Positions 1 through 64,000 of a stretch of 64,000 bases of DNA are shown here, in pieces. This DNA comes from Ignavibacteriota bacterium. Lineage in GTDB: Bacteria; Bacteroidota; Ignavibacteria; SZUA-365. The DNA is taken from contig JACRFB010000010.1 in NCBI GenBank assembly GCA_016218045.1, forward strand, positions 8,101 through 72,100. The letters run 5' to 3'. Every line of letters begins with the position of its first letter. Position 1 is the first letter of the stretch. The notes beneath the pieces were generated by a model. It had not been told where the DNA came from. It worked only from the letters and a program-made list of their open reading frames with translations, and searched no databases. The translations under genes were made by a program, and so were the position numbers.

Positions 1-625
1 TCAGTCCAACAACGGCATCGCGTGCTATCGCTCGCGCATTCCCATCGTCCCCGTCGAGCTCAGCACCTTCAAGGCCGAGCGCAACGGCGGAAACATCGAC
101 CTCCGTTGGGAAGTCACGATTGAAGTGAACAACTACGGCTTCCAGATCGACCGCAGCTTCAACGGCGGCGGCACATGGGAAACCATCGGCTTCGTCCGCG
201 GCCGCGGCACGACCAAGACGCCGACTGCGTATACACACAGCGATCCTGTGACGGACATCCACAACTCCGTGGGTCACGTGCAGTACCGCCTGCGTCAGGT
301 GGACACCGACGGCAAGACCACGGTGTCGCCGGTTGTCGACGTGTACATGAACGGCGCCGCGAACGGCATCGAGCTGTCGCAGAACTACCCGAATCCGTTC
401 AACCCGACCACGTCGATCAGCTACCAGCTTCAGAAGCCGGGGTACGTGACGCTGAAAGTCTTCAATCCGATCGGCGAAGAAATCGGCACACTGGTCAACG
501 AGAGCAAGGATGCCGGCGTGCACATGGTGACCTTCAACGCAGCGGATCTCACCAGCGGCACCTATGTGTATCAGATCAATGTCGACGGCCAGATTCTCCA
601 GAAGAAGATGGTCCTGATGAAATAA
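1..625 (+). CDS. 3' part of a secreted protein with a T9SS (Por-type, TIGR04183-like) C-terminal sorting domain; the reading frame is open from window position 2, so the gene is 5'-truncated by the window edge
   Basis: C-terminal motif LSQNYPNPFNPTTSISYQL...VTLKVFNPIGEEIGTLV...SGTYVYQI matches the T9SS CTD consensus. Translating from nt 2 gives a continuous frame (QSNNGIACYRSR...). The domain family is named from memory of its consensus. Confidence 0.7.
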   Translation, partial: QSNNGIACYRSRIPIVPVELSTFKAERNGGNIDLRWEVTIEVNNYGFQIDRSFNGGGTWETIGFVRGRGTTKTPTAYTHSDPVTDIHNSVGHVQYRLRQVDTDGKTTVSPVVDVYMNGAANGIELSQNYPNPFNPTTSISYQLQKPGYVTLKVFNPIGEEIGTLVNESKDAGVHMVTFNAADLTSGTYVYQINVDGQILQKKMVLMK

Positions 626-651
626 TTCCGGCGGACCACCGCCACACAAAG

Positions 652-683
652 CCGTCCTCTCCGGAGGACGGCTTTTTTATTTT
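652..683 (+). terminator. Rho-independent terminator of the upstream T9SS cargo gene
   Basis: Hairpin ccgtcctc-tccg-gaggacgg (652-671) followed by cTTTTTTATTTT, 26 nt after the stop codon. Confidence 0.75.
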
Positions 684-740
684 CCGCGGGAACAAAATCA
701 TCGCTTCGCGAGTACAAGGGAAAAGGCGGGGCGTCCAGAT

Positions 741-1433
741 TTGACGGATCCGCCGACTCAGTCACGAGACATAGGGGGGCACATGGAAGAGCGCGGCGTA
801 CAGGATCCTTTCGATTTCGAGGACAGGATGGCGCACAGAGCCGGACCGGCAGCGGAGGATGCGGCTCAACGGCAGGACGAGACCGCCAACACACAGGACG
901 AGACCCCCAACACACAGGACGAGACCCCCAACACACACGAAGGGGCAGTCAACACCCACGACGAGGGCTTCCACACGCACGACGGGACTCGCGCCGCACA
1001 CGACGAAGCCGTCAACACGCACGACGAGGCCGGGGTGAACTCGGAGGCCCTCTGGGATGACGATGAGGAAATCGACGCGGAACTGCAGGCCATGATCGAT
1101 CACGATCTCGCGATTCTGGATCGAGAGTGGGCGGAAGGCAGGGCATTCCTCGACCTGGAAGGACATTCGGGAGGACATTGTCCGTTCTGTGACATGATGG
1201 GAAAAAAGAGCGAGACATCCGGTTTTATCGGCGGGATCTTCGACGATGACGGGAACCGCGTCGATCCGGCGTCCATACCGATGCCCGGAATCTGCATCAT
1301 GTGCAAGACCTACGACACGGATAGCTGGGGCGAGGAGATCCTGTGCATGCTCACGCGCTACGACGCCATGCACGACGATGAGGAGTTCCGCTGCAGCGGC
1401 TTCTCGCCGAAGTTCGGCGGACGACTTCCGTGA
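741..1433 (+). CDS. Acidic hypothetical protein with tandem heptad repeats (QDETxNT / NTHDE) and a Cys-rich C-terminal module (CPFC...CIMC...C..RC); an alternative start is at 783 (MEERG)
   Basis: ORF of 230 aa with internal 21-bp repeats. The C-terminal region carries four CxxC-like cysteine pairs, a possible zinc ribbon. No recognisable family. Confidence 0.45.
   Translation: MTDPPTQSRDIGGHMEERGVQDPFDFEDRMAHRAGPAAEDAAQRQDETANTQDETPNTQDETPNTHEGAVNTHDEGFHTHDGTRAAHDEAVNTHDEAGVNSEALWDDDEEIDAELQAMIDHDLAILDREWAEGRAFLDLEGHSGGHCPFCDMMGKKSETSGFIGGIFDDDGNRVDPASIPMPGICIMCKTYDTDSWGEEILCMLTRYDAMHDDEEFRCSGFSPKFGGRLP
873..935 (+). repeat. Perfect/near-perfect 21-bp tandem repeat x3 (caggacgagacc[g/c]ccaacaca) inside the 741-1433 CDS, followed by degenerate copies up to about 1030
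   Basis: Read directly: units at 873-893, 894-914 and 915-935. They encode QDETANT/QDETPNT/QDETPNT. Confidence 0.8.
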
Positions 1434-1439
1434 GCGGAG

Positions 1440-2276
1440 TCAGGACTCGCGGAACTCGAACGGCGCCGTATCGTCCGGTCGGGGCACGTCCGCCCAGTGA
1501 CCCGACGGATCCGATCCCCTGCACACGATGCTGTGCCGATTCCAGTCCCAGTACGCGCGCACCGACGGTGGACAGTAACGGAGCGTGAGACCGCAACGGC
1601 GCCTGTCCGACATGTTCGCACGCGATCCATGCACCAACAGATCGGAGTGAATGGAAATCTCTCCCGAGCGAAGCTGCACATCCTCGGGTTCGCCATAGTC
1701 CGCGATCGCATCGATGGCCTGTGTGAGGACGTTGTCTTCGTCTGGAGCCGTCTCGCGCCAGGGCAGATGGCCATGCAGATGCGAACCGGGCAGCACCCTC
1801 ATGCAGCCGTTGTCCGTATCAACATCATCGATCGCGAGCCACACGGTGACCGTCCGCGACGGTGTCAACGCCCAATACGAGCAGTCCTGATGCCAGGCGA
1901 CTTCGCGCGGATCACCGGGCAGTTTGCAGAAAAAGTGTGTGGCCCAGCAGATCACATCCGGTCCGATGAGGTCCGAAACAACATCGACGATGCGGGGATG
2001 TGTCGCGCAGTCGTGTATCATCGCGATACGGTCCTGATACCGGTCGATCGCATAGCTGTTGCGGCCGCTGCGCAGAAACGTTTCGAGAAGTTGATCAAAG
2101 CGTGTCCGCACATCCCGCATCTCGGATTCATTCAACGCGGGGAGACCCGCGAGGAAGCCGCGCTCATTGAAGCGATCCACGTCGGCGGCGCTCAGCACGC
2201 GGCCGTCCGCGGGATGTGCCGGGAAAAACCGCAGATCCCTCTCCAGAGCCGACACACGTCTGTCGTGTTCAGCCAT
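1440..2276 (-). CDS. PhyH-family (phytanoyl-CoA dioxygenase-like) Fe(II)/2-oxoglutarate-dependent oxygenase
   Basis: HxD...H facial triad context (WHQDCSYWAL ... MRVLPGSHLHGH). The start is taken at the internal ATG 2276 (MAEHDRR), which overlaps the upstream gene's stop by 8 nt (ATGGCTGA). The track ORF extends to 2411. Confidence 0.65.
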   Translation of the reverse strand: MAEHDRRVSALERDLRFFPAHPADGRVLSAADVDRFNERGFLAGLPALNESEMRDVRTRFDQLLETFLRSGRNSYAIDRYQDRIAMIHDCATHPRIVDVVSDLIGPDVICWATHFFCKLPGDPREVAWHQDCSYWALTPSRTVTVWLAIDDVDTDNGCMRVLPGSHLHGHLPWRETAPDEDNVLTQAIDAIADYGEPEDVQLRSGEISIHSDLLVHGSRANMSDRRRCGLTLRYCPPSVRAYWDWNRHSIVCRGSDPSGHWADVPRPDDTAPFEFRES

Positions 2277-3441
2277 GCCCGTGTCCATCGTACACGCAGG
2301 CGCGCGCCTCGTCGGCGAAGGCCCGCAGCAGGCGCGCTTCGGCGTGGAAGAAGTGATCGGACGGCGAGAGGATGTATGCCCCGTTTCCCCCTGCCTGTTG
2401 AAAGCAGGCACGCACCGCAGCCCGAGTTTCCTCCTCCGTGCATCCGGCGAAGTGGCGGTTCTGGTTGAAGCCCCCGATCATGCATGCGCGGCCGTCGATC
2501 CGCGACGCGGCTTCGGCCAGATCCACATCACCACCCATCTCTTCCGGTGTGAAGGTTTCTATCGCATCCGGCTTCATGGCCAGCACGAGGTCGAGCACCG
2601 GCATGATGCCGCCGCAGATGTGGTACACCACGCGTTGCCCCGCTTCATGCATGGCTTCGATGAGAGGCGCATCGTAGGGCGCGACAAACTCCTCGAAAAT
2701 TGCGGGCGAGATAACCGTGGCCGACGCGTCGCCGCCGCCAAGTTCGATCAGGTCGTATGGCGCGCCCTTCAGCGAACGTATCCAGCCGAGTTTTCGCCGC
2801 TGGAGGACTGCAAGGAATTCGTGCACCCAGACCGGGTCGTCGTAGGTCGCGAGAATCAGTTCCTCGATGCCGTATAACACCGCTGCATCCTGCCAGCAGC
2901 CCGGCTGTCCGTACACTTCAAAACCGGGGACGGCACCACGAAGCAGCGCATCTCCACGCCGCTCGCGCGCATACTGCCGTAGTTCCTCGACATCACAGCG
3001 CAACGCGGGCGCATGGCGGGCGAGCACGTCGATATCACGGCGAAGGCGTAGAGGACGTTCCGTCACCCAGGTGGTGTGCCTGTCGCTCTGCAGGACTGTG
3101 CGCAACGCGCCGCCGGGTGTCTCCACAACAACGGAGACCGTCGTATAGCGGTCGTGCGCGAGCGGCGTCTCGGTGATACGCCACGAATCGGAAAGGACAC
3201 GCCTCGCGGCGTAGGGGCCGGGATCGTGCGCTGGATCGAGGATTTCTCCATGATCCGCATCGGGCGAAAAAGCCGCGTGCCAGCGAACCGGATCGAGACC
3301 TGTCTCGCGCCAGAATCCATCTTCGTCGCGACCGCCTTCAAAGTCCGCAAGAAACGATGGCATGAGATGATGCGTCGTGGCGGGGAGCCGGTCGGGCGCC
3401 TTGCAATCGAGTGCCATGAGCAAGCGTTCACGCGAGGTCAT
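2269..3441 (-). CDS. Uroporphyrinogen-decarboxylase (URO-D) family zinc methyltransferase, MtaA/MtbA/CmuA-like (corrinoid:thiol or methyl-ether methyltransferase type)
   Basis: N-terminus RERLLMALDCKAPDRLP and overall URO-D-like architecture. Putative Zn ligands HxC (VVYHICGG) plus a downstream Cys (RACMIGG), as in MtaA rather than true HemE. ATGA start/stop overlap with the upstream gene at 3438-3441. Confidence 0.7.
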   Translation of the reverse strand: MTSRERLLMALDCKAPDRLPATTHHLMPSFLADFEGGRDEDGFWRETGLDPVRWHAAFSPDADHGEILDPAHDPGPYAARRVLSDSWRITETPLAHDRYTTVSVVVETPGGALRTVLQSDRHTTWVTERPLRLRRDIDVLARHAPALRCDVEELRQYARERRGDALLRGAVPGFEVYGQPGCWQDAAVLYGIEELILATYDDPVWVHEFLAVLQRRKLGWIRSLKGAPYDLIELGGGDASATVISPAIFEEFVAPYDAPLIEAMHEAGQRVVYHICGGIMPVLDLVLAMKPDAIETFTPEEMGGDVDLAEAASRIDGRACMIGGFNQNRHFAGCTEEETRAAVRACFQQAGGNGAYILSPSDHFFHAEARLLRAFADEARACVYDGHGHG

Positions 3442-4193
3442 ATCCGGTCTCCGCTGCTTTCCGCCTCATCCGTGGAGGGCGTGGATTCGACGCGGTACAT
3501 GCAGTCGAACGAGTCGCAGTCCGCACAGCCGTGCGGCAAAGACACCACGCCGGATCCCAGGCCGATGATGCCGGAGACCGATTTGATCGGTGACATCATC
3601 GACGACTCCGACAGCCGCACTCCGCAGTGTGCCCCCGCGAGCAGATCAAAAAGGACTCGTTGATCCGATACGGACCAGCCGCAATATCCGGGGCTGTAGC
3701 GGTTGGACGTCCCGCACTCCCGTCGCAGCGCTTCTTCCCGGACCATCTCATGCAGGGCGGCCGCGCACGCTTCCGCGAACACGGAGCCAACGGCGTCGAG
3801 AAGAAAGTGATCGAAGGGATCATGAGCGTGTGTTGTATTCTCGAGGGCCTCCTGAAACGCCGCGCCCGTGGTGGCAAGGAATACCGCGAGTTCGACGGCG
3901 CCTTCGAGCTGTGAGGTGATGCGGGGGCCGCAGGCGAATTCCTTTTCGTGGAGACCCACAATGCCCTGCATCGTGTTGATACGCGCGAGCGGCAGCACAC
4001 GCACCGCGGCGCGGGCGTTGCGGCCGAGGCCGTCGAGCCGCGCGCAGTGAGCATCGATGCCCTCGCGGATCACGTCGGGTGCGCCGCCCTCCGCGTATCC
4101 GAGTCGTCTTTCGACCTTTCCGTGTGTCACTACGTCGGCAACGCCCTGCGGGAAGAGGACGTGCACATCAAACTGCCGCGCCTCGCGGATCAT
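3438..4193 (-). CDS. Stand-alone methionine synthase (MetH) activation/reactivation domain protein (Met_synt_B12-like)
   Basis: About 250 aa protein. I attribute its similarity to the MetH C-terminal AdoMet-binding reactivation domain from sequence memory only (region ...RYSPGYCGWSVSDQRVLFDLL...). The start is taken at ATG 4193 (MIREARQ), which forms an ATGA overlap with the corrinoid-protein stop. The track ORF extends to 4217. Confidence 0.55.
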   Translation of the reverse strand: MIREARQFDVHVLFPQGVADVVTHGKVERRLGYAEGGAPDVIREGIDAHCARLDGLGRNARAAVRVLPLARINTMQGIVGLHEKEFACGPRITSQLEGAVELAVFLATTGAAFQEALENTTHAHDPFDHFLLDAVGSVFAEACAAALHEMVREEALRRECGTSNRYSPGYCGWSVSDQRVLFDLLAGAHCGVRLSESSMMSPIKSVSGIIGLGSGVVSLPHGCADCDSFDCMYRVESTPSTDEAESSGDRI

Positions 4194-4882
4194 ACCTCCG
4201 CCACAGGCGCGATACACGCGCGGAGAAAGTCGACGGCGCTCTGCGGATCCGCGCCATAGGCATCCGCGCCGATGGAGGCGGCGAAGGCGGCGGTCACGGG
4301 CGCTCCGCCGACGATGACGGGTGTGTTCGGAACCGCGGCGTGCACGGCGTCGACAACCTCGCGCATGTGCAGCATGGTGGTTGTGAGCAACGCGCTGACA
4401 CCGACGGCGCAGCCGGGATGCGCGCGCGCCGCTTCGGCAAAGGTCTCGGGCGGCACATCGGTTCCGAGATCGACCACCTCGTATCCCGCCCCGGTTGCAA
4501 TCATGGCGACGAGCTTTTTACCGATGTCGTGCAGGTCGCCGCGGACCGTCCCGATGACAAAGGTGCCGCGCTGCAGAATGTCGTGGGCGCGGAAGTGCGG
4601 TTCGAGATGCGCCATACCCGCGGCCATGGCGCGGGCGGCCAACAGCACGTCGGGCACAAAAACGCGTTTGTCGCGAAACAGCTCTCCGATGCGCGCCATG
4701 CCGGGAATCAATCCCTCGTCGAGCACACGCTGCGGCGGGATGGCGTGTGCCTCGAGCGCGCGCCTCGTCAATTCGTCGGCCCCGTCCTGCCCGCGCAAAT
4801 CGGGCGGATGTGGTGAGGCGGCGTCGCGTTTCCCGCGTTCAACGCATAGTGCAAGGGCTTCGAGAAGTTGCCTGTCGTCCAT
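4190..4882 (-). CDS. Corrinoid (cobalamin-binding) protein, MtaC/MtbC-like: N-terminal helical cap plus a Rossmann-like B12-binding domain
   Basis: DxHxxG B12-binding signature GDLHDIGKKLV, followed by G-rich Rossmann segments (AMIATGAGYEVVDLG, VGVSALLTTT). The start is probably ATG 4882 (MDDRQLLEAL); the track ORF runs to 4912. Confidence 0.7.
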   Translation of the reverse strand: MDDRQLLEALALCVERGKRDAASPHPPDLRGQDGADELTRRALEAHAIPPQRVLDEGLIPGMARIGELFRDKRVFVPDVLLAARAMAAGMAHLEPHFRAHDILQRGTFVIGTVRGDLHDIGKKLVAMIATGAGYEVVDLGTDVPPETFAEAARAHPGCAVGVSALLTTTMLHMREVVDAVHAAVPNTPVIVGGAPVTAAFAASIGADAYGADPQSAVDFLRACIAPVAEV

Positions 4883-4942
4883 GAGAAAAAAGATACTGCG
4901 CGCACGGTTCATTTGGGAATCATCCGTCGCGGTATCCTGGCG

Positions 4943-4974
4943 CGAAAAAAACAGCGCCTCATGGATGAGGCGCT
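4943..4974 (-). terminator. Rho-independent terminator downstream of ftsZ (end of the dcw transcription unit)
   Basis: On the minus strand: hairpin agcgcctcat-cc-atgaggcgct (4953-4974) followed by GTTTTTTTCGCG (A-run 4943-4951 on plus), 40 nt after the ftsZ stop. Confidence 0.6.
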
Positions 4975-5013
4975 TGGAGGATCTTCGGGGGGAGTTGGAT
5001 GGAGGGTGTGTGC

Positions 5014-6204
5014 CTAATCCATGATCCTCCTGAGGAAAGGAGCTTTTTCGCGTTCAACGCGCTGATGCTGCTGCGTATCGTGTTCCGCCTCGCTCTCATC
5101 CTCGACGGGCCGCGGGTACTTGCGGATGTATGCCGGAGGATCGAGGTCCTTGAGTTCGGTCAGTCCCGAAGGGATGTGCAGGGGACGCGCGGCCGCCATG
5201 GGTTTCGCGGCGGGCATGGTCGGACGCCGGCCTCCCACATGACGCTGATTGAAGCCGGTTGCGATGACGGTCACCATCATCTGATCGCCGAGAGTTTCGT
5301 CGAGGACCGCGCCGAAGATCACGTTCGCCTCTTCGCCCGCCGCCTCGGTGATGATGTTGCCGGCTTCCTCGAGCTGCACGATCGACATCTCGGAACCGCC
5401 GGTGAAGTTGATGAGCACGCCGCGTGCGCCGGCGATGGTGACACCCTCGAGCAGCGGGTGTGAAATGGCGTTGTGCGCGGCTTCGACGGCGCAGTTCTCG
5501 CCGCTCGCGATGCCGCTGCCCATGAGCGCGTCGCCCATGTCCTTCATGATGGTTTTCACATCGGCAAAATCGACATTGACGATGCCGCGCTTCGAGATGA
5601 TGTCGGCGATGCCGCGTGTGGCGTTGAAGAGGACCTGATTCGACATGCGGAACGCGTCCGGCACCGACGTGGCCTTTTCCACAAGCGACATCAGCTTCTG
5701 ATTCGGGATCACGATGAGCGTATCGACGTGTTTGCGCAATTCCTCGATTCCCTCTTCGGCCTGCGCCATACGGCGCTTGCCTTCGAAATGGAAGGGTTTG
5801 GACACGATGCCCACAACGAGCGATCCGAGGCCTTTGGCGATGTTTGCCACAACCGGGGCTCCGCCCGTTCCCGTGCCGCCTCCCATGCCCGCGGTGATAA
5901 AGACCATGTCGCTGCCACTGAGGGCCGCGGTGATCTCTTCCTTGTCTTCCTCGATCGCGCGATACCCCACGGAGGGATCGGCGCCCGCGCCCAGACCGCG
6001 CGTGAGGTTTTTCCCGGCCTGGATCTTGTACTGCGCGCCGCTCGAATCCAGCGCCTGGTTGTCGGTGTTGATCGCGATGAACTCGACTGCGTCGAGACCA
6101 CGCGCGATCATGTCGTCCACTGCATTTCCTCCGGCACCGCCCACACCGACGACACGGATTTTCGCCCGGTCGCTGGTCTGCTTGTCCAGCATGATTGGAT
6201 ACAT
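5014..6204 (-). CDS. ftsZ: Cell division GTPase FtsZ
   Basis: Tubulin signature GGGTGTG, N-terminal IRVVGVGGAGGNAV, Pro/Gln-rich C-terminal linker and conserved C-terminal peptide. AGGAGG SD lies 7-13 nt upstream. Confidence 0.95.
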   Translation of the reverse strand: MYPIMLDKQTSDRAKIRVVGVGGAGGNAVDDMIARGLDAVEFIAINTDNQALDSSGAQYKIQAGKNLTRGLGAGADPSVGYRAIEEDKEEITAALSGSDMVFITAGMGGGTGTGGAPVVANIAKGLGSLVVGIVSKPFHFEGKRRMAQAEEGIEELRKHVDTLIVIPNQKLMSLVEKATSVPDAFRMSNQVLFNATRGIADIISKRGIVNVDFADVKTIMKDMGDALMGSGIASGENCAVEAAHNAISHPLLEGVTIAGARGVLINFTGGSEMSIVQLEEAGNIITEAAGEEANVIFGAVLDETLGDQMMVTVIATGFNQRHVGGRRPTMPAAKPMAAARPLHIPSGLTELKDLDPPAYIRKYPRPVEDESEAEHDTQQHQRVEREKAPFLRRIMD

Positions 6205-6293
6205 GATACCCTCCTCAGAGTGTGACTGTGTGGTGATGATGTGTTCTTCTGTATTGCTTCACTGTTTGCTTGGAACCTTGGGAATGAGAGCCG

Positions 6294-7560
6294 TTAGAAT
6301 TGCTCTGTGAACCAGTCGCGCACACGCTCCCACAAGCCGAGAGGCGAGCGGGTGCTGCGCGCCGTGTCGCCGCCCGACTGCACGCCGTAATTGCGGAAAC
6401 CGTGCAGGACGAGGCCGACGCAGGTGCTGTACATCGGATTTTCGGCTTCGGAGACAAGTCCGCCCGAGAAGCCGTTGGGAATGCCGATTTTTACCGGCAT
6501 GCCGAGCACTTCGCGCGCGAGCGCGGCGGTGCCCTTGATGAGGGATCCGCCTCCGGTAAGAACCACGCCCGAGTGCAGATGTTTGGAATAGCCGGACCGC
6601 TTGATTTCGAGAGCCACGATTTCGAGGATCTCCTCCATGCGGGGCTGAATGATCTGGCAGAGGAGACTCCGGCTGATCTCCATCGGTTTGCGTCCGCCTA
6701 TCCCGCGCAGCAGGATGGGCGAATCGTGCACGATCTCGGGCAGGTAGGCGTACCCGTGCTCGCGCTTCAGTTTCTCGGCATCCTCGTTCAGAATGCCAAG
6801 CACCTTGCGGATGTCCTCGGTCACCTTCTTCCCCGCGATCGCGAGCACCGCCGTGTGGCGGATCGTTCTATCTTCGAACACGGCGATGTCGGTGGTGCCG
6901 CCGCCGATATCGACGAGCACTATTCCGACTTCCTTCTCTTCATTGTCCAAAACTGCATAGCTCGATGCGAGCGGTTCGAGGATGAGATCGTTGACCTCGA
7001 AGCCGGCCCGCTCCACGCATTTGTAGATGTTCTGCACGGCGGTGATGCTGCCGGTGATGATGTGCACGTTTCCTTCCATGCGCACGCCCGAGATGCCGAC
7101 GGGATCGTAGATGCCGTCCTGACCGTCGACGATGAATTCCTGCGGGATGACATGGATGATTTTCCTGTCCTGGGGAAGATTGACGCGCTTTGTATCCTGG
7201 ATGAGCCGGTCGACGTCCTTGCGTGTGATTTCGTTGTCGGGATTGCTGATGGCGATGACACCCCGGCTCTGGAAGCTCTGGATATGGTCTCCCGCGACGC
7301 CGACATTGACGGCGCGCACCTTGATGCCCGACTGCACTTCGGCGTTTTGCACGGCCTGTTGTATGGAATAGACGGTCTTGTCTATGTGCGTCACGGTGCC
7401 GCGCGCCATGCCTTCGTTCTCGGCTTTCCCGATCCCCATCACGTTGATGCGGCCATCGGGATCCATCGCGGCGATGATGCAGCACACCTTGGTCGTGCCT
7501 ATGTCGAGGCCGACAACAATGCGCTCCGCCGCGCTTCCGTTCTGGTGTTTACCTTTCATG
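6294..7560 (-). CDS. ftsA: Cell division protein FtsA (actin-like ATPase)
   Basis: IVVGLDIGTTKVCCIIA phosphate-1 motif, VLTGGGS adenosine motif. The start is taken at ATG 7560 (MKGKHQ); the 494-aa track ORF has a spurious 73-aa N-terminal extension overlapping ftsQ. Confidence 0.9.
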
Positions 7561-7569
7561 GATGGCCCG

Positions 7570-8436
7570 TCAATCTTTCTGGATATTTGTTGTGTCGATC
7601 GTGTTGGCAACCGGTCGTGGCGCAGGCCCCTGGCCGGGTGTCCAGCGCACAACCACCTGATCCTTGAAACGCAGGTCGACATATTCGAGTCCGCGGACGT
7701 CATGCTGCAGCGCGAGGTTTTGCCAATAGGCGCGGAAGACGCGCATTGCGCGCGCGACATCGGCGGTCGGATCCACAAGCACGGGCACGCCCGCCTCGAG
7801 TGTGAAAAGGATCACGTCGGTTTTTCCATCGAGGGACGCCTCGGAGAATAAGTGCAGCGCCTCGGGATCATCGAGACGCGCGCGGCGGAGCACATCGAGC
7901 ACCTGGCGCAGTCGGGCGTTTTTCACACGGACACCGGCAGCAAATCCACCAATTCCCTGCGCGCCGGTGATGACGGGGAGGGCATGCATCGGGACGGATG
8001 CCACGGACGGAAGCAGGTAGCCGTCCTCGTCGATAAGCCAGTCGCGTCCACCGACGTTGAGTACAACGGCGATCGGAGCGCGCTCATGAATCTCGATCTC
8101 GAGCGTGGAAGGCGGATTCCGTCGCAGTATCGCCTCACGCACGACAGGATTTGCCTCGATGCGTTTTTTCACCGCCATGAGGTCGATGTCGGCGAGCACG
8201 GTGGTGTCGGGCACGCGCGCGCGCCGCAGAATCTCCTCGGGACTCAACAGGTGCGTGCCGGTGACGACGGCGGTCACCTTCACCGCGTTGTTCATCCAGT
8301 GATTCGCCGCGAGCGAGAGCGATGTCACGAATCCCACGATGGCAAGCAGGGAGAGTCCGACAGGCGAAATGCGCCGTCTGCGTCGAGGCATCGGTGTCAC
8401 CTCGTCGGGAGGTGTGGAAGTCCGTTTGAGTCTCAT
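7570..8436 (-). CDS. ftsQ: Cell division protein FtsQ/DivIB (bitopic, POTRA domain)
   Basis: Basic N-terminus, single TM (ISPVGLSLLAIVGFVTSLSLAA), POTRA-like region. The start is taken at ATG 8436 (MRLKRTS), which forms an ATGA overlap with the murB stop. Confidence 0.75.
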   Translation of the reverse strand: MRLKRTSTPPDEVTPMPRRRRRISPVGLSLLAIVGFVTSLSLAANHWMNNAVKVTAVVTGTHLLSPEEILRRARVPDTTVLADIDLMAVKKRIEANPVVREAILRRNPPSTLEIEIHERAPIAVVLNVGGRDWLIDEDGYLLPSVASVPMHALPVITGAQGIGGFAAGVRVKNARLRQVLDVLRRARLDDPEALHLFSEASLDGKTDVILFTLEAGVPVLVDPTADVARAMRVFRAYWQNLALQHDVRGLEYVDLRFKDQVVVRWTPGQGPAPRPVANTIDTTNIQKD

Positions 8437-9374
8437 CGGGCAACCTCCGCACGGGGATCGGCAAGGGGTGCTATGGCATCGGAGCCGAATCCGACCAGGA
8501 GCACTTCGAGTTCGAGCGCAACACCTGTGTGCCGATACACGGTCCGTCGCACATGATTGATAACCGCGAGAATATCCGCTGCCGTTGCCGAGGGGGATCC
8601 CACGATAAAATTGGCGTGAAGAGTCGACACCGTCGCGCCTCCGAAGGTGTATCCCTTCAGACCGCACTGCTCGATGAGCCGCGCGGCATACTGCCCTTCA
8701 GGATTTTTAAAGATGCTGCCGGCATTCGGGAGGTTCGTCGGCTGGGCGGCATTGCGTGTGAGAAGGAGTTCCTTGCGGCGCTTCTTCATGTCCTCGGTGT
8801 CGCCTTCCGGCAGGGCGAAACGCGCGGACAGCACCACGGCATCACGCAGACCGGAATGGCGGTATCGGAAATCACACTCGTCCTTGCGCAGCGTCACCAC
8901 GTCGTCGCCGCGGACGACGGTGACGTCGAGGAGATGGTCCGAAATTTCCGCGCCGTACGCACCGGCGTTCATGATCAGGCCGCCGCCAAGAGTGCCGGGA
9001 ATGCCCGCGAGCGGATCGGTACCGGCAAACCCGCGCAGGATGCAGAAGTCCACAAAGGCCGAGAGGCGCGCGCCCGCGCCCGCCGTCACAATTCCTTCTT
9101 CGATGCTGACACCGGAGAATCCGGCTTCGAGATTGATGACCGCGCCGGAATAGCCGTCGTCGTGAATGAGCACGTTGCTTCCGTTGCCGAGCACCATGTA
9201 GCGGATGTCATTGCGACGGAAATAGGTGATCAGGGCGAGCACCTCGTCGGTACGCATCGGCTCCACATACAGATCGGCGGCGCCGCCGATGCGGAATGTG
9301 GTGAGGCGCGCGAGCGGTTCCCCGATCGCGATGCGCCCGCTGCAGATACCCCGTATGTGCTCGAGTGAGATCAC
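8433..9374 (-). CDS. murB: UDP-N-acetylenolpyruvoylglucosamine reductase MurB
   Basis: FAD-binding N-terminal motif LARLTTFRIGGAADLYVEP..., MurB C-terminal domain. The start is taken as GTG 9374, which forms a GTGA overlap with the murC stop; the M-initiated track ORF runs to 9716 but the conserved domain begins before its first internal ATG. Confidence 0.8.
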   Translation of the reverse strand: MISLEHIRGICSGRIAIGEPLARLTTFRIGGAADLYVEPMRTDEVLALITYFRRNDIRYMVLGNGSNVLIHDDGYSGAVINLEAGFSGVSIEEGIVTAGAGARLSAFVDFCILRGFAGTDPLAGIPGTLGGGLIMNAGAYGAEISDHLLDVTVVRGDDVVTLRKDECDFRYRHSGLRDAVVLSARFALPEGDTEDMKKRRKELLLTRNAAQPTNLPNAGSIFKNPEGQYAARLIEQCGLKGYTFGGATVSTLHANFIVGSPSATAADILAVINHVRRTVYRHTGVALELEVLLVGFGSDAIAPLADPRAEVAR

Positions 9375-10756
9375 GCGCGCGGAACTCCGAGAGTGCGAAT
9401 GAATTCGTCGCCGTACTTGTAGATGTCGCCCGCGCCCATCGTGATCACGATGTCGCCTTCTCGGACAAGCTCGCGCAGCACTTCGGGAAGACGCGTCTTG
9501 TCCGCCACGTAGCGCACGTCCTTGTGTCCAAAACTTTTTGCGGCGTCGGCGATCAATTCTCCGGTGATGCCCTGTATCGGATATTCGCGGGCGGGATACA
9601 CGTCGGTCACGATCAGCACGTCGGCATTCATGAAGGCCCGTCCGAAATCGCGATGGAAGTCGCGCGTACGCGTGTAGGTATGCGGCTGGAACACACACAC
9701 GACGCGCCGTCTCCACCCTGCCTTGATTCCCCGCAGCGTCTCCTTTACTTCGGTCGGATGGTGCGCGTAATCATCCACTACCATCACGCCGGCCGTGTCG
9801 GCCTTCACCTCGAAGCGGCGGAACACGCCGGTAAACGAGTCGAGCGCCTCCTTGATGCGCGCGAAGGGTATGCCGAGTTCCAGGCTCACGACAGCCGCGC
9901 CGAGGGCGTTGCGCACATTGTGTTCGCCCGGAACACCGAGGCAGATGCGGCCGAGTTCCTCGCCGCGATGCAGCACGGTGAAGGACGCCATGTTCTGCTT
10001 CTGTTCCACATCCACGGCCTGCACGTCGGACTGCGACGAGAGGCCGTAGGTGATCACCTTCCGCTGTATGCGCGGAAGAATTTCCTGCAGCGCCGGTTCA
10101 TCGAGACAGAGGGTCACAAAACCGTAGAACGGGACCTTGTTTGCGAACTCCGTAAACGCCTGCTTCAGGTCGTCGAGATTCGCGTAGATGTCGAGATGTT
10201 CCTCCTCGAGCGTGGTGAGTATCGAGATCGCAGGATTGAGCTGCAGGAAGGAACGATCGAACTCGTCGGCTTCGACCACCATGAAGTCGCCCTTGCCGAG
10301 CCGCGCATTTGTGCCGCCGAAGGCATGAAGCTTGCCGCCCACTATGATTGTGGGATCGAGACCCCCCTGCATCAGGACGAGGCCGAGCATCGAAGTCGTG
10401 GTGGTTTTCCCGTGTGTTCCCGCCACGGCGATACCGTAGTGCAGCCGCATCACCTCCGCGAGCATTTCCGCGCGACGGATGGCGGGAATTTTCCTCTCGG
10501 CGGCTTCGAGAATCTCGGGATTTTCGGGCGTGACGGCGGACGAGTACACAAGCACGTCGGCGCCGCGCACATGCTCGCCGGCGTGGCCCTCGTAAATCAC
10601 CGCGCCAAGGTCGGACAGCCGCTGTGTCACTTCGGACAGATGCAGGTCGGAACCCGACACCGCGAAACCCTGATTGATCAGGATCTCGGCGATGCCGCTC
10701 ATGCCGATACCGCCGATGCCGACGAAGTGGATGCGATGGATGTTTGCGAATTTCAT
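9371..10756 (-). CDS. murC: UDP-N-acetylmuramate--L-alanine ligase MurC
   Basis: N-terminal IHFVGIGGIGMSGIA, GTHGKTTTTSM P-loop, Mur ligase middle and C-terminal domains. Confidence 0.9.
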   Translation of the reverse strand: MKFANIHRIHFVGIGGIGMSGIAEILINQGFAVSGSDLHLSEVTQRLSDLGAVIYEGHAGEHVRGADVLVYSSAVTPENPEILEAAERKIPAIRRAEMLAEVMRLHYGIAVAGTHGKTTTTSMLGLVLMQGGLDPTIIVGGKLHAFGGTNARLGKGDFMVVEADEFDRSFLQLNPAISILTTLEEEHLDIYANLDDLKQAFTEFANKVPFYGFVTLCLDEPALQEILPRIQRKVITYGLSSQSDVQAVDVEQKQNMASFTVLHRGEELGRICLGVPGEHNVRNALGAAVVSLELGIPFARIKEALDSFTGVFRRFEVKADTAGVMVVDDYAHHPTEVKETLRGIKAGWRRRVVCVFQPHTYTRTRDFHRDFGRAFMNADVLIVTDVYPAREYPIQGITGELIADAAKSFGHKDVRYVADKTRLPEVLRELVREGDIVITMGAGDIYKYGDEFIRTLGVPRA

Positions 10757-10780
10757 TCCTGTGTCCTTGCGCGCTGCGTG

Positions 10781-11245
10781 TTATTTGCGAAGCCGGTTCT
10801 TGAGCGCCTTGAATGCGTCGACCAGTTCGCGGTCGCGCTCGTAATTGGCAACGCGGATGCGCACGAGGCGCCGTTTGTCGCGCACGCGAATCTTGACCAC
10901 GGCCGACGACCCCTCGTTGATGCGTGTACGTTCGCGCTTGATGACCAGCGAGGTGATCTGCGCGTGCTGCACGGCCCGCTCACGGAAACGCGTGCGGAAC
11001 ACGATCTGCGTCTCGGTGAGCACCAGCCGCGGATTCCTGACGACGCTCGACAGAAGTGCGAGTCCGGTGATCAGAATAAACAGTCCGATGATGTAGACGA
11101 CGGGATCGCGGAAACCGAAGGCAACCGTTTCATTCGTCACGGTGCCCGTCAGAAGGATGTAGAGCACGGCGAACACCACGTACACAAGCAGTGTCACGTA
11201 GTACACGTCGTACCTCCGCCGAAACACGTTTTCCGCCTGTTCCAT
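10781..11245 (-). CDS. Small two-TM membrane protein with a basic, PH-like (bPH_2/DUF304-like) cytoplasmic C-terminal domain, inserted between murG and murC
   Basis: Start ATG 11245 (MEQAENVFRRRY) with a strong SD AAGGAGGTGA 5-14 nt upstream. Two hydrophobic helices (VYYVTLLVYVVFAVLYILLTG; VVYIIGLFILITGLALLSSVV), then a beta-rich domain of about 80 aa. The track ORF (260 aa) is over-extended 5' across murG. Confidence 0.6.
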   Translation of the reverse strand: MEQAENVFRRRYDVYYVTLLVYVVFAVLYILLTGTVTNETVAFGFRDPVVYIIGLFILITGLALLSSVVRNPRLVLTETQIVFRTRFRERAVQHAQITSLVIKRERTRINEGSSAVVKIRVRDKRRLVRIRVANYERDRELVDAFKALKNRLRK

Positions 11246-11250
11246 GTGTG

Positions 11251-12360
11251 TCACCTCCTTCCTGTCTTTGTGCCCGCGAGGCGTATGACCGCATCCGCGA
11301 TGCATGATGCCGCGTCCGGTCGTCCGAGCCGCGCCGCGGCCTCGCTCATACGACGCAGTGCGTCCTGGTCGCGCAAAAGTTCCAGCACGACGGCGCCGAG
11401 CGTGCGCGCCTGTCCGTCTTCCACCACGCGCGCGGCGCCCGCGTTCTCGAGCGCACGAGCGTTGCGACGCTGATGATCGGCCGCCGCATGCGGGTACGGA
11501 ACGAGAACCGACGGGAGTCCGAGCACCGTCAATTCTGCAAGCGAGGTGGCGCCCGCGCGGCACAGCACCAGGGTCGCGGCCGAGTACGCCGCGTCCATTT
11601 CGTGAATGAACTCCCGCACGACTACATGCGCGGATCCGGCCGCCGCGTCCCGCGCCGCCTGGGCATCACGCGCGCCGGTCTGCCAGAGCACCTGCACCCC
11701 CTGCTCGTCGAGTGAGCGCAGCATGCCGCCCACGGCCGTGTTGATCGACGAGGCACCGAGACTGCCGCCGAACACAAAGAGCACGGGCCGGTCGGGATCC
11801 AGTCCCCAGACGCGGCGCGCGTTGGCGGTGGGCAGGCGCCGCAAACTCGAGCGAACGGGATTGCCGGTCACATGCACAACTCGCGCATCGGCAATGTGCG
11901 CGCGTGTTTCCTCGAAGGTGATGTGCACCTCGTCGGCACGCTTCGCGAGCAGGCGGGTGGTGACTCCGGGATATTCGTTCTGCTCCTGTATCAATGTCGG
12001 CACACCCATGCGAGCGGCCATGTACACGACAGGACCGGAGACATATCCGCCCGTGCCGACCACAACATCGGGCCGGCGGCGCCTGATGATGCCGCGCGCC
12101 TGCCACAACGACACGGCCACCTTCAACGGAAAGACGAAGGTTGAGAGCGACAGACGGCGCCGGAATCCGCTGATCCACACCGGATCGAATTCATACCCAT
12201 GACGCGGAACAACCGTCGCCTCGATTTTGTCGCGCGATCCTGCGAAGCTGATCCGTGCCGCTGGCACCTTCGACTGCAGCGCTTCAGCGATAGCGAGACC
12301 GGGGAACAGATGTCCGCCCGTCCCGCCGCCCGCAAAGACTATTGTCATCGGCACGTTCAT
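11251..12360 (-). CDS. murG: UDP-N-acetylglucosamine--N-acetylmuramyl-(pentapeptide) pyrophosphoryl-undecaprenol N-acetylglucosamine transferase MurG
   Basis: N-terminal FAGGGTGGHLFPGLAIAEAL; GT-B fold GT28 family motifs. Confidence 0.9.
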   Translation of the reverse strand: MNVPMTIVFAGGGTGGHLFPGLAIAEALQSKVPAARISFAGSRDKIEATVVPRHGYEFDPVWISGFRRRLSLSTFVFPLKVAVSLWQARGIIRRRRPDVVVGTGGYVSGPVVYMAARMGVPTLIQEQNEYPGVTTRLLAKRADEVHITFEETRAHIADARVVHVTGNPVRSSLRRLPTANARRVWGLDPDRPVLFVFGGSLGASSINTAVGGMLRSLDEQGVQVLWQTGARDAQAARDAAAGSAHVVVREFIHEMDAAYSAATLVLCRAGATSLAELTVLGLPSVLVPYPHAAADHQRRNARALENAGAARVVEDGQARTLGAVVLELLRDQDALRRMSEAAARLGRPDAASCIADAVIRLAGTKTGRR

Positions 12361-13523
12361 TCCATCCCCTCCTCGCCCAGGCCGCGCGAGGGCTCCGTGG
12401 CAATTTCACGGGGACGGATGCGCGTGTACATCGAGATGTTCAGTACGATGCCGAGACTGTAGGCGGTAAACAGAATGCTCGTGCCGCCGTAGCTGATGAG
12501 GGGCATCGGCAGGCCCGTGGTCGGAAGGAGGCCCGTCGTCACCATGGCGTTCAACAACGCTCCCACAATGATCACAGACGAGATGCCCACCGCGAGAAAG
12601 CGGCCAAGGTCGTCGGTTGCACGCTTTGCGATCTTGAGGCAGCGGAAGAGGATGAGTCCGAAAAGCAGCATGATCGCGACCGCTCCGATAAATCCGTACT
12701 CCTCGCCGATGATGGCGTAGATGAAATCGCTGTACGATTCGGGGAGGAACAACTCGCGCTGTTTGCTCGCGCCGATGCCGACACCGAGGAGGCCGCCGTT
12801 TCCGAGTCCGATCACGGCCTGCTCCACCTGCGATTTTGCCGCGTCGAGCTTGTCGCCCGGATCACCGGTTGAAGCCATATAGTCCATGATTCGTTTTAAT
12901 CGGTACGCCTTCGAAACGGCATACACCAGCACGGCTGGAAGAGCGAGCACCACCGAGCCCACCAGATGTGTCAGACGCACGCGGCCGACGTACAGCAGCA
13001 TCAGACTGATGAGCAGAATGACAACAACGGTGCTGAGATTGTTCTGGAAGGTGATGAGTCCGACCACCATTCCCACCCACACCAGCATGGGCAGATAGGC
13101 GTTCTTCAGACTCGTGATATACTTCTGCTTGTTCGCGAGCAGCACCGAGAGGTGAATCACCAGCGCGTATTTCGCAAACTCCGACGGCTGGAACTTGAAC
13201 GGACCCCAACCCAGCCATCTCTTCGCGCCGAGCTGCGTGATGCCGAAGAACGGCGTCAGCACAAGAAACACGATCGCGAGAAGAAGGATGTATTTGCTCA
13301 GCTTTTTATACACATGGTAATCGGTGAACATGCCCAGAAGCAGCGCGCCGATGCCGAGGAACACACGCACCGCGTGATTCAGAAACAGCGCGTTCCAGTC
13401 GCCGTCGTTTTTCGCGCGCGAGATATCGACACTGGCGCTGTACACAACGCCGATGCTGAACAGCATCAGCACGAGCACCGAGAGGAACAGCGTGAGGTCG
13501 ATATGTCCGGTGCGCTGCTTCAC
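12357..13523 (-). CDS. ftsW: Peptidoglycan glycosyltransferase FtsW (SEDS family)
   Basis: 10-TM SEDS protein; conserved SEFAKYALVIHLS, ISYGGTS motifs. 4-nt overlaps with murG and murD. Confidence 0.9.
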   Translation of the reverse strand: MKQRTGHIDLTLFLSVLVLMLFSIGVVYSASVDISRAKNDGDWNALFLNHAVRVFLGIGALLLGMFTDYHVYKKLSKYILLLAIVFLVLTPFFGITQLGAKRWLGWGPFKFQPSEFAKYALVIHLSVLLANKQKYITSLKNAYLPMLVWVGMVVGLITFQNNLSTVVVILLISLMLLYVGRVRLTHLVGSVVLALPAVLVYAVSKAYRLKRIMDYMASTGDPGDKLDAAKSQVEQAVIGLGNGGLLGVGIGASKQRELFLPESYSDFIYAIIGEEYGFIGAVAIMLLFGLILFRCLKIAKRATDDLGRFLAVGISSVIIVGALLNAMVTTGLLPTTGLPMPLISYGGTSILFTAYSLGIVLNISMYTRIRPREIATEPSRGLGEEGME

Positions 13524-14905
13524 GCGCCGTTGCTCCTCGATGCGAGTCCGAGCACAAGATGTTTGAACACGAGACCACGCTGTTCGAAATTGTCGAACAT
13601 GTCGAAACTCGCGCAGGCGGGCGACAGCAGTACCACGTCTCCGGGCGACGCGAGGTCGCGGGAAACGGTCACGGCTTCCTGCATCGATGCAGCCCGACGA
13701 ATTTCGGCGTGCCCGTTGAAGGCATCTTCCATCCGGTCCGCCGCCTCCCCGATGAGGACCACGGCTTTCACGGTGGACTCGAGCAGCGGGAGCAGCGGAT
13801 CGTAGGGTGCGTCCTTGTCGCGTCCGCCTGCAATCAGCACCACCGGCTGCGCGAAGCTCTGCAATGCGATCACGACGGAATCGACGTTGGTGGCTTTCGA
13901 ATCGTTGATGTATGCCACACCATCGAGTCGTCGCACGAATTCGAGCCGGTGTTCGACACCTTCGAACTGCCGCACGGCTTCCGACACAACATCCATCTTG
14001 ATGCCGAAGAGGCGCGCCGCGAGGGCTGCCTGCAGCGTGTTCATGTAATTATGTTTGCCGCGCAGGCGCATCTCGTCGATGGCCGTCAGCAGTTCCTTCC
14101 CCTCCCCGGTGTTCAGGAAAAGTTTGCGTCCTTCCATCCATCCGCCTGCTGTGAGCGGTCGTGTCACGCTGGTCGGGAACTTGCGCGCGGCGGCGGCTTG
14201 CGCCGCGTTGTCGGCGTCGGCATTGTCGGTGGAGTAGATGAGCGCGTCGTCGGTGTACTGATTGCGGTACACTCGCTGCTTCGATGCGATGTATTCCGTG
14301 TAGTCACCCTTGTACCGCGCGAGGTGATCCGGCGTAATGGTGGTTATCACCGCGATGCGCGGATGGAAACGCACCGTGAAGTCGAGCTGGAAGCTGCTCA
14401 CCTCGAGCACGGCCGCGTCGAGTTTCGCACGCGATGCAAGCAGCGCGTCTGAAAATGCAAAGCCGATATTGCCTGCAACGATGGTACCGAGTCCCGCGGC
14501 GCGGAATATTTCGCCCGTAAGAGTCGTTGTGGTCGTCTTGCCGTTTGTGCCCGTGATCGCAACGATCGGTGCTTCGCAGAACATGGACGCGAGTTCCAGT
14601 TCGCTGACGATCGGAATGCCATGCTCCGACGCGGCAACAAGCACGGGCGCATCGGAGGGGACGCCCGGACTCACGACGATTGTACCGGCCTCGAATACGG
14701 CCGGACTGTGCCCGCCAAATTCCACCGCCGCGCCGATCGCCTCCATTTCCGCTCTTGCACCCTGGAAACGCGCTTCCTCCCCGAACTCGCTCAGGAGCAC
14801 GTCTTTGCCGTGATATCGCAGCAAACGCGCGGCGGCGAGTCCGCTGCGCGCCGCACCAATCACACTGACGCGGGAGAGATTCATATCGGAAGGACCGGAC
14901 GTCAT
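13520..14905 (-). CDS. murD: UDP-N-acetylmuramoylalanine--D-glutamate ligase MurD
   Basis: GTNGKTTTTTL P-loop, Mur ligase domains. The start is taken at ATG 14905 (MTSGPSDM...; alternatively MNLSRV), which overlaps the mraY stop by 1 nt. The 824-aa track ORF is a read-through across mraY in another frame. Confidence 0.85.
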   Translation of the reverse strand: MTSGPSDMNLSRVSVIGAARSGLAAARLLRYHGKDVLLSEFGEEARFQGARAEMEAIGAAVEFGGHSPAVFEAGTIVVSPGVPSDAPVLVAASEHGIPIVSELELASMFCEAPIVAITGTNGKTTTTTLTGEIFRAAGLGTIVAGNIGFAFSDALLASRAKLDAAVLEVSSFQLDFTVRFHPRIAVITTITPDHLARYKGDYTEYIASKQRVYRNQYTDDALIYSTDNADADNAAQAAAARKFPTSVTRPLTAGGWMEGRKLFLNTGEGKELLTAIDEMRLRGKHNYMNTLQAALAARLFGIKMDVVSEAVRQFEGVEHRLEFVRRLDGVAYINDSKATNVDSVVIALQSFAQPVVLIAGGRDKDAPYDPLLPLLESTVKAVVLIGEAADRMEDAFNGHAEIRRAASMQEAVTVSRDLASPGDVVLLSPACASFDMFDNFEQRGLVFKHLVLGLASRSNGA

Positions 14906-16014
14906 CAGCGGACCTTGAAGGTGATAAGACTGAGAATTGCGAGAATCACGGCCACGATATAAAAACGCATCACGATCTTCGGTTCCGACCAACCGAGCAG
15001 TTCGAAGTGATGATGCATCGGCGCCATCCGGAATACTCTTCGACCTTGTCCGTACTTCCGTTTTGTGTATTTGAACCAGGCCTTCTGAACGAGCACCGAC
15101 ACGGTTTCCGCGAAAAAAATTCCGCCGAGTATCGGAAGCAGCAGTTCTTCCTTGATCATGACCATCACGGCACCCAGCGCTCCGCCCAGCGCAAGCGAGC
15201 CCGTGTCGCCCATAAACACCTGCGCGGGGTAGGTGTTGTACCACAGGAAGCCGAGTCCCGCACCAACCATCGCCGCGCTGAAAACGGTCAGTTCCCCGCT
15301 GCCCGGCAGATAGAAGATGTCGAGATACTGTGCGAGGCGCGCGTTGCCGCTGACGTAACAGATCACCGCGATGGCGAGGAAGGCGATGGAGATTGTCCCT
15401 ATCGCGAGTCCGTCCAGCCCGTCGGTGAGATTCACCGCATTCGAGGTCGCGGTGATGATGAAGATAATCGCGGGCACGTAGAGCAGCCCGTATTCGATCG
15501 GGCCACCCTTCCAGAACGGCACCATCGTCGCAGTGCGGTGCGCTTCGAACTCGGGCATGAAATACAGCACGGCTCCCACAAGCACGCCTACGGCCACCTG
15601 GCCGACGATCTTGTATTCGCCGATTAAACCCTTGGGATATTTTTTCACGACCTTCAGATAGTCGTCGATAAATCCGACGACGCCGAGCAGCGTGGTCGCG
15701 GCGAGGATGAGCCAGATGTACGTGTTGTGGAGCTGGCCCCACAGGGCGACCGGGATGAGCGCCGATGCAAGCACAATGAGTCCGCCCATCGTCGGTGTTC
15801 CCGCCTTCACCAAATGTGTGGTGGGTGCTTCGACTTTTGCCGCCTCGCCGATCTGCCGCTTCTTGAGCACGGTGATGATGCGCGGTCCGACGAACCACGC
15901 GATGAGCAGCGACGTCAATGCCGCCGCGCCCGCGCGGAACGTGATGAACTGGAACACGTCGAATCCCGGCGGACTGTACGTCGCGTTGATCCACTCGAGC
16001 AGGTACGTCAGCAT
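14905..16014 (-). CDS. mraY: Phospho-N-acetylmuramoyl-pentapeptide transferase MraY
   Basis: Polytopic membrane protein with MraY/WecA family motifs (PTMGGL..., NAVNLTDGLDGLA, HHHFE). Confidence 0.92.
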   Translation of the reverse strand: MLTYLLEWINATYSPPGFDVFQFITFRAGAAALTSLLIAWFVGPRIITVLKKRQIGEAAKVEAPTTHLVKAGTPTMGGLIVLASALIPVALWGQLHNTYIWLILAATTLLGVVGFIDDYLKVVKKYPKGLIGEYKIVGQVAVGVLVGAVLYFMPEFEAHRTATMVPFWKGGPIEYGLLYVPAIIFIITATSNAVNLTDGLDGLAIGTISIAFLAIAVICYVSGNARLAQYLDIFYLPGSGELTVFSAAMVGAGLGFLWYNTYPAQVFMGDTGSLALGGALGAVMVMIKEELLLPILGGIFFAETVSVLVQKAWFKYTKRKYGQGRRVFRMAPMHHHFELLGWSEPKIVMRFYIVAVILAILSLITFKVR

Positions 16015-16018
16015 CCGA

Positions 16019-17440
16019 TCAGCACTCCTTCTCCTGAGCCGTCCGCGCGGCGATGAATCCGTCGACCACTTCGTTCATGCGCATCCCGTGCGAGCCCTTC
16101 ACGAGCACGACATCACCCTCGTCGGCAAGCGCCACAAGTGCGCGGAGCAGGGCGTCGCGATCTTGAAAATGCTCGGTAAAAGACGCGCCGCCTGACCGCA
16201 CGGCATCGCGGATGGCGCGGGAGAGGCGTCCGCACGTCAGCACGAAGGGTATGTCGAGCGTTGCGAGCACGTCACCCACGGCCGCGTGTTCATGTCGCGC
16301 GGTCGGTCCGAGTTCCAGCATGTCGCCCAGGACGGCGATGCGGCGTCCTGAACTGCGCATCGCGGCAAGCGTGTGCAGACCGGCGATCACGGAATCGGGA
16401 TTGGCATTGTACGCGTCGTCGAGCACGGTGACGCCCGCCGCGTCGCGTACCGCAAGCCGACCCGATCCGCCCTCATACTGCTCGAGGACGCGGACGATGG
16501 CCTTGATCCCGCAGCCGAACACCAGGCCTGCCGCAACAGCGGCGGCCGCGGCATAGGCGGCATGGCGGCCGCGGAGTTTCAGGCGCACGGTGACGGGCCT
16601 CGCAATCCACTCAGGCGCCGCGATGACAACGGTGGCGCGCGCCTGCTCATCGAGTTCCGCGCGGAGTACGCGGACCGCGGCGCGCGCGGAAAATCCATAC
16701 CGGATGATCCGGCGCCCTTTCGGCACGTAGGGCCGGAGCAACGGCTCGTCGGCATTGACGAACGCAACACCCTCGCTGCCGAGCGCAGCAAAGACGGCGG
16801 CCTTTTCGGCCGCGATACCTTCGCGCGATAGCAGCCGCTCGATATGCGCACGGCCGATGTTTGTGATGAGTGCGTGTGTCGGTTCGGCAATGCTGCACAG
16901 GTACGGGATATCGCCCGGTTGATTCGTGCCCATTTCAACGATGGCCGCCCGATGCGCGGGCTCGAGTCGCAGCAACGTGTTGGGCAACCCGATCTGATTG
17001 TTGAAATTTCCGCTGTTCTGCAGTGTGTTGATTTTTGTACCAAGTACCGCCGCGATCAATTCCTTTGTACCGGTTTTACCGTTGCTGCCCGTCACCGCAA
17101 AAACAGGGATGCGGAAGCGGCGCCGGTACGTGCGCGCGATGTCGCCGTAGGTTTCGAGCGTGTCGCGCACAACAAGACAGGGCTCGAGCAACGATCTGTC
17201 GGCCACCCGGCGCAGTCCGCGCCGGTCTACAATGCAGAGCACGGCTCCCGCGGCCATCGCTGCAGCGGCAAAGTCATGCCCGTCGAAGGATGCCCCGCGC
17301 AGTGCGAGGAAGACATCGCCCGGCTGCAGATCTCTGGAGTCGGTGCAGATGCGCACGACGGGGCGGTCGAGAATGGAGTCGAGCCCGCGGGCGGCCTCGT
17401 GCGGCAATGCGCGAAGATCGGCGACACACATGCCCGTCAT
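16019..17440 (-). CDS. murF: UDP-N-acetylmuramoyl-tripeptide--D-alanyl-D-alanine ligase MurF
   Basis: VTGSNGKTGTKEL P-loop, Mur ligase C-terminal domain; position between murE and mraY. Confidence 0.88.
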   Translation of the reverse strand: MTGMCVADLRALPHEAARGLDSILDRPVVRICTDSRDLQPGDVFLALRGASFDGHDFAAAAMAAGAVLCIVDRRGLRRVADRSLLEPCLVVRDTLETYGDIARTYRRRFRIPVFAVTGSNGKTGTKELIAAVLGTKINTLQNSGNFNNQIGLPNTLLRLEPAHRAAIVEMGTNQPGDIPYLCSIAEPTHALITNIGRAHIERLLSREGIAAEKAAVFAALGSEGVAFVNADEPLLRPYVPKGRRIIRYGFSARAAVRVLRAELDEQARATVVIAAPEWIARPVTVRLKLRGRHAAYAAAAAVAAGLVFGCGIKAIVRVLEQYEGGSGRLAVRDAAGVTVLDDAYNANPDSVIAGLHTLAAMRSSGRRIAVLGDMLELGPTARHEHAAVGDVLATLDIPFVLTCGRLSRAIRDAVRSGGASFTEHFQDRDALLRALVALADEGDVVLVKGSHGMRMNEVVDGFIAARTAQEKEC

Positions 17441-18996
17441 GCGGCCACCCCCCCGCGCCTGGCTTCGAAGTACCCACGCGCTACGGCGCGGTCGTCGAAG
17501 TCCAGCCGCTTCCTGCCAACAAGCTGATATGTCTCGTGCCCCTTTCCCGCGATCAGGACGATATCACCCGGGCGGGCGAGTCGCAGGGCACGCTCGATGG
17601 CAGCGCGGCGCCGCGGCCTGCGCTCGACGGCGGCGTCGGGTCTCACACCTTCGAGTATGTCGTTGATAATGGCTTCGGGATCTTCGCTTCGCGGATTGTC
17701 TGATGTCACAATGGTGAGGTCCGCCACACGCGAGGCCACTGCACCCATGAGCGGACGTTTGGCCTGGTCGCGATCTCCACCGCAGCCGAATACCACGATC
17801 AGTCGTCCATCCGGCCCGAGCAGCGCGCGCGCCGCGAGCGCCGCCTTTTCGAGGGCGTCCGGAGTATGCGAATAGTCCACCACCGCGGTGACGCCGTCGG
17901 CCGACACGATGCGCTCGAAGCGTCCGGGCACAGCGCTAACTGCGCGCAGGCCGCGCACAATGACACGATCCTCGATACCCAGAATCGAAGCAGCGGCATA
18001 GACTCCCGCGAGGTTCCACGCGTTGAATCCTCCCGCGAGCGCCGATGTGATGCGCGTCTCGCCGCCCTCATGCCGCAGGGTGAAGCGCGTCCCCGCGCTG
18101 CCGGCCTGCAAGTCCATGATACGATGTGTCGCGCGTGCGGCCTGGCCGAAACTTGCGCGGCGGCGGCGGAATCCGGAGGCCATGGCACGCCACGCGGGAT
18201 CGTCGATGTTGAAGGCGGCGCCGAGCCGCGTATGACGGCGGAAGAGCAGCGCCTTCGCATCGCGATACGCTTCCATCGAGCCGTGAAAATCGAGATGATC
18301 CTGCGTGAAGTTCGTGAACAGCGTGGTGTCGAAGACCATGCCCTCGACGCGCCGCAGAGCGAGTGCGTGCGACGACACTTCCATCACCGCCGATGTGCAG
18401 CCGGCGGCAACCATGTGCGCAAGCAGTCGGTGTAATTCCTCGGCGGGCGGGGTCGTAAAGGACGCGGGCACGACATCCTTTCCGATCACAGAGGCGATCG
18501 TCCCGATCAGACCCGTCTTTTCCCCGCTCCGCTCGAGGACCGACTTCATGAGATAACTGCTCGTCGTTTTTCCATTCGTGCCCGTGATGCCGACAAGCCG
18601 GAGCTTTGCCGCGGGCGAGCCGTAATACCTGTCGGCGAGCAGGCCCACGGCCTCGCGCGTGTCACGTACCACGAGCACGGTCGTGGTATTGTGCTGCACA
18701 TACGAGGCGCTGAGCAGTTCGTGCAGTCCGTCGCTGTACTGCTGTTCCTGCACGACGATGACACTCGCGCCCTGCTCGATCGCGCGCTGCACAAATTGAT
18801 GTCCGTCGACGTGTTCACCCTCGGTCGCGACAAACATCCAGCGGTCCGACACGCGCCGCGAATCGGTGGTGATGCCCGCGACCTCGGCGTCGAACGGACC
18901 ATACATCTGCGACACAGGCACCCCATGCAGCAGCGACGAAAGCCGCACCGCTGTTGCGCGGCGTGTGCGATCGATCGAGAGCTGGCTGAAGTTCAT
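17437..18996 (-). CDS. murE: UDP-N-acetylmuramoyl-L-alanyl-D-glutamate--2,6-diaminopimelate ligase MurE
   Basis: ITGTNGKTTSSYL P-loop; a DNPR motif (SDNPRSEDP) that I take to indicate meso-DAP specificity. The start is taken at ATG 18996 (MNFSQLSID), 5 nt from the ftsI stop. Confidence 0.88.
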   Translation of the reverse strand: MNFSQLSIDRTRRATAVRLSSLLHGVPVSQMYGPFDAEVAGITTDSRRVSDRWMFVATEGEHVDGHQFVQRAIEQGASVIVVQEQQYSDGLHELLSASYVQHNTTTVLVVRDTREAVGLLADRYYGSPAAKLRLVGITGTNGKTTSSYLMKSVLERSGEKTGLIGTIASVIGKDVVPASFTTPPAEELHRLLAHMVAAGCTSAVMEVSSHALALRRVEGMVFDTTLFTNFTQDHLDFHGSMEAYRDAKALLFRRHTRLGAAFNIDDPAWRAMASGFRRRRASFGQAARATHRIMDLQAGSAGTRFTLRHEGGETRITSALAGGFNAWNLAGVYAAASILGIEDRVIVRGLRAVSAVPGRFERIVSADGVTAVVDYSHTPDALEKAALAARALLGPDGRLIVVFGCGGDRDQAKRPLMGAVASRVADLTIVTSDNPRSEDPEAIINDILEGVRPDAAVERRPRRRAAIERALRLARPGDIVLIAGKGHETYQLVGRKRLDFDDRAVARGYFEARRGGVAA

Positions 18997-19000
18997 CGTG

Positions 19001-21178
19001 TCAGTACGGGTTGGCGGTGAGAAAATGACGGAGGCCGGCCGACAGGGTGACACGCAGCCCGCGCGGCACAACGGTGCCGGCCCGCGGGATCTGGTCCACT
19101 ATCACACCGCTGCCCATGGGACTCGGCACAAGACCCGCAGCACGCGCGCGCGCGCTGGCCTGCCTGATGCTCAGACCGGTGAAATCCGGTATGGTCACCA
19201 TGGCGTCGTTTGCGCCCCGCTCACCGAGCGTGACACGTACCACCGATCCGGGTACCACGGATGCACGAGCGGACGGGTTCTGCGACACGATGGTCGTTCC
19301 GCTGCCCGACGATTCCATCTTGAATCCGTGTGAACGGAGCAGTGCGCCGGCGACGGACGGATGCATGCCCGCGAGATCCGGCACGGGACGCGGTGCGCCC
19401 TCTTCGGCCAGCAGCAGCGGCTCGGGACGCTTCGCGAACTCGGGTGTGCTATTGATGATCCGGAGGGCTATCTCACGAAAAATTGGCGCGGCAACCAGGC
19501 CGCCGTAATACCCGTTCCGCGGTTCGTCCAGAATCACAAGAATCAGGATTTTCGGATCTTCTACTGGGAAAAATCCGACAAACGAAGCCACGTGTGAACT
19601 GCTCGAATAGGTGGATCCCACGATACGTTGTGAGGTGCCCGTCTTCCCGCCGATCGACATGCCTTCGATACGCGCGAGCCGCGCCGTGCCGCTGTCGACA
19701 ACGCCCTGCATGAATCCGCGCATCGTTGCGGCTGTCTCGCTCGAAACCACCCGCCGTATCGCCATCGGCACGGTTTCGTCCACGATGTTCCGGTTTTCAT
19801 CCAGCAACCAGCGCCGCAGGAACGGCCGCATCAGGACGCCGTCGTTCGCGATGGCGGCGTAAGCGCAGGCGATCTGCAGGGCCGTGACCGAGAGACCGTA
19901 CCCGAAGGCGAGGTACTTCAGCGTGATGCCGTCCCATTCCGTCGGCTTGCGCAGTTCGCCGCGCACTTCACCCGGCGCCTCGATTCCGGTGCGGATACCG
20001 AAACCATAATTGCGCGCGTACTTGTAAAACCGTTCCGCACCGAGCTTCTCCGCGAGTTTGGCCGAAATGATGTTCGACGACTTGATGAAAGCGCTTCGCA
20101 GCGACAGGCGGTCGGCGGGATGATCGTCGCGGATCGGCTTCTGGCTGGCGCTGTAATGCCACTCCCCGTGTTCCGCGCCTAATACATCGTTGGGCGCGAA
20201 GATCCCCTCGTTCAACGCCGCGCTCATCGCGACAAGTTTGAACGTGGAACCGGGCTCGTACACATCGGTGATGATGCGATTCTTCGATGCCGCGATTTCC
20301 TCGGCCGAATACTCACCGAGCCGGTTGGGATTCACGCTCGGCCAGTTGGCGAGCGCGAGGATCTCGCCCGTGCGCGGCTGCAGAATGATGCAGCGACCGG
20401 AGCTGGCATCCGAGGTGTCGATACCGCGCTGAAGTTCCTCTTCCGCGATGGCCTGGTACGACTGGTCCAGCGTCAACACGACGCTGCGCCCATTCACCGG
20501 ATCCTTGTGTGGATAGTCGACCTCGGGCCGACGGCGCCCGTTTGCATCGCGCTGATAGACGATGAATCCGGGCTTGCCCGCCAGCTCTTCGTTCATGCCC
20601 AACTCGATGCCGGACTGTCCGAGGTTCTCGCTGTTGGTGTGCCCGATCAGCGCCCCGGCAAGACCGTCGAAATTGTAATGCCTCCGCGGGGCCGGGCGCA
20701 TGCGCACGCCGTAACACTTCCATGATCCGAAACGCGCGAACACCTCGGGACCGAGCCGCTTCTCGAGCACGACGTATCTGCGCGTCGTGTCGGACAGTTT
20801 CCGGAGATAGACCGACGCGCGCGCATCGGGCACTATCCGCGCGAGGAATGCCGCCACCGTGTCGGGCCTGTCGATCACGCTCGGATCGGCGGCGAGGGTG
20901 TATTCAATCAGGTTCGAGGCCAGTATCGACAGGTTCCTGTCGAGAATGAGTCCGCGTATCGGTGTGATGCTCTCGCGGCTCTGGTACTGTTCCAGTGCTA
21001 TCTCGCGCAGTTTGTCGCTGTCGCGGATCTGAATCAGCGCAAGCTTCACCACAACCGCCGCGAAGCCCGCCATGAGGACGATAAACAGCCCGTACATCCT
21101 CCGAACGCTCTGCTGGCGCTGGAGCACGCGAACGACTTCGTTGCGTCCCGGACCGGTTTCGAACGACTCGACGGGCAT
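19001..21178 (-). CDS. ftsI: Peptidoglycan D,D-transpeptidase FtsI (class B PBP, PBP3-like)
   Basis: N-terminal TM, PBP dimerisation domain, transpeptidase motifs STFK (EPGSTFKLV), SSN (KSSNII), KTG (GKTGTSQ). Confidence 0.85.
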   Translation of the reverse strand: MPVESFETGPGRNEVVRVLQRQQSVRRMYGLFIVLMAGFAAVVVKLALIQIRDSDKLREIALEQYQSRESITPIRGLILDRNLSILASNLIEYTLAADPSVIDRPDTVAAFLARIVPDARASVYLRKLSDTTRRYVVLEKRLGPEVFARFGSWKCYGVRMRPAPRRHYNFDGLAGALIGHTNSENLGQSGIELGMNEELAGKPGFIVYQRDANGRRRPEVDYPHKDPVNGRSVVLTLDQSYQAIAEEELQRGIDTSDASSGRCIILQPRTGEILALANWPSVNPNRLGEYSAEEIAASKNRIITDVYEPGSTFKLVAMSAALNEGIFAPNDVLGAEHGEWHYSASQKPIRDDHPADRLSLRSAFIKSSNIISAKLAEKLGAERFYKYARNYGFGIRTGIEAPGEVRGELRKPTEWDGITLKYLAFGYGLSVTALQIACAYAAIANDGVLMRPFLRRWLLDENRNIVDETVPMAIRRVVSSETAATMRGFMQGVVDSGTARLARIEGMSIGGKTGTSQRIVGSTYSSSSHVASFVGFFPVEDPKILILVILDEPRNGYYGGLVAAPIFREIALRIINSTPEFAKRPEPLLLAEEGAPRPVPDLAGMHPSVAGALLRSHGFKMESSGSGTTIVSQNPSARASVVPGSVVRVTLGERGANDAMVTIPDFTGLSIRQASARARAAGLVPSPMGSGVIVDQIPRAGTVVPRGLRVTLSAGLRHFLTANPY

Positions 21179-21182
21179 GTGT

Positions 21183-21620
21183 TTACTTTTCCTCCTCCAC
21201 CTTCGGAAGACCGAACACGATCAGCGAATACGGCTGCTGCTGCGAGTGTACGAGCTGCAATTCGTTGACGGCGATCTTCTGCACACGCGTGGAGCTGGAC
21301 AGATAATTGATCTCGGCGCGGAGCGATTCGCGCTGCTGCAGGAGCAGTCCCATCTCACGATCGGCCGTTGTGATCGAGCGCATGAGGTTGTCGACCATCA
21401 CCGTGTTTGCGATGTAGGCGGTGACCACGATCGCTGAAATGGCAAGGAGCAGCACGATGTTCAGCGTGGTCAGTTCACGGTGCCGCGCCGCCTGTCTCGG
21501 CGTGTGGACAAAGTCGTCCACCGGCCGCCCGGCGGTGAATGAGGCCGCGCTGCTACGCGTGGATTTTCTGTCCCGCTCGAAGACGGGCACTGCGCGATCT
21601 TGGATTTCTGCGTATCTCAT
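21183..21620 (-). CDS. ftsL: FtsL-like cell division protein (bitopic, coiled coil)
   Basis: Single TM (LNIVLLLAISAIVVTAYIA) followed by a leucine-zipper-like coiled coil, in the canonical rsmH-ftsL-ftsI position. The start is uncertain: ATG 21620 overlaps rsmH by 68 nt, and an in-frame GTG at 21590 is an alternative. Confidence 0.6.
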   Translation of the reverse strand: MRYAEIQDRAVPVFERDRKSTRSSAASFTAGRPVDDFVHTPRQAARHRELTTLNIVLLLAISAIVVTAYIANTVMVDNLMRSITTADREMGLLLQQRESLRAEINYLSSSTRVQKIAVNELQLVHSQQQPYSLIVFGLPKVEEEK

Positions 21621-22497
21621 CGTCGTCCGGTACTTTCGGTGAATGCGTGAGCACTTTCATGCGTGGAATGGTTCCGCACACGCAGATGGGAGTGCGCGGC
21701 GGACAGACGCAGTCGACGCTCTGCCTGCGGAGGAAGAGCTTGACCATGCGGTCTTCGAGGGAGTGATAGGAGATGACCACGAGGCGCCCGGCATCTCCCA
21801 GCGCGTTGAGCGACGCGTCGAGAATAGTTTCGAGCACGCGCAGCTCGTCGTTGACGGCGATGCGCAGCGCCTGGAAAATCCGCGCCAGCGTCTTGGATGT
21901 GTGCGGACCCGGGGCGGCCGCACGCACAACGGCCGCGAGATCGTTGGTCGTGAGTATCGGCGCCTTTGTGCGGGCACGTATGATGGCATCCGCGATCCTT
22001 CTGCTGCGGCGCTCTTCCCCGTAGGTGAAGAAGATGCGCTGCAGCTCGTCCTTGTCGGCATGTGCGAGAAGGTCGGCGGCGCCAGGGATGCCCTCGGAAC
22101 GGTCCATCCGCATGTCGAGAGGCCCGTCATGCTGGAAACTGAAGCCGCGCTCCGGGGCGTCGATCTGCCGCGAGGACATGCCGAGGTCCAGAAGAATGCC
22201 ATTCACTGCTGTGAGATTGAGGTTTTCGAGGACAGACTGGAGATGCACAGTGTTGCTGCGCACAAACAAAAAGCGTGAGTCGTGCGCAAGACGTCGCGAG
22301 GCGTGGACTATTGCGTCCGCATCCTGATCGAGGCCGACAAGCCGGCCCCCCGCATCGAGACGTTCAAGGATACGCTCGCTGTGCCCTCCACCGCCGAGCG
22401 TCCCGTCCACATACGTTCCTGCCGCATCGGTGACCAATAACTCCACCGCAGATTCGAGCAGGACCGGTATGTGATAGTCTGTCGGGTCATGTGTCAA
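21553..22497 (-). CDS. rsmH: 16S rRNA (cytosine1402-N4)-methyltransferase RsmH (MraW)
   Basis: N-terminal HIPVLL...DGTLGGGGHS SAM-binding motif; ATGA overlap with the mraZ stop. Confidence 0.9.
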   Translation of the reverse strand: MTHDPTDYHIPVLLESAVELLVTDAAGTYVDGTLGGGGHSERILERLDAGGRLVGLDQDADAIVHASRRLAHDSRFLFVRSNTVHLQSVLENLNLTAVNGILLDLGMSSRQIDAPERGFSFQHDGPLDMRMDRSEGIPGAADLLAHADKDELQRIFFTYGEERRSRRIADAIIRARTKAPILTTNDLAAVVRAAAPGPHTSKTLARIFQALRIAVNDELRVLETILDASLNALGDAGRLVVISYHSLEDRMVKLFLRRQSVDCVCPPRTPICVCGTIPRMKVLTHSPKVPDDDEIRRNPRSRSARLRAGQKIHA

Positions 22498-22955
22498 AGC
22501 GTGGTGCCTCCGAGAATGGCCGCCGAGATGTCACCAAAACTCCGCGCGTTCTCCGGCTTCGACTTGTACTCCTCATACACCGCCGGATCCCAGATCTCGA
22601 TCTTGTCGAAGGCACCCGAGACGCGTATCGTGCTTCGCAGCGACAACTGCGCGTACTCGATGTGTTTCGACGGAATCATGATCCGGTACTGGCTGTCGAG
22701 CGACACTTCCTCGAGCCCTTCCTGGAGAATGCGGATCAGCAAACGATGCTCGGCGTTGTGTTCGTTGAGCGCTTCGTATTCCTGTTCCTTCTTCTCCCAA
22801 TTGTCGAGGGGATGGAGGTAGAGGCATTTCTCATGGCCCGGGATGATGATGAAGCGATCGGCGGTCGCGGCGAGGTTCTGCCGAAGTTTCTTCGGAAAAA
22901 CGAAGCGCCCCTTCTCGTCGAGAGTGCTTTCATATGTGCCGCGAAATTTCACCAT
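22494..22955 (-). CDS. mraZ: Transcriptional regulator MraZ
   Basis: Two tandem MraZ/SpoVT-AbrB-like halves (FRGTYESTLDEKGRFVFP ... YRIMIPSKH). The start is taken at ATG 22955 (MVKFRG); the track ORF has a 19-aa 5' extension. Confidence 0.85.
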   Translation of the reverse strand: MVKFRGTYESTLDEKGRFVFPKKLRQNLAATADRFIIIPGHEKCLYLHPLDNWEKKEQEYEALNEHNAEHRLLIRILQEGLEEVSLDSQYRIMIPSKHIEYAQLSLRSTIRVSGAFDKIEIWDPAVYEEYKSKPENARSFGDISAAILGGTTL

Positions 22956-22988
22956 CTGGGAGATTGCTCTACTATTCTCCAAATCCAA

Positions 22989-23027
22989 CCACTTTGCGCC
23001 ACTATGGCCCACTTTCCTCCAAAAATA
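22989..23027 (-). promoter_or_regulatory. Putative dcw (Pmra) promoter -7 element plus a triple direct-repeat MraZ-box operator
   Basis: On the minus strand TATTTTTG (TAnnTTTG-type -7 motif, 23020-23027) is immediately followed by AAAGTGG-N3-ATAGTGG-N3-AAAGTGG (repeat starts exactly 10 bp apart, 22989-23015), 34-58 nt upstream of the mraZ start. It sits in a locally AT-rich spacer. Confidence 0.45.
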
Positions 23028-23307
23028 TACATTCGGAGCACAGAGTCAAGCATCAAGTTTTTTTTTCGGAAATATTTTTCAGATGCCCCTTTTTATTGAA
23101 AAAAGGGCAGTATTCCGCCAACGGATCGGATCGGATCCGGGCCCGGAGTTATACTTTTGCCGCGATTGCGGGTGCAGTTATTCCGCGGCGCGGGATCGGG
23201 CTCCGAAAGCGCCATTCCCCCACTTTCACCCACGCGGCTTCAGGACGCGCTGAGGAAGCCGACGCGAAAATAAAACGATATGGTTATCCGCTATAGCGGA
23301 TGGCTTC

Positions 23308-24420
23308 TCAGTACAGCCGGTCCCGGATTTCGCTCGCTGAATCGGGCAGGGCGATGCGTGTGTACTTCGAGAAATACTCAAGCACGGCGTCGACGAGAAT
23401 GCCCGGAGTTTCCCGCAGCGGATCGGCCGACGGCAGACCTGTCTCGGCCTTGATGCGCTCGTTGACGAGGCGCAATTCCTCGCGGTGCAGATCGATGGAG
23501 TTGAGGCCGACGGCGGCCACACGCGCCGGCTTGAATACGCCGATGAGAGATTCGTGCAGGGAGATGGACGAGGAGAGGGATGGAAGCGGTAGTCCGTACC
23601 CGTCCACCTCGCGGGAGGGCTGATGGCAGAGGATCATGGCGTCGGGCATGACGCCGTGCAGCAGGCCCATGGCAATCGCCGAACTGCCGCAATTTGTGAT
23701 GGCACTCTGTCCCTCGACGAGTATGTATTCGTACCCTTCGTCTATCGCGCGGTCCACTTCGAACTCGAGCGCGCCCTCGAGAAAATCGCTTGTTACTGCT
23801 TCAACCGCAATGCCGCGGCCGCTGATGAGGATGCCTGTCGGACCCGTGCCAATCAACGTGCTGTTGATCCCGCGCTTCTGCATCTCGCGGTGCATGAGCA
23901 GCGCAGTTGTCATCTTGCCCGTGTTGGAATCGGTGCCCACCGTGAGGATGGTTTTTGCCGTGCGCCTGCGCCAGCTCCCCTGCGCGCGGATCTGATGACT
24001 GTTGGATACCGACAGCATGTCGAACATCAACGCGTTGTTCATGCGTGCGATGCCGGCGAGTTCGGGATCCTGCGACAATGTCGCCTTCATGCCGCTGATG
24101 ATGTGCAGTCCGGCCGCGGCGGCCTCGCGCGTGATGCGCCTCCATGATTCCGGGAGCTGACCGCCGAGCGGCGTGATGCCGATGAGAAGCGAATCGGGAT
24201 TATAGGCGAGCGCTTCCTCGATGGAATGCACAATGGGCGTGTCACCTCCAAAACCCACGGCCTCGTTCGCCGTGCCGCGCTCCTTTGTGCTGTCGATCAC
24301 GGCCACCACCCGTTCGGGGATATACAGCAGCGATGCGATCACCATACGCGCGCCGATCGAACTCAGACGGCCTTCCGCGAGAAGCACCATCCGTTCCGCG
24401 TGGTGTTGCAGCATGACCAT
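23308..24420 (-). CDS. DUF1611-family protein (Rossmann-like N-domain plus C-domain; predicted nucleotide-binding)
   Basis: Sequence memory only: resembles DUF1611 proteins (TVGTDSNTGKMTTALLM P-loop-like segment). The start is taken at ATG 24420 (MVMLQHH), 5 nt after the purA stop; the track ORF extends to 24576. Confidence 0.5.
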   Translation of the reverse strand: MVMLQHHAERMVLLAEGRLSSIGARMVIASLLYIPERVVAVIDSTKERGTANEAVGFGGDTPIVHSIEEALAYNPDSLLIGITPLGGQLPESWRRITREAAAAGLHIISGMKATLSQDPELAGIARMNNALMFDMLSVSNSHQIRAQGSWRRRTAKTILTVGTDSNTGKMTTALLMHREMQKRGINSTLIGTGPTGILISGRGIAVEAVTSDFLEGALEFEVDRAIDEGYEYILVEGQSAITNCGSSAIAMGLLHGVMPDAMILCHQPSREVDGYGLPLPSLSSSISLHESLIGVFKPARVAAVGLNSIDLHREELRLVNERIKAETGLPSADPLRETPGILVDAVLEYFSKYTRIALPDSASEIRDRLY

Positions 24421-24425
24421 GGGCG

Positions 24426-25763
<1,338 letters not shown>

Positions 25764-26102
25764 TCAGGCGAACGCGGCCAGCGCCTCGTCAACGCTCGGG
25801 AAAATGCGAAAAACGTTGTTCAATTTGGCGATGGTCAACAGCGAGCGGATGTTCTCGTTGGGTCCCGCGAGGCACAACTCACCGCCCGCGCTGCGCAGCG
25901 ATGTGTAACTGCCGATCAGCAGGCCAAGACCCGAGCTGTTCATGAGCTTTACACGCGAGAGATCCACAACCGCCTTTTTTCCGCCGCCGTCGATAAGGCG
26001 CTGCAATTCGGCCTTGAGGGCTGTCGCTTCAGGGCCGCCGAGCACGGCGCCGTCGAGCGCAAACACAGCGACGCCCTGGTTCTGCGTCAATGCGAATTCC
26101 AT
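25764..26102 (-). CDS. STAS-domain protein (SpoIIAA-like anti-sigma-factor antagonist)
   Basis: 112 aa; typical STAS topology with a conserved Ser in NSSGLGLL; 16 nt downstream of secF. Confidence 0.7.
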   Translation of the reverse strand: MEFALTQNQGVAVFALDGAVLGGPEATALKAELQRLIDGGGKKAVVDLSRVKLMNSSGLGLLIGSYTSLRSAGGELCLAGPNENIRSLLTIAKLNNVFRIFPSVDEALAAFA

Positions 26103-26117
26103 GGCTCCCGTCCGGGA

Positions 26118-27035
26118 TTAGAACGTGATTTTGGATTTCCTGTAAGTGACCCAGTCGAGCGTCATGGCGCTGGCGACAAACACGCTGGAATACGTGCCGG
26201 TGATGACGCCGATAGTCATGGCATAGGCAAAGCCACGCGTCGGCTCGCCGCCAAAAAGCAGCAACGCAATCATCGTCAGAATGGTCGTGCCGCCGGTCAA
26301 AATGGTGCGGCTCATGGTCTTGTTGACGCTCTTGTTCATCGTCTCTTCGAAGTCGGCCGTCTTGAAAAGCTTCATGTTCTCACGCACGCGGTCGAACACG
26401 ATCACGGTATCGTTGATCGAATAGCCGATGAGTGTCAGGAACGCGGCGACCATGGCCTGATCGAACTCGAGGTTGAGTCCGGGAATCAGACCCGTGCTGA
26501 GCGACACAACGCCGAGAGTCAGAAGCACGTCGTGGAAGAGGGCGACAACCGCACCGATTCCAAACACGAACTTGAAGCGGAAGGCGATGTAGAGCAGGAT
26601 GCCCACAAGAGCCGCAAAAATCGCGATGACCGCGTCCTGCCGCATCTCCGATCCGATCTTTGCCTCGACACGGTTCTCCTGCAGGAGCACCATCTTGTTG
26701 TCGAAGTTTTTGTTCATCAGATCCTTCACTTCGTTCGAAATCTTTCCGCCGACGCCGAGCTGCTGCGTGCGGATGATGTAATCCGTGTCCTTGCCGAACG
26801 ATTTGATTTCGAAGGTGCCGACGTTGGCGCCCGCGAGCATGCTGCGCAATTCGCCGATTTCCACCGCGCGCGGGAAGCGGAAGACAAGTTCCGTTCCGCC
26901 CGTGAAATCAAGACCGAAGGCGAGACCGCGCACGAGAATCGAGATGAATCCCGCGAGAATAATGACGCCCGAAAGCATGTACATCAGCTTTCGTTTGCCC
27001 ATGAAGTTGACGTTTAAATCATGCAGGATGCGCAT
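26118..27035 (-). CDS. secF: Protein-export membrane protein SecF
   Basis: SecD/SecF family motifs (GLDFTGGT, RTILTGGTT); adjacent to secD. Confidence 0.9.
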   Translation of the reverse strand: MRILHDLNVNFMGKRKLMYMLSGVIILAGFISILVRGLAFGLDFTGGTELVFRFPRAVEIGELRSMLAGANVGTFEIKSFGKDTDYIIRTQQLGVGGKISNEVKDLMNKNFDNKMVLLQENRVEAKIGSEMRQDAVIAIFAALVGILLYIAFRFKFVFGIGAVVALFHDVLLTLGVVSLSTGLIPGLNLEFDQAMVAAFLTLIGYSINDTVIVFDRVRENMKLFKTADFEETMNKSVNKTMSRTILTGGTTILTMIALLLFGGEPTRGFAYAMTIGVITGTYSSVFVASAMTLDWVTYRKSKITF

Positions 27036-27083
27036 TGGACCGTGTATCTCCTGAGGCGGTTGGTCTGTGGGTGCGGAAAGAAA

Positions 27084-29033
27084 TCAACCGAAGGTGACAA
27101 GCTTCGGATTCGTGTCCATCGTGACTTCCATGAAGACGCGGGTCACAACGATGGCAGTGTACATCGAACAGAGGATACCGATCATCAGCGTCAGCGCAAA
27201 ACCCTGAACGGGACCGCTGCCCAACTGGTACAGGATGATACACGTGATGAGCGTGGTTAGGTTCGAGTCGATGATGGCGGGCATGGCGCGTGAATATCCC
27301 GCGTCGAGAGCGGCGCGCAGCGTCTTGCCCGTGCCCGCTTCTTCGCGGATACGCTCGTTGATGAGCACGTTCGCGTCCACAGCCATACCGACAGTGAGCA
27401 GCATACCTGCAATGCCTGGAAGAGTCAGTGTCGCGTTGAATGCCGCAAGCACGCCGAGGATAAACACCATGTTGAAGAGCACCGCGACATCGGCGGTGAA
27501 ACCGGCGTACTGGTAGTAGATGAGCATGAAGAACATGACCAAGCCGACGCCGATGAGGAAGGAGTTGATACCGGCGTTGATCGAGTCCTCGCCGAGCGAC
27601 GGACCGACGGTGCGCTCTTCGATAATATCGACGGGGGCGGGAAGCGCACCGGCCTTGAGCACGATCTCGAGCAGGCGGGCTTCATCCATATTGTCCATAC
27701 CCTCGATCATCGAATTGCCGCCGATGATTTTCTGGCGGACGTTCGGCGCCGAGAAAACGGCGTCGTCGAGCGCGATGGCAATTTGTTTGCCGACGTTTTC
27801 ACCGGTGACACGCGCCCATTCGCGCGCGCCTTCCGTGTTCATTTCCATGGTCACGATCGCGCCGCCAAAACCTTCCTGGCTCATCTGCGCGCGCGCGTCG
27901 GTGATGACTTCACCGGTCAGTTCCGGCTCGGCCTTGAGGGCGTAAAACTCGTAGAAGTCGGTGGTGTTGCCGTCCTGTGTCTGCAGCTTCTGCGATTTGG
28001 CGCTCCAGGCGAACTGCAGATCCGACGGGATAAGACGACGCACATCCGGTCGCGAAAGGATGCGGTTGATACGGTCGCGGTTCTGCGCGGGGGCGAGTAG
28101 CTGCACGGCGCCGTTCTCGAATTGACGCGAGGAGAAGAGGATTGTGAACGGCATTTCCTTCTGCGCGCGTGCAAGCGCGGTGTCCTTCGGCGCGGCTGCG
28201 GAATCCTTGCGCTTGGCGCTGTCGGCGGCGGCAATCGTCTTTGTGGTGTCGCCCTTGACGCTGTCGGCCTTTGCGGTGCTGGCCGTGTCGAGCAATGTAT
28301 TGATGTCCGAGCCGGAGAGAAGCTTGTTGATGTTGTCCATGGTGGACTGAATCAGCTTCGGCTCCGCAAGCAGCTTGAATTCGAGCTGGGCCGTCTCCTG
28401 AATGAGCTGACGCACTTCGCGTTCATTGCTCACGCCGGGAAGTTCGAGGATGATACGGCGGCTGCCCGAACGCGTGATCGACACTTCGGATACGCCGTAC
28501 TTGTCGATTCGGTTCCGGATGATCTCCATGGCGCGGTCGACGGCCTTGTCGGACTCGTCCTGCAGCATGGCGATGATCTCGTCGTTCGAGCTTCGAAGTT
28601 CCCCGTAGTAGCGGCTCAGGCGCTGATTGCGCTCGGCAAACTTGCGTTTGAAGATGTCGAGTATCGATTCCTCGCTCTCGGCCGCTTCCTTCGTTGTCTC
28701 TTCCAGAATCTGGCGCAGGTTCTCGTCCTTGTTCCGCGCGATTTTGTCGAGCATCTGCGCGATGTTCACCTCGAGCGTCACGTACATGCCGCCCTGAAGA
28801 TCGAGGCCGAGTTTAATGCGTTTCTCGCGCGCGTTGCGAATGCTCTCTTCGTTATCGTCGAGATACTTCGTGCTGTCCTCGCCACGCAGACCGAGCAAGG
28901 TGTCCTGATGTTGGGAGTCCGTCCAGGTGGGATACAGGAAATATCCCGTCAAGGCGAGAAACGCCACGATCAAAATGATGCGAAACCGGTTTTTCTTCAC
29001 GGCCTGTCGGACCTCCGTCAACATGGAAAACAC
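27084..29033 (-). CDS. secD: Protein-export membrane protein SecD
   Basis: N-terminal TM, large periplasmic domain, C-terminal six-TM SecD domain (LGLDLQGG, GPSLGEDSI). Confidence 0.9.
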   Translation of the reverse strand: MFSMLTEVRQAVKKNRFRIILIVAFLALTGYFLYPTWTDSQHQDTLLGLRGEDSTKYLDDNEESIRNAREKRIKLGLDLQGGMYVTLEVNIAQMLDKIARNKDENLRQILEETTKEAAESEESILDIFKRKFAERNQRLSRYYGELRSSNDEIIAMLQDESDKAVDRAMEIIRNRIDKYGVSEVSITRSGSRRIILELPGVSNEREVRQLIQETAQLEFKLLAEPKLIQSTMDNINKLLSGSDINTLLDTASTAKADSVKGDTTKTIAAADSAKRKDSAAAPKDTALARAQKEMPFTILFSSRQFENGAVQLLAPAQNRDRINRILSRPDVRRLIPSDLQFAWSAKSQKLQTQDGNTTDFYEFYALKAEPELTGEVITDARAQMSQEGFGGAIVTMEMNTEGAREWARVTGENVGKQIAIALDDAVFSAPNVRQKIIGGNSMIEGMDNMDEARLLEIVLKAGALPAPVDIIEERTVGPSLGEDSINAGINSFLIGVGLVMFFMLIYYQYAGFTADVAVLFNMVFILGVLAAFNATLTLPGIAGMLLTVGMAVDANVLINERIREEAGTGKTLRAALDAGYSRAMPAIIDSNLTTLITCIILYQLGSGPVQGFALTLMIGILCSMYTAIVVTRVFMEVTMDTNPKLVTFG

Positions 29034-29121
29034 TAATTGCGCTGTAATTTCCGCGCAAATTCGTTCAGGACATCAAATATAGAAACGCGGCGATTCAAAG
29101 TCAAACGGCCGCGGGGTCTTG

Positions 29122-29637
29122 TCATTTCCTGGATCCGTGGATGAATCCGCGGTAGAGATTCGCGTGATGCGCCGACATCATCGCCTGCGGGTCGATCGCG
29201 TCGACGATGGAACGGAACTCGCGCACCCGGCCGCGCCGTATCAGCGACATGATGATGGGCATTCCCCCGCTGCCCCCCTCGCCCGGGACGATCGTGACAC
29301 CGAACTTATTCAACCGCAGTGTATTGGCGATTGTGTCGGTTGCGGTGCGCGAAATCACGTGCACCTGCACGAACCCCAGCGCCAGCTTCTCTTCAATGAA
29401 GATGCCGAGAAAGGTGCCTGTCGCAAAGCCCGCCCCGTAGCCGAGCAGATTCCACAGATTATCGAGCTGCGAAAACACCTGCCGTATCGCCACGGCCCAG
29501 ATCATGACTTCAAAAAATCCGATGAGTGATGCCGGCCATTTTTTACCCTGGACGGTGAACATGGTGCGTATGGTGCCCATCGAGACGTCGCAGATACGAA
29601 GACCGAAGATGAGCAGGGCGGAAAGGAAGATGTCCAT
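29122..29637 (-). CDS. UPF0316/YitT-like membrane protein with a C-terminal DUF2179 domain
   Basis: Three or four N-terminal TM helices followed by TIVPGEGGSGGMPIIMSLIRRGRVREFRSIVDAIDPQAMM (DUF2179-like). The start is taken at ATG 29637 (MDIFLSA). Confidence 0.55.
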   Translation of the reverse strand: MDIFLSALLIFGLRICDVSMGTIRTMFTVQGKKWPASLIGFFEVMIWAVAIRQVFSQLDNLWNLLGYGAGFATGTFLGIFIEEKLALGFVQVHVISRTATDTIANTLRLNKFGVTIVPGEGGSGGMPIIMSLIRRGRVREFRSIVDAIDPQAMMSAHHANLYRGFIHGSRK

Positions 29638-29824
29638 AGGAAGGAATGTGGTGGATATATTCGGCGAAAGGCATGCAGCAGCCACCGTCGTAACTGTTCC
29701 AAACATATCATTATTTCCGCATTCATTCGCGTTCGGGCACTACGCATTCCATGGTCGGGTTTGTTAGTCCCACAGCTTCGCGATACTTTCGCAGAAATCT
29801 TCCAGCGCAAAATCGAGATACCAA

Positions 29825-31324
29825 ATGCTGAAATCGCTGTTCGCCCGCAAGCCTCTCCATGTGCTCTTGGAGGAAATGCACAGTGAAAACCGCCTCCGTA
29901 GAATCCTGGGTCCGGTGCAGCTCACCGCCCTGGGTGTTGGCGCCGTGATCGGTGCCGGAATTTTTGTCGCCACCGGCGCCGCCGCGCACAATGTGGCAGG
30001 ACCCTCACTGATGCTCTCGTATGTGGTCGCGGGCATCACCTGCATTTTTGCGGCCTTGTGTTACGCCGAATTTGCATCCATGGTTCCTGTGGCCGGCTCG
30101 GCATATACGTATGCGTATGCGACGCTCGGAGAGTTGTTTGCGTGGATTATCGGATGGGACCTTGTGCTCGAGTATGCGGTGGGCAGCGCCACTGTCGCCA
30201 CGGGATGGTCAGGCTACTTCCAGAATGTCCTGGCCAAGGCCGGGATCGTTCTCCCCGAGCTGCTGCGCGAATCACCCTGGCGCTACGATGCTGTAAGCGG
30301 AACCTTTCTTTCCACCGGTTCGATGATCAACCTGCCCGCCGTGATTATAGTTGCGATCGTGACACTGATCCTCGTCAAAGGAATACAGGAATCGGCGTCA
30401 TTTAATGCTACAATGGTCGGCATCAAGTTGGCTGCGGTGTTGTTCGTCATCGGTGTCGGCGCGTTCTTTATTGAATCGACAAACTGGGAACCCTTCGCGC
30501 CTTTCGGGTGGACCGGCATCAGCTTCTTCGGATTACATGTCGCAGGCGACACGAATCCCACCGGCGCGCCCGTGGGTATGCTTGCCGGAGCCGCCATCAT
30601 TTTCTTTGCCTACATCGGTTTCGATTCCGTTTCCACACACACCGAGGAGGCGAAAAATCCGCAGCGGGATGTTCCCGTCGGCATCATCGCGTCACTATTG
30701 ATCTGCACGGTTCTCTACATCGCCGTTGTGGCCGTGCTCACGGGCATGGTTCGTTTTGATCAGCTCGACGTCAACGCCCCCGTTTCGCTCGCGTTCAAAA
30801 CCAAGGGCCTCGGCTGGGCCGAAGGCATCATCGCCGTGGCCGGTGTCGCCGGAATCACATCCGTGCTGCTCGTCATGATGCTCTCGGGACCCCGCGTATT
30901 TCTGGCCATGGCGCGTGACGGCCTGGTGCCCCGATCCATTTTCGGAGTCGTTCATCCGAAATTCAGGACGCCGTGGAAATCCACCATCCTCATCGGAATA
31001 TTCGTCACCGTGCTGGCCGGCTTCCTCCCCATCGACGCCCTGTTGCACCTGACCAACATAGGCACACTCTTCGCGTTTGTCATCGTCTGCGGCGCGGTCC
31101 TGATCATGCGCCGCACGCATCCCGAGGCCGAGCGCCCGTTCCGCGTGCCATGGGTGCCGTTTGTCCCGATCATGGGCATTCTCTCGTGCTCCATGCTCAT
31201 GTTTTCGCTTCCGGTGGACAATTGGTGGCGGCTGTTTATCTGGCTGCTGATCGGCTTTGTGATCTACTTCACCTACGGGCGCAGGCACAGCATCATGGCG
31301 AAGATGCGCGGAGAAACGAAATAA
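29825..31324 (+). CDS. APC-superfamily amino acid permease (cationic amino acid transporter-like)
   Basis: 12-TM protein with the APC signature (GAGIFVATG, SAYTYAYATLGE). Confidence 0.85.
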   Translation: MLKSLFARKPLHVLLEEMHSENRLRRILGPVQLTALGVGAVIGAGIFVATGAAAHNVAGPSLMLSYVVAGITCIFAALCYAEFASMVPVAGSAYTYAYATLGELFAWIIGWDLVLEYAVGSATVATGWSGYFQNVLAKAGIVLPELLRESPWRYDAVSGTFLSTGSMINLPAVIIVAIVTLILVKGIQESASFNATMVGIKLAAVLFVIGVGAFFIESTNWEPFAPFGWTGISFFGLHVAGDTNPTGAPVGMLAGAAIIFFAYIGFDSVSTHTEEAKNPQRDVPVGIIASLLICTVLYIAVVAVLTGMVRFDQLDVNAPVSLAFKTKGLGWAEGIIAVAGVAGITSVLLVMMLSGPRVFLAMARDGLVPRSIFGVVHPKFRTPWKSTILIGIFVTVLAGFLPIDALLHLTNIGTLFAFVIVCGAVLIMRRTHPEAERPFRVPWVPFVPIMGILSCSMLMFSLPVDNWWRLFIWLLIGFVIYFTYGRRHSIMAKMRGETK

Positions 31325-31398
31325 CACGGCGCGCAGTACGTCTCGCCGCTGACCCGCGGTATTGGCGTCCATCACAATCCTGAGGTACCGCGCGTGTA

Positions 31399-33591
31399 TT
31401 ACTCCGCGCTTTGCTCCATCATGCCGAGTATGCGCCGCGCGTCGAGCGCCTCGGGTGATGCAGGTGCATGGGTGATGCAGTCGCGCAGATAACGCTGCGA
31501 CGCCACGCGGTCGTTACGAACCTCGAACGCGAGTTTCGCGGCCTCGATGTACGCGGGGGGATACACCCCGGGCGCGAGGGCCAATGAACGTTCGTACAGC
31601 GGCAGCGCGCGATCGACGGCGCCTCCGGCCGCCTGCACACGCGCGGCTGCAAGTGACAGAGCAGCGTCGCCGCAGCGTGTCGGATCCACCGCGGTGGCGG
31701 ACCGCTCGGCGCGCTGCGCGGGCGTGAGTCCGGATTCCAACAATGCCGAGACCAGAGCGGCTTCCCTCCAGTTTGGGAACACGGTGGAAAAATGCGCCAC
31801 TGAGTTCTGTGCGAGTGCTGCGTCGCCTGTCTGGGAAGCGGAGAGCAGTACACGCGCGACGAGTTCCCTCGGTGAACTTTCATCTTCCGCGGGTTGCAGC
31901 GTTGTGTGCCCTATGCGTTCCTCGATCTGGTCAAGGAACCGTGTGTACGACTGGCGGCGCAGCGCCGGATCACGAACGAGCATCACGGCATTCGCAAGTT
32001 TGTCGTCGGTGTTTTTTAAAAGATGTCCCGTGGCCAGCATCCCGAAGAGTGCGTCGATCTCCTGTTCCTGCCTACCCGACTGATGCGCGTATGTGCGCAG
32101 GATGTCGTATCCCGTGTACGTATGTACAGCCCGCACAATGCCCTCGTCCATACGCACGATTTTCTCGAAGCGTCGCGCGTCTGCGTCGTGTGATGCATCG
32201 AAGGCCACATTGACACGTATCCACATATAGAGTGTGAACAGGGCGGCACCGGCCAATATCGGCAAGATGCGGTACAGATTTACATCGCCCTGCTCCCGAA
32301 GCTGGGTCAGGACAACCGCACACAGAAATATGAGAGAAAACACCGGGGCTGTCATCAGATCCCAATCCCGGGCTAGTCCGAGAAACGCATCCCCGCATGC
32401 GATAAAAAACAGCCCTCCCCCCGCGGCAACGAGCGCAAACAGCACGAGCGGCGAGCGCCAGGGTACACGCTTTCGCGCAGTTATCGTCACCCCGATGAGC
32501 ACCGCGCTGAACACACCCGCGATGAGGACGATACTGTTGAGAATGTCGAGCAGATGCGACAGTGAGAGGAGTGTGTACGCATGTCCATAGGAATCCCCCG
32601 CTGTGAGCGGGATCAGGACATCCGGCAGCAAACCCGCCGCGCGTAGAAAATATCCACCGATGACGGCCGCGACTATCAGTACACACAGCAGTAACGCCGC
32701 CCTGGCTAGAGGGACGGGCCCGTGCTCTCCGCGGAATCTCCAATGAAGGAGCAGCAGATACGACGGGACAAAAACGAGGGACGGAAGCGCAAACGCCGCT
32801 GCGGCCAGCAGCAGAAGTCCGGGTGCGAAGACGGACCCGTTCAGCCGCAGTGCCCTCCATGACGCGAGGAAATATGCGATTGTGAGCGCGTAAGAGAGCG
32901 CGTACAACTCGACGTACGTCAGGAACAGCAGTGTGCCCGCGCCGAATATTGCCGCAACCGAAAGCAGCATACTAATATCGCGTTTCTCGTGGCGAAGGTT
33001 TGTGAACAGCGAAAGGACAACGATACCAAGCCCCGCGGCGCCGAAAACAGTAAACGGGAGACGCACGTTGTCGGAGTGCAGCCAGAGTGTGAGCACGCGC
33101 AGGCACTCGCCTGTGAGCCACGAGCTCGGTTTCAAGAAGGCGGGATGGAAATCGGGTGCGGCGAGCAGCCGGTACACTTCGCCTGCATAGTATGATCCGT
33201 CACCGAGAAACGCGTAGGCCACCTGCAGGTGTGTCGAGAGGTACATCACACAGGCGGTTGTGGCCACAGCGACAAGCGGGAGGGCACGTTTCCACATGCC
33301 CGCGGCCCGAGGCCGCGCCAGAGCGCCTGCGAGATACTCGTACACAGCCGGAACACGCAATAACAGTATGAGGACAAAAACAGCGGTGTCCCAGACGTTG
33401 AATCCCAGGTATCTACCGAAATTGATCCCCCAAAGCCGGCCTTCGACAGTGTTTTGGAAGAGCATCAACGCCGTGAGAAATGCGAAGGACGCATCGAGCG
33501 CTGCTTTCTGACTCGCTGGGTGCGCGGGCGTAAGGGCTGCATCGTGCGGTACGGGTGAAACGGGCGGGCGGAGTATTTTTTTTGTCGCCAT
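31399..33591 (-). CDS. Large polytopic membrane protein (at least 12 TM) with a C-terminal soluble TPR-like domain; function unknown
   Basis: Hydropathy by eye; C-terminal helical repeats (ALPLYERSLALAPGVYPPAYIEAAKLAF). The start is taken at ATG 33591 (MATKKIL). Confidence 0.5.
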   Translation of the reverse strand: MATKKILRPPVSPVPHDAALTPAHPASQKAALDASFAFLTALMLFQNTVEGRLWGINFGRYLGFNVWDTAVFVLILLLRVPAVYEYLAGALARPRAAGMWKRALPLVAVATTACVMYLSTHLQVAYAFLGDGSYYAGEVYRLLAAPDFHPAFLKPSSWLTGECLRVLTLWLHSDNVRLPFTVFGAAGLGIVVLSLFTNLRHEKRDISMLLSVAAIFGAGTLLFLTYVELYALSYALTIAYFLASWRALRLNGSVFAPGLLLLAAAAFALPSLVFVPSYLLLLHWRFRGEHGPVPLARAALLLCVLIVAAVIGGYFLRAAGLLPDVLIPLTAGDSYGHAYTLLSLSHLLDILNSIVLIAGVFSAVLIGVTITARKRVPWRSPLVLFALVAAGGGLFFIACGDAFLGLARDWDLMTAPVFSLIFLCAVVLTQLREQGDVNLYRILPILAGAALFTLYMWIRVNVAFDASHDADARRFEKIVRMDEGIVRAVHTYTGYDILRTYAHQSGRQEQEIDALFGMLATGHLLKNTDDKLANAVMLVRDPALRRQSYTRFLDQIEERIGHTTLQPAEDESSPRELVARVLLSASQTGDAALAQNSVAHFSTVFPNWREAALVSALLESGLTPAQRAERSATAVDPTRCGDAALSLAAARVQAAGGAVDRALPLYERSLALAPGVYPPAYIEAAKLAFEVRNDRVASQRYLRDCITHAPASPEALDARRILGMMEQSAE

Positions 33592-33888
33592 CGGCGTTCG
33601 CGAGAGGTGGAGAACGCAATGTAAAAAAAATCGCGGAACCGCCTGCGGCTTAGCGCGGTAAGCGCCGCACGTCATGCCCTGCGACGTGCCGGACCGGCTG
33701 CGGGCTGCCCCTCTCCCTGCGTTGACACAGCGGCCGCAAAAAATGTTGTATGCGTAGAATTGACGATGCTAAAATCGGACATGCGTTGCCCTATATCAAC
33801 TGTACATCTGTACAGAAAACGGAACCGATTCCATACAAAGCAGCAGCGCCCCGGAATCCGGGGCGCTGTGCAGGAAAACTGTGTTGGA

Positions 33889-34416
33889 TCAGAGATAGAA
33901 TATCGCGCCCACGGCACCGGTGAAGAGACTGAGCGTGTTGGTCGTGGTCTTCGTGGTCTGCGTTCCAACGGTGGTTTCGACGGCATTCATGTCGTAGTCG
34001 AGACCCACCTGGCCGAAGATGGCAACCTTTTTCACGATGGACGCCTGGCCGCCGACAAGCAGGCTGATTCCAGTGATTGTGTGATGCTCGTGCGGCTTCG
34101 AATAACGAAACGCAAGGCCGATGAACGGATCAACGTCCTTGTCCGCGAGGAAGTACTTGCCTCCGATGAGGAAGCCGAGCGACGACTCACTCTCCGGCTT
34201 GACTGCCGGCTCCGGGTCGATTGTCTGCGATGTGCTCGTATAGCCGATGCCGAACTGCAGACTGATATTCGTGGTCGCCGTGTACACAAATTTCGCCATG
34301 GTGGCCCGGTCCGAAAATTCAGCGCCGATGCCGAGGCAGTTCGGATCGAGCTGGGCAAAGGCCGCCGAGCCGCTGAGAAACATCACTGCTGCCACAACGA
34401 GAATGGAACGCTTCAT
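33889..34416 (-). CDS. Small outer-membrane beta-barrel protein (OmpA-like/OmpW-like barrel, PF13505-like)
   Basis: Signal peptide MKRSILVVAAVMFLSGSAAFAQ, alternating amphipathic beta strands, C-terminal aromatic residue (…GAIFYL). Confidence 0.6.
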   Translation of the reverse strand: MKRSILVVAAVMFLSGSAAFAQLDPNCLGIGAEFSDRATMAKFVYTATTNISLQFGIGYTSTSQTIDPEPAVKPESESSLGFLIGGKYFLADKDVDPFIGLAFRYSKPHEHHTITGISLLVGGQASIVKKVAIFGQVGLDYDMNAVETTVGTQTTKTTTNTLSLFTGAVGAIFYL

Positions 34417-34622
34417 GAGTACCTCCTGTATGGTGTGTGGGACATGCGCGCCCCTGGCGGGGACGCACGATCAAGAGGAAGGCCGCCGCTCATGCGGAGG
34501 TCCATCCCGGCTATAATGATCTGACTATGTCCGAAATGTACTTTCCCGAAAAGGCAAAATCAAGACCGGAGCGCCCCGTTTCTACCTGACGCGGCTGAAT
34601 GATCTCCGCGGGAAAACGCGGA

Positions 34623-35741
34623 TCAACGCACGACGAGCAGACGGCTTTCCGCGTGCACGAGGTTGCCGGACACGAAACGGCACATGTATGCGCCCGAAGG
34701 AAGCGGCGGCAGCGGCATGGACGTCATCCCGGCGGCGACCTGCCACCGTCCGACCTCGCGACCATACAGATCCGAAAGCAGCAGCTCGCCCTGCCCGCTT
34801 CCATCGAGGGCGATGGTCGCGATCGAACCGACCCGCACGGGCGTGGGATACACGTCGAGCCGTGTCTGATGTTCGGTGATCCCGGCTTCGCTGATCGCGG
34901 ACGGACCATCCGTCGCTCTGCGGCTTGCGGAATTGATCACGGCACGCTTCTTTGCATCGGCGTCGTAATACGACACGAAGGCAACGACGTCAAGCGCCTC
35001 GATGTTCCATGCGGCTGCGAGCGGAATGTTCTGGAATGTGTACGTGTACGTCCCTGTGCCGGGTGCGGAGGGAAACACACCCGTCAGCCCCCACGCGCCC
35101 GAAGGAACCGCCCGAAGCACGCGTTTGTGTGAATATCCGACAATCGGATCGCCTTTCTTGTAATAAGGATGACCCGGCGTCCCGTTGAAATAATTCGTCT
35201 GATCGTACCCCTTCCCGACGCCGCTCACGCTGTCTTCCACGATGTACAGATTCAGGCGCAGATCGCCCGGCGCAGGAGCGCTCACAAACTGTATCACGAC
35301 GGTGCACGAGATGCTGCGCGCGGAGCGGTTCAACGTGTTCTGCAGCGTGATGGCGGTTACCGGAGCGTCACCGAGATGCGCGGTGCAGACCGAATCCCAC
35401 TTCTGGCGCGACACCGCGATGAAGGGCGGCCGTGTGTACACGGGGATGGGATGGTCGCCGCGGTCGATGCAGGCGCCTGGCGCAAAATCTGTAAACGCCG
35501 ATGCGATGGCCTTGCTCTCCGCCACGGTCATCGAATCGGTTCCGAAACCCGCATGATGGGTGACCCAGATGACCTGCGGATGATCAGCCACCAGCTTCTC
35601 CGCAATCACATCGCCGTCGGGACAAAAACCGCAGGGCGCTGTCGAGAACTCCTCGAGCAGGATACGCTTCACAGGGCCCTGCGCGTTCATCTTCCACACA
35701 CAAAGAAGCGCGACCAGGACGAGGAATAGGACGTTTTTCAT
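34623..35741 (-). CDS. Secreted protein with an N-terminal thioredoxin-like/Omp28-like domain (CGFCP) and a T9SS C-terminal sorting domain
   Basis: Signal peptide; CxxC motif CGFCPDG; C-terminal VYPTPVRVGS...LLLSDLYGREVGRW...GAYMCRFVSGN resembles the T9SS CTD. Confidence 0.5.
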   Translation of the reverse strand: MKNVLFLVLVALLCVWKMNAQGPVKRILLEEFSTAPCGFCPDGDVIAEKLVADHPQVIWVTHHAGFGTDSMTVAESKAIASAFTDFAPGACIDRGDHPIPVYTRPPFIAVSRQKWDSVCTAHLGDAPVTAITLQNTLNRSARSISCTVVIQFVSAPAPGDLRLNLYIVEDSVSGVGKGYDQTNYFNGTPGHPYYKKGDPIVGYSHKRVLRAVPSGAWGLTGVFPSAPGTGTYTYTFQNIPLAAAWNIEALDVVAFVSYYDADAKKRAVINSASRRATDGPSAISEAGITEHQTRLDVYPTPVRVGSIATIALDGSGQGELLLSDLYGREVGRWQVAAGMTSMPLPPLPSGAYMCRFVSGNLVHAESRLLVVR

Positions 35742-35829
35742 GGGACCTCCGGAGTGGGCTGCGTGGCTTCATGGAAATGTACACAGCATTCACTCCTGGT
35801 GGAACAACAAAGCGGACCCTCGACGTCTG

Positions 35830-38205
35830 CTATTGCCTCATGCCCCGCGTGACGCTGACGCCGTCGGCCGTCGAGAGGCGCAGGAAGAACATCCGCGCGG
35901 CACTGCCCGGCCTCGGACTGATCGCAACGGTATGCCTTCCCGCGGGCAGGTGGCTGTCGAGAAGCACCGCTTCACGGATGCCCAGCACATCGAATTGTTC
36001 CAGCAGAACGGATCCGGCCCGGGGCAGATCCATCACCGCGCTCAGGCCGCCGCCCGCTGCGTCCGAAATGATCTGCAACAATATCGGACTGCTTGCTCCT
36101 TTTTGTTCCACCGCGGTGGTGTTCCGTCTGAGGAACCAGGGCACCGTTGTGGAATCGGTGCGGAAAAAGTCGAGCAGCAGGCGGGCGACCTTGGCCCGGC
36201 CTGTTTCCGAAGGATGCGTCCCGTCTTGGATAAAATCTTCGCGCACGTAAAACAGGCCGTTGTCGCTTCGCGGATTCGGTCCGTCGGCCCACAGATACGG
36301 CCCCCATGCCAGCCACGGCGCGCGCGGAGCGGTCCCGGTATACACGAGCGCGGTGTCGCCGTCTATCTGTTTCTGCACCAGCCATTTCACGCTGAACCCG
36401 GATTCGTAGGCGTAGGGTTCGGGATTGAGCTGCGTCGTTGCGTACCCGCCATACGTTCTGCTCGAAAGGTACAGCAGGCGCACGTTCGGGTATTTCCGGG
36501 GAAGGAGGCGCACTATGGCTTCGATGTCGTCCTGCAGCATGGTGGCATGTACGGGAAAGACCTGCGTCGGCGCGATGTTCGCCTGCTTGAGCCAAACGAC
36601 CTGGACCTGCGCGGGCGTGAGACGGCGCGATGGCAATCGCTGCTCGTTGATGATACGCCAGTAGTCGGCGTTGGGATCCCGGATGATGGAGGCGGTTTGC
36701 CCCGACTGCGCGCCGCTTACCACGACGAGATTCGGATTCTTCATCTGGAACGTGTCGACCACATTTTCGAACACGGCGTACTCCTGCCCCGTGTTCGACA
36801 TGCCGATGGACATGAGTCCGATCTTTCCGTTTACCGGATCGGGCCTGCCGAGCGAGTCGAGCGGTGTGATGGCGTGTGCCAGCGCGCGGCCCGCGGTCTC
36901 ATGCGCCGATGGACGCTGATTTGTGCCGTCGGGATAGAGTCCGCCTCCAAAGTTCTTGTATGTGCTCCTCCCCATCTCGGTGATAGGCACGGCGCTGAAC
37001 AACTGCAGTGGTGCGAGTGTCAACAAACGCGGATCGCTCCACGCGCCCCACCCTTTTGCATTGCGCGCCTGCACGCGCCAGATCAGTTCGCGGCCACGTG
37101 GCAATTGTGCGGTGGTGAATGTCGTGTCGATGCGTGAAGAATCGGCAAACAGGGGTCGGGCAAACCCGGCGCTGTCCGCTATCTCGATGCGGTACCATGT
37201 GACCTGTGGCTGTGAACGGCGCCACACAAAACGCGCGGTGTCGGACGCGAGTATTGTTCCGTGAGCGGGTGACACGAGTTGTACCTTGTCCGGTACTTCT
37301 GTGACGCCGGATCCGCCGCGGCCGTCCCAGCCCGCAATCCGCGCCATCAGCACCCAGAACGCCTTGGCGACGCGTATCCCACCAGCCGAAATCGAACCCA
37401 GATGACCGCCGTCGGTTTCGGTTGTGTACTGCGGACAAATTGCAGGGATGTCGAGACCGTCGTCAGGATAATTTTCTGTGAGGAAGGCCACTCCGTCGCG
37501 GTTGTCGAAACATGGCGCGCCCGCCGGTGTGTGCGAGAGAATGTCGGCCACATCGAAGAGGACGAGGTTGTAATTCCGCGCGTAGTCACGCATCGCAGTG
37601 TTGAAGGCCTGCGATTCGGGACTCCCTATTCCGCGGGCGAGCGAGGTGGTCCACCATATCACCGTCTTCTGCGGATGCCGCGCGGCAAACGCCGTGTAAC
37701 TCGTGGCAGTGCCACGATCGGTGCGTGTGCCGAAAAATCCGTCTATGGGGTGTATGATGTTCGCGCCGGGCATGACGGCCAGATAGCTGAACTGGAATCC
37801 CACCACATCGAAGGAATCGATGCGTGGCTCGATAAAGTTCACGAAGCAGTTGGCGTCTTCGGAACATCCCGAAGGCCAGAACTCGTATCGCCAACGGCGG
37901 CGGTCCCAGGTGCCGTTCCAATACACTTCCGACGGTGCGACAGCGTACGCCGAATCGCGGTGCTGATATCTCTTGCACGAATTGGGGGCGTTGGACCAGG
38001 GCACCGACAGGCAATTCAGCGCGTCCGATATGTTTCCGCCCACGGAGCGGTCCATAAAAAGCATACGAAGATTCTGTGCGGCGTCACGGTACTGCGCGGG
38101 GATGCTGTCGAACAGCGCGACATCCCGATGGTCGACCAGGATACGCTGCGCGTGTACTGCCTGGACACTCGCCGCAACCATAAGAACAATCACGAGTCTT
38201 TTCAT
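35830..38205 (-). CDS. Large secreted multidomain protein: two hydrolase-like domains (the second SGNH/GDSL-like), a central FN3-like domain and a T9SS C-terminal sorting domain
   Basis: Start ATG 38205 (MKRLVIVLMVAASVQAVHAQ signal peptide). FN3-like VQLVSPAHGTILASDTARFVWRR...WYRIEIADSAGF. C-terminal LLLQIISDAAGGGLSAVMDLPRAGSVLLEQFDVLGIREA... is CTD-like. Catalytic class not established. Confidence 0.55.
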   Translation of the reverse strand: MKRLVIVLMVAASVQAVHAQRILVDHRDVALFDSIPAQYRDAAQNLRMLFMDRSVGGNISDALNCLSVPWSNAPNSCKRYQHRDSAYAVAPSEVYWNGTWDRRRWRYEFWPSGCSEDANCFVNFIEPRIDSFDVVGFQFSYLAVMPGANIIHPIDGFFGTRTDRGTATSYTAFAARHPQKTVIWWTTSLARGIGSPESQAFNTAMRDYARNYNLVLFDVADILSHTPAGAPCFDNRDGVAFLTENYPDDGLDIPAICPQYTTETDGGHLGSISAGGIRVAKAFWVLMARIAGWDGRGGSGVTEVPDKVQLVSPAHGTILASDTARFVWRRSQPQVTWYRIEIADSAGFARPLFADSSRIDTTFTTAQLPRGRELIWRVQARNAKGWGAWSDPRLLTLAPLQLFSAVPITEMGRSTYKNFGGGLYPDGTNQRPSAHETAGRALAHAITPLDSLGRPDPVNGKIGLMSIGMSNTGQEYAVFENVVDTFQMKNPNLVVVSGAQSGQTASIIRDPNADYWRIINEQRLPSRRLTPAQVQVVWLKQANIAPTQVFPVHATMLQDDIEAIVRLLPRKYPNVRLLYLSSRTYGGYATTQLNPEPYAYESGFSVKWLVQKQIDGDTALVYTGTAPRAPWLAWGPYLWADGPNPRSDNGLFYVREDFIQDGTHPSETGRAKVARLLLDFFRTDSTTVPWFLRRNTTAVEQKGASSPILLQIISDAAGGGLSAVMDLPRAGSVLLEQFDVLGIREAVLLDSHLPAGRHTVAISPRPGSAARMFFLRLSTADGVSVTRGMRQ

Positions 38206-38391
38206 ACCACTCCGCCTTCTGCCGGTATATCGTGGGAGAATGAAGTCACGTAAAAAATCCGATGTGATGTCCGAATATCCTAGCACAAACATACTGGCGG
38301 TATGAAGTTTTGACGGAAGCGGCCGGCGCCCTAGTTTCCCATATTCATATTCGCGTGACGCTGCGCTTCACATCATTCATCGAGAACCGGA

Positions 38392-39006
38392 ATGACGGAC
38401 CGAGGGGGTCTGCTCGATTGTTTGCGACATAGTATCATTGTCTGTGTCGGACTTCTGGCGTCCGCTCAGGCGTTCGCCCAGGCACCCGTCACGTGGGATC
38501 CGAGCGGCGTGTGGTCCAACAACAACGGTTCCATTGCCCTGCTCATTGCGGGGGATGCTCTGTCATTTTCCTATCAGTCTGTCTTTGGTCAGGCCGCGCA
38601 CATCTGCGATGTGGCGGGGGTGGCCGGATTGGAACACGACGGCATCTATCACTTCGTGGAAGACGGAAGCACGATCGCAATCATCGTGACGGAAAAATCG
38701 GTGCGGCTACAGCCGGTGTCGGGTGTGCCGTCATTCTGCGGCGCGAACTGGTCCGGCGATGAATTCCCGTCAACAAGGCGGAAACGCCCTCAACGTGCCG
38801 TTGTCACGGCGACACGTTCACGATTTTTTGTGGTGATGTCTTCGCCGCCGATGCAGCGCAAAGGATATGTTGTCAGGGGTGATGAACTCGAGATTGTTCC
38901 TGTGCAACACAGTGAGGCGTCACAATACGTGCTCGCGCGCTTCCGGGGCAGGAACGGGTGGATCGCCGGGATGCTGCTGTCGCAAACGCTCGATCGTCAT
39001 AAATAA
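38392..39006 (+). CDS. Hypothetical secreted protein
   Basis: Signal-peptide-like N-terminus (…VCVGLLASAQAFAQ); no recognisable family. Confidence 0.4.
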   Translation: MTDRGGLLDCLRHSIIVCVGLLASAQAFAQAPVTWDPSGVWSNNNGSIALLIAGDALSFSYQSVFGQAAHICDVAGVAGLEHDGIYHFVEDGSTIAIIVTEKSVRLQPVSGVPSFCGANWSGDEFPSTRRKRPQRAVVTATRSRFFVVMSSPPMQRKGYVVRGDELEIVPVQHSEASQYVLARFRGRNGWIAGMLLSQTLDRHK

Positions 39007-39088
39007 CACCATGAGTACGCGCAACGGAGTTGCGCCATCACGATGCGCGTGCCCCACTATCACTCATTCCACCACCCGGAGAACCAGT

Positions 39089-39613
39089 ATGGGACGCCAT
39101 GTCGTATCGTACACCGTCGCAGCATTTCTCGTCCTCGGACTTCTGTCCTGCGGCAAAAGCAACGAGACCAAATCACAAGCGGGAAACGCCGGAGATGCAG
39201 CAGCCACGCAGGAAAAGCCGGCGGTTGCCGGCTCGGTGAAGGACGGTAAAATCTTCTCCATTCTTGTGCCCGAGGGATGGCAGTTTTCCGAATTTAATGA
39301 TGGAACCGTCCAGACCTACAATAATGCGGGAACCTTCATGGTGCAGGCAAAGAAGGCCGGAATGAACATGACCGACAAGGACGTCGAAACGAATCTCACG
39401 TCGATGATGACACAGTACAAAGGCACCGCCATAGAAAACGTCGACATGCTCGGACTCACTTTTCTGAAAACGACGTACGATGCCTCGGGATCACATCAGA
39501 CCCTGTATGGCGCGCTGAAAGACGGCATGCAGATCTCGATACAACTCATGGGACCGGGGCATGAAACGGATGCAACGATTCAGGGCGTGTTGGCATCCAT
39601 CCGACTGCGATAG
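39089..39613 (+). CDS. Hypothetical lipoprotein
   Basis: Lipobox LGLLSCG after a short n-region (MGRHVVSYTVAAFLV); the start is ATG 39089 within the longer track ORF. Confidence 0.5.
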   Translation: MGRHVVSYTVAAFLVLGLLSCGKSNETKSQAGNAGDAAATQEKPAVAGSVKDGKIFSILVPEGWQFSEFNDGTVQTYNNAGTFMVQAKKAGMNMTDKDVETNLTSMMTQYKGTAIENVDMLGLTFLKTTYDASGSHQTLYGALKDGMQISIQLMGPGHETDATIQGVLASIRLR

Positions 39614-39709
39614 GACCGCGGCCGCAGCACATCGAGCGGGCGGACAGCGGACCCCCATCCCCTGTTCTTTGCCGATGCACCGCTTCGAGCGCATGGAAGT
39701 GGAATAATC

Positions 39710-39740
39710 AAAGGGCCGTGTCATTGCGACACGGCCCTTT
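39710..39740. terminator. Candidate bidirectional intrinsic terminator between convergent genes
   Basis: aaa-gggccgtgtc-attgc-gacacggccc-ttt; the U-tract is weak on the plus side and TTTGATTATT on the minus side. Confidence 0.4.
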
Positions 39741-39762
39741 CTGTCACGTGACGCGCTGCGTC

Positions 39763-41907
39763 TCAGCGTCCAATCACAAGCGGCCGGGTAACCAGGTCGG
39801 TTCCGTCTGTGAGAATCACTGTATAGTGACCGGCGGGGAGATCCCCCGTGAGGAGGGTTGCCGAGGAAACGCCCCTGGACGTTGACTCTTCCGTGATATG
39901 GCGCAGCTCACGCCCGTGGACGTCGTGGAGGAAAATGTGGAGCCCTGTTCCGGACGTTGATGCATACGACAGTGTTACCAACGCACCCTGCGCAACAGGA
40001 TTTGGATACGGTGCACTGAGCGTCAAGCCGGCCGGTGGGGTAAAGCTCACAACTACCGGATTCGAGTATTCGAAGCCGCCTGTCCGGTCTATCTGTTTCA
40101 GTCGATATCGCAACGAGGTTCCGACGCGGTCGGCGTCTTTATCCACAAAGGTGTAGTCGCGTGGTGTATTCACCGTGCCTCCTCCGTCGGTGAACCCCAC
40201 TTTTTCCCACTCTCCGTCGGCACACTGCCGCTGAATCTCGAATCCGTGATTGTTCGACTCGGTGACCGTACGCCATGTCAGGCGCGCATCATGACCGATC
40301 GTGCGCGCGGCAAAGGCGACGAGTTCCACAGGCAGTGCGTTGTCGATGGTCAGCACGACCCCGTTGCTGTTGGCATCGTAGAGATAGGCGCCGGTATCGG
40401 CATAGGCGACTCTCGCAAAATTCGGCGCCTCATACAGGCCGGGCGGCGGCGGAGTAAATGTGGCGGGATCTTCGATCAGCGTCTGGAAACGCACGTAACG
40501 GATGGAGTGTTTCAGGAGCTGCCCGCCATTGGCGGATGTCGCGGCATTCCCGACGCCGACAACAACGCGGTCGTTGACGGCATCGAAGTACCCGGCATCT
40601 GCGTCGTTTGCATCGGTCAGTGTGCTCCAATTGATATTGTCCATCGACACTTGCATGGTACCGGCCATATAATCCTGCAGTGGTGGTATCGTGTCGATGA
40701 GCACGACATTCAGCGCATTCTCATCACCGATGTTTTCGATGTTGAAATGATACTGCACCGTGCGGTTTGCAACGGTGTTGGGTGGTATGCCCACCATTTT
40801 CGAAACGGAATATGTATTACTTCCCGACTCATAGAACCGCTTCTCGACGGTGACCGCGGGCGCCTTGCTCTCGGTTTCGAAACTCATGACTCCCGGGTAG
40901 TACAGGTCGCCGTCGGTGCGGAATCGTACGGTGGTGGATGTGATGTCGTTGCCGAGCACACCAGATGTTGATACGATGTCGATGTCGTATCCCAGTTGAT
41001 TTGTGAAATCGGGATTCTTGTCTGCAAAACGGGTCCCGAACATCGATATGCTGCTGTTGAAGAAATTGGTAGACGGGTTTTGCGCATCGCTGAGGTACAC
41101 TGTCGGTCCGAGCCGCAGCCGGTCATCGGTAAGCCCCGCATCACCCTCGAAGGCGATCGAACCGACGTTGGTTGTGACTGTGCCGGTCGATGGTGTTTTG
41201 AATCCGGTCAAGGTGATGGTCTCGGAGGAATTCGGATCGAGCACGCGATACCCGTCCCAGATCACAAGATTGCGCAACGGCTCGCTGCTGAAATCCTTGT
41301 ACACAACAACGAGCGACCAGCCGGCGCAAACTCCGTAGTCGTTGTACGGAGTCACAATGTTTGCCGCGTAATAGGTGCCGCTGCCGCCCGTACGCACAAT
41401 ATCCGTGACATCGTAGTACCCCTGATATGCGTACCAGCCGCGGTAATTGTAGTTGCTGATATCGTCCTGCTGCACCGCGGTGTAGGTGGTATACGCTCCC
41501 GCGTCCTTGCGCAATTTGATCTTGAAGCGGTTGCCGTACGCATTCGCCGACACGCCGCTCTGTGAGTATCCAGAGGCGGAGTATCCATGCCAGTACAGTC
41601 CGGCCCAGAGTATGCTGTCGGAGGGCACCGGCAGACTCAGATCGGCGGAACTCGAGTTGAAGGTGCTGCCGTCGGAATCGACGTCCACATGACGCATGTA
41701 ATACGAATCGTTGTTCGCACTGCCGCTGCTGTTGCCGCCGGTCGTACTCCCCGACGACGACGTGTAACCTCGCACATTCACGTTCCCGATCATCACGATC
41801 TTGCCCTTGACGTTAAAACCCACGCGTTTGGTGAACGTCCTTTGCGAAAAGGCGCTGCCGACGATCACACCAATAAAAATGAAGGTGACGAATGACTTGG
41901 AAAGCAT
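39763..41907 (-). CDS. Large secreted beta-rich protein with a T9SS C-terminal sorting domain, preceded by a conserved roughly 70-aa pre-CTD module
   Basis: Signal peptide MLSKSFVTFIFIGVIVGSAFSQ. C-terminus LSAPYPNPVAQGALVTLSY...LHIFLHDVHGRELRHI...GHYTVILTD is CTD-like. Pre-CTD module LPVELVAFAARTIGHDARLTWRTVTESNNHGFEIQRQ...YRLKQIDRTGG is shared with the 1-625 gene. Confidence 0.6.
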   Translation of the reverse strand: MLSKSFVTFIFIGVIVGSAFSQRTFTKRVGFNVKGKIVMIGNVNVRGYTSSSGSTTGGNSSGSANNDSYYMRHVDVDSDGSTFNSSSADLSLPVPSDSILWAGLYWHGYSASGYSQSGVSANAYGNRFKIKLRKDAGAYTTYTAVQQDDISNYNYRGWYAYQGYYDVTDIVRTGGSGTYYAANIVTPYNDYGVCAGWSLVVVYKDFSSEPLRNLVIWDGYRVLDPNSSETITLTGFKTPSTGTVTTNVGSIAFEGDAGLTDDRLRLGPTVYLSDAQNPSTNFFNSSISMFGTRFADKNPDFTNQLGYDIDIVSTSGVLGNDITSTTVRFRTDGDLYYPGVMSFETESKAPAVTVEKRFYESGSNTYSVSKMVGIPPNTVANRTVQYHFNIENIGDENALNVVLIDTIPPLQDYMAGTMQVSMDNINWSTLTDANDADAGYFDAVNDRVVVGVGNAATSANGGQLLKHSIRYVRFQTLIEDPATFTPPPPGLYEAPNFARVAYADTGAYLYDANSNGVVLTIDNALPVELVAFAARTIGHDARLTWRTVTESNNHGFEIQRQCADGEWEKVGFTDGGGTVNTPRDYTFVDKDADRVGTSLRYRLKQIDRTGGFEYSNPVVVSFTPPAGLTLSAPYPNPVAQGALVTLSYASTSGTGLHIFLHDVHGRELRHITEESTSRGVSSATLLTGDLPAGHYTVILTDGTDLVTRPLVIGR

Positions 41908-42142
41908 CCCGGCTCCTGAAATACAATGTGATGGAGTCTAATAGTATTTCAAGAATCGTACCGGATGCCAATTATCCTATTATCACAGTATATTGTCTGT
42001 TTTAGTCTATTATCGCAGGTTTTGCGGCATTCTGCGCAGTGCAAATTCTCAGCGTTCAAAAGTCATAATTCGGAGGGAGAAGTGTTCCAAACTGAAACAG
42101 CACGATGTGACGCTATTCAATCCGCGGGGCGACGTTTTATTC

Positions 42143-42182
42143 CAGACCAAAAGAAAAGGCCGCGATGAACATCATCGCGGCC
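42143..42182 (-). terminator. Rho-independent terminator downstream of ccmF
   Basis: Minus strand: ggccgcgatg-atgtt-catcgcggcc followed by TTTTCTTTTGG, 25 nt after the ccmF stop. Confidence 0.6.
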
Positions 42183-42206
42183 TGGGGAGAAAAGGTGGGA
42201 TTGCGG

Positions 42207-44879
42207 TCAGGTCTGCTGTTGTTCCTCGGGCACGACGTCTTCCTGTGCGGGTGCTACAGTCCGGGCGCTGCCAAGTGGCAGCCCGGGGCGGGACGGAGCC
42301 TCGAGACGTTTGGCATCCTTTGCACGTCGCGCGCGCGCGATTCCGAAGCCGACAATCATGACCACAATGCCGAGCCAGACAAGGGAGATAAAGGGCTTCA
42401 GCGATGCCTCGACGACGAGGGTTTCACGCAGGTCGTTCGGGTTGGGTGTGACCTTCGGATTGCGCATGCGCGCGTCGACGGTCGAGAGAGCCAGATCCTC
42501 GCGATTGGGCGTGAGCGCGTCTATCACGATCTCGAGATCTCCGGCGCTGACGCGCGCGGGGGTGTCCTGCACACCGTCTGGTCCCGTTGTGTGTGTCACC
42601 GTGAACTCCTGCGGCGGCTGCCCGTACTTCTCCACGCGGAAAACGCCGCCGATGGTAAAGGCCTGCGACGCCGCGCTGTTGTTCATGTCGAAGTCTACGA
42701 AGTGAATCGTGTACCCGCCGTACTCGATTGACATGCCTTTCGTAAACTGTGCCGCCTGCCAGCCGTCGGGATCCGGTGCAAAAAGCGCCTGCGGTTCCAG
42801 GTAAACATCCTTGAACCAGAACTTGGCGATGCCGGGATTACGCATGAGCTGCTTCTGTCCGCCGTACATCGAGTTGAACATGACTGTCTTCACCGTGTCG
42901 ATCACATCGCCGTCGGCATTGGTCATCGCCACTTTGAAGTAAAACCGCTCGCCGTTCCAGAACGGTTCGTATCCGGTGTAGGTGAGGTTGTATCCGAAGG
43001 CGGACTTCGACACACCCTGCGGCAATTCGATGGACTGCGTGCGGCTCATAAATCCGGATCCAATGACACCGAGCAGCGTGAAGGCCACGCCAAGATGTGC
43101 AACATAGGCGCCCGTAAATTTCGGATTGCCGCGCACGATGGTGTAGCCCACCTGCGCATTGACAACGACACTGAAGAACGCCGAGCAACCGAGCGCCAGC
43201 ATCCATACGTCGTTCACTCCGCCGGCCAGCCAGATCACCGCGGCGAACGCCAAAGCCAGGGCACCGGGCAGTATGGCCTTGCGCAGCACTTCGCCCTTGT
43301 TGTTCTGTATCCACTTCAGCAGCAGTGCCGACGCGGCCATGCCCACGATGAGAATTCCGAGCGGCACGCCCATCGCGTTGTAAAACGACGGATCAACCGT
43401 GTTGCCCAGCGTCGCGTCCGATCCTATGCCCGCAAGCATATCGTTGATGGAAGCGATGATCGACTGGGGAATGATGGGCAGCGAGGTGCCGAGCAGCACG
43501 ATGAGGGTGAAGATACCGAGTACTGCGGAACCGAGCCCGAGGAATGTTTCGCGTGACATCAAACGGAAACTCGTGTACTCCTTCTCGCTGTGCATGCGGC
43601 CGGTCATCGTGTAAATGATGAATGCCAGCTTCAGGACCAGTGCGACGGGCCAGAGCGGCGCGACGGCATTCAGGAGATGCGCCGTCCACAGCAGGGGAAA
43701 CACAAAAATGTCCACCACCGCGGGCACGTTCGCGATCACGTCCTCGAAGACGGGCACAATGTCGCCGCCGACGATGGCAAAGATGGGAATGCTGGGGCCG
43801 ATCGCGACGAGATACACGATCCCGAGCCGTTTCCAGCCGCTGAAACGCGTGGCCAATGCCTGCCCGAGTTTGGTGAAACGCAGGAAGATGAACGCCACGC
43901 CCGTGTCGGTGAACGCGAACATAAAAAGCACGAGCAGTGTAAACGCGAAGCGCCCCGGATCCACGAAAGAGTGCACGGATGCGTCGCCCAGAACGCCGCT
44001 GCGTGTCAGGAAGGTGGAGTACAGCACAGTGACGAAACTGAGTATGGCGAGGAGGAAGTTCGTCATGATGAGTCCCTTCGTCCGTTTCTGCGTCAGCATC
44101 GTGTGGACGAGCGCAACGGAAACAAGCCACGGGATCAACGAAGAATTTTCGACGGGATCCCAACCCCACCAGCCGCCCCAGCCGAGCGTCTCATACGCCC
44201 AGAATCCGCCTAGTGCAATGCCGAGACCCAGCACCATGGCGCCGCCGACCACCCAGGGCAGCGAACTCGTAATCCAGTCCTGATACTTCTTCTGCATCAG
44301 CGCACCCATCGCCAGTGCAAAGGGCGGAGCCATCGAGGCAAAACCGAGGAAAAGTATCGGCGGATGTATCTGCATCCAAAAATTCTGCAGGAGCGGATTG
44401 AGGCCCTTTCCGTCGGCGGGAATCTGCGATCCTTCCACAAGCGCGAAAGGATTCTTCACCACGATAAGCAGCATCAGAAATGCGAGCACCGCGGTGTAGG
44501 TCCCCATAACCTCCCGCTCGTTGTTGTGTTTCTGCGTGTAGGCCAGCAGCACGATACCGATGATCGAAACCATCAGCGTCCACAGCAGAAAGCTTCCTTC
44601 CTGGCCCGCGTAGAATGTGGACATCAACAGGCCGAGCGGCAGTTCGCGGGAGCTGTATGCCCAGACGTAGTGGTACTGGAACTGGTGTTTGACGATGAGC
44701 ACGAGCAGTGCCGCCGATGCCAGAAACACCGATGTCGTCGTGAGATGAAAACCGGCGCGTCCCAGATGAATCAGGGATTCACGGCGGAGCGAGGCAAAAT
44801 AAGCGAAGCATGCAACCGCCGTGGCGATGAATCCGCCCACGACGGCAACGCGCCCGATCATGCCGACTGCTTCGTACAT
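42207..44879 (-). CDS. ccmF: Cytochrome c-type biogenesis protein CcmF (heme lyase/heme handling, System I)
   Basis: Tryptophan-rich WWD motif LGWGGWWGWDPVENSSLIPW; polytopic; followed by a periplasmic domain and a final TM. Confidence 0.85.
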   Translation of the reverse strand: MYEAVGMIGRVAVVGGFIATAVACFAYFASLRRESLIHLGRAGFHLTTTSVFLASAALLVLIVKHQFQYHYVWAYSSRELPLGLLMSTFYAGQEGSFLLWTLMVSIIGIVLLAYTQKHNNEREVMGTYTAVLAFLMLLIVVKNPFALVEGSQIPADGKGLNPLLQNFWMQIHPPILFLGFASMAPPFALAMGALMQKKYQDWITSSLPWVVGGAMVLGLGIALGGFWAYETLGWGGWWGWDPVENSSLIPWLVSVALVHTMLTQKRTKGLIMTNFLLAILSFVTVLYSTFLTRSGVLGDASVHSFVDPGRFAFTLLVLFMFAFTDTGVAFIFLRFTKLGQALATRFSGWKRLGIVYLVAIGPSIPIFAIVGGDIVPVFEDVIANVPAVVDIFVFPLLWTAHLLNAVAPLWPVALVLKLAFIIYTMTGRMHSEKEYTSFRLMSRETFLGLGSAVLGIFTLIVLLGTSLPIIPQSIIASINDMLAGIGSDATLGNTVDPSFYNAMGVPLGILIVGMAASALLLKWIQNNKGEVLRKAILPGALALAFAAVIWLAGGVNDVWMLALGCSAFFSVVVNAQVGYTIVRGNPKFTGAYVAHLGVAFTLLGVIGSGFMSRTQSIELPQGVSKSAFGYNLTYTGYEPFWNGERFYFKVAMTNADGDVIDTVKTVMFNSMYGGQKQLMRNPGIAKFWFKDVYLEPQALFAPDPDGWQAAQFTKGMSIEYGGYTIHFVDFDMNNSAASQAFTIGGVFRVEKYGQPPQEFTVTHTTGPDGVQDTPARVSAGDLEIVIDALTPNREDLALSTVDARMRNPKVTPNPNDLRETLVVEASLKPFISLVWLGIVVMIVGFGIARARRAKDAKRLEAPSRPGLPLGSARTVAPAQEDVVPEEQQQT

Positions 44880-44917
44880 GTCGTGCTGTCCTTTCTACAA
44901 GTGCTGTGGATTGTATC

Positions 44918-45325
44918 CTACAGCGAGGTTCGCGGAATATTGTCAGGATGGGCGTCGGCGGGCTTGCCCTCATACTTCGAGGGACATTTTGTCAGGACTT
45001 CACTCGCGTGAAAGGCACCCTGCTCGTACCGGCCTTTTGCGACGATGCTCGTCGCGATATCGAAATTGTTCGGTTTCCCGCCGGTGAGCACCACCTTCGC
45101 GACACGGTTTTCCTCGTCGCGCATGTAGAATGTGAAGGTGTGCGCCTTGCTGTCGTAGCGCGCGTCCATCTCCTTCACCCACTTGCCGGTGACCTGCACC
45201 TTTTTGCCCGAATTCTCGGCCTTGCTGATGGTGGCGTACTCGATGGAGCTGTTCAGGAACGAGTATCCGCCGACAGCGAGAAAGATCAGCACGACCAGTC
45301 CGCCGATGATATACCGTTTTTTCAT
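44918..45325 (-). CDS. ccmE: Cytochrome c maturation heme chaperone CcmE, variant with CxxxY in place of HxxxY
   Basis: N-terminal membrane anchor, OB-fold region, and C-terminal flexible motif LTKCPSKYEG aligned to E. coli LAKHDENY. Confidence 0.8.
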   Translation of the reverse strand: MKKRYIIGGLVVLIFLAVGGYSFLNSSIEYATISKAENSGKKVQVTGKWVKEMDARYDSKAHTFTFYMRDEENRVAKVVLTGGKPNNFDIATSIVAKGRYEQGAFHASEVLTKCPSKYEGKPADAHPDNIPRTSL

Positions 45326-45343
45326 GGGTGTGTCCTCTCGTGA

Positions 45344-45466
45344 TTAATCTTCAAGCTTCTTCACGGCTCTGTCGATACGCCACACGTATCCGAAGAGACC
45401 TGCCCACACCATCAGAACGATAATGAGGACGACGTAGAGCGAGTTGTGTTCCAGAAATTCGTACAT
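45344..45466 (-). CDS. ccmD: 40-aa CcmD-like small membrane protein, below the ORF-track size cutoff
   Basis: Translated by hand: MYEFLEHNSLYVVLIIVLMVWAGLFGYVWRIDRAVKKLED*. One TM helix plus a basic C-tail, lying between ccmC and ccmE exactly where ccmD sits in System I operons. Confidence 0.45.
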   Translation of the reverse strand: MYEFLEHNSLYVVLIIVLMVWAGLFGYVWRIDRAVKKLED

Positions 45467-45535
45467 ATCCTGTCCGAGTATAGTGATTTATTGCAATCGA
45501 GAAAAGGTGATTCGGCGGTGATGTGTGTTTCCCGT

Positions 45536-46489
45536 TCAGGACTGTCCCGGCGTCCGTGCAAGTGAGATGCGGTACAGACTGAATCGGATGCGCATCAGCC
45601 ACCCGTACAGCACGAGATACCCGAGCAGTAGTCCGTACAGAACCACACGCATGGTGGCGTCCATACCCCCGGAACTGACGACGGGCCCCGAAGTTGTGTC
45701 GTCGGCGGAACCGGGATGGAGGCCCGGCATGATGCGGGGCATGATGAAAATGAAGAACGGCACGGTGACGGCGGCCAGGATGCTGTACACGGCGCTCAGA
45801 CTGGCGCGTTTTTCCTCGACCTCGATGGCGGAGCGCAGCGCGAAATAGGCGCCGTACACGAGCAGCAGCACAAAGATCGATGTCTCGCGGGGATCCCAGT
45901 TCCAGAATGATCCCCAGTTGAATTTTGCCCACACGGATCCGGTTGTGGTGGCGAGGATGCAGAACAGGAGCCCGAGTCCGGCCGAAATTGCCGACTTGGC
46001 GTCGTCATCCATCTGTTTCCTGCGCAGATACTTGATGCCGAACCACATGGACACGAGGAAGGCGATCACGGTGAGCCACGACATGGGCACATGGAAAAAG
46101 ATGATTTTGGCGCGTTCCTCCAGGCCCGGAATAAAGGGGAAGGTCAGACCCGGATCGGTCGCGAGAATGCGCGAGACGGCGACGCGATGCCGCGCCGCAT
46201 CGTAGCGCGCGAGCACGAGGTAGCCGGTCGCGGCATCCAGATCCGCGGGCCTGGCCGCAAAAGCGACCGGCGACTCGAGTCCGTGCCCATCGGTTGCCTT
46301 CAGAACAAAGGCACCGTCGGCATCGGGCTCGGCGGATTTTGCGCCGAGAGTAAGCTTCAGCGGGATTTCCTTTTCGGGGGACATCTGCGCGTACATCGCG
46401 AGGTCGCCGAACGTGCCGGCAACAGGCGTGATGATGCCGAAGACACTGAACACGGCAATCCAGATGAACAGGAGAATTTTCCACCACAT
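45536..46489 (-). CDS. ccmC: Heme exporter protein CcmC, with an extended first periplasmic loop
   Basis: WWD motif WGSFWNWDPRET, conserved His in IIFFHVPMSW. The start is taken at ATG 46489 (MWWKILLF); the track ORF extends further 5'. Confidence 0.8.
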   Translation of the reverse strand: MWWKILLFIWIAVFSVFGIITPVAGTFGDLAMYAQMSPEKEIPLKLTLGAKSAEPDADGAFVLKATDGHGLESPVAFAARPADLDAATGYLVLARYDAARHRVAVSRILATDPGLTFPFIPGLEERAKIIFFHVPMSWLTVIAFLVSMWFGIKYLRRKQMDDDAKSAISAGLGLLFCILATTTGSVWAKFNWGSFWNWDPRETSIFVLLLVYGAYFALRSAIEVEEKRASLSAVYSILAAVTVPFFIFIMPRIMPGLHPGSADDTTSGPVVSSGGMDATMRVVLYGLLLGYLVLYGWLMRIRFSLYRISLARTPGQS

Positions 46490-46506
46490 ACGGGCTGTCC
46501 TTTCCT

Positions 46507-47202
46507 TTACTCTTTCCAGACAAAATCGAACAGAAGATACGACGCCGTGACCACCACGGCACAATACGACACAAGCAATTGCAGATCGGGCCAGGCCTCA
46601 TTCCATGTGTTCCCTTCTATTGCCGTTTTTGTGGCGGAGATTCCCGCCATGAGCAGGGGCAGAAGGATCGGGAATGAGAGAACGGGAAACAGCGTACCCT
46701 TGGTGTTCGCCTTCGCGATGATGGCGGCAATGATGGTTGTAGCGGCGGCTGTCGCGACACTGCCGAGGGCAATGACCGCGAGGAACAAACCCGGCTGATT
46801 GACACGGATCTCGGGCAGGAACACAAGGAAGAGCGCGACAATAAACGCGTTGAGCACAAGCGACAGTACCACGTTGAACAGCAGCTTTCCGAGATACACG
46901 GAACTCGGACTGCACAAAAGCTGCAGCGCCAGCGACGTGCCGCGCTCCTCTTCCGCGACGAAGGAGCGCGAGAGTCCGCTCATCGCCGCAAAAAACATGA
47001 CCACCCACAGGAGACCCGCGTGTACGGCCCGCCCCAGGGTCTCGCCGGCAAGTGCAAAAAGAATGACGGCAATCGCGACTACCACGAACATGAACAGCGC
47101 GTTGACGGCGTAGCGCGTGCGCAATTCCGAGCGCACGTCCTTCGCGAAGACGGCGGAAGCCCCGCGGCGCAGACTCACCGGGACACCCCGGCGGCAGACC
47201 AT
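46507..47202 (-). CDS. ccmB: Heme exporter membrane protein CcmB
   Basis: Six-TM protein; N-terminal region aligns with E. coli CcmB (…ELRTRYAVNALFMFVVVAIAVILF vs …LELRVAFRHSAEIANPLWFFLIVITLF). Confidence 0.75.
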   Translation of the reverse strand: MVCRRGVPVSLRRGASAVFAKDVRSELRTRYAVNALFMFVVVAIAVILFALAGETLGRAVHAGLLWVVMFFAAMSGLSRSFVAEEERGTSLALQLLCSPSSVYLGKLLFNVVLSLVLNAFIVALFLVFLPEIRVNQPGLFLAVIALGSVATAAATTIIAAIIAKANTKGTLFPVLSFPILLPLLMAGISATKTAIEGNTWNEAWPDLQLLVSYCAVVVTASYLLFDFVWKE

Positions 47203-47366
47203 TTCACGATATCAGATGTGCGCGTTTTCATCCTAATCGCGAAATATACAAAAATTCGGATGCCGCACGAAGCAAATAGCGCGACCCCGTCCCGCACCTG
47301 CGACCCTTGCCGGGTGCCTGCTCACCGCCTCTCGCGGTGTCGCAGACACGGACACGCGAACTGGAG

Positions 47367-50300
47367 TTACTTCAGGAAACCGGCAATCAGTGCGAGGAGC
47401 TGTTCGCGCTGAAAGGGTTTCGGAAGGTACTCGTTGCACCCCGCGTCAAAGCAGCGCTGGCGGTCCGCCGGAAAGGCGTGCGCGGTCAACGCGATGATGG
47501 GGAGGGTCGAGAACCGGGCCTCCGTACGCAGCGACTGCGTGAACTGCAGCCCGTCCATGTCTCCGTGCAGGGAGATGTCCATCAGAATAATGTCGATGCG
47601 CTGCGCGTTCAGGATCTCGAGCGCCTGCGGAGCCGACGAGGCGACACGTACATTGTAGTGTCGCGAAAGGAGCAGCGACATGTACTGCTGGCTCTGGATG
47701 TCGTCCTCCACCACAAGCACGCAACGCGCCGCCGCGTCGTGCGCATTGCGCGCGGAATTTTCGCCCGAGGCGGAGTCGCCCGCGATGGAGCCGCTGCCCG
47801 CATCGAGCGGGAAGAATAGGGTGCACACGGTTCCGTGTCCTTTGTGACTGTCTATCGATATCATGCCCTTGCTCACTTCCACGTAATGGCGTGTCAGTGC
47901 CATGCCGAGTCCCAGCCCCTCGAAGGGCCGCGTTGTGCCCGAAGATTCCTGGGAGAATTTTTCGAATATTCTCGGGAGGTATTCATCCGATATTCCGATT
48001 CCCGAGTCGGCTACGTCGATGCGCGCCCACGCATCCTCGATGGCGACACTGATGATGACGTTTCCCCGCTCCGTGAATTTAATGGCGTTGTCGAGCAGGT
48101 TTATCAGGGCCTGCTCAAGTGTGTAGCGATCGACGGTCGAGAACGCCGCGAGACAGGTGCTCTCGTGTTTCAGCGCGACCCCCTTTGCCTCGGCAATCGG
48201 CCGCATGTCGGTGGCGAGCGACTCGGCGACGTCGACGAGGTTGACGGTTTCGAAACGCGGTGTGTATGTGCCGGCCTGTATGCTTGAAATGTTCAGGATT
48301 TGCTCGACTGTGCGCAGGAGGCGGCGGCCGGAGCGCTCGATGGTGCGGAAAAATATGAGGTGTTCGGCATCGATGCGGTCGCGGTACATCTCGGAGATCA
48401 AATCCATGAATCCGATGATCACATTCAGCGGCGTGCGGATCTCGTGCGACATGTTGGCGATGAAGATATCCTTCAGTTGATGCGACTTCTCGGCGCTCTC
48501 CTTTGCCGCGATCAGCGCGTCCTTCGCCTCGCGGCGCAGTGTCACGTCGTTCGCCACGCTCAGTATGCCGGGTGAACCGTCGGGCAATGTCATGGCGGTT
48601 TCGCGCAGTTCCATCCAGCAGGTGCTGCCGTCCTTGCGAATGTTCATCACCTCGTGCTCCATCACCTCGCCGGCGATGATGCGGGCCGCGTGTCCGTCGA
48701 TGAGATGGTGTTCATCTGGAGGGACGACGATGCGGATGTTCTTCCCGATAAGTTCCTCCCTGCCGTAGCCGAACGCCGCGCTCAACGAGGGATTGATGTC
48801 GAGTATCGTCCCGTGCGCGTCTTCCACGATGATCCCCGAGGGAGAGAGGTCGAAAAGAGCCCGGTAACGACGTTCGTTTTCGCGCAGCGTCTGCTCGGCG
48901 GATTTCCACGCGGTCACGTCGGTCATCATGCCGACCATGCGTGAGTGTTTCCCGTCGATGGGATCGAGGAAAAATCCCCTGTCGAGGAACCACACCCAGG
49001 CGCCGGACTTGTGACGGAAACGGTACTCCACTTCGTAGGCGGAACCGGCCTCCTCCGCTTGTGATAAAAGCAGGAGCGACAGCTCGCGATCCTCAGGGTG
49101 GATCAGGTCGGACCACTGCGCGATCCCCGCGTTCATTTCCTCGAGCGAGTAGCCAAGGACGGTATCGATGGATCCGCCCCATTGAATTGCGCCGCTCTGA
49201 ACATCATAATCGTACACGATCTGCCCCGAGGCTGCGGTGACGCTTTCATAGAGGGTTTTCCAGCGTTCGATTTCCCGCTCGGCGGCGGTGCGATCGGTGA
49301 CGTCACGCGCAATAGCGAGGCGCGGTCCTAGTTCGAGGTCCTCCGCGGGCATGGGAACAACCAGCGTCTCGTACACACGGGCGCCGACGCGGCTTATTCT
49401 GCCGGTCCGCACATCGTTGTCCGCTCCCGAAAAAAGGGTCCGCAGCGAATTCTCCGCCTCCGCGTCCCCGCCGCGGGGAAGCAGGGATTCCCATTTGCGG
49501 CCGATTGCCATCTCGGGTGTCAGCCCGATAATCGCCGCGCCGACACCGTTGCAGTACGAGAGCACTTCATCCGCGTCGACAATAAATATTCCGTCAGGCG
49601 CGGCTTCTGCCAGCGTACGATAGCGTTCCTCGCTGCGGCGCAGGGCGTGCTCCGCCATGCGTCGCCCGGTGATGTCGCGCGCGAAGCCGACGAATTCGAT
49701 GGGTTTCCCCGTCTCGTCGCGTTCGATGTTGACCGTGACATCGGCCCAGAGCACGCTCCCGTCCTTGCGCATATACCGTTTCTCGAAGCGTGTCGACGAG
49801 CGTCCCTCCGTCATCATCGCATGCATCAACATCTCCTCGCGTGCGATATCGTCGGGATGTGTGAAATCGTAGGGGGTCATGCTCGACAATTCGCTCTGCG
49901 AATAGCCCGTCAATGCGGCGAACGCGGCATTGGTCTCGCAAATGCGGTACGCGCCGTCGACGCGCACAAAGCCGACCGCGGAATCCTCGTACACGCCGCG
50001 GTACTTCTCCATGCCGCGCTGCAAGTCGGCGTATTTCTCACATTCCACGCTGATATCGGTGAGCACGGCAACGAGCTGAACGGGCCGGCCATCCGCCGAT
50101 GCGGTGGTGAGGCATCGTTCACGCAGCATGGCCGGGAGTCCGCAGCCCGGAGCTGTGGCGAATTCGATCAGGGTGTTGCCCGGAGTCGAAAGAGCCGAGC
50201 GCACAAGGTCGAGTGTCGTGGCGAGTGCATCAGGGTGGACGATGGCTCTGTGGAGCAGATCCGCGTCAAGGTGGTTTCCGTCAACGCCGAGGGCGGTCCG

Positions 50301-50528
50301 CAACGCGGCACTCATCGACGCGACTCGATTCTCCCGCAAGTCCACGACATACACCAAGTCACCGAGTGCTTCGAGAACGGTTGCAAAATCCACGGTCGCC
50401 AAGGCATCGCTGTGCCCGCGCTCCTCGTCGGTTGGGTGTTCAGTGCCCGCGCTGCGGTTGTGTCGAAAGGCCATCGTGATAGGTGGTCCGTCAGTGCAAT
50501 GATGGAGTTGCGCGCCGGGGCGCAACAC
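47367..50528 (-). CDS. Hybrid sensor histidine kinase/response regulator with multiple PAS domains (PAS x about 5, then HisKA, HATPase_c and REC)
   Basis: Repeated PAS blocks (e.g. ...RFRHKSGAWVWF..., ...IRKDGSTCWMELRE...), H-box NMSHEIRTPLN, GLGLGMAL G-box, C-terminal receiver CVLVVEDD...DIILMDISL. A possible alternative start is at 50474 (MAFRH). Confidence 0.8.
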   Translation of the reverse strand: MLRPGAQLHHCTDGPPITMAFRHNRSAGTEHPTDEERGHSDALATVDFATVLEALGDLVYVVDLRENRVASMSAALRTALGVDGNHLDADLLHRAIVHPDALATTLDLVRSALSTPGNTLIEFATAPGCGLPAMLRERCLTTASADGRPVQLVAVLTDISVECEKYADLQRGMEKYRGVYEDSAVGFVRVDGAYRICETNAAFAALTGYSQSELSSMTPYDFTHPDDIAREEMLMHAMMTEGRSSTRFEKRYMRKDGSVLWADVTVNIERDETGKPIEFVGFARDITGRRMAEHALRRSEERYRTLAEAAPDGIFIVDADEVLSYCNGVGAAIIGLTPEMAIGRKWESLLPRGGDAEAENSLRTLFSGADNDVRTGRISRVGARVYETLVVPMPAEDLELGPRLAIARDVTDRTAAEREIERWKTLYESVTAASGQIVYDYDVQSGAIQWGGSIDTVLGYSLEEMNAGIAQWSDLIHPEDRELSLLLLSQAEEAGSAYEVEYRFRHKSGAWVWFLDRGFFLDPIDGKHSRMVGMMTDVTAWKSAEQTLRENERRYRALFDLSPSGIIVEDAHGTILDINPSLSAAFGYGREELIGKNIRIVVPPDEHHLIDGHAARIIAGEVMEHEVMNIRKDGSTCWMELRETAMTLPDGSPGILSVANDVTLRREAKDALIAAKESAEKSHQLKDIFIANMSHEIRTPLNVIIGFMDLISEMYRDRIDAEHLIFFRTIERSGRRLLRTVEQILNISSIQAGTYTPRFETVNLVDVAESLATDMRPIAEAKGVALKHESTCLAAFSTVDRYTLEQALINLLDNAIKFTERGNVIISVAIEDAWARIDVADSGIGISDEYLPRIFEKFSQESSGTTRPFEGLGLGMALTRHYVEVSKGMISIDSHKGHGTVCTLFFPLDAGSGSIAGDSASGENSARNAHDAAARCVLVVEDDIQSQQYMSLLLSRHYNVRVASSAPQALEILNAQRIDIILMDISLHGDMDGLQFTQSLRTEARFSTLPIIALTAHAFPADRQRCFDAGCNEYLPKPFQREQLLALIAGFLK

Positions 50529-50672
50529 AGGCAGCGAGGCGCAGCGGTAGTGTGCCCGCGTGTGTGCCTTGTTCGACTGTGAATCTAGGGCAGTGGGATG
50601 CCAAGGTCAAGACGCCCGGCTCTTTTATTCTGCGATTTCGGCATGTGTATCGCTCCGGGGCGGGCGATGAGG

Positions 50673-51284
50673 TCAGCCGAGCCGCACGATGCGGTCGCAC
50701 TGGTCCACGTCGGACTGATCGTTCGAGGCGATGATCACACATCCCTGCTTTCGCTGGCGGGACACGATCGCATACACGGCGGCTATCCCGTCGGCATCAA
50801 GATTCGAAATCGGTTCGTCAAGAAGAAGGAAGGACGGGTTGTGTATCGTCGCGAAGAGCAGCTTCATGCGCTGTTTCATGCCGGAGGAAAATGCGCGGAT
50901 CGGATCCTTGCGTCCTGGAGGCAGGCCCACTCCCTCGATGCGCGCGCGTAGATCATCGCGCGAGAGCCGCAGTCCGCGCGCATCGGCGTAAAACGCCAGG
51001 TTCTCCTCAGCGCTGAATTCGTCGAACAACTGCAGATACGGGGCCACGAATCCGAGATGCTCGTGCAGGACCTCCATCGGAAGTGTCACACCGTCGCGCG
51101 TGTATTCCACACTCCCGGAGTTCGGCTGCAACAGCCCCGCAATAATTTTGAGCAATGTGGACTTCCCCGACCCGTTGCGGCCCGTAATGCCGACCACTTC
51201 CCCGGCGGACACATCGAACGACACATCGTTCAGGATGCGCGAGCGGTGAAATGACTTTGTGATGTTCCTAACCGCGATCTGCAC
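50673..51284 (-). CDS. ccmA: Short ABC ATPase, CcmA-like (heme exporter ATP-binding protein)
   Basis: 203 aa, Walker A GRNGSGKST, signature-like FSSGMKQR, Walker B LLLDEP. Size and architecture match CcmA, but the call rests mainly on proximity to ccmBCDEF. Confidence 0.65.
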   Translation of the reverse strand: MQIAVRNITKSFHRSRILNDVSFDVSAGEVVGITGRNGSGKSTLLKIIAGLLQPNSGSVEYTRDGVTLPMEVLHEHLGFVAPYLQLFDEFSAEENLAFYADARGLRLSRDDLRARIEGVGLPPGRKDPIRAFSSGMKQRMKLLFATIHNPSFLLLDEPISNLDADGIAAVYAIVSRQRKQGCVIIASNDQSDVDQCDRIVRLG

Positions 51285-51287
51285 GGA

Positions 51288-53012
51288 TCACCTGCGCACG
51301 ATGACAAATTTACCGCTGTGCATCGTGCCGCCAACATTCAACACAAACACGTAGATACCCGACGCGGCATTCTCACCCGCATCGTCGCGGCCGTTCCAGG
51401 CGATGTACCGCCCAAACGTGGGATCACCAAGTATGGCGGCATCCTCGAGCAGCGCGATTCTGTTCATGCTTCCCGTAAAGATCGCAAGCGTGCCGCGCGT
51501 CTGCGGCACGCTGTTCGGCACCGAGACGCGCGCTATGCCGTCACCGGCGGGATCGTACGGATTCGGCGAGAAATAGACTTTTCGATCCGGTATGGCTCCT
51601 TTTGAGTACACGTTCAGGCACAACATGCCGGGGCTTGCGGGAAGGAAGCGGTACCCCCACCCGTTGCCCACCGGCAGATATTCGGCGCCGTATCCGCTGG
51701 TGCGTATGTCGATGGTGAACTGCACGGGGGCACCCCCGCCCCCTGTCGCCGCCTGCACGGCGGCCGTGAGATTCACCTGCGAGACCGAGAATGCCGCGGT
51801 GTCGGCATCCATGGCGGCGCGCATGTACACGGTGGCATAGGGCGAGACCGCGCCCGACAGTGTCGCGCTGCCGTTTGTGACCGCGATGGTTGAAGCGATC
51901 TTTACGGTGGGATACGATGCGGCCTCGTCATACCGTTCCGACGGCGCGGCGTCCGCGGCCCTGTAGCCCGTGTAAAAATTCCAGCGCGCAAAGGCGCAGT
52001 ACTCGATCGAGAGATCGCTCGGATCCGTGCTCGCGCGCAAGGCGTCGTCGAGCGCGAAGTACGGGTGCCGCGAGCGGATCCCCTCCCAGGTCCGGCGCAT
52101 CAGCGTCGTGTCGTGGCGGCGTTCGAGCATTTTCGGCAGAAGGACGAGAGGATACCCGTAGGCGCCCCACGCGTGTATCGAACGTTCGGGGAATGTAAAC
52201 AGCCCGCTGCTGCCGCCGAGGTACTGGTAATAATCGTTGACGTCGGGATACACCTCGTCCTCATAATAGACAGACGTCAGTTCGTGTATGTAGCGGTCGT
52301 CGAGCAAGAGCCCGTAACTTCCCATCTGAATCATATGGTGGAACTCGTGTGCCGCGGTGACTTTGGCGCCCTCGAGTCCCTTCGAAAAATATCCGCCAGC
52401 AAAATCGTTGTCGATCTCAATAAACGACGTGAATATTGGCTGCACGGTCGTGGATGGGATACGATCGACCCATTGCGTATTGCCGTAATCGGACCCCACG
52501 TTGCGGAGGAAGATGTTGTACGTATTCTGCCCCGCTTCGAACGGCGGTGCCTGATAGCCGCGTTGCAGCACTTCCACCACATAGGTGTGATCAAAGAATG
52601 CCGCCACGGCCTCCGCGTATGCGCGCGATGTGCCGCGGATTGGCGTCTCCGTCGCATCGATCATCGCGGCCATGTGCGTACCACTTGTGTCGTAATGGAT
52701 GCGGAAACGTCCGGAAGGACTGAGGAGCGACATGTCGTACGTGGCCGGCGCAAGCAGGCGGCGCATTGTGGCACGGTCCGCCGGCGACATGGTTTCTGCG
52801 CGGCGCGCGGTTTCGATGGTCCAGCCGAAACCGCATCCCGGCACAATACGCTGCTGGAGCGTGTTGCCCGGCGCGCGGCCCGAACGATATTCCGCGAGGC
52901 GCTGAAGGAACTCGGCGTCGCTGAGCGCGCGCAGATCGATGTCCTGCGCGCTAGTCCAGATCGGCGCGATGAACACGAGCACAAGGGCGGAAAGTGAACG
53001 TCGCGTTTTCAT
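51288..53012 (-). CDS. Secreted zinc metalloprotease-like protein (HExxH) with a T9SS C-terminal sorting domain
   Basis: Signal peptide; AAHEFHHMIQ (HExxH). C-terminal KVYFSPNPYDPAGDG...ASGIYVFVLNVGG...GKFVIVRR is CTD-like. Confidence 0.6.
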   Translation of the reverse strand: MKTRRSLSALVLVFIAPIWTSAQDIDLRALSDAEFLQRLAEYRSGRAPGNTLQQRIVPGCGFGWTIETARRAETMSPADRATMRRLLAPATYDMSLLSPSGRFRIHYDTSGTHMAAMIDATETPIRGTSRAYAEAVAAFFDHTYVVEVLQRGYQAPPFEAGQNTYNIFLRNVGSDYGNTQWVDRIPSTTVQPIFTSFIEIDNDFAGGYFSKGLEGAKVTAAHEFHHMIQMGSYGLLLDDRYIHELTSVYYEDEVYPDVNDYYQYLGGSSGLFTFPERSIHAWGAYGYPLVLLPKMLERRHDTTLMRRTWEGIRSRHPYFALDDALRASTDPSDLSIEYCAFARWNFYTGYRAADAAPSERYDEAASYPTVKIASTIAVTNGSATLSGAVSPYATVYMRAAMDADTAAFSVSQVNLTAAVQAATGGGGAPVQFTIDIRTSGYGAEYLPVGNGWGYRFLPASPGMLCLNVYSKGAIPDRKVYFSPNPYDPAGDGIARVSVPNSVPQTRGTLAIFTGSMNRIALLEDAAILGDPTFGRYIAWNGRDDAGENAASGIYVFVLNVGGTMHSGKFVIVRR

Positions 53013-53524
53013 TCGCCGGACCTCGCCATCGCGATGCGCCGCTCGAGCCGCATGTTGCGGCGTATCAACGCCTGGTCGAAACGCCGTGATTCCGCTTCCG
53101 TTTCAGGGATGACCTGCGGACTCTGCGTCGGCGTGCCTTCGGCGTTTAATCCCACAAATGTCATGTACGCGGAATTCGTGTGACGCACTTCCCCGCTGCG
53201 GATGTTCTCGGCGAATACTTTCACGCCGACTTCCATCGAGGTCCGGAACACACGGTTCACCGACGCGCGCAACACAACCACTTCACCCAGGCGGACCGGA
53301 TGCAGGAAATCAATCTGGTCGACGGAGGCCGTAACGCAGACCAAGCCCGCATGGCGCGCCGCGGCGATGGCGGCCGCGATGTCCATCAGGTGCATCAACT
53401 TGCCGCCGAGCAGGTTGCCGAGCTGATTCGTGTCATTCGGAAGCACCAATTCCGTCATCTCGACATGCGAGGCGCGCACGGTATGTTTGCGCGGCAATGA
53501 TTCCATCCCATCCTCCATGGTCAT
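53009..53524 (-). CDS. Acyl-CoA thioesterase (hotdog fold, YciA-like)
   Basis: LPNDTNQLGNLLGGKLMHLMDIAAAIAA hotdog thioesterase motif. The start is taken at ATG 53524 (MTMEDGM). Confidence 0.65.
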   Translation of the reverse strand: MTMEDGMESLPRKHTVRASHVEMTELVLPNDTNQLGNLLGGKLMHLMDIAAAIAAARHAGLVCVTASVDQIDFLHPVRLGEVVVLRASVNRVFRTSMEVGVKVFAENIRSGEVRHTNSAYMTFVGLNAEGTPTQSPQVIPETEAESRRFDQALIRRNMRLERRIAMARSGE

Positions 53525-53537
53525 GTCCCGCGCGGAG

Positions 53538-54314
53538 TCACTTCGGGCGCGCGTTGCTCCGCGTTTCGGCGGGCAGGTCGGCCCGCAGTGCCGCGACATC
53601 GTCGCGAAGCGGACTCGTGGGGTACTTCTCCAGAAACTGTGTGATGCGGTCGCCTGCCGCGGCATATTGTTTGCGCGAGATAAGCGCGCGGATTTTCATC
53701 GCCGCGGCGTCGTCGACGTACTCGGTGCTGTAATACTTGTCGATCACCGTATCGAAGTACACTTCGGCCGCGCGCGCGTTTTCGAGTTTCATGTACAGCA
53801 GGCCCGTGCGATACTCTTTCTCGGCGAGGCGGTTGATGAGGCCCAGCATGTCCTTCTCCGCGTCCGCCGCCTTGGGGTGCTTCGGATTCGTTTCGATAAA
53901 GGTCTGAAGCGCATCGATCGCGCGCATCGTGTAGGTCTGATCGAGCGCGGCCTTGGGCGACAGTTCCACATAACACCGCGCGTACATGTACTGGGCCTCG
54001 GTCTGCAGCGCGGGTGAGGAACTCACCTGTCCGATCTGGCTGAACTCGTAGCTGGCAAGTATGTACTCCTCACGATTGAAGCGGCTCATGCCCATGAAGA
54101 ATCTGGCGCTGTCGGCCACAGGGCTGGTGGGATACTGCAGACGAATCACCTCGAAGTGCTGTATCGCGTCGAAATAATCCTCGTCGGCATACTCGGCCAT
54201 GCCGAGCCGGAAGCGCTGCTCGGCCGTGGGGATATCGGCGGGTGTTGTCGAACTGCAGGCAGCGCAACACACCGCGAGAACCGCGGCTGCGACGATAGGA
54301 AGGGTGCGTGACAT
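53538..54314 (-). CDS. bamD: Outer membrane protein assembly factor BamD (TPR lipoprotein, YfiO family)
   Basis: Lipobox AVCCAACS; TPR-like helical repeats (…YADEDYFDAIQHFEVIRLQYPTSP…, …EKEYRTGLLYMKLENARAAEVYFDTV…). Confidence 0.7.
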   Translation of the reverse strand: MSRTLPIVAAAVLAVCCAACSSTTPADIPTAEQRFRLGMAEYADEDYFDAIQHFEVIRLQYPTSPVADSARFFMGMSRFNREEYILASYEFSQIGQVSSSPALQTEAQYMYARCYVELSPKAALDQTYTMRAIDALQTFIETNPKHPKAADAEKDMLGLINRLAEKEYRTGLLYMKLENARAAEVYFDTVIDKYYSTEYVDDAAAMKIRALISRKQYAAAGDRITQFLEKYPTSPLRDDVAALRADLPAETRSNARPK

Positions 54315-54916
54315 CAGGATCCTCGTACGGTGAAAAGCAACAGAACTATGACCGCCGCGGCTGCGATGGCGGCGATCGGTCCGATGACGCCGTCAAACCA
54401 CGACGGCGACTCGGCGCTGCGATAGTCGGTAAATGCGGGTGCGGTGCCGCGCAGTGTATCCACGCGTTCCGCGCGAAATTCCTTCGACCAGAGTACCGTC
54501 CCCGCGACAGGGTCTGTCGCGACAACACCACATGCTGCAGTCGAACGTGCAAAATAGGAAGAATCGGTTACCGAAACAGTGGAGATCGCCATCTCCCGCA
54601 CGTCGACGCGCAGCACGGTCCCCTCTTCCAATCCACCCAGCAGCACACGCGCGTGTACACGCGAGAGTTCTTCGGAAAAGATCTGCAACACCATGGGATG
54701 GGCATCGGACGGCGTCACGCGCAGCGACACGGCGCTGCCGCCGCCGAGGCGCGCTGCTGTCTCGGCCGCGAGGGTCCGCGTCAGCGCGGAAAGCCGTGTG
54801 AGATCTGAAACGTCCGTCCCTGGCGTCTGTCCCGGCGACGTCGTCACAACACAGAAACACAACACGGCCGCGCGGACCCCGGCACAAAGCAAGACGCGTA
54901 CGGGTTTCGGAATCAT
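54314..54916 (-). CDS. Hypothetical envelope protein with an N-terminal signal/anchor and a C-terminal TM tail
   Basis: Hydrophobic N-terminus (VLLCAGVRAAVLCFCVV) and C-terminal helix (GPIAAIAAAAVIVLLLF); start/stop overlaps with both neighbouring genes. Confidence 0.4.
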   Translation of the reverse strand: MIPKPVRVLLCAGVRAAVLCFCVVTTSPGQTPGTDVSDLTRLSALTRTLAAETAARLGGGSAVSLRVTPSDAHPMVLQIFSEELSRVHARVLLGGLEEGTVLRVDVREMAISTVSVTDSSYFARSTAACGVVATDPVAGTVLWSKEFRAERVDTLRGTAPAFTDYRSAESPSWFDGVIGPIAAIAAAAVIVLLLFTVRGS

Positions 54917-55929
54917 GCGCCGATGTCTCCCGTGCCCGTATCCGCCTGTTGTGACGACGAAAGCACATCCTCGATCAAGCCGTCGAGATCCTCGAACTGT
55001 TCCGCGTCAAGCCGCTGCTGCAGTGCCTGTTTCTCGGTGTTCCACACGGTGCGGACAGCATAGAGGTCGCCCTTTGCGATGATCCACACCACATAGCGGA
55101 GGAAGGAATCGTACAGGGCGGCCGCGCGCGCCGCGTCGAAGCGTCCCGACGTGACGGCCAGGCGCGTGTATTCGGCCCGCCCCTCGGCGATGCGGGTGTC
55201 GTAATATGCTCTGAATCGGATATTATTTTCCGCATACTCGCTCCCGTTGAACGAGTGGATCTCGGCTGTGTACGCAACGACGTCGGCACGCGGGGTGACA
55301 CCCCAGTATTGTCCCGTCACGAGAATTTCCGGCACATCGTCGCCATCGATGTCGCGGAGTTCGGGTGCGCCGCTTTCAGCGACGAAGAGTACCGAGAGAC
55401 TCCCGTCCTTGCGAAATCCGTACACTGCGAGTCCTGTCGATGCGACCGGATCGTTTCCCCCGGTGTTCGTCGTGGCGAGTATCTCGAGTTTTCCTCTCCG
55501 GGTGATGTCGCGGAATTCCACCGTCTCGCCATTTTGTACCGGATCGACAAACATGGAACCCCACACGCCCCTCGATGTATCGAAGGCGAAAATCTCGAGC
55601 CGGTCGAATTGCCGGGGCAGCGCGGGATTCCCCTGTTCGAATGCGTCGCGCGAGGTGATGACAAATTCGTCGATTCCGTTCCGGTCGAGGTCGACGCGAA
55701 TGCTGTCGAGTATGAGCCGCGACGAATCGTAGGGTTGGAAGGTCGGGCCCGTCCATTCACGGACGGGCGCCTGCTCCGCGGGCGTGTCCCGGGTGCCGCA
55801 TCCGGCGGCGAGAATACACAACAAGGCGGCGCACAGAGCGCTCCCGAGTGTTTGTGTCCGTCGCGGCAATCGCGGCGCCCGCCAATGAGACACTACAAAA
55901 CACGCGCGCATGTCTCGTGTTCCGTTCAC
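54913..55929 (-). CDS. Hypothetical lipoprotein with FG-GAP/calcium-binding-like repeats
   Basis: Lipobox LAAGCG; DxDxDG-like loops (DLDRNGIDEF, DIDGDDVPEI). An alternative start is at 55911. Confidence 0.45.
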   Translation of the reverse strand: MNGTRDMRACFVVSHWRAPRLPRRTQTLGSALCAALLCILAAGCGTRDTPAEQAPVREWTGPTFQPYDSSRLILDSIRVDLDRNGIDEFVITSRDAFEQGNPALPRQFDRLEIFAFDTSRGVWGSMFVDPVQNGETVEFRDITRRGKLEILATTNTGGNDPVASTGLAVYGFRKDGSLSVLFVAESGAPELRDIDGDDVPEILVTGQYWGVTPRADVVAYTAEIHSFNGSEYAENNIRFRAYYDTRIAEGRAEYTRLAVTSGRFDAARAAALYDSFLRYVVWIIAKGDLYAVRTVWNTEKQALQQRLDAEQFEDLDGLIEDVLSSSQQADTGTGDIGA

Positions 55930-56681
55930 CAGTCCCCGCTCGAGCCGCCGCCGCCGAAACTCCCGCCGCCCCCGGAAAAGCCGCCGAAATCGCTGCCGGA
56001 CGACCAGCCGGATCCGCCGCCGCTCCCGAATCCGCCGAAAGGTGTCGGCAGGAAAAAGATCCCGCCGCCGCGTCCGCCGCGGCCTTTTTTCATTGCCCGC
56101 ACGACGATGATGATGAGGATGATGAAGAAGACAATACTGCCCACGTTGGTCTTTTTCTCTCGTCGCGCGGGTTTTCTTTCGGGCGCCGTGTACTCGCCTT
56201 GGGCCGCCTTCATCGCCGCATCCATGCCCGCGCTGATCCCGCCGGCATAATCGCCTTCGCGGAACCGCGGCACAACCGCGTCGCGGATGATCGACGAGGT
56301 CAGCGCGTCGGTCAATGCGCCTTCGAGGCCGTAGCCGACCTCGAAGCGCATTTTCCTGTCGTCGATGGACACGAGGAACAGCAGGCCGTTATCGCGCCCT
56401 TTGCGTCCTATGCCGTTCTTCTCCGCAATGCGGAGCGCGGCGTCCTCGATGTTCTCGCCCTGCAGGTCGCGCACAACGACCACGACGAACTGGCTCGATG
56501 TGGCCTCGTCGTAGGCGCGCAGGCGGGCGTTGAGTTCGTCGGCCGCTGTGGATGGAAGCACGGCCGCGAAATCGTTTACGTAGCGCGTCAGCGTCGGGGT
56601 TTCCTGCGCACGAATCGGAAATGGGGCGCAGGCGGCGAAACACAGCAGCGCAACCGCGATATGACGCAGGCGCGCGGCCAC
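55926..56681 (-). CDS. TPM-domain protein (YgcG/TLP18.3/Psb32-like, putative phosphatase) with a Gly-rich C-terminal tail
   Basis: Signal peptide; TPM-like N-domain (LTRYVNDFAAVL...LLFLVSIDDRKMRFEVGYGLEG); TM; then a G/S-rich tail. Confidence 0.7.
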   Translation of the reverse strand: MAARLRHIAVALLCFAACAPFPIRAQETPTLTRYVNDFAAVLPSTAADELNARLRAYDEATSSQFVVVVVRDLQGENIEDAALRIAEKNGIGRKGRDNGLLFLVSIDDRKMRFEVGYGLEGALTDALTSSIIRDAVVPRFREGDYAGGISAGMDAAMKAAQGEYTAPERKPARREKKTNVGSIVFFIILIIIVVRAMKKGRGGRGGGIFFLPTPFGGFGSGGGSGWSSGSDFGGFSGGGGSFGGGGSSGDW

Positions 56682-57272
56682 TTAGAAAGAGACCTTCGGT
56701 GCCTGGTCGGCTCCCTGCGTTGCCGAGAAGTAGGCCTTCTCCTTGAATCCGCCGAGGGACGCGATGATGCTGGTCGGTATGCGTTTTATCCGCGTGTTGT
56801 ATTCCTGGGCGGCCTCGATAAACCTCTTGCGCTCGACGGCGATGCGGTTCTCGGTTCCCTCGAGCTGCGATTGCAGGGCGAGGAAATTCTGATTCGATTT
56901 CAGATCGGGATAGTTCTCGGTCACCGCGAGCAGGCGCGACAACGCGCCGCCAAGCTGGCTCTGCGCCTGTTCAAAACGCGAAAATGCCGCGGGATCGTCG
57001 AGAATCTCCTTCGAGACGTTCATCTGTCCCACGCGGGAGCGCATCTCGGTGACTTCGGTCAGCACCGAACTTTCCTGCTTCGCGTACCCCTTGACGGTCT
57101 CCACAAGATTCGGGATAAGGTCCAGTCGGCGTTGGTACACGTTCTCGACCTGGCTCCACTTGGCGGTCACGTTTTCCTGCGATGACACGAGGCCATTGTG
57201 CACGTTGATGTACCAGATCACCAGTACCAGGACGATGCCGAGACCGATGAAGAGGGTTGTGTACTTTTTCAT
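56682..57272 (-). CDS. lemA: LemA-family protein
   Basis: N-terminal TM plus conserved LemA core (QRRLDLIPNLVETVKGYAKQES...ENYPDLKSNQNF). The start is taken at ATG 57272 (MKKYTT). Confidence 0.8.
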   Translation of the reverse strand: MKKYTTLFIGLGIVLVLVIWYINVHNGLVSSQENVTAKWSQVENVYQRRLDLIPNLVETVKGYAKQESSVLTEVTEMRSRVGQMNVSKEILDDPAAFSRFEQAQSQLGGALSRLLAVTENYPDLKSNQNFLALQSQLEGTENRIAVERKRFIEAAQEYNTRIKRIPTSIIASLGGFKEKAYFSATQGADQAPKVSF

Positions 57273-57364
57273 GAAAACTCCAGACGGCTGTTTCGAATAT
57301 TCGTGGGCCGGATCACGGCCCGCTGTCATAACAAAAAAGTACGGAAAATCATTCTCGCACAGAA

Positions 57365-58333
57365 TCAGATCTGCCCGCTCGCGTGTTTTTCACGGAGCCG
57401 GGCCAGCATGTCGTCGGTCATCGCCTCGAGATCGTAGGCGGGTTTCCAGCCCCATTCGCGCCTGGCGGCTGAGTCGTCCACACAATCGGGCCACGAATCG
57501 GCGATGTCCTGGCGGTAATCGGGTTCGTAGGTCACGGTGAAACCGGGCACGCGCGCGGTGATCGACGCGGCGAGTTCACGCGCCGTAAAACTCATCGATC
57601 CGACATTGAAGTCGGAGTGATGCTTCAGCGCCGCAAAATCCGCCTCGGCGAGATCCATCGTCGCCTTGATGCAATCGGGCATGTACATCATCGGGAGTTT
57701 TGTGTCCTCGCGCACGAAACAGGTGTAGGCGCCGTGTTTGACGGCATCGTAGTAGATCGCCACAGCGTAATCCGTCGTGCCGCCGCCGGGGAAGGTCTCC
57801 GCCGAAATGATGCCAGGGTAGCGCAGGCCGCGCACATCGAGATTATATTTCCGGACGAAGTAGTCCGATAATACTTCGCCCGCCACCTTGGTCACGCCGT
57901 ACATCGTCGTGGGTTTCAGGGCCGTCTCCTGCGGCGCGCAGTTGGGCGTGCCGGGTCCCCACACGGCGATGGAACTCGGAATGATGACACGTGCCATGTC
58001 GTATTTCACCGCGAGTTGCAGCACGTTGATCGTGCCGTTCATGTTGACGTTCCAGCACAGCATGGGATTCTTCTCGCCCACCGCCGAGAGCAGCGCCGCG
58101 AGATGAAACACGGTGTCGATGGAGTGCTTCTGCATGAGGGCGTCCATCTCGGCCTCGTTGGTGACGTCGAGCAGATGGAAGGGTCCCGCATCGCGCATCG
58201 CCTGCGGCGCCTCCTTGAGATCGGTGGCGATGACGTTCTCGGCGCCGTAGCGCTGGCGCAGAGCGGCGGTCAGTTCCGAGCCGATTTGTCCAAGCGCGCC
58301 GGTGACCAGGATTTTCGAGATGTTCTTTTTCAT
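57365..58333 (-). CDS. tdh: NAD-dependent L-threonine 3-dehydrogenase (short-chain/epimerase-fold type)
   Basis: Rossmann motif TGALGQIGSEL, catalytic YxxxK (YGVTK); adjacent to kbl. Confidence 0.8.
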   Translation of the reverse strand: MKKNISKILVTGALGQIGSELTAALRQRYGAENVIATDLKEAPQAMRDAGPFHLLDVTNEAEMDALMQKHSIDTVFHLAALLSAVGEKNPMLCWNVNMNGTINVLQLAVKYDMARVIIPSSIAVWGPGTPNCAPQETALKPTTMYGVTKVAGEVLSDYFVRKYNLDVRGLRYPGIISAETFPGGGTTDYAVAIYYDAVKHGAYTCFVREDTKLPMMYMPDCIKATMDLAEADFAALKHHSDFNVGSMSFTARELAASITARVPGFTVTYEPDYRQDIADSWPDCVDDSAARREWGWKPAYDLEAMTDDMLARLREKHASGQI

Positions 58334-58390
58334 GTCCGTGCGGAAAAATGAGTGGAGGTTCTGGATGTCCCGGGAGGGAGGGGAGCGGAT

Positions 58391-59659
58391 TTACGGAATG
58401 ATGCCGAGCGAGCGTCCCGCGGTCTCGAAGGCGCTGATGCAGGTGTCGATGTGTTCCTCGGTGTGCGCGGCCGAGATCTGCACGCGGATGCGCGCCTGGC
58501 CCTTCGGCACCACGGGGTAGGAAAATCCGACGACGTAGATGCCGAGATCGTACAGCGCGGTGGAAAGCGCCCCGGCGAGCTGCGCGTCGTTCGGGCTGTG
58601 TTTGCGCAGTAGTATCGGTGCTATGGGATGCACGCTGTCGGTGATGTCGAAACCGAGCGCGGTCATCTTCTGCCGGAAACGGCGCGTGTTCGACATGAGG
58701 CGCGTGCGCAGATCGTCGCTCTGGCTCACAAGATCGAAGGCGGCGATGGATGCGGCCACGATGCTGGGCGCCAGCGAATTCGAAAAGAGGTAGGGACGCG
58801 AACGCTGGCGCAGAATCTCGACGATCTCCTTGCGCGCGGCCGTGAAACCTCCCAAAGCGCCGCCCATGGCCTTGCCCAGCGTCGAGGTCACGATGTCGAC
58901 CTGGCCCAGCACGCCGCAGTACTCGATGGCACCGCGGCCGGTCGGACCGAAAAAGCCCGTGGCGTGTGATTCATCGACCATCACGAGCGCATCGTAGGTG
59001 TTGGCGAGATGTACGATCTCCGCAAGCTTGGCGATGTCGCCGTCCATCGAAAAAACGCCGTCGGTCGCGATGAGAATGTTGCGCGCCGGCGCCGGCTCCT
59101 TGCCCAGGCCGGTGTGATCCCACACGTCCACTCCCTCGCGCGCCTGCGCAAGTTTCGCCTCGAGCGACTGCATGTCGCCGTGTTCGTAGATGTAACGTTT
59201 CGCCTTGCAAAGACGGATGCCGTCGATGATGCTCGCGTGATTCAGGGAGTCGGTGATGATCACGTCGTCGGCCGAGAGAAAACTCTCGAAGAGGCCGCCG
59301 TTGGCGTCGAAACACGAGGAGTACAGGATGGCGTCGTCGAGTTCGTAGAATGCCGCGATGCGCTGCTCGAGCGTCTTGTGAATGTCCTGCGTGCCGCAGA
59401 TGAAACGCACGGACGAAAGGCCGAAGCCGTATTCGTCGAGCGCCTTGTGCGCAGCGTCGATCACCACGGGGTGATTCGCAAGGCCGAGGTAATTATTGGA
59501 GCAGAAATTCAGCACGCTGCGCGGCGCGGCGCCTTGCGGGTAACTGACGGTGATCTCAGCCTTCTGGTCCGACAGGATGACCCTTTCATCCTTGTACAAG
59601 CCGGAGGCCTTTATGGTGTTTAATTCCTGCTTGAGATCGTAACGGGTTCGTTGGTACAC
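58391..59659 (-). CDS. kbl: 2-Amino-3-ketobutyrate CoA ligase (glycine C-acetyltransferase), PLP-dependent
   Basis: Aligns along its length with E. coli Kbl (NFCSNNYLGLANHP, SVRFICGTQD, ILYSSCFDANGGLFE). Confidence 0.9.
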   Translation of the reverse strand: MYQRTRYDLKQELNTIKASGLYKDERVILSDQKAEITVSYPQGAAPRSVLNFCSNNYLGLANHPVVIDAAHKALDEYGFGLSSVRFICGTQDIHKTLEQRIAAFYELDDAILYSSCFDANGGLFESFLSADDVIITDSLNHASIIDGIRLCKAKRYIYEHGDMQSLEAKLAQAREGVDVWDHTGLGKEPAPARNILIATDGVFSMDGDIAKLAEIVHLANTYDALVMVDESHATGFFGPTGRGAIEYCGVLGQVDIVTSTLGKAMGGALGGFTAARKEIVEILRQRSRPYLFSNSLAPSIVAASIAAFDLVSQSDDLRTRLMSNTRRFRQKMTALGFDITDSVHPIAPILLRKHSPNDAQLAGALSTALYDLGIYVVGFSYPVVPKGQARIRVQISAAHTEEHIDTCISAFETAGRSLGIIP

Positions 59660-59827
59660 TGTTCACTCCAGAATATCCTCGCCAAATTAGGATTTTTTTC
59701 TCAAATGAACGAGCGGACGATGATTGCGCGGGAATCGGAAAATATGGATACGGCGCGGCGGTGCATTGCTCCATTGCCATGAAGACGTGTATCTTCCGCA
59801 ACCCTACCACCGAACAGCGAGCCAGGA

Positions 59828-61318
59828 ATGAACATTGCCAATCCCACGCCGGGACTGAACATCGATGAGATAATGGACAATGCGCAGACCGCGGCGCTGG
59901 CCTTCCAGTCGTACACGCAGGACGAAGTAGACGCGATTGTCGAAGCGGTGTATCACGCCGGTTTTAACGCCCGGCTCCAGCTCGCCGAGATGGCGCATCA
60001 GGAGACGCGGATCGGAGTGGTGAAGGACAAGGTCCTGAAGAACATCATCGCGACACGATATGTGTACGAGGACATACGCTCCCTGCGGACCGCGGGTATC
60101 ATTTCTGAAAATCCCGAATCAGGCATCACGGAGATCGCGCAGCCGATAGGTCCGATTTTCTGCGTGACACCGATCACGAATCCGACATCGACGGTTCTCT
60201 TTAAAATTCTCATCGCGCTCAAGACGCGCAACCCGATCATCATACGCCCGCACGGCGCAGCCAAAAAGTGCAGCATCGAGGCCGCCCGTATCTGTTACGA
60301 GGCGGCGGTGGAGGCGGGCGCGCCGCAGCATTGCATTCAGTGGATCAAACGCTCGTCGGAAGAGGAAACGCTCGCGTTTATGGCGCACCGGCGCACCGCG
60401 CTCATTCTTGCCACGGGTTCGGTCAGCCTTGTGCGCGCGGCGTACAGCTCGGGCAATCCGGCGATCGGCATCGGCCCGGGCAATGTTCCCGTGTACATCG
60501 GACGCACGGCCGACTTCGGTTTTGCCGTGAACCAGATCATGCGTTCCAAGACGTTCGACAACGGCACCATCTGCGCAAGCGAACAGGCGGTGGTGTGCAC
60601 CGAGGATTATGCGGACGAGGTCCGCACGCTGTTCTCGGAGGCGGGCGCGTACTTCATGACGCGCGAGGAGATCGCAAAGGTAAGCGCCATCGCGATCAAT
60701 CACGCGCAGCGTGTCATGAATCCCGCCGTGATCGGACAACCCGCCGGGCGCATCGCGCAAATGGCCGGCATCAGCATTCCCGAAGGCACACGCGTGCTCA
60801 TGGCCGAACTCGACGAGGTCGGGCTCCAGGCACCGCTTTCACTCGAAATCCTCGCACCGATTCTGGCATTTTACACCTCGCCCGATTTCGACAGCTCGAT
60901 CGACATCTGCCGCAAGATCAACCGCTACGGCGGACTCGGCCACACCGCCAGCATTTTCTCCACGCACGAGGAACGCATCGAGTACTTCGCAAACGCGATG
61001 AACGCGGGGCGCATCCTCGTGAACACCCCCGCCTCGTTCGGTGCGCTTGGAGGCACCTTCAACGCGCTGCAGCCCTCCATGACGCTCGCGTGCGGCAGCG
61101 GCGGGAAAAACATCACCACCGACAACATCTCCGCAAAACACCTGATGAATATCCAGCGCATCGCGCGTATGAAGGAGCACTCCTGCTTCGAGTGCGCGGA
61201 ACGCTGGGCGCTCGAGACGTCGATGGATGCGCGGACGGTGGACGCAAAGTGCAGCCACATTCACGGGCCAGTCGGCACCTGCAAGGAAATCACGCCCGAT
61301 CCGGCCCTGGTATCCTGA
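59828..61318 (+). CDS. CoA-acylating aldehyde dehydrogenase (EutE/PduP/AdhE-N-like) with a roughly 50-aa Cys/His-rich C-terminal extension
   Basis: ALDH fold with catalytic Cys in [10 protein letters not shown]; C-terminal ...[10 protein letters not shown]...[11 protein letters not shown]. Confidence 0.75.
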
Positions 61319-61325
61319 GCACGCC

Positions 61326-63077
61326 CTAACGCCACGAGGCGCGGTCGAATTCCTCCGGCACGGTCCACGAGCCGATATACCCGTGGCCGTCCGGATCGCG
61401 AATCTGGTACCGTGCGCCGTCGGGTGTTGTTATCACCACATAGCTGCGGCCGCTTCCCGGTGTCCTGCCTATCGAATCGACGGGCACGTCGCGACCGTAT
61501 AACGGCAGATACGCCGAAGCGTCATCGATCCCCGCATCCGCGCGCCCGGCAAAGGCCACGAGCGAATCGACACCGTCGCACCAGCGGCCGTACCGCGCGT
61601 GATGACGGTGCTGGGCCTCCTGCAGCATTTTCATGCGCGCGCGTGATTCCCATCGTTCCTCACCCGCCGGTGCGGCGGGCGTGTGAAGGGCGCCATACAC
61701 AACAAGCGCGGCGAAGGCCAGGGAGGCGAGATGGAGGACACGTTCGGATCCGCGCGTGAAGTGTGATCCCGGGCCCGGCGTATCCGCCTCCTGATCCACC
61801 ACTCCGCCGAGAATCGCGAGGAGAAAAACAATCGCAAAAGGCACGACGGCGATTCCCTGCAGCCACAACAGCGTCCAGGGTGCGCAGTACGCCGCTGCGG
61901 CGATTGCCAGCGGACTGCGCCGCGCCGCGGCAGTCGCCAGTGCGCGCCACATGGCGGTCTGAAGCAGGACGAGCAGGGCAAGTCCGACGATACCGATCTG
62001 CAGACCCGCGCCGATAAACGTGGAATCAATGAGCAGATCTCCCGGCCCATTCGCTGTTCCATGCTGGAAGAATCCGGTGCCGAACAGCGCAGTCCCGACA
62101 TCGCCGCTCATCCATCGCGAGACGGCATACCACCAGCCGTCGAAGCGCTGCAGCAACGACTCGGCCGCGGCCATCGACGCCCCTCCCGCAGCGAGAAATG
62201 CCGCGATTCCCGCGAGGACCACCACGCCCGCCACAACGGGGAGCAGTGACAACAAACGCGGCATACGAGTGATGCGCGGCCACAGGAGAAGGGTCGCGAT
62301 CGAGAACGCGGCATGCAACCACGCGGCGCGGGTGCGCGTGTAGAGAAGGCCGGCAAGAACGAGCGCGAACAGCACGAGCAGTACTATGCGCAGGGCACGT
62401 GGGTGCGTGAACACGCCGGTGCTGGATGTGTCACGCACAAGTGCCAGGCACAGCAGGGCGGCGAACACGAGGAACGCACCGAAACTCGCGGGCGACGAAA
62501 ACAGGGAGAACGCGCGGACGGCACCGTAAAATTTCCATGCATGTGTTTCGAAGGAAACATCCGACGCTGTGACGGGCAGCAGTGGCGCGCCGAGTGCGGA
62601 CTGCAGGAATCCCAGGACCAGCAGAGGCAGAGCGGACACAAGCACGGTGGTCACGACGGTCTTTGGACGAACACGAAAGCCGCTCATCACAAGCAGCGGA
62701 GCAAGCAGGAGGTAGAAATAATACGCGTTGAATCCGCGCGCCGTGTACAACAGCGGGTGCTGTGAAAAAACAGTGGCGTGAATCCCGAGGTACACGAGAA
62801 GGACGGACGCAAGCAGCTTCACCCTGCCGGCACCCACGCTTGCACGTTGCGGCACCGCACTCGTCGATGCCACGTCCTGCCTGTGCTTCGAGACAAGGAG
62901 CCATGCGGCTCCGGCGAGACACACGAGCAGCAGCGCGATTTTTACAGAGACGGTTGGAAGCACGACTGTGCCTCCGAACAGCAGCATCTGCGGATACGCG
63001 AGGACGCCATCAACGGCCGCGACAAGCAGCAGTGCGGTTGCCGCGAAGGAGCCGTAGCGGAGCAGGTCGCGCGGCAT
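61326..63077 (-). CDS. Polytopic membrane protein, O-antigen ligase/polymerase (Wzy_C)-like, with a C-terminal soluble domain
   Basis: At least 10 predicted TM helices with a large loop. Family assignment by general resemblance only. Confidence 0.4.
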   Translation of the reverse strand: MPRDLLRYGSFAATALLLVAAVDGVLAYPQMLLFGGTVVLPTVSVKIALLLVCLAGAAWLLVSKHRQDVASTSAVPQRASVGAGRVKLLASVLLVYLGIHATVFSQHPLLYTARGFNAYYFYLLLAPLLVMSGFRVRPKTVVTTVLVSALPLLVLGFLQSALGAPLLPVTASDVSFETHAWKFYGAVRAFSLFSSPASFGAFLVFAALLCLALVRDTSSTGVFTHPRALRIVLLVLFALVLAGLLYTRTRAAWLHAAFSIATLLLWPRITRMPRLLSLLPVVAGVVVLAGIAAFLAAGGASMAAAESLLQRFDGWWYAVSRWMSGDVGTALFGTGFFQHGTANGPGDLLIDSTFIGAGLQIGIVGLALLVLLQTAMWRALATAAARRSPLAIAAAAYCAPWTLLWLQGIAVVPFAIVFLLAILGGVVDQEADTPGPGSHFTRGSERVLHLASLAFAALVVYGALHTPAAPAGEERWESRARMKMLQEAQHRHHARYGRWCDGVDSLVAFAGRADAGIDDASAYLPLYGRDVPVDSIGRTPGSGRSYVVITTPDGARYQIRDPDGHGYIGSWTVPEEFDRASWR

Positions 63078-63080
63078 GGA

Positions 63081-64000
63081 TCAGGCGTGTTTCCGCGCGC
63101 GATACCAGGCCACGGTGGCCGCGATCGCGTCACGCAGCGGTGTGGCGCGCATCCCGAAGGCCGTCTCGAAGCGCGTGCTGTCGACCACGAAGGGTTTCTC
63201 GAATTCGTACATCATCTCCACCATTTCGCGAGCGCCCGACGAGAAGAGTCCGAAGAAACGCATCATTCCCCTTCCCGCGCGTTGCATGCGCGGCGCTTGC
63301 CCCGCTTCTTCACACAGAAGGGTCATGAATTCGCGCGAGCTGAGGGCGGGCGCGTTCGGCACGTGCCAGACCCGGCCGAAAGCGTCCTCATGTTCCCCAA
63401 GGCGCACGAGCGCCTCGCCGAAATCATCGATAAAGGTGTAGGTGTGCGGCAGATCTATGTCACCCAGAAGTGATGCGGCTTTGCCACGCAGCACCGGCGC
63501 GATGGCGCGCTCGCCCATCGCGGAGAGAAGGACGCCTGGACCAAAAAAATCGGAGCCGCGACCGATGGTCACCGGCAGCAGACCTTCGGCATGCGCCTCC
63601 ATCGCCGCTTCCGCCATCATGGCGCGGGTCCGGCCCTTTCGTGTCGCGGCGTTGTACGGCATGTCCTCGACGAGCGGCCGTCCGTCGGGATCTCCGTACG
63701 CGTACACGTTGTCGGCGATCACCAACCGCGCACCGGCACGGGCGGCGGCGTCGAGTATCACTCCCTGCAGGGGAGGAAATTCTTCGGGCCAGCGGTGGTA
63801 GGGTGGATTCGCGCATTGATAGACAGTAGTGGCGCCGCTGCACAGCGCGTCCATCCGGTTCATGTCGAACACATCCGCCGCGAGTAATTCCGCACCGGCG
63901 GGCGCATCGGCCTGGCCGCCGCGATTCACGAGGCGCACGCGGTGGTTCCGCCGCTGCAGGGCGCGCGCTACACTGAGACCCAGAGGTCCCGTTCCGAAAA
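63081..64000 (-). CDS. NAD(P)-dependent epimerase/dehydratase-family oxidoreductase; 5' end lies beyond the window
   Basis: The frame stays open upstream of the track start to the window edge and encodes GTGPLGLSVARAL (GxGxxG Rossmann motif) at 63950-64000. Confidence 0.6.
   Translation of the reverse strand, partial: FGTGPLGLSVARALQRRNHRVRLVNRGGQADAPAGAELLAADVFDMNRMDALCSGATTVYQCANPPYHRWPEEFPPLQGVILDAAARAGARLVIADNVYAYGDPDGRPLVEDMPYNAATRKGRTRAMMAEAAMEAHAEGLLPVTIGRGSDFFGPGVLLSAMGERAIAPVLRGKAASLLGDIDLPHTYTFIDDFGEALVRLGEHEDAFGRVWHVPNAPALSSREFMTLLCEEAGQAPRMQRAGRGMMRFFGLFSSGAREMVEMMYEFEKPFVVDSTRFETAFGMRATPLRDAIAATVAWYRARKHA

Follow-up and report, generated by a model that had tools for sequence, protein, structure and literature searches.

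A four-gene operon combining corrinoid methyl-transfer proteins with a PhyH-family dioxygenase in an Ignavibacteriota genome

A coupled operon downstream of ftsZ

The window analyzed here is a 64-kb stretch of DNA from an Ignavibacteriota bacterium. Its minus strand carries, between 4882 and 1440, four genes that follow the ftsZ terminator and are joined by overlapping start and stop codons (Table 1). The preliminary description had proposed this layout, and it is borne out by strand reading, a terminator scan and RNA folding. At the first junction, the TGA stop of the corrinoid gene (4192-4190) overlaps the ATG of the next gene (4193-4191) within ATGA. The second junction is also ATGA (3441-3438). 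At the third, ATGGCTGA (2276-2269), the UROD-A stop and the PhyH start overlap by 8 nt. The start codons at 4882, 4193, 3441 and 2276 match the start points of orthologues. Translation from an upstream ATG at 4912 would instead yield a corrinoid protein of 240 aa, and the Pfam search of this gene used the frame 4190-4912.

The terminator lies 40 nt past the ftsZ stop. It folds with -22.3 kcal/mol (z = -3.2), and 0 of 200 shuffles fold equally well. It sets the operon apart from the dcw cluster. The order of ftsZ and the four genes is also found in an independent assembly (Logan SRR12113407). The host genome encodes a T9SS tail domain, of the kind seen in Bacteroidota/Ignavibacteria.

Table 1. 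Features of the operon region, with positions in the window
Feature	Position	Strand	Basis
Intrinsic terminator	4953..4974	-	9-bp GC-rich stem, 4-nt loop, T7 tail; consensus scan
Corrinoid (B12) carrier protein, 230 aa	4190..4882	-	PF02310 90.7 bits, PF02607 68.5 bits
Stand-alone MetH-type reactivation (AdoMet-binding) protein, 251 aa	3438..4193	-	PF02965 58.6 bits, cut-off 25
URO-D/MtaA-fold protein (UROD-A), 390 aa	2269..3441	-	PF01208 59.3 bits, cut-off 23.9
PhyH-family Fe(II)/2-oxoglutarate dioxygenase, hydroxylase (HxD) type, 278 aa	1440..2276	-	PF05721 106.4 bits, cut-off 22

All four domain assignments made earlier (B12-binding, Met_synt_B12, URO-D and PhyH) score above curated Pfam cut-offs. 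The corrinoid protein has a B12-binding cap and a Rossmann domain, with the previously noted DxHxxG motif (GDLHDIG) as well as SxL and GG. Its best NCBIfam models, MtgC and "methyltransferase cognate corrinoid protein", are both under cut-off. Among solved chains it is nearest to 1y80 (E 3e-46) and 7xcn, a trimethylamine corrinoid protein, with MetH next. It is a complete His-on carrier.

The PF02965 match on the activation protein spans only profile positions 123-246 of 273. Its alignments with 1msk (E. coli MetH) and 1j6r (T. maritima TM0269) take in the AdoMet motif RxxxGY, which is kept in 21 of 21 family members. A 21-sequence alignment of the family shows an additional invariant four-cysteine set, PGYC plus a C-terminal CxxCxxxxC. 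The gene set contains no RamA/RACE activase; as the preliminary description had suggested, a MetH-type AdoMet module in trans takes its place.

UROD-A is proposed as the substrate:corrinoid methyltransferase. Its NCBIfam matches to MtaA/CmuA are weak, and all MtaA/MtbA scores fall far under cut-off. The top structural match of its AlphaFold model (pLDDT 89) is MtaA (4ay8, TM 0.64/0.72), also the best PDB match by sequence (E 7e-6). H274-x-C276 (YHICGG) is invariant and lines up with the His-x-Cys of MtaA, so this part of the earlier zinc-ligand assignment stands. The other part does not: 4 of 20 orthologues have Thr, Ser or Val in place of the RACMIGG cysteine, which makes a metal-binding role for it unlikely. 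With the third MtaA zinc ligand not conserved, the metal site of UROD-A differs from that of MtaA. A beta insertion occupies residues ~82-128 of the model, and an N-terminal TTHH motif is invariant. The family is highly conserved (52-64% identity), occurs in at least 585 species genomes and is so far unstudied.

The HxD...H triad ascribed to PhyH is present as HQD...H...R, with H129, D131, H216 and R225-227 invariant in 16 orthologues. The nearest structure to the PhyH model (pLDDT 88.5) is ThoJ (6zyl, TM 0.74/0.79); SyrB2, CytC3, SnoK and SnoN are further structural neighbors, and PHYHD1 is absent from the top 50 matches. The window PhyH resembles each of two verified PF05721 clades of 2'-O-methyl nucleoside demethylases (30% identity, E 1e-13; 29%, E 7e-11) as much as these two clades resemble each other (25%, E 1e-5), but it belongs to neither.

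Neighborhoods of UROD-A in other genomes

We compared UROD-A neighborhoods in 80 species genomes, taking partners within 8 kb; 73 genomes were assessable for PhyH. The corrinoid protein lies within this distance in 25 of the 80, from several phyla, and 20 of those 25 also have the activation protein. Wherever the activation protein was detected (20 of 80), the corrinoid protein was alongside (20 of 20). None of the tested recurrent partners lies within 8 kb at 38 of the 80 loci, and the UROD-A family may therefore also act in other settings. The activation family also occurs in a Calditrichae corrinoid cluster (L170) with MtaB, a corrinoid protein and a 338-aa URO-D protein adjoining MtaB, and in a spirochaete cluster (L169) with a URO-D protein, a corrinoid protein and PF02574.

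Fuller clusters add a D-lyxose/mannose isomerase, ribokinase, ribose pyranase, pentose transporters, glycosidases, further URO-D paralogues and a homocysteine S-methyltransferase. LyxI, a gene of the D-lyxose/D-mannose isomerase family (match to 7nzo, E 4e-75), precedes UROD-A in 26 of the 80 genomes. Among 18 measured LyxI/UROD-A junctions, 6 have a 4-nt overlap and 7 more are at most 21 nt apart. The neighboring ribokinase and D-ribose pyranase exceed NCBIfam equivalog cut-offs; together with pentose transporters they lie in the same direction between the activation gene and UROD-A. Other neighbors are XylFGH/XylE-like transporters, GH2, GH3, GH31, GH38, GH78-like and GH116 proteins, and a GFO/IDH/MocA oxidoreductase. 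The minimal trio in Acidobacteriota has no sugar genes.

The homocysteine S-methyltransferase gene (PF02574, E 7e-70) is confined to corrinoid-containing loci, with 5 complete genes among the 25. A partial match lies at the edge of L020, and PF02574 is also found in L086 and L169. The 64-kb window has no second methyltransferase, second B12 domain, PF02574 gene or sugar gene, and to that extent the earlier view of a single methyltransferase holds. In five loci, an amino-acid permease lies directly 5' of the corrinoid gene, which equally fits a non-sugar substrate.

PhyH orthologues (52-65% identity) lie directly 3' of UROD-A in 7 of the 73 assessable genomes, and an eighth (L007) has a remnant consisting of the last 38 codons. 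Loci with this arrangement are L027, L034, L046, L062, L063, L066, L086, L088 and L090. In at least nine distinct loci with differing flanks, the two genes are same-strand neighbors that overlap or lie ~16-170 nt apart. The gene order in L062, L063 and L086 is LyxI, UROD-A, PhyH, RbsD, GFO; in L091, a Fic gene separates UROD-A from PhyH. Of the metagenomic PhyH genes with enough flank to judge, the three most similar all adjoin UROD-A. Orthologues without UROD-A occur in L085 and one further contig, in glycan and sugar-acid loci, and homologues of ~50% identity have no conserved neighbors. All four genes fall within 8 kb in only 1 of the 80 genomes (L063), and also in two metagenome contigs (L086 and L091). 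The nearest syntenic relatives (L005, L025 and L011), placed after ftsZ or as a plain trio, have the corrinoid, activation and URO-D genes but no PhyH.

Because its orthologues recur directly 3' of UROD-A in genomes and metagenomes alike, PhyH is not a chance neighbor. With 7 occurrences in 73 genomes, one remnant and a nearest relative without the gene, it is a recurrent accessory and not part of the core. A corrinoid system and a dioxygenase do share an operon here, as first described, but the four genes are not conserved together as a set.

A proposed route for sugar demethylation

We tentatively view the four genes as one operon for demethylating a small molecule, with a sugar methyl ether as the most likely substrate. 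An ether, amine or thiol had been suggested earlier; the sugar-catabolic neighbors of the UROD-A family narrow this to a sugar methyl ether. Free O-methyl pentoses and hexoses are candidates, as is the sugar moiety of a nucleoside. The pointers to the sugar are mixed: ribokinase and ribose pyranase point to ribose, LyxI and the GH38 alpha-mannosidases to lyxose or mannose.

The best reading, still short of probable, is O2-independent, B12-dependent demethylation with MetH-style AdoMet repair, homocysteine as the likely methyl sink and PhyH as an O2-dependent route to the same end. UROD-A would bind the substrate at its His/Cys metal site and transfer the methyl group to the corrinoid protein, whose Co(I) would become methyl-Co(III). 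The methyl group would then be unloaded to an acceptor, in fuller clusters by the PF02574 homocysteine S-methyltransferase, so that the product would be methionine. This enzyme is a candidate for the second methyltransferase absent from the operon. Should the cobalt be accidentally oxidized to Co(II), the activation protein would bind AdoMet and, with reduced flavodoxin or ferredoxin, re-methylate it as the MetH C-terminal domain does. Such repair works in aerobes, which would explain the replacement of the ATP-dependent RamA/RACE of strict anaerobes. With O2, PhyH may hydroxylate this substrate or a close relative of it, most likely at the O-methyl carbon, and the methyl group would be lost as formaldehyde.

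The B12 module could act as proposed while PhyH is functionally independent, appended to the operon in this lineage and serving another step or substrate (e.g., sugar hydroxylation or epimerization) or an unrelated metabolite. The closest syntenic relatives without PhyH, the remnant in L007, the Fic gene in L091, the lone orthologues in glycan and sugar-acid loci, and a closest structural resemblance to the peptide hydroxylase ThoJ, to halogenases and to SnoK and SnoN, which modify sugars, are consistent with this. We consider it unlikely, given the same-strand adjacency across differing flanks, the embedding of PhyH between UROD-A and RbsD in three loci and the proximity of UROD-A to the most similar metagenomic genes. 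Quite unlikely, too, is a non-sugar substrate: a methylated thiol, amine or amino-acid derivative such as a methylthio compound, processed in the manner of methanogen MtsA/MtpA systems or clostridial mlp clusters, with the sugar genes present for other reasons. The tight LyxI/UROD-A spacing (13 of 18 junctions), the frequency of the isomerase and the co-directional ribokinase, ribose pyranase and transporter genes argue against it. Chemistry suggests, moreover, that demethylating 5-methylthioribose would give 5-thioribose, with no 5-OH for ribokinase. It would fit the His-x-Cys motif typical of thiol- and thioether-handling MtaA/MtsA enzymes, the permease at five loci, a PF02574 partner that acts on a thiol, the lack of sugar genes with the Acidobacteriota trio and in the window, and the methyl-sulfur or methyl-selenide roles proposed for related clusters (Kountz and Balskus, PMC10418091).

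Operation in the methylating direction is improbable. The activation protein would then be an AdoMet:corrinoid methyltransferase and UROD-A would move the methyl group from Co(III) to a thiol or hydroxyl acceptor, which implies a B12-mediated, AdoMet-driven methylase. MtaA, the nearest characterized relative by structure, does move methyl from Co(III) to an acceptor, and the MetH activation domain methylates cobalamin using AdoMet. This direction would account for the single "classical" methyltransferase, and the URO-D protein of L170 stands beside the donor-side enzyme MtaB. UROD-A neighborhoods are nevertheless catabolic (transporters, isomerase, kinase and glycosidases), a B12 relay would be superfluous given ordinary AdoMet methyltransferases, and the PF02574 partner already provides an acceptor-side enzyme. 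Least probable is a folate-independent methionine synthase, in which UROD-A methylates homocysteine like "core" MetE from a methyl-corrinoid charged elsewhere. URO-D and MetE share a fold, MetE is among the structural matches of UROD-A, the activation protein is of MetH type and some loci have an amino-acid permease close by. The MetE matches (TM 0.41-0.51) are far weaker than those to MtaA (0.64-0.72), Pfam gives no Meth_synt match, the PF02574 enzyme of fuller clusters would be redundant, and the coupling to sugar genes would be left unexplained.

If sugar demethylation is the function, B12-based removal of methyl groups from methylated sugars would be a previously undescribed pathway. The literature searched gave no description of the gene set, in keeping with the view that the combination is uncharacterized.

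Comparison with known systems

The operon resembles MtaABC (methanol:CoM; MtaA 4ay7/4ay8) and related methylotrophic systems in its separate His-on carrier of the MtaC/MttC/MtgC type and in its URO-D-fold methyltransferase with His-x-Cys, for which MtaA is the best PDB match by sequence and fold. UROD-A is only ~13% identical to MtaA, and differs in its ~50-residue beta insertion, invariant TTHH and unconserved third zinc cysteine. There is no MtaB-type partner or RamA, and the host is a non-methanogenic bacterium. In the O-demethylases of acetogens and Desulfitobacterium, a URO-D-family MT I transfers the methyl of a methyl ether to Co(I) of a small corrinoid protein (PMC3727330, PMC10418091), the logic proposed here. 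Those systems use aryl methyl ethers, a tetrahydrofolate methyltransferase as MT II and the ATP-dependent activase RACE, whereas relatives of this operon sit amid sugar catabolism, the MT II candidate is a homocysteine S-methyltransferase and the activator is a MetH-type AdoMet protein.

Split forms of MetH (B. thetaiotaomicron BT0180 and BT0249; T. maritima TM0268 and TM0269, 1j6r) share the stand-alone PF02965 protein with RxxxGY, of which this bacterial group has known examples (10.1101/741918; PMC5764234). A MetH-like homocysteine module, PF02574, also occurs in clusters related to the operon. Unlike MetH, the operon has URO-D-fold proteins instead of a pterin (methyl-folate) module, and its corrinoid protein is nearer methylotroph-type carriers. 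The activation protein has the additional invariant Cys4, for which TM0269 is too short by alignment lengths. Type 1 mlp clusters, which are widespread in bacteria, likewise combine MtaA-like proteins with a corrinoid protein and have no folate methyltransferase (PMC10418091). Their activase is RamA/RACE, and their Mlps, two or three per cluster, exceed 25% identity to CoM methyltransferases; they occur mostly in obligately anaerobic Firmicutes, and have proposed sulfur or selenium substrates (PMC10418091). The present operon has a single, distant URO-D protein, a MetH-type activator and an O2-dependent enzyme, with sugar neighbors in relatives.

For the dioxygenase, the FJS/PHYHD1 demethylases share PF05721 and the HxD...H triad, and remove nucleoside 2'-O-methyl groups oxidatively as formaldehyde (Stonkus et al. 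2025, PMC12709175), a proven sugar O-methyl removal of the kind proposed here. The window PhyH is 29-30% identical to them over ~140 residues, with ThoJ, SyrB2 and SnoK as its structural neighbors, and that paper reports no link to B12 genes (PMC12709175). An aerobic corrinoid system is represented by MtgBCD(E) of marine roseobacters, in which one corrinoid protein serves both demethylation and, via a homocysteine module, methionine synthesis (PMC12478193). There, RamA-like and DUF1638 proteins, not PF02965, carry out reactivation, and the donor enzyme is an MttB-family glycine betaine methyltransferase (PMC12478193).

Organization of the operon

Four minus-strand genes lie behind ftsZ and encode a corrinoid protein, a stand-alone MetH-type reactivation protein (activation protein), a URO-D/MtaA-fold protein (UROD-A) and a PhyH-family protein (PhyH). 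The preliminary description had read them as coupled by overlapping start and stop codons. Direct reading of the junctions bears this out, with ATGA at 4193-4190 and 3441-3438 and ATGGCTGA at 2276-2269, and the start codons chosen match the orthologue start positions. The placement directly after the ftsZ terminator also holds. The hairpin found by the scan starts forty nt past the ftsZ stop and folds with z = -3.2; none of 200 shuffled sequences folds as well. At the other border, 6 nt separate the end of the PhyH gene from that of a convergent plus-strand ORF, so the operon comprises exactly four genes. The gene order, ftsZ included, recurs in an independent public assembly. A sigma-70 promoter scan of 1200-5200, with a model uninformative for this bacterial group, returned no site. 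Rfam at the gathering threshold returned no riboswitch in the window or in 9 related loci, and a B12 or SAM riboswitch is therefore unusable as functional evidence.

Features of the window and of compared loci
Locus	Feature	Position	Strand	Remark
Window	ORF	125-625	plus	T9SS (Por) C-terminal sorting domain at its end
Window	ORF, 230 aa	741-1433	plus	convergent with the operon
Window	21-nt tandem repeat	876-1032		7.5 copies
Window	PhyH ORF	2276-1440	minus	
Window	UROD-A ORF	3441-2269	minus	
Window	activation protein ORF	4193-3438	minus	
Window	invariant cysteines of activation protein	3438-3560	minus	PGYC and C-terminal CxxCxxxxC
Window	corrinoid protein ORF	4882-4190	minus	alternative upstream ATG at 4912
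Window	terminator hairpin	4974-4953	minus	9-bp GC-rich stem then seven T; terminator scan and fold
Window	ftsZ	6204-5014	minus	ends at TAG
L001/L005, Ignavibacteria	corrinoid gene	6621-7264		two overlapping pieces, 6621-7073 and 7064-7264
L007	PhyH remnant	9187-9300		last 38 codons
L026	ADP-ribosylglycohydrolase family gene	2890-4206		PF03747, E 5e-46
L091, metagenome contig	Fic/DOC-family gene with HTH domain	6436-7572		between UROD-A and PhyH
L169, spirochaete	gene row	1169-7643		URO-D, corrinoid protein, two CCG/ferredoxin-domain proteins, activation protein, PF02574
L170, Calditrichae	gene row	3950-7726		corrinoid protein, MtaB homologue (417 bits), activation protein, 338-aa URO-D, in one row

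The repeat in the convergent ORF encodes acidic NTHDE/NTQDETP heptads and is followed by a Cys-rich C-terminal part (CPFCD..., CIMCK...); this ORF has no Pfam match. The outermost ORF shares 46% identity with the tail of a secreted GH63-like protein in the compared genome L063. Its T9SS tail and the operon's nearest homologue fit an Ignavibacteria/Bacteroidota-type organism.

The four proteins

All four Pfam assignments score above the curated cut-offs, and none of the proteins falls into a named NCBIfam equivalog. What had been observed by eye thus stands except for one mislabelled ligand in UROD-A, and the interpretation is borne out in part.

The corrinoid protein (PF02310, 90.7 bits; PF02607, 68.5 bits) carries the DxHxxG B12 ligand motif described for it, together with SxL and GG by sequence reading, and the cap and Rossmann signature is present. 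Its best NCBIfam scores are to MtgC and to the 'methyltransferase cognate corrinoid protein' model. The nearest solved chains are the stand-alone corrinoid proteins 1y80 (E 3e-46) and 7xcn, with MetH after these.

The activation protein matches PF02965 at 58.6 bits (cut-off 25) over profile positions 123-246 of 273, the C-terminal half only. Its N-terminal ~90 residues have no detectable similarity, and in total size it equals the stand-alone TM0269. Alignments to E. coli MetH (1msk) and to T. maritima 1j6r, also a stand-alone protein, extend across the AdoMet motif RxxxGY, with NRYSPGY facing IRPAPGY of the E. coli protein; all 21 family members conserve this motif. The operon has no gene for the ATP-dependent reductive activase RamA/RACE, and the PF02965 protein stands in its place, as had been proposed. 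Its gene is translationally coupled to that of a methylotroph-type corrinoid protein, and MetH was not found in the window. Four cysteines are invariant in the 21 activation proteins. The MetH domain lacks them, and from alignment lengths 1j6r is too short for the Cys tail. These cysteines may bind a metal or an iron-sulfur cluster through which electrons enter. A stand-alone activation protein, BT0249, is the partner of a split MetH in Bacteroides thetaiotaomicron (10.1101/741918).

The activation protein family is present in other corrinoid clusters too. The Calditrichae row (L170) includes a homologue of MtaB, the methanol methyltransferase of methanogens, and resembles a bacterial system for methanol methyl transfer that uses MetH-style repair. 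The CCG/ferredoxin-domain proteins of the spirochaete row (L169) are heterodisulfide-reductase-like. In a Bacteroidales locus (L168), the activation protein lies beside SusC/SusD without other cluster genes.

UROD-A scores 59.3 bits against PF01208 (cut-off 23.9). Its AlphaFold model (pLDDT 89) has as top Foldseek matches 4ay8 and 4ay7 (TM 0.61-0.72), both the methylcobalamin:CoM methyltransferase MtaA; uroporphyrinogen decarboxylases and MetE come next. Searched against the PDB, the family profile matches MtaA alone (E 7e-6), with YHTCGG aligned to LHICGN. Identity to MtaA in the structural alignment is ~13%, and UROD-A is far below the family cut-offs of TIGR01463 (39.5 bits vs 235.4) and NF040654 (44.1 bits vs 400). 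MtaA binds zinc through His-x-Cys and a later Cys. MtaA-like zinc ligands had been assigned in YHICGG and RACMIGG. In the first motif, the putative ligand pair H274-x-C276 is invariant in 20 orthologues and aligns with the MtaA His-x-Cys; C320, the cysteine of RACMIGG, is Thr, Ser or Val in 4 of the 20, making a role as metal ligand unlikely. The invariant D362, H363 and C382 are possible substitutes for the third ligand. C149 and C182 are also invariant, as is an N-terminal T-T-H-H motif (residues 22-25). In the model, a five-stranded beta insertion at residues ~82-128 makes the protein ~50 residues longer than MtaA.

A tblastn search of the 64-kb window found no second URO-D, B12 or PF02574 gene, leaving UROD-A as the one candidate methyltransferase, in agreement with the single methyltransferase described. 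Two methyltransferases, one to load and one to unload the cobalt, are a feature of corrinoid systems; the window lacks this pairing, but related loci have it, through extra URO-D paralogues and PF02574 (homocysteine S-methyltransferase; L008, L026, L050, L054, L063, L086 and L169).

PhyH (PF05721, 106.4 bits vs 22) has the HxD...H triad attributed to it. H129-Q-D131 and H216, as well as R225-227 with the 2-oxoglutarate-binding Arg, are invariant in 16 orthologues. Its best NCBIfam match is TIGR01762, 'chlorinating enzyme', at 85.4 bits (cut-off 226.3). A SyrB2-type halogenase was rejected because all 16 orthologues have H-Q-D and not HxA/G, in which Ala or Gly replaces the carboxylate ligand; this indicates a hydroxylase-type enzyme. 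The nearest structure to the model (pLDDT 88.5) is that of the peptide hydroxylase ThoJ (6zyl, TM 0.74/0.79, 29% identity), followed by SyrB2, CytC3, SnoK and PHYH; PHYHD1 is absent from its top 50 structural matches.

Stonkus et al. (2025, PMC12709175) showed oxidative 2'-O-demethylation of free nucleosides by PF05721 enzymes, with release of formaldehyde. The enzymes tested there were the soil-metagenome FJS, bacterial homologues and human PHYHD1, human PHYH being inactive; the fate of 2-O-methylribose and an O2-independent route are not addressed (PMC12709175). Alignment with sequences taken from OCR text of that paper's supplement, in which small errors are possible, gives PhyH 30% identity to PHYHD1 across 147 residues (E 1e-13) and 29% to FJS across 142 residues (E 7e-11). 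With these identities, and with PHYHD1 outside the top 50 structures, it belongs to neither verified clade. Since those clades are mutually just 25% identical (E 1e-5, same OCR-derived sequences), PhyH may nonetheless demethylate nucleosides. The type of reaction proposed for it has a precedent inside the PF05721 family.

Gene neighbourhoods

UROD-A homologues (~385 aa, 52-64% identity) form a large, unusually conserved family of more than 3,400 proteins. It is found in at least 585 species-representative genomes of Ignavibacteriota, Bacteroidota, Acidobacteriota, Planctomycetota, Chloroflexota, Bacillota, Verrucomicrobiota, Gemmatimonadota and KSB1. We scored 80 genome loci with 8-kb flanks by tblastn and clustering of all ORFs. 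The corrinoid protein lies within 8 kb of UROD-A in 25 of the 80. The activation protein (20/80) and PF02574 (5/80) occur in every case with it. A cupin of the D-lyxose/D-mannose isomerase family (LyxI) is present in 26, a PfkB kinase in 11, RbsD/FucU in 6 and a GFO/IDH/MocA oxidoreductase in 4. Further URO-D paralogues are of a 'B' type (5/80) or a 'C' type (7/80), and 38 loci have none of these tested partners.

PhyH is a recurrent accessory of this cluster. An orthologue (52-65% identity) occurs in 7 of the 73 UROD-A loci with enough downstream sequence, directly downstream on the same strand in six and on the opposite strand in L029. The closest relative, an Ignavibacteria genome (L001/L005), has the corrinoid, activation and URO-D genes after ftsZ without PhyH. 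All four genes lie within 8 kb in L063 alone among the 80 genomes, and in the metagenome contigs L086 and L091. The four-gene set, whose recurrence had been put forward as a check, is thus complete in one genome and two contigs. The combination had also been called uncharacterised. This stands insofar as the literature searched offered no paper on the gene combination, on a sugar/corrinoid demethylase or on PF02965 in such clusters, and a search on PDB 6ZYK gave no matching system, but the set is not a conserved unit.

Several loci show individual departures. In L007, the remnant PhyH codons (61% identity) are all that remains of the gene directly after the UROD-A orthologue; this is a decayed copy and a loss of PhyH in that lineage. 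The corrinoid region of L001/L005 is empty in the public gene call and carries a frameshift or a long-read assembly error. The L091 cluster is otherwise complete around its inserted Fic/DOC-family gene. In L003/L014, L031, L032 and L051 the corrinoid gene is immediately preceded, on its own strand, by a gene for an APC-family amino-acid permease. The permease occurs in both sugar-free (Acidobacteriota) and sugar-rich (Ignavibacteriales) versions of the cluster, a position that a sugar model leaves unexplained.

Seen from PhyH, the association is confined to close homologues. Of 80 PhyH loci from metagenomes, the three closest in sequence whose flanks could be used (L088, L090 and L091; 60-64% identity) all lie near UROD-A, which is directly upstream in L088 and L090. 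At 55-59% identity, two of four homologues examined have URO-D genes (L086 and L087), and the other two lie in sugar-acid or glycoside-hydrolase surroundings without URO-D. Cluster genes are absent from 76 metagenomic loci at ~45-56% identity, and homologues at ~50% have no conserved neighbours, the maximum sharing being 6 of 78 loci. Together these loci indicate a PhyH subclade tied to UROD-A within a much larger, context-free family. Homologues of ~45-56% identity (L092-L167) abound in marine (TARA), freshwater and soil metagenomes, with at least 588 matches.

The fuller clusters add sugar genes. One strand of contig L086 reads corrinoid, activation, PfkB kinase, URO-D 'B', LyxI-like cupin, UROD-A, PhyH, RbsD and GFO/IDH/MocA oxidoreductase; the other carries URO-D 'C', PF02574 and a GH2-malectin protein. 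L062 and L063 share this layout. The order in L026 is corrinoid, activation, PF02574, RbsD, LyxI, UROD-A, two URO-D genes and GH31; a ribose-related ADP-ribosylglycohydrolase family gene lies directly upstream of its corrinoid gene. The PfkB neighbours exceed ribokinase equivalog cut-offs (374.8 vs 341; 362.5 vs 299.65), RbsD exceeds that for D-ribose pyranase (128.7 vs 93), and the cupin matches solved D-lyxose/D-mannose isomerases (E 4e-75 and E 5e-62). At 6 of 18 measured junctions the cupin stop and the UROD-A start share 4 nt, and at 7 more they are at most 21 nt apart. Neighbouring transporters resemble XylFGH/Ggu and XylE. Nearby glycosidases are varied (GH2, GH3, GH20, GH31, GH38, GH63-like, GH78-like and GH116). 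A Pfam tally of 69 large neighbouring proteins gave no dominant family that would name a polysaccharide, with GH20, GH38, GH31, GH3, GH63-like and GH78-like once or twice each. No nucleoside hydrolase or phosphorylase genes were present among the cluster neighbours scanned. The fuller cluster has all MetH modules save the methyl-folate one (homocysteine, B12 cap/binding and activation). Its B12 module is a methylotroph-type carrier, and MtaA-fold proteins and pentose/hexose catabolic genes are added.

A proposed pathway and its relation to known systems

On genomic grounds, we infer that the URO-D gene belongs to a widespread uncharacterised family tied to sugar catabolism, to B12 and, in some genomes, to homocysteine methylation. 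This family outweighs in importance the operon-centred frame of the preliminary description. O-methyl sugars are common, as 2'-O-methyl ribose in RNA and in plant, algal, fungal and bacterial glycans, and with the methyl ether in place the usual isomerase and kinase steps cannot proceed. A P450 demethylates 6-O-methyl-galactose in an O2-dependent reaction. The O-methyl-sugar removal enzymes described in the literature searched all need O2, being PF05721 dioxygenases acting on 2'-O-methyl nucleosides (PMC12709175).

In the mechanism we propose, UROD-A would demethylate a sugar methyl ether, loading the methyl onto the corrinoid protein's Co(I) (step 1). A PF02574 enzyme, cluster-encoded in some genomes and necessarily elsewhere in this one, would discharge methyl-Co(III) to homocysteine (step 2). 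The activation protein would rescue Co(II) with AdoMet and a low-potential electron donor, as in MetH, and its extra Cys4 site may hold a metal or iron-sulfur cluster for this (step 3). PhyH would hydroxylate the same or a related substrate with O2, in the simplest case as an oxidative demethylation (step 4). A methyl ether would block aldose-ketose isomerisation, which would explain a demethylase gene welded to an isomerase gene.

Judged from sequence and gene context, a B12 methyl-transfer module with MetH-type repair is very probable, and action of the UROD-A family on a sugar rather probable. Homocysteine as methyl sink is a tentative assignment, and oxidative demethylation by PhyH is put forward with similar reserve. 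The whole chain, from sugar demethylation through B12 to homocysteine with PhyH as the O2 route, is plausible and a little short of probable. 2-O-methylribose is the sugar suggested by ribokinase, ribose pyranase and the PF05721 precedent; methyl-lyxose or methyl-mannose is suggested by the isomerase and the GH38 alpha-mannosidases. Where a cluster has several URO-D paralogues, there may be several substrates. Given the ribokinase, ribose pyranase and homocysteine methyltransferase genes nearby, 5-methylthioribose was also considered; we judge it unlikely because its demethylated product would be without the 5-OH that ribokinase phosphorylates.

PhyH could instead be an independent accessory, missing as it is in the closest relatives, decayed in L007 and standing alone elsewhere; we consider this unlikely. 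A methylated thiol, amine or amino-acid derivative as substrate would suit the His-x-Cys motif of UROD-A, the amino-acid permease in five loci and the minimal trio without sugar genes, in the window and in Acidobacteriota, and seems to us a rather remote prospect. It is improbable that the system methylates instead of demethylating, with AdoMet as donor, and very improbable that UROD-A is a folate-independent methionine synthase.

Taken to its broadest, the sugar demethylation proposal becomes a widespread B12 pathway, an extension that we regard as doubtful. O-methyl sugars, candidates being 2-O-methylribose from RNA turnover and methyl-mannose or methyl-lyxose from glycans, would be demethylated without O2. 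The methyl would pass via the corrinoid to homocysteine, so that methyl-sugars feed methionine synthesis without folate, and PhyH would be an aerobic bypass in facultative organisms, among them the presumed facultative host of this operon. Such a pathway would span at least 585 species in Bacteroidota, Ignavibacteriota, Acidobacteriota, Planctomycetota, Chloroflexota and others. If true, it would explain how anaerobic and microaerobic glycan degraders handle O-methyl sugars, tie sugar demethylation to methionine supply and imply a large new cobalamin demand in soils, peat and sediments. A very conserved protein, now wrongly annotated as 'uroporphyrinogen decarboxylase family protein' in hundreds of genomes, would gain a function as well. 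The MetH repair module would then be reused outside methionine synthase, as the Calditrichae MtaB cluster likewise suggests.

Among described clusters, the type 1 mlp cluster of Kountz and Balskus comes nearest; it is found mainly in obligately anaerobic Firmicutes and is proposed to act on sulfur or selenium substrates (PMC10418091). Its definition requires Mlp2 and Mlp3 as a minimum (>25% identity to CoM methyltransferases), together with a corrinoid protein and RamA/RACE (PMC10418091). Type 1 mlp clusters thus have several closer MtaA homologues and RamA/RACE, whereas the window operon has one distant URO-D gene and no RamA, and is a different system. The MtgBCD(E) system of roseobacters shows that corrinoid demethylases work in aerobes, with a carrier shared with methionine synthesis (PMC12478193).

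Follow-up and report, generated by a model that had tools for sequence, protein, structure and literature searches.

Does a CcmE protein that carries a cysteine where E. coli has its haem-binding histidine act as the haem chaperone of a cytochrome c maturation system, and can such a system work without CcmH? The question is raised by a ccm gene cluster in the window, that is to say the whole 64-kb stretch of DNA from an Ignavibacteriota MAG analyzed here, for which an earlier note had proposed a ccmE gene (44918..45325, minus strand) with a CxxxY haem-binding motif and with no ccmG or ccmH nearby. Our analysis indicates that the protein is very probably a functional Cys-type CcmE, which acts in the periplasm as haem chaperone to the System I*-type CcmABCDEF machinery of this Ignavibacteriota bacterium.

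Membership of the 135-aa product of this reading frame in the CcmE family is confirmed by sequence, profile, fold and gene order. The protein matches Pfam CcmE (PF03100) with 57 bits (cut-off 24.6, E 2.7e-15) and falls far under the cut-offs of the NCBIfam equivalog CcmE models, derived as these are from proteobacterial proteins of the His type. Its architecture comprises an N-terminal membrane anchor (residues 6-24, the hydropathy peak), a periplasmic OB barrel (29-113) and a flexible C-terminal tail from residue 114. The AlphaFold model (pLDDT 83) presents a helix at residues 2-26, strands over 29-113 and a low-confidence or disordered tail beginning at the haem-binding motif, and the top Foldseek matches of this model in the PDB are the CcmE structures 8CE8_E, 1LM0, 1J6Q, 1SR3 and 2KCT.

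Inspection of the C-terminus (...FHASEVLTKCPSKYEGKPADAHPDNIPRTSL) reveals the haem-binding motif LTKCPSKYEG by direct reading of the sequence (44966..44995, minus strand), with C114 encoded at 44984-44986 and the tyrosine at Y118, so that an [H/C]xxxY motif directly follows the last strand. A profile of 19 CcmE homologues (A1), searched against PDB sequences, has the Cys-type CcmE of D. vulgaris (2KCT) as its best match, followed by E. coli CcmE. In the profile alignment the segment 'evltkcpskyeg' lies opposite 'EVLAKHDENYTP' of E. coli CcmE (1SR3, 8CE8_E), and C114-P-S-K-Y118 aligns to H130-D-E-N-Y134. The equivalence that the earlier note had claimed between this motif and E. coli LAKHDENY (H130-x3-Y134) is thereby borne out exactly, with C114 at the place of H130 and Y118 at that of Y134. 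Residues L111-Y118 are invariant across the 19 sequences and neither H106 nor H126 is conserved, so no histidine from the tail has shifted into the haem position. The HxxxY motif of canonical System I is absent from the window CcmE, which has a cysteine at the aligned position and no conserved histidine in its tail.

The partners of CcmE are encoded around it on the minus strand. Upstream lie ccmB (46507..47202; 231 aa; Pfam CcmB PF03379, 66 bits), a long form of ccmC (45536..46489; 317 aa from the ATG; Pfam Cytochrom_C_asm and NCBIfam ccmC) and ccmD (45344..45466; 40 aa), the last belonging to the alternative CcmD family (NCBIfam TIGR04391 CcmD_alt_fam, 33.4 bits against a cut-off of 24; Pfam CcmD_alt). 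Downstream lies ccmF (42207..44879; 890 aa), which matches Pfam Cytochrom_C_asm and CcmF_C and aligns to T. thermophilus CcmF (6ZMQ). The products of ccmB to ccmF are the same in a second assembly of this organism, whose genes were called independently. The candidate for ccmA (50673..51284, minus strand) encodes a 203-aa ABC ATPase that matches Pfam ABC_tran and scores 117 bits with NCBIfam CcmA (TIGR01189), just below the cut-off of 131.6. H133, the WWD motif at 192-204 and H258 of CcmC match H60, the WWD motif and H184 of E. coli CcmC (7F02), and in CcmF the four histidines H172, H259, H303 and H595 and the WWD motif at 234-245 line up with T. thermophilus CcmF and are invariant in 30 homologues. 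The System I* set of CcmA, B, C, D, E and F is thus present with its catalytic residues kept, ccmA being assigned by synteny and by its near-cut-off score. As a matter of annotation, many close CcmF homologues are inconsistently named in NCBI, appearing as 'cytochrome c biogenesis protein CcsA' or 'hypothetical protein'.

Comparison with 80 related loci, each with a flank of up to 10 kb per side, places this cluster in a recurrent context. The common order is bamD, an FG-GAP protein, an HExxH metalloprotease and then ccmA-B-C-D-E-F, an order of ccm genes kept in dozens of related genomes with ccmE between ccmD and ccmF; ccmD is present in 67 of the 80. The metalloprotease of the window, of the MXAN_6640 family, is encoded directly 5' of ccmA (51288-53012, minus strand), and its C-terminus resembles a T9SS sorting tail by eye. 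Its place 5' of ccmA is conserved in 36 related loci, and at loci where ccmA has left ccmB (L018, L023, L049, L064) the metalloprotease gene has remained with ccmA. Elsewhere in the window, next to ftsZ, three adjacent genes (2269-4912, minus strand) look like a corrinoid methyltransferase set, encoding a URO-D/MtaA-like protein, a protein with a Met_synt_B12 activation domain and a B12-binding protein.

One gene of the window departs from this arrangement. A hybrid histidine kinase/response regulator of 1053 aa (47367..50528, minus strand; multiple Pfam PAS families, HisKA, HATPase_c and Response_reg) splits ccmA from ccmB and is not a Ccm protein. Among the related loci, 46 carry ccmA, which mostly adjoins ccmB; none of the 46 has a gene between the two, and the pair abuts or overlaps in the closest relatives of the window locus. 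A mobile insertion was considered as the origin of the kinase gene and rejected, as no flanking repeats were found. Given the sub-threshold score of ccmA and the 3.2 kb of kinase gene that precede ccmB, it is not certain that the whole set is co-expressed.

To what extent is such a CcmE a peculiarity of this genome? NCBI files the identical protein as 'cytochrome c maturation protein CcmE' from an Ignavibacteriae bacterium, which upholds the placement of the DNA in the FCB group that the earlier note had assumed; the Ignavibacteriota belong to that group, and the T9SS sorting tails and the Bacteroidetes-type FtsL encoded in the window agree with it. Every one of the best 120 homologues carries the Cys-type motif, as CPSKY in 119 and CPSRY in one. 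When each GTDB species was represented by one genome, LTKCPSKY relatives turned up in at least 569 of the species genomes, and the labels of the best 80 among these are nearly all Ignavibacteria, Bacteroidota, Kryptoniota or Kapaibacterium, with a few others. Among representatives of 50%-identity clusters, 949 clusters match the window CcmE at E <= 1e-3; the best 150 of these, which reach down to ~33% identity, comprise 143 of Cys type and none of His type, the remaining seven being mostly truncated or without the motif.

These counts need to be read beside what was known. System I* was defined by Allen et al. 2006, as later papers report it, by a Cys-type CcmE that often occurs without CcmH. 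The earlier note had described it as a small group of archaea and Desulfovibrio-like bacteria, a description that is too narrow, since the carriers of the Cys-type variant named by Stevens et al. 2011 (PMC3601427) already include delta-proteobacteria, Chloroflexi and Firmicutes; there, CPSKY is the majority CcmE motif, in 25 of 36 bacterial genomes. The note's suggestion that the locus extends the variant to a new lineage stands relative to the literature, where no publication on Cys-type CcmE in either Bacteroidetes or Ignavibacteria came to light in our searches, and falls relative to the databases, which already hold hundreds of FCB genomes with the protein annotated as CcmE. In sequence, the window CcmE is a classic member of System I*, and it comes from a phylum that neither PMC3601427 nor PMC9084895 names. 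It is ordinary for its lineage, a known variant and not a new one, abundant and automatically annotated in databases. On these counts, the Cys-type haem chaperone pathway is the standard route of cytochrome c maturation over a large section of the FCB group that is abundant in the environment and comprises Ignavibacteria, Kapaibacteria, Kryptoniota and numerous MAGs with a Bacteroidota label. It is no curiosity limited to archaea and sulfate reducers.

On the model of E. coli and Desulfovibrio, the CcmABCDEF machinery could operate as follows. CcmC, through H133, H258 and its WWD motif, would present haem at the outer face of the membrane together with CcmD. CcmE, held by its one-helix anchor, would bind this haem covalently through C114, presumably in a thioether linkage, and Y118 would serve as the axial ligand. 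Holo-CcmE would then be released by the CcmAB ATPase, and CcmF, with its WWD motif and four conserved histidines, would take the haem and pass it to the CxxCH motifs of apocytochromes. Every residue that this scheme needs is present and conserved in the CcmC, CcmE and CcmF sequences. As for substrates, no c-type cytochrome gene was found within the 64-kb window; in Melioribacter roseus, a cultured member of the phylum, CcmF was seen in the proteome alongside c-type cytochrome complexes (PMC5492636).

Attachment of haem to C114, and function without CcmH, are inferred from better-studied systems. In M. acetivorans the cysteine of the CXXXY motif of CcmE is required (PMC9084895), and the Cys-type CcmE of D. 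desulfuricans binds haem covalently (PMC3601427). According to the account of Goddard 2010 given in PMC3601427, cytochromes c are matured in E. coli by the D. desulfuricans operon even when CcmH and CcmG are missing. Two questions are put to the field by PMC3601427, namely how haem transfer overcomes the stable thioether of CcmE and by what means CcmF acts when CcmH is absent. In this lineage CcmC comes in a long and a short form, CcmF is long and additional CcmE-like modules occur, and comparing these natural variants could make both questions more tractable.

Among the alternatives, the one that survives best accepts the Cys-type CcmE and holds that the system is not streamlined, such that CcmH and/or a CcmG-like thioredoxin with CcdA, encoded elsewhere, work with the cluster. 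We regard this as plausible, although we lean against it; the earlier note had itself allowed, reasonably, for ccmG and ccmH at another place in the genome. The ccm operon itself contains no ccmG, ccmH or ccdA. The earlier note had reported a terminator at the end of ccmF and neither ccmG nor ccmH beyond it, which agrees with our reading: an intrinsic terminator-like hairpin (42157..42183, minus strand; 12 pairs, 8 of them G-C, then TTTTCTTTTGG) closes the cluster 24 nt 3' of ccmF, and the next gene encodes an unrelated protein with a T9SS tail. Nothing of the CcmH or CcmG kind was found in the 64-kb window, which argues against this alternative. Thioredoxin-like, CcmH and CcdA families matched none of the ~35 window genes run against Pfam and NCBIfam, with ~20 housekeeping genes (dcw cluster, secDF) lying outside the Pfam run, and a motif scan for CcmH-like or WCxxC patterns in window ORFs of at least 60 aa returned spurious frames only. 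Nothing related to Ccm occurs in the short Logan contigs beyond the window edges. A CcmH-like RCxxC protein is likewise encoded in none of the 80 related loci, including their flanks of up to 10 kb per side.

Other observations favor components encoded elsewhere. About one third of bacteria with a Cys-type CcmE do have CcmH (Stevens et al. 2011, PMC3601427), and for this reason the absence of CcmH, which the earlier note had taken as a System I* trait, is frequent in such systems without being diagnostic of them. Clusters in this lineage are also sometimes split, with ccmF not beside ccmE in 11 of the 80 related loci and ccmA away from ccmB in some. Furthermore, a TlpA-like thioredoxin is encoded directly 3' of ccmF in four of the 70 related loci that hold ccmF, a position at which the window has none. 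The product in those four (L031:3102-3740, L034:4650-5291, L037:8491-9093 and L054:12773-13387) is a Redoxin/AhpC-TSA lipoprotein of ~200 aa with the sequence FWGTWCPPC, a candidate for a CcmG/TlpA-like protein. Taken together, these four relatives and the occasional splitting of the cluster make a CcmG-like reductase elsewhere in the Ignavibacteriota source genome quite possible, while for CcmH elsewhere in that genome we would allow roughly one chance in three. The cysteines of CcmA to CcmF are isolated and none of these proteins contains a CxxC motif, which implies that the reduction of apocytochrome thiols is supplied by genes elsewhere or is not needed.

Several proteins encoded near the cluster were considered for these roles and set aside. 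The 574-aa protein encoded 5' of ccmA (51288-53012), a candidate substitute for CcmH or CcmI, contains no CxxC motif and scores above cut-off with the MXAN_6640 model for HExxH metalloproteases. The BamD/YfiO TPR protein (53538-54314), considered as CcmI-like, matches YfiO. An Omp28-like protein with a CGFC motif (34623-35741), encoded 6.5 kb beyond the ccm terminator and considered as a CcmG-like thioredoxin, matches only the Omp28 lipoprotein family, below cut-off, and carries a T9SS tail.

A further reading of the streamlined Cys-type system concerns what might stand in for the missing components. Inspection of CcmC reveals an insertion of ~91 aa in periplasmic loop 1 (46145..46417, minus strand), just before the haem-ligand histidine. 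A profile of this insertion (A4) aligns by hhalign to the CcmE profile A1 over 78 columns with a probability of 91.4% and an E-value of 9e-7. Its score is 39.7, whereas 40 column shuffles gave no more than 15.6 and negative-control segments of CcmF gave 7-20. The position of C114 is occupied by an aspartate, so that the haem-binding Cys or His is missing; the insertion has no single-sequence Pfam match, and its profile has no match in a search against the PDB. From these alignments, the insertion is probably a CcmE-like OB domain that lacks the haem-binding residue. CcmC occurs in the clade as a short form of ~225-250 aa and a long form of ~317-373 aa, the latter in 23 of 71 sequences (those of 70 related loci plus the window).

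CcmF is enlarged as well: all over the clade it measures 755-908 aa, whereas the E. coli and Thermus proteins have ~650. In the window its additional parts are a set of helices at residues ~335-442 (43554-43877, minus strand), specific to the window's sub-clade, and a beta-rich periplasmic domain of ~215 aa at residues 613-829 (42393-43043, minus strand), common to the whole clade. The AlphaFold model of CcmF (pLDDT 81) has 6ZMQ as its only significant fold match in the PDB. A resemblance of either part to CcmE was rejected, as hhalign gives a probability of at most 4% and the sole significant fold match is CcmF.

A third element occurs in related genomes. Eleven related loci (L022:10385-10738, and L017, L025, L028, L030, L032, L035, L036, L043, L047 and L057) encode, between ccmE and ccmF, a membrane-anchored CcmE paralogue of 117-135 aa, which is not present in the window. 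It has an invariant GHVHG, ends in ...GHVHGG..YFHATQVY and lacks the C/HxxxY haem-binding tail; hhalign relates it to CcmE with a probability of 90.5%, and the three members scanned have no Pfam match. On the strength of the OB domain in CcmC, the tail-less CcmE paralogue in sister clades and the enlarged CcmF, one could propose that the System I* of Ignavibacteriota and the FCB group is a distinct sub-type in which CcmE-derived OB modules and the larger CcmF replace CcmH and CcmI, namely in the substrate or chaperone handling that these carry out elsewhere. As part of this proposal, the PAS-rich kinase encoded between ccmA and ccmB may place the machinery of this genome under redox or haem control. 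We hold the proposal to be unlikely, yet such accessory CcmE-like modules could shed light on how System I* copes when CcmH is missing.

Could the cluster instead encode a dedicated haem lyase for one special substrate, like NrfEFG, or a second system beside System II? Such a role is suggested by the unusual length of CcmF and by its best NCBIfam matches, which are NrfE models, but the NrfE score is 264 bits against a cut-off of 927, and neither nrfF, nrfG nor nrfA is a neighbor. The full ccmABCDE set, and the retention of the same cluster across the clade beside housekeeping genes such as bamD, also argue against it, and we consider it very improbable. The idea of a non-CcmE OB-fold protein, raised in the earlier note, or of a CcmE decayed by a disabling His-to-Cys mutation, could draw on the low equivalog scores and on weak single-sequence PDB matches, but its probability is negligible in view of the Pfam and fold matches to CcmE, a CPSKY motif that hundreds of homologues share without change and that is evidently under purifying selection, and the exact syntenic position between ccmD and ccmF.

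The Cys-type CcmE chaperone pathway that we favor can be placed among three known systems. Relative to E. coli System I, the window CcmE (compared with 1SR3 and 8CE8_E) shares the transmembrane anchor, the OB barrel, the flexible tail and a tyrosine four residues after the haem-binding residue, and the CcmC, CcmD and CcmF partners are the same. It differs in the replacement of His130 by Cys114 and in an operon without ccmG and ccmH; histidine and cysteine are not interchangeable in either type of CcmE (PMC3601427, PMC9084895). The archaeal CcmABCEF of Methanosarcina acetivorans (PMC9084895) resembles the window system in its CXXXY CcmE and in genes that are not all contiguous; it has no CcmH or CcmI, and none was found in the window cluster. 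In contrast, the archaeal system is without CcmD and has CcmF split in two genes, whereas the window encodes CcmD and a single long CcmF.

System I* of D. desulfuricans and D. vulgaris (CcmE 2KCT) shares with the window the cysteine in place of histidine, a C-terminal TKCP... sequence, the presence of CcmD and an operon without ccmG and ccmH. The two CcmE proteins are ~20-25% identical over the OB domain and belong to different phyla, the window to Ignavibacteriota. The window cluster further differs in the 'alt' CcmD, the 890-aa CcmF and the extra periplasmic domain of ~90 aa in CcmC, and no CcmI-like TPR gene was seen in it.

Follow-up and report, generated by a model that had tools for sequence, protein, structure and literature searches.

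Between ccmA and ccmB, the cytochrome c maturation cluster of the window (the whole 64,000-nucleotide stretch of Ignavibacteriota DNA analyzed here) carries the gene of a multi-PAS hybrid histidine kinase, which we infer to be an old insertion, vertically inherited in a small group of uncultured Ignavibacteriota. Taken together, the data make it fairly probable that the kinase is soluble, that its gene is an old inherited insert forming a unit of its own, and that the receiver is the part under selection. Position is what indicates a possible role of the kinase in cytochrome c maturation, a functional link that is unproven.

In almost all relatives ccmA lies directly beside ccmB, downstream of the same thioesterase and MXAN_6640 protease genes, and the string thioesterase, MXAN_6640, ABC ATPase, ccmB, ccmC, ccmE and ccmF is conserved over about 70 loci; in the nearest clade with adjacent ccmA and ccmB the two genes share an ATGA stop/start overlap. 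Since the ATPase is ccmA, with an orthologue no more than 100 nt from ccmB in 63 of 77 related loci and frequently overlapping it by ATGA, the kinase gene is an insertion. It is confined to one subclade, which together with the adjacency of ccmA and ccmB elsewhere supports the suggestion, made in the original prediction, of a later insertion breaking up the operon. Among 5.8 billion proteins searched, just two divergent kinase orthologues were found (51–52% identity), the next matches reaching 30% identity at most. The synteny proposed as a check was found, as the gene stands between ccmA and ccmB for both orthologues and likewise for every receiver-only derivative inspected (see below); L082 and L083 are near-identical copies with the same layout. 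The kinase core is 65–84% conserved among orthologues, and homology between the kinases of the window and L088 on one side and that of L089 on the other extends over PAS1, PAS2, PAS4, DHp, CA, and REC. In the Ccm tree, the clade uniting the bearers of the kinase and of receiver remnants has a bootstrap of about 54%. The gene would have entered the junction in an ancestor of this small Ignavibacteriota subclade and would have been inherited since. The ccm cluster tolerates insertions, because unrelated kinases together with OAD_beta occupy the same ccmA-ccmB junction in L003, L084, and L087, and a second MXAN_6640 gene lies between ccmB and ccmC in L007, L010, and L019. The second, independent arrival of two-component genes (L003 type) at this junction is also readable as functional attraction and not mere tolerance.

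The kinase gene is co-directional with the ccm genes, between the gene of a 203-aa ABC ATPase and ccmBCDEF (Table 1). Its open frame on the minus strand, 47367–50528, counts 1053 codons from a GTG, and the public annotation starts it at an ATG at 50474; the sequence of this shorter product is the same (100% identity) as that of NCBI MBI5645800.1, named “PAS domain S-box protein [Ignavibacteriota bacterium].” The flanking gaps, first estimated at about 145 and 165 nt, measure 144 nt from the GTG (198 nt from the ATG) on the ccmA side and 164 nt on the ccmB side, and the G+C content of the gene (0.58–0.62) is that of its flanks.

Table 1. Features of the ccm cluster and of the kinase gene, in window coordinates.
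Feature	Position	Strand	Basis or remark
Hotdog-fold (4HBT) thioesterase	53009..53665	-	Pfam PF03061, 2.1e-21
MXAN_6640-family HExxH putative metalloprotease	51288..53012	-	NCBIfam NF045524, 155 bits (cut-off 140)
ccmA orthologue, 203-aa ABC ATPase	50673..51284	-	PF00005 7.5e-30, synteny
Predicted sigma-70-like kinase promoter, TTGACC-17 nt-TAGATT	50582..50610	-	Consensus scan
Hybrid histidine kinase CDS, 1035 aa	47367..50474	-	Open frame reaches GTG 50528
N-terminal region (“PAS0”), ~aa 25–150	50025..50402	-	Alignment A1, per-domain identities
PAS1, aa 156–270	49665..50009	-	Pfam PAS
PAS2, aa 283–400	49275..49628	-	Pfam PAS_8 and PAS_7
PAS3, aa 417–527, PAS_3 type	48894..49226	-	Pfam PF08447
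PAS4, aa 541–652, adjoins kinase core	48519..48854	-	Pfam PAS_4 and PAS_9
DHp / HisKA, phospho-accepting His677 (MSHEIRTPLN)	48270..48473	-	PF00512, 5.6e-15
Catalytic ATP-binding (CA) domain	47802..48131	-	PF02518, 5.9e-24
Receiver (REC)	47385..47720	-	Pfam PF00072
Weak hairpin, 7 pairs, poor T-tail	47278..47298	-	Terminator-like scan
T-tract and TATATT box, 40 nt upstream of ccmB ATG	47243..47254	-	Conserved motif
ccmB	46507..47202	-	PF03379, 66 bits (cut-off 24.9)
ccmC, 317 aa, clade-specific N-terminal extension	45536..46489	-	TIGR01191, 4.1e-26
ccmD_alt, 40 aa	45344..45466	-	ORF listing
ccmE	44918..45325	-	PF03100, 2.7e-15
ccmF, 890 aa	42207..44879	-	PF01578 4e-27, PF16327 1.7e-17

Open reading frame, domains and neighbors alike confirm that a multi-PAS hybrid kinase with HisKA, HATPase, and REC modules lies between ccmA and ccmB. 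The domain matches are far beyond chance in the sensor part (PAS_3 7.9e-51, PAS 3.9e-49, PAS_4 4.8e-39) and in the catalytic part (HisKA 5.6e-15, HATPase_c 5.9e-24, Response_reg 2.2e-25). The N-terminal PAS0 region, which gave no match in the Pfam search, is possibly a degenerate PAS domain; it is 29% identical in orthologue P0122 and missing from P0123. PAS2 shares 32–48% identity with the orthologues, PAS3 is lacking in P0122 (alignment A1), so that PAS number varies among orthologues, and PAS4 is the best-conserved sensor domain (54–71%). The DHp domain is 67–84% identical to its orthologues, all CA boxes are present (N, LLDNAIKF; G1, DSGIGI; F, IFEKF; G2, GLGLGM), and the REC residues D924/D925, phospho-acceptor D966, T997, and K1019 are invariant across orthologues and receiver-only forms (alignments A1, A4, A5). 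The protein thus combines an H box, N/G1/F/G2 boxes and a fused receiver with its catalytic residues, as expected of a hybrid histidine kinase. No transmembrane segment was detected (the Kyte-Doolittle 19-residue mean peaks at 1.42), Pfam and NCBIfam gave no DNA-binding or other output domain, PF01627 gave no HPt match, the protein ending five residues past REC, and no cognate DNA-binding regulator was found near the locus. The kinase would be a soluble, cytoplasmic protein of about five PAS domains, DHp, CA, and REC. To judge from the intact motifs, the PAS array would read a cytoplasmic signal and control autophosphorylation at His677, from which the phosphoryl group would be transferred to Asp966 in the receiver of the same protein; given the lack of both an output domain and an HPt, output would have to rely on contacts with other proteins or on a phosphorelay partner encoded elsewhere.

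With its HisKA-HATPase core followed by a fused receiver, PAS modules ahead and intact phosphotransfer motifs, the kinase resembles ArcB, TorS, BarA, LuxQ, and HrmK. Unlike these kinases, it has no HPt, membrane anchor, periplasmic domain or nearby DNA-binding regulator. Assignment to the unorthodox phosphorelay kinases (ArcB, TorS, BarA) was rejected on the missing PF01627 match and on equivalog scores that all fall far below cut-off, the best being that of HrmK (NCBIfam NF038297, 252 vs. 725; ArcB, 229 vs. 838). The closest paralogue in relatives is a kinase and 123-aa receiver gene pair beside alr, which is found in MAGs with adjacent ccmA and ccmB (L093, L023 from the same assembly). The core of this REC-PAS/GAF kinase is 40% identical to the window kinase and the receiver is 54% identical, values that make duplication and fusion of these two genes the likely source of the hybrid kinase.

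Upstream of the kinase gene, the TTG and TA..TTC columns of the sigma-70-like motif are invariant in the window, L082, L088, L089, and the receiver-only L085 (alignment A3), in regions that are otherwise unalignable; from this we infer a promoter belonging to the kinase gene itself. Upstream of ccmB, a (C)GTATATT box occurs in every insertion-bearing locus, including those with the unrelated L003-type insertion, and in distant relatives the short spacer between ccmA and ccmB contains related TTGAAN-17-CGTATTTT motifs. TATATT occurs six times in the whole window, both strands counted, and the copy in front of ccmB is likely the -10 element of a predicted ccmBCDEF promoter. According to these conserved motifs, the kinase gene would be a self-contained transcription unit and ccmBCDEF transcription would be re-initiated just 3′ of it, so that the translational coupling of ccmA and ccmB would be gone here. 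The claim that no obvious terminator follows the kinase holds roughly for the window, where a hairpin 70 nt past the stop codon is doubtful as a terminator; in the orthologous locus L088, a strong, canonical hairpin followed by TTTTT occupies the same relative place.

The original prediction had also raised the possibility of a heme, redox or O2 sensor controlling cytochrome c maturation, and had called for a search for PAS subtypes that bind heme or flavin. The best PDB match of PAS4 is the heme PAS of FixL (1d06, 1.2e-12), followed by PAS-A of MmoS (3ewk, 1.8e-12), which counts with NifL and Aer among the FAD-binding PAS sensors, and the best solved relatives of PAS1 are LOV domains. As in FixL (1d06, 1dp6), PAS4 directly precedes the kinase core and shares the ...DG...R... 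F-alpha stretch; unlike FixL, the window protein belongs to the hybrid kinases, contains five PAS domains and lacks a FixJ partner. In FixL-type sensors, Ile and Arg residues of the FG loop close the heme pocket, and the proximal His lies on the F-alpha helix (His194 in RmFixL, His200 in BjFixL). The HMMER alignment with 1d06 sets “hhlIdgh” opposite “rheHdgy,” which places Ile592 at the proximal His position. Of the “HH” pair, His589, three residues N-terminal of Ile592, is the single His conserved in 3 of 3 orthologues; the second, His590, is replaced by Glu in P0123. The FG loop is four residues shorter, with a gap opposite “kriigidr” of 1d06, and the propionate-binding Arg position of FixL is not conserved in P0123. 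By its proximal position and FG loop, PAS4 would not be a FixL-type heme-b sensor. LOV sensors share a GXNCRFLQ motif with an adduct-forming Cys. A LOV flavin-cysteinyl sensor was likewise rejected, as the aligned stretch reads SMTPYDFTHPD (vs. GRNCRFLQG) in PAS1 and GKNIRIVVP in PAS4, and so was a Geobacter-type c-heme PAS, CXXCH being absent from the kinase and from every ORF of at least 100 aa in the window. The subtype search did find a heme PAS as the best PDB match of PAS4, but with the heme His and LOV Cys positions replaced; judged by sequence, the PAS domains may nevertheless bind a cofactor.

A dedicated regulator of cytochrome c maturation, whose PAS domains would sense heme, O2 or redox state and whose phosphorylated receiver would tune CcmAB export or ccm expression, is unlikely, and is the least unlikely of the alternatives. 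Every known kinase or receiver member, in seven independent lineages, lies between ccmA and ccmB; the receiver is kept in the slot under purifying selection even after loss of the kinase; and in L005 the receiver gene begins 7 nt past the ccmA stop and must therefore be co-transcribed with ccmA. A functional link to Ccm, if real, would likewise produce such a conserved position over considerable divergence and such co-transcription, and the affinity of the best-conserved sensor domain to FixL points the same way. Bacillus subtilis offers a precedent, as its ResD/ResE two-component genes share an operon with resABC, genes of cytochrome c biogenesis. ResE reacts to low O2 and to NO; ResA has a role in the maturation of cytochrome c (PMC4409812). 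Like resABCDE, the window has the gene of a PAS-containing kinase inside a cytochrome c maturation cluster and in the same direction; unlike it, the cluster is System I and not System II, the kinase lies mid-cluster and not at the end, ResE sits in the membrane and has the DNA-binding ResD as its partner, and homology is limited to the generic kinase core. Since an excess of uncomplexed CcmB does harm (PMC11868835), the CcmA:CcmB balance would plausibly be worth regulating. Against this stand the Ile592, short FG loop and variable Arg of PAS4, the missing LOV and CXXCH motifs, the lack of an output domain or HPt, the gene's own predicted promoter with its conserved motif, and the absence of c-type cytochrome genes or regulators near the locus. 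Moreover, conserved position is the default of vertical inheritance where the whole gene order is conserved, and sister lineages dropped the entire sensor-kinase part and retained the receiver alone, a repeated loss that is hard to square with heme or O2 as an indispensable input. The proposal of such a sensor is hence unsupported.

At least four sister lineages retain just the receiver domain in the kinase slot, as ORFs of 143–167 aa between ccmA and ccmB (L005, P0244, L174, L085/L086). Their N-termini bear 20–45 extra residues that align, with differing end points, with the last CA strands and the CA-REC linker; one such N-terminus, “MISIESTTGS,” aligns against “GMISIDSHKGHGT” of the kinase, and “MSSPIN..PPDAG” of L005 against “MSFPIE..PPEAD” of P0123. 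The REC tree does not recover the kinases as monophyletic, nor the receiver-only forms (0/200 each), and REC dN/dS is 0.02–0.23. The receiver is shown to be the part that selection keeps, the sensor and kinase part having been lost two or more times among sister lineages with the receiver left intact in the slot. The receiver-only forms are 5′ truncations of the hybrid kinase, with no fewer than two separate origins, and evolve under purifying selection. This repeated loss and the differing number of PAS domains would also suit a functionless or nearly functionless passenger heading for loss, which is nonetheless quite improbable: an unbroken frame of 1035 codons persists in three lineages that share just 51–52% identity, all catalytic boxes are present in a well-conserved core, REC dN/dS is far below 1 and the predicted promoter is conserved. 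A single-domain receiver as the original insert, later fused with an upstream kinase gene, would agree with the predominance of receiver-only forms over full kinases at the junction, with the receiver-only state of the basal lineage L085, and with the split nearest paralogues (kinase and 123-aa receiver). It is very improbable in view of the CA-end and linker residues that the receiver-only forms carry, of the homology over six domains between the window/L088 and L089 kinases, which stand on opposite sides of the deepest REC split, and of L005, nested as sister to the kinase-bearing L089 (100/100 bootstraps). Like CheY, DivK, and CpdR, the receiver-only derivatives and the alr-linked paralogues of 123 aa have REC as their sole domain, with complete catalytic residues, and some sources annotate them “CheY-like”; unlike these proteins, they have no chemotaxis or cell-cycle context, and the ccm-linked receivers are truncation products of a hybrid kinase that keep a disordered N-terminal remnant.

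The 203-aa ATPase is a true ccmA orthologue by synteny, so that the objection foreseen at the outset, that it might not be ccmA, does not apply. Score alone does not set ccmA apart from other ABC ATPases, the protein falling below the cut-offs of TIGR01189 (ccmA; 117.1 vs. 131.6 bits, among its top three NCBIfam matches) and NF010061 (113.2 vs. 195). In the 63 related loci its orthologue is encoded beside ccmB, which fits a sole ATPase partner of CcmB and CcmC; no permease gene besides ccmB adjoins it, and it has Walker A (GRNGSGKST), signature (SSGMKQR), and Walker B (LLLDEP) motifs, with Asn for the H-loop His in 32 of 32 clade members inspected. That it belongs to another transporter and that no ccm operon was interrupted can practically be dismissed, even though models for GldA and for lantibiotic-protection ATPases reach similar scores and its sequence matches in the PDB are unspecific ABC domains, since ccmB is the sole permease gene nearby, the orthologue abuts or overlaps ccmB in those 63 loci, which come from Ignavibacteria, Kryptonia, and Kapaibacteria-like MAGs, and the protein, at about 200 aa, has the length expected of CcmA (model of 198 positions). 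CcmB belongs to its family by the Pfam gathering score; TIGR01190 falls below its cut-off (27.8 vs. 156), and several of the 3836 homologues bear the name heme exporter protein B in JGI and NCBI records. In L082, ccmC is likewise 317 aa long and carries PF01578, and the 40-aa counterpart of ccmD_alt carries PF20077. Upstream, the MXAN_6640 gene ends 3 nt before ccmA and lies directly ahead of the ATPase in nearly all relatives; the thioesterase gene, part of the conserved string ending in ccmA, is syntenic in most of 80 related loci.

As in the ccmABCDEFGH cluster of E. coli, ccmA to ccmF of the window stand in canonical order on one strand; no ccmG or ccmH was recognized in the cluster. Unlike in E. 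coli, ccmA is tied to the upstream thioesterase and MXAN_6640 protease genes, CcmA has an H-loop Asn, ccmC and ccmF are unusually long, and a 3.1-kb kinase gene parts ccmA from ccmB. For the Ignavibacteriota that carry it, the kinase insertion is a real lineage-specific variant of gene order.

The kinase gene belongs to one co-directional gene string that runs along the minus strand of the window from 42.2 to 53.7 kb, and both its placement between ccmA and ccmB and the gap sizes quoted for its two sides in the original prediction were correct. In the public annotation the gene begins with the ATG at 50474, and its 1035-aa product matches MBI5645800.1, “PAS domain S-box protein [Ignavibacteriota bacterium],” at 100% identity. 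Its Pfam matches are overwhelming (PAS_3, 7.9e-51; HATPase_c, 5.9e-24; Response_reg, 2.2e-25), the phosphotransfer motifs are all intact (His677 in MSHEIRTPLN; N, G1, F, and G2 boxes), and so are the receiver residues D924/D925, D966, T997, and K1019. Pfam detected no HPt domain in the protein, a motif scan no CXXCH, and a hydropathy profile no hydrophobic segment (maximum over 19 residues, 1.42). The product falls below every NCBIfam equivalog cut-off, and the G+C content of its gene equals that of the flanks. In kind, it is an ordinary hybrid kinase of the HisKA family, devoid of HPt.

Neither c-type cytochrome genes nor HPt proteins nor DNA-binding regulators were found nearby among the scanned ORFs of the window and the called genes of L001, a related ccm locus, and an Rfam scan of the whole window returned no RNA family at threshold. 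The CXXCH heme-c motif is absent from all ORFs of at least 100 aa in the 64-kb window, hence the ccm cluster has no cytochrome c substrate gene in its vicinity; neither ccmG nor ccmH was recognized in the cluster itself. CcmC bears an N-terminal extension of ~115 aa common to close relatives only (in distant loci the alignment begins near residue 117), and CcmF continues for ~190 residues past its CcmF_C match. Just 3′ of ccmF, a 714-aa protein (39763-41907, minus strand) has a sub-threshold match to PF18962, the type IX secretion C-terminal sorting domain (20.9 bits vs. 27), which fits an FCB-group organism.

Features of the window and of related ccm or alr-linked loci (L-numbers); coordinates are those of the window unless a locus is named
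Feature	Location	Strand	Basis or remark
Hotdog-fold thioesterase	53009-53665	-	string member
MXAN_6640-family HExxH protein, putative metalloprotease	51288-53012	-	string member
ABC ATPase, 203 aa (ccmA orthologue)	50673-51284	-	string member
H-loop Asn site of ccmA	about 50700-50720, within 50673-51284	-	alignment of 32 loci + ABCA3
Candidate kinase promoter, TTGACC-17-TAGATT	50610-50582	-	motif + conserved columns
PAS/HisKA/HATPase/REC protein	ORF 47367-50528	-	Pfam domains
T-tract + TATATT upstream of ccmB	47254-47243	-	recurs across loci
Predicted hairpin regions 5′ of ccmB	47203-47242; L089 3490-3550; L005 9920-9979		
ccmB	46507-47202	-	string member
ccmC	45536-46489	-	317 aa
ccmD_alt	45344-45466	-	40 aa
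ccmE	44918-45325	-	string member
ccmF	42207-44879	-	890 aa
alr-linked kinase + 123-aa receiver pair	L090 4662-8372; L092 and L093 4733-8372		adjoining alanine racemase
L003-type insertion	L003 4700-9990; L087 4700-10000; L084 1-4150		ccmA-ccmB junction
Second MXAN_6640 copy	L007 9420-10931; L010 10812-12452; L019 10761-12458		between ccmB and ccmC
Tandem duplications	L014 about 5590-5680, e.g., “CCGTGGAGGCCGCATGATGT” repeated; L016 about 4380-4440		

Scores leave the identity of the ABC ATPase ambiguous: TIGR01189 gives 117 bits, with its cut-off at 131.6, and models of the GldA type score equally. A PDB sequence search was discarded as arbiter because it returned generic ABC domains only, e.g., ABCA3 and ABCA4, and the question was settled through synteny, by mapping the window proteins onto 80 loci around CcmB relatives drawn from one-genome-per-species contigs. 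Nearly all of these loci share the order thioesterase ... MXAN_6640, ABC, ccmB, ccmC, ccmE, ccmF; the ABC and ccmB genes are at most 100 nt apart in 63 of 77 loci, and in the nearest clade with adjacent genes the ccmA stop and the ccmB start overlap as ATGA. Synteny thus identifies the ATPase as orthologous to ccmA and shows that, compared with the usual gene order, the 3.1-kb kinase gene has been inserted, which supports the earlier suggestion of a later, operon-splitting insertion. In these ccmA orthologues Asn replaces the catalytic H-loop His (IIA[ST]N[DE]), as seen in all 32 clade members inspected and in the alignment with ABCA3.

Beyond near-identical copies, a search of 5.8 billion proteins returned two orthologues only, P0122 (51%, 928 aa) and P0123 (52%, 905 aa), the next matches being generic multi-PAS kinases of at most 30% identity. 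Both are located between an ABC ATPase and ccmB, as are the copies in L082 and L083 (95-97% identical), so that the gene order is kept in these relatives. The sensory part varies, P0123 lacking the N-terminal region and P0122 lacking PAS3; identity across PAS4, DHp, CA, and REC is 54-84%. In L005, L085/L086, L174, and the contig of P0244, the same slot holds a receiver protein alone, of 143-167 aa, whose domain in L005 and L085 is 60-62% identical to that of the window. The N-termini of these receiver-only ORFs are remnants of the end of the kinase CA domain and linker, as in “MISIESTTGS...” vs. “GMISIDSHKGHGT...” or in “MSSPIN...PPDAGDG” of L005 vs. “MSFPIE...PPEAD” of P0123, and their end-points differ from one form to another. 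L005 is sister to the kinase-bearing locus L089 with 100/100 bootstraps in a concatenated CcmA/B/C/E/F tree. In a tree of REC domains the ccm-linked receivers form one clade (200/200), within which the kinases and the receiver-only forms are each monophyletic in 0/200. The simplest reading of these comparisons is an ancestral hybrid kinase that underwent truncation from its 5′ side at least twice. The catalytic REC residues are invariant in kinases and receiver-only forms, and receiver dN/dS is 0.02-0.23 with dS saturated; judged by these two properties, the receiver stayed functional. The receiver gene of L005 starts 7 nt past ccmA and must thus ride on the ccmA transcript. Among the matches listed from a scan of metagenome contigs with the receiver alignment A4, only generic receivers of at most 46% identity appeared. 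The insertion is ancient within a narrow clade and evolutionarily dynamic, several lineages having reduced the kinase to its receiver.

The receivers next in similarity (50-58% identity) are single-domain proteins of 123 aa which, in both cases examined, directly follow a 1061-1083-aa REC-PAS/GAF-HisKA-HATPase kinase beside alanine racemase. The core of this alr-linked kinase is 40% identical to that of the window, compared with at most 28% for unrelated kinases, and its 123-aa receiver is 54% identical; by sequence identity, the kinase core and receiver of the window have their nearest paralogue in this pair. A single assembly holds both L093, with the alr-linked pair, and L023, with ccmA adjacent to ccmB. 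The probable source of the ccm-linked hybrid kinase is a duplicated or relocated pair of the alr type whose kinase and receiver genes then fused.

All transcription signals were deduced from motifs. Upstream of the kinase, the TTG and TA..TTC columns of the candidate promoter are invariant in the window, L082, the kinase-bearing loci L088 and L089, and the receiver-only locus L085, the rest of the spacer being unalignable across the same five loci. The T-tract plus TATATT before ccmB recurs in every locus with an insertion, the unrelated L003 type among them, and TATATT occurs in only six copies on both strands of the whole window. Distant relatives with ccmA-ccmB spacers of 50-60 nt contain TTGAAN-17-CGTATTTT inside the spacer, and a sigma-70-like pattern lies within 110 nt of ccmB in 26 of 76 loci, against 0.036 expected per 120 nt. 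The remark that no obvious terminator follows the kinase is broadly right for the window, where there is a weak hairpin only; L088 has a clean hairpin plus T-run 3′ of the gene. On such motifs the kinase gene looks like an independent unit sitting upstream of a ccmB promoter. A Bacteroidetes-type promoter (TTTG ... TAnnTTTG) before ccmB was rejected, exact TAnnTTTG occurring in L005 only and the spacing in the window being unfit; a T-tract plus TATATT fits the conserved element better. In several loci, stable hairpins devoid of sequence conservation are predicted in the interval from the TATATT box to the ccmB start codon; they may be 5′-UTR structure or meaningless. Elsewhere, TTGACT-17-TATATT at 29085-29104 (minus strand), just upstream of a secD-like gene (27084-29072), is besides the ccmB box the sole TTT-N(1-5)-TATATT match among the six TATATT copies, and this motif suggests that the organism uses sigma-70-type -35/-10 promoters.

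The alternative proposal was that the kinase is a heme, O2, or redox sensor regulating Ccm. The closest PDB matches of PAS4 are the heme PAS of FixL (1d06, 1.2e-12) and the FAD-binding PAS-A of MmoS (3ewk, 1.8e-12). Compared with FixL, PAS4 has Ile592 opposite the proximal His and an FG loop shorter by four residues, and the orthologue P0123 has not retained the propionate Arg. PAS1 is closest to LOV domains, and in the alignment the NCRFLQ motif of LOV is absent from both PAS1 and PAS4. Sequence comparison revealed no canonical heme-b, heme-c, or LOV signature in the kinase. Position is the one positive argument for such a role.

Position is itself weakened as evidence for function by further insertions. 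In the lineage of L003, L084, and L087, a sister lineage, a 5.3-kb insertion in the same slot carries OAD_beta (oxaloacetate decarboxylase beta subunit) and two kinases, one REC-PAS-HK and one PAS-GAF-HK. These were rejected as kin of the window kinase or of its alr-linked paralogue: core identity is only 21-28% and the receivers are not alignable, and this insertion is therefore independent. In L007, L010, and L019 an additional MXAN_6640 gene separates ccmB from ccmC, accompanied in L019 by a duplicated 3′ fragment of ccmB. L014 and L016 show short tandem duplications (20-24 nt, up to four copies) of the ccmA-stop/ccmB-start overlap, which suggests slippage or instability at that junction. 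The ccm cluster thus tolerates, or attracts, insertions; two independent kinase arrivals at one junction remain a curiosity, and function should not be read from position alone.

The closest parallel in concept is Bacillus subtilis resABCDE, an operon that combines a sensor kinase gene with genes for cytochrome c biogenesis. The kinase ResE responds to O2 and NO, and the thioredoxin ResA acts in cytochrome c maturation (PMC4409812). The res operon differs from the window by its System II, membrane kinase, and DNA-binding partner, and no described case of two-component genes inside System I ccm clusters was found in a literature search. The window kinase is a known kind of protein in a place that is unusual but explicable.

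It is improbable that the receiver, fused or free, is dedicated to the Asn-H-loop CcmAB heme exporter as its phosphorylation-dependent partner. Since the CcmA of this clade lacks the catalytic H-loop His, such a receiver could gate the hydrolysis of ATP or the assembly of CcmA with CcmB, hence heme delivery to CcmE, and this would explain why the receiver, and not the sensor-kinase part, is always kept exactly between ccmA and ccmB. The established parts alone provide a tidy case of a signaling gene opening an operon junction and of a hybrid kinase repeatedly decaying to a free receiver with its position preserved, and the short genes labeled “CheY-like” that these MAGs carry between ccmA and ccmB can be annotated as kinase remnants. 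If the receiver does act on CcmAB, this would be a new, post-translational two-component control of cytochrome c maturation and the first case of a two-component input that acts on System I heme export itself. Such an action would further provide a handle on the control of heme flux to CcmE, which matters because excess free CcmB is described as harmful (PMC11868835).
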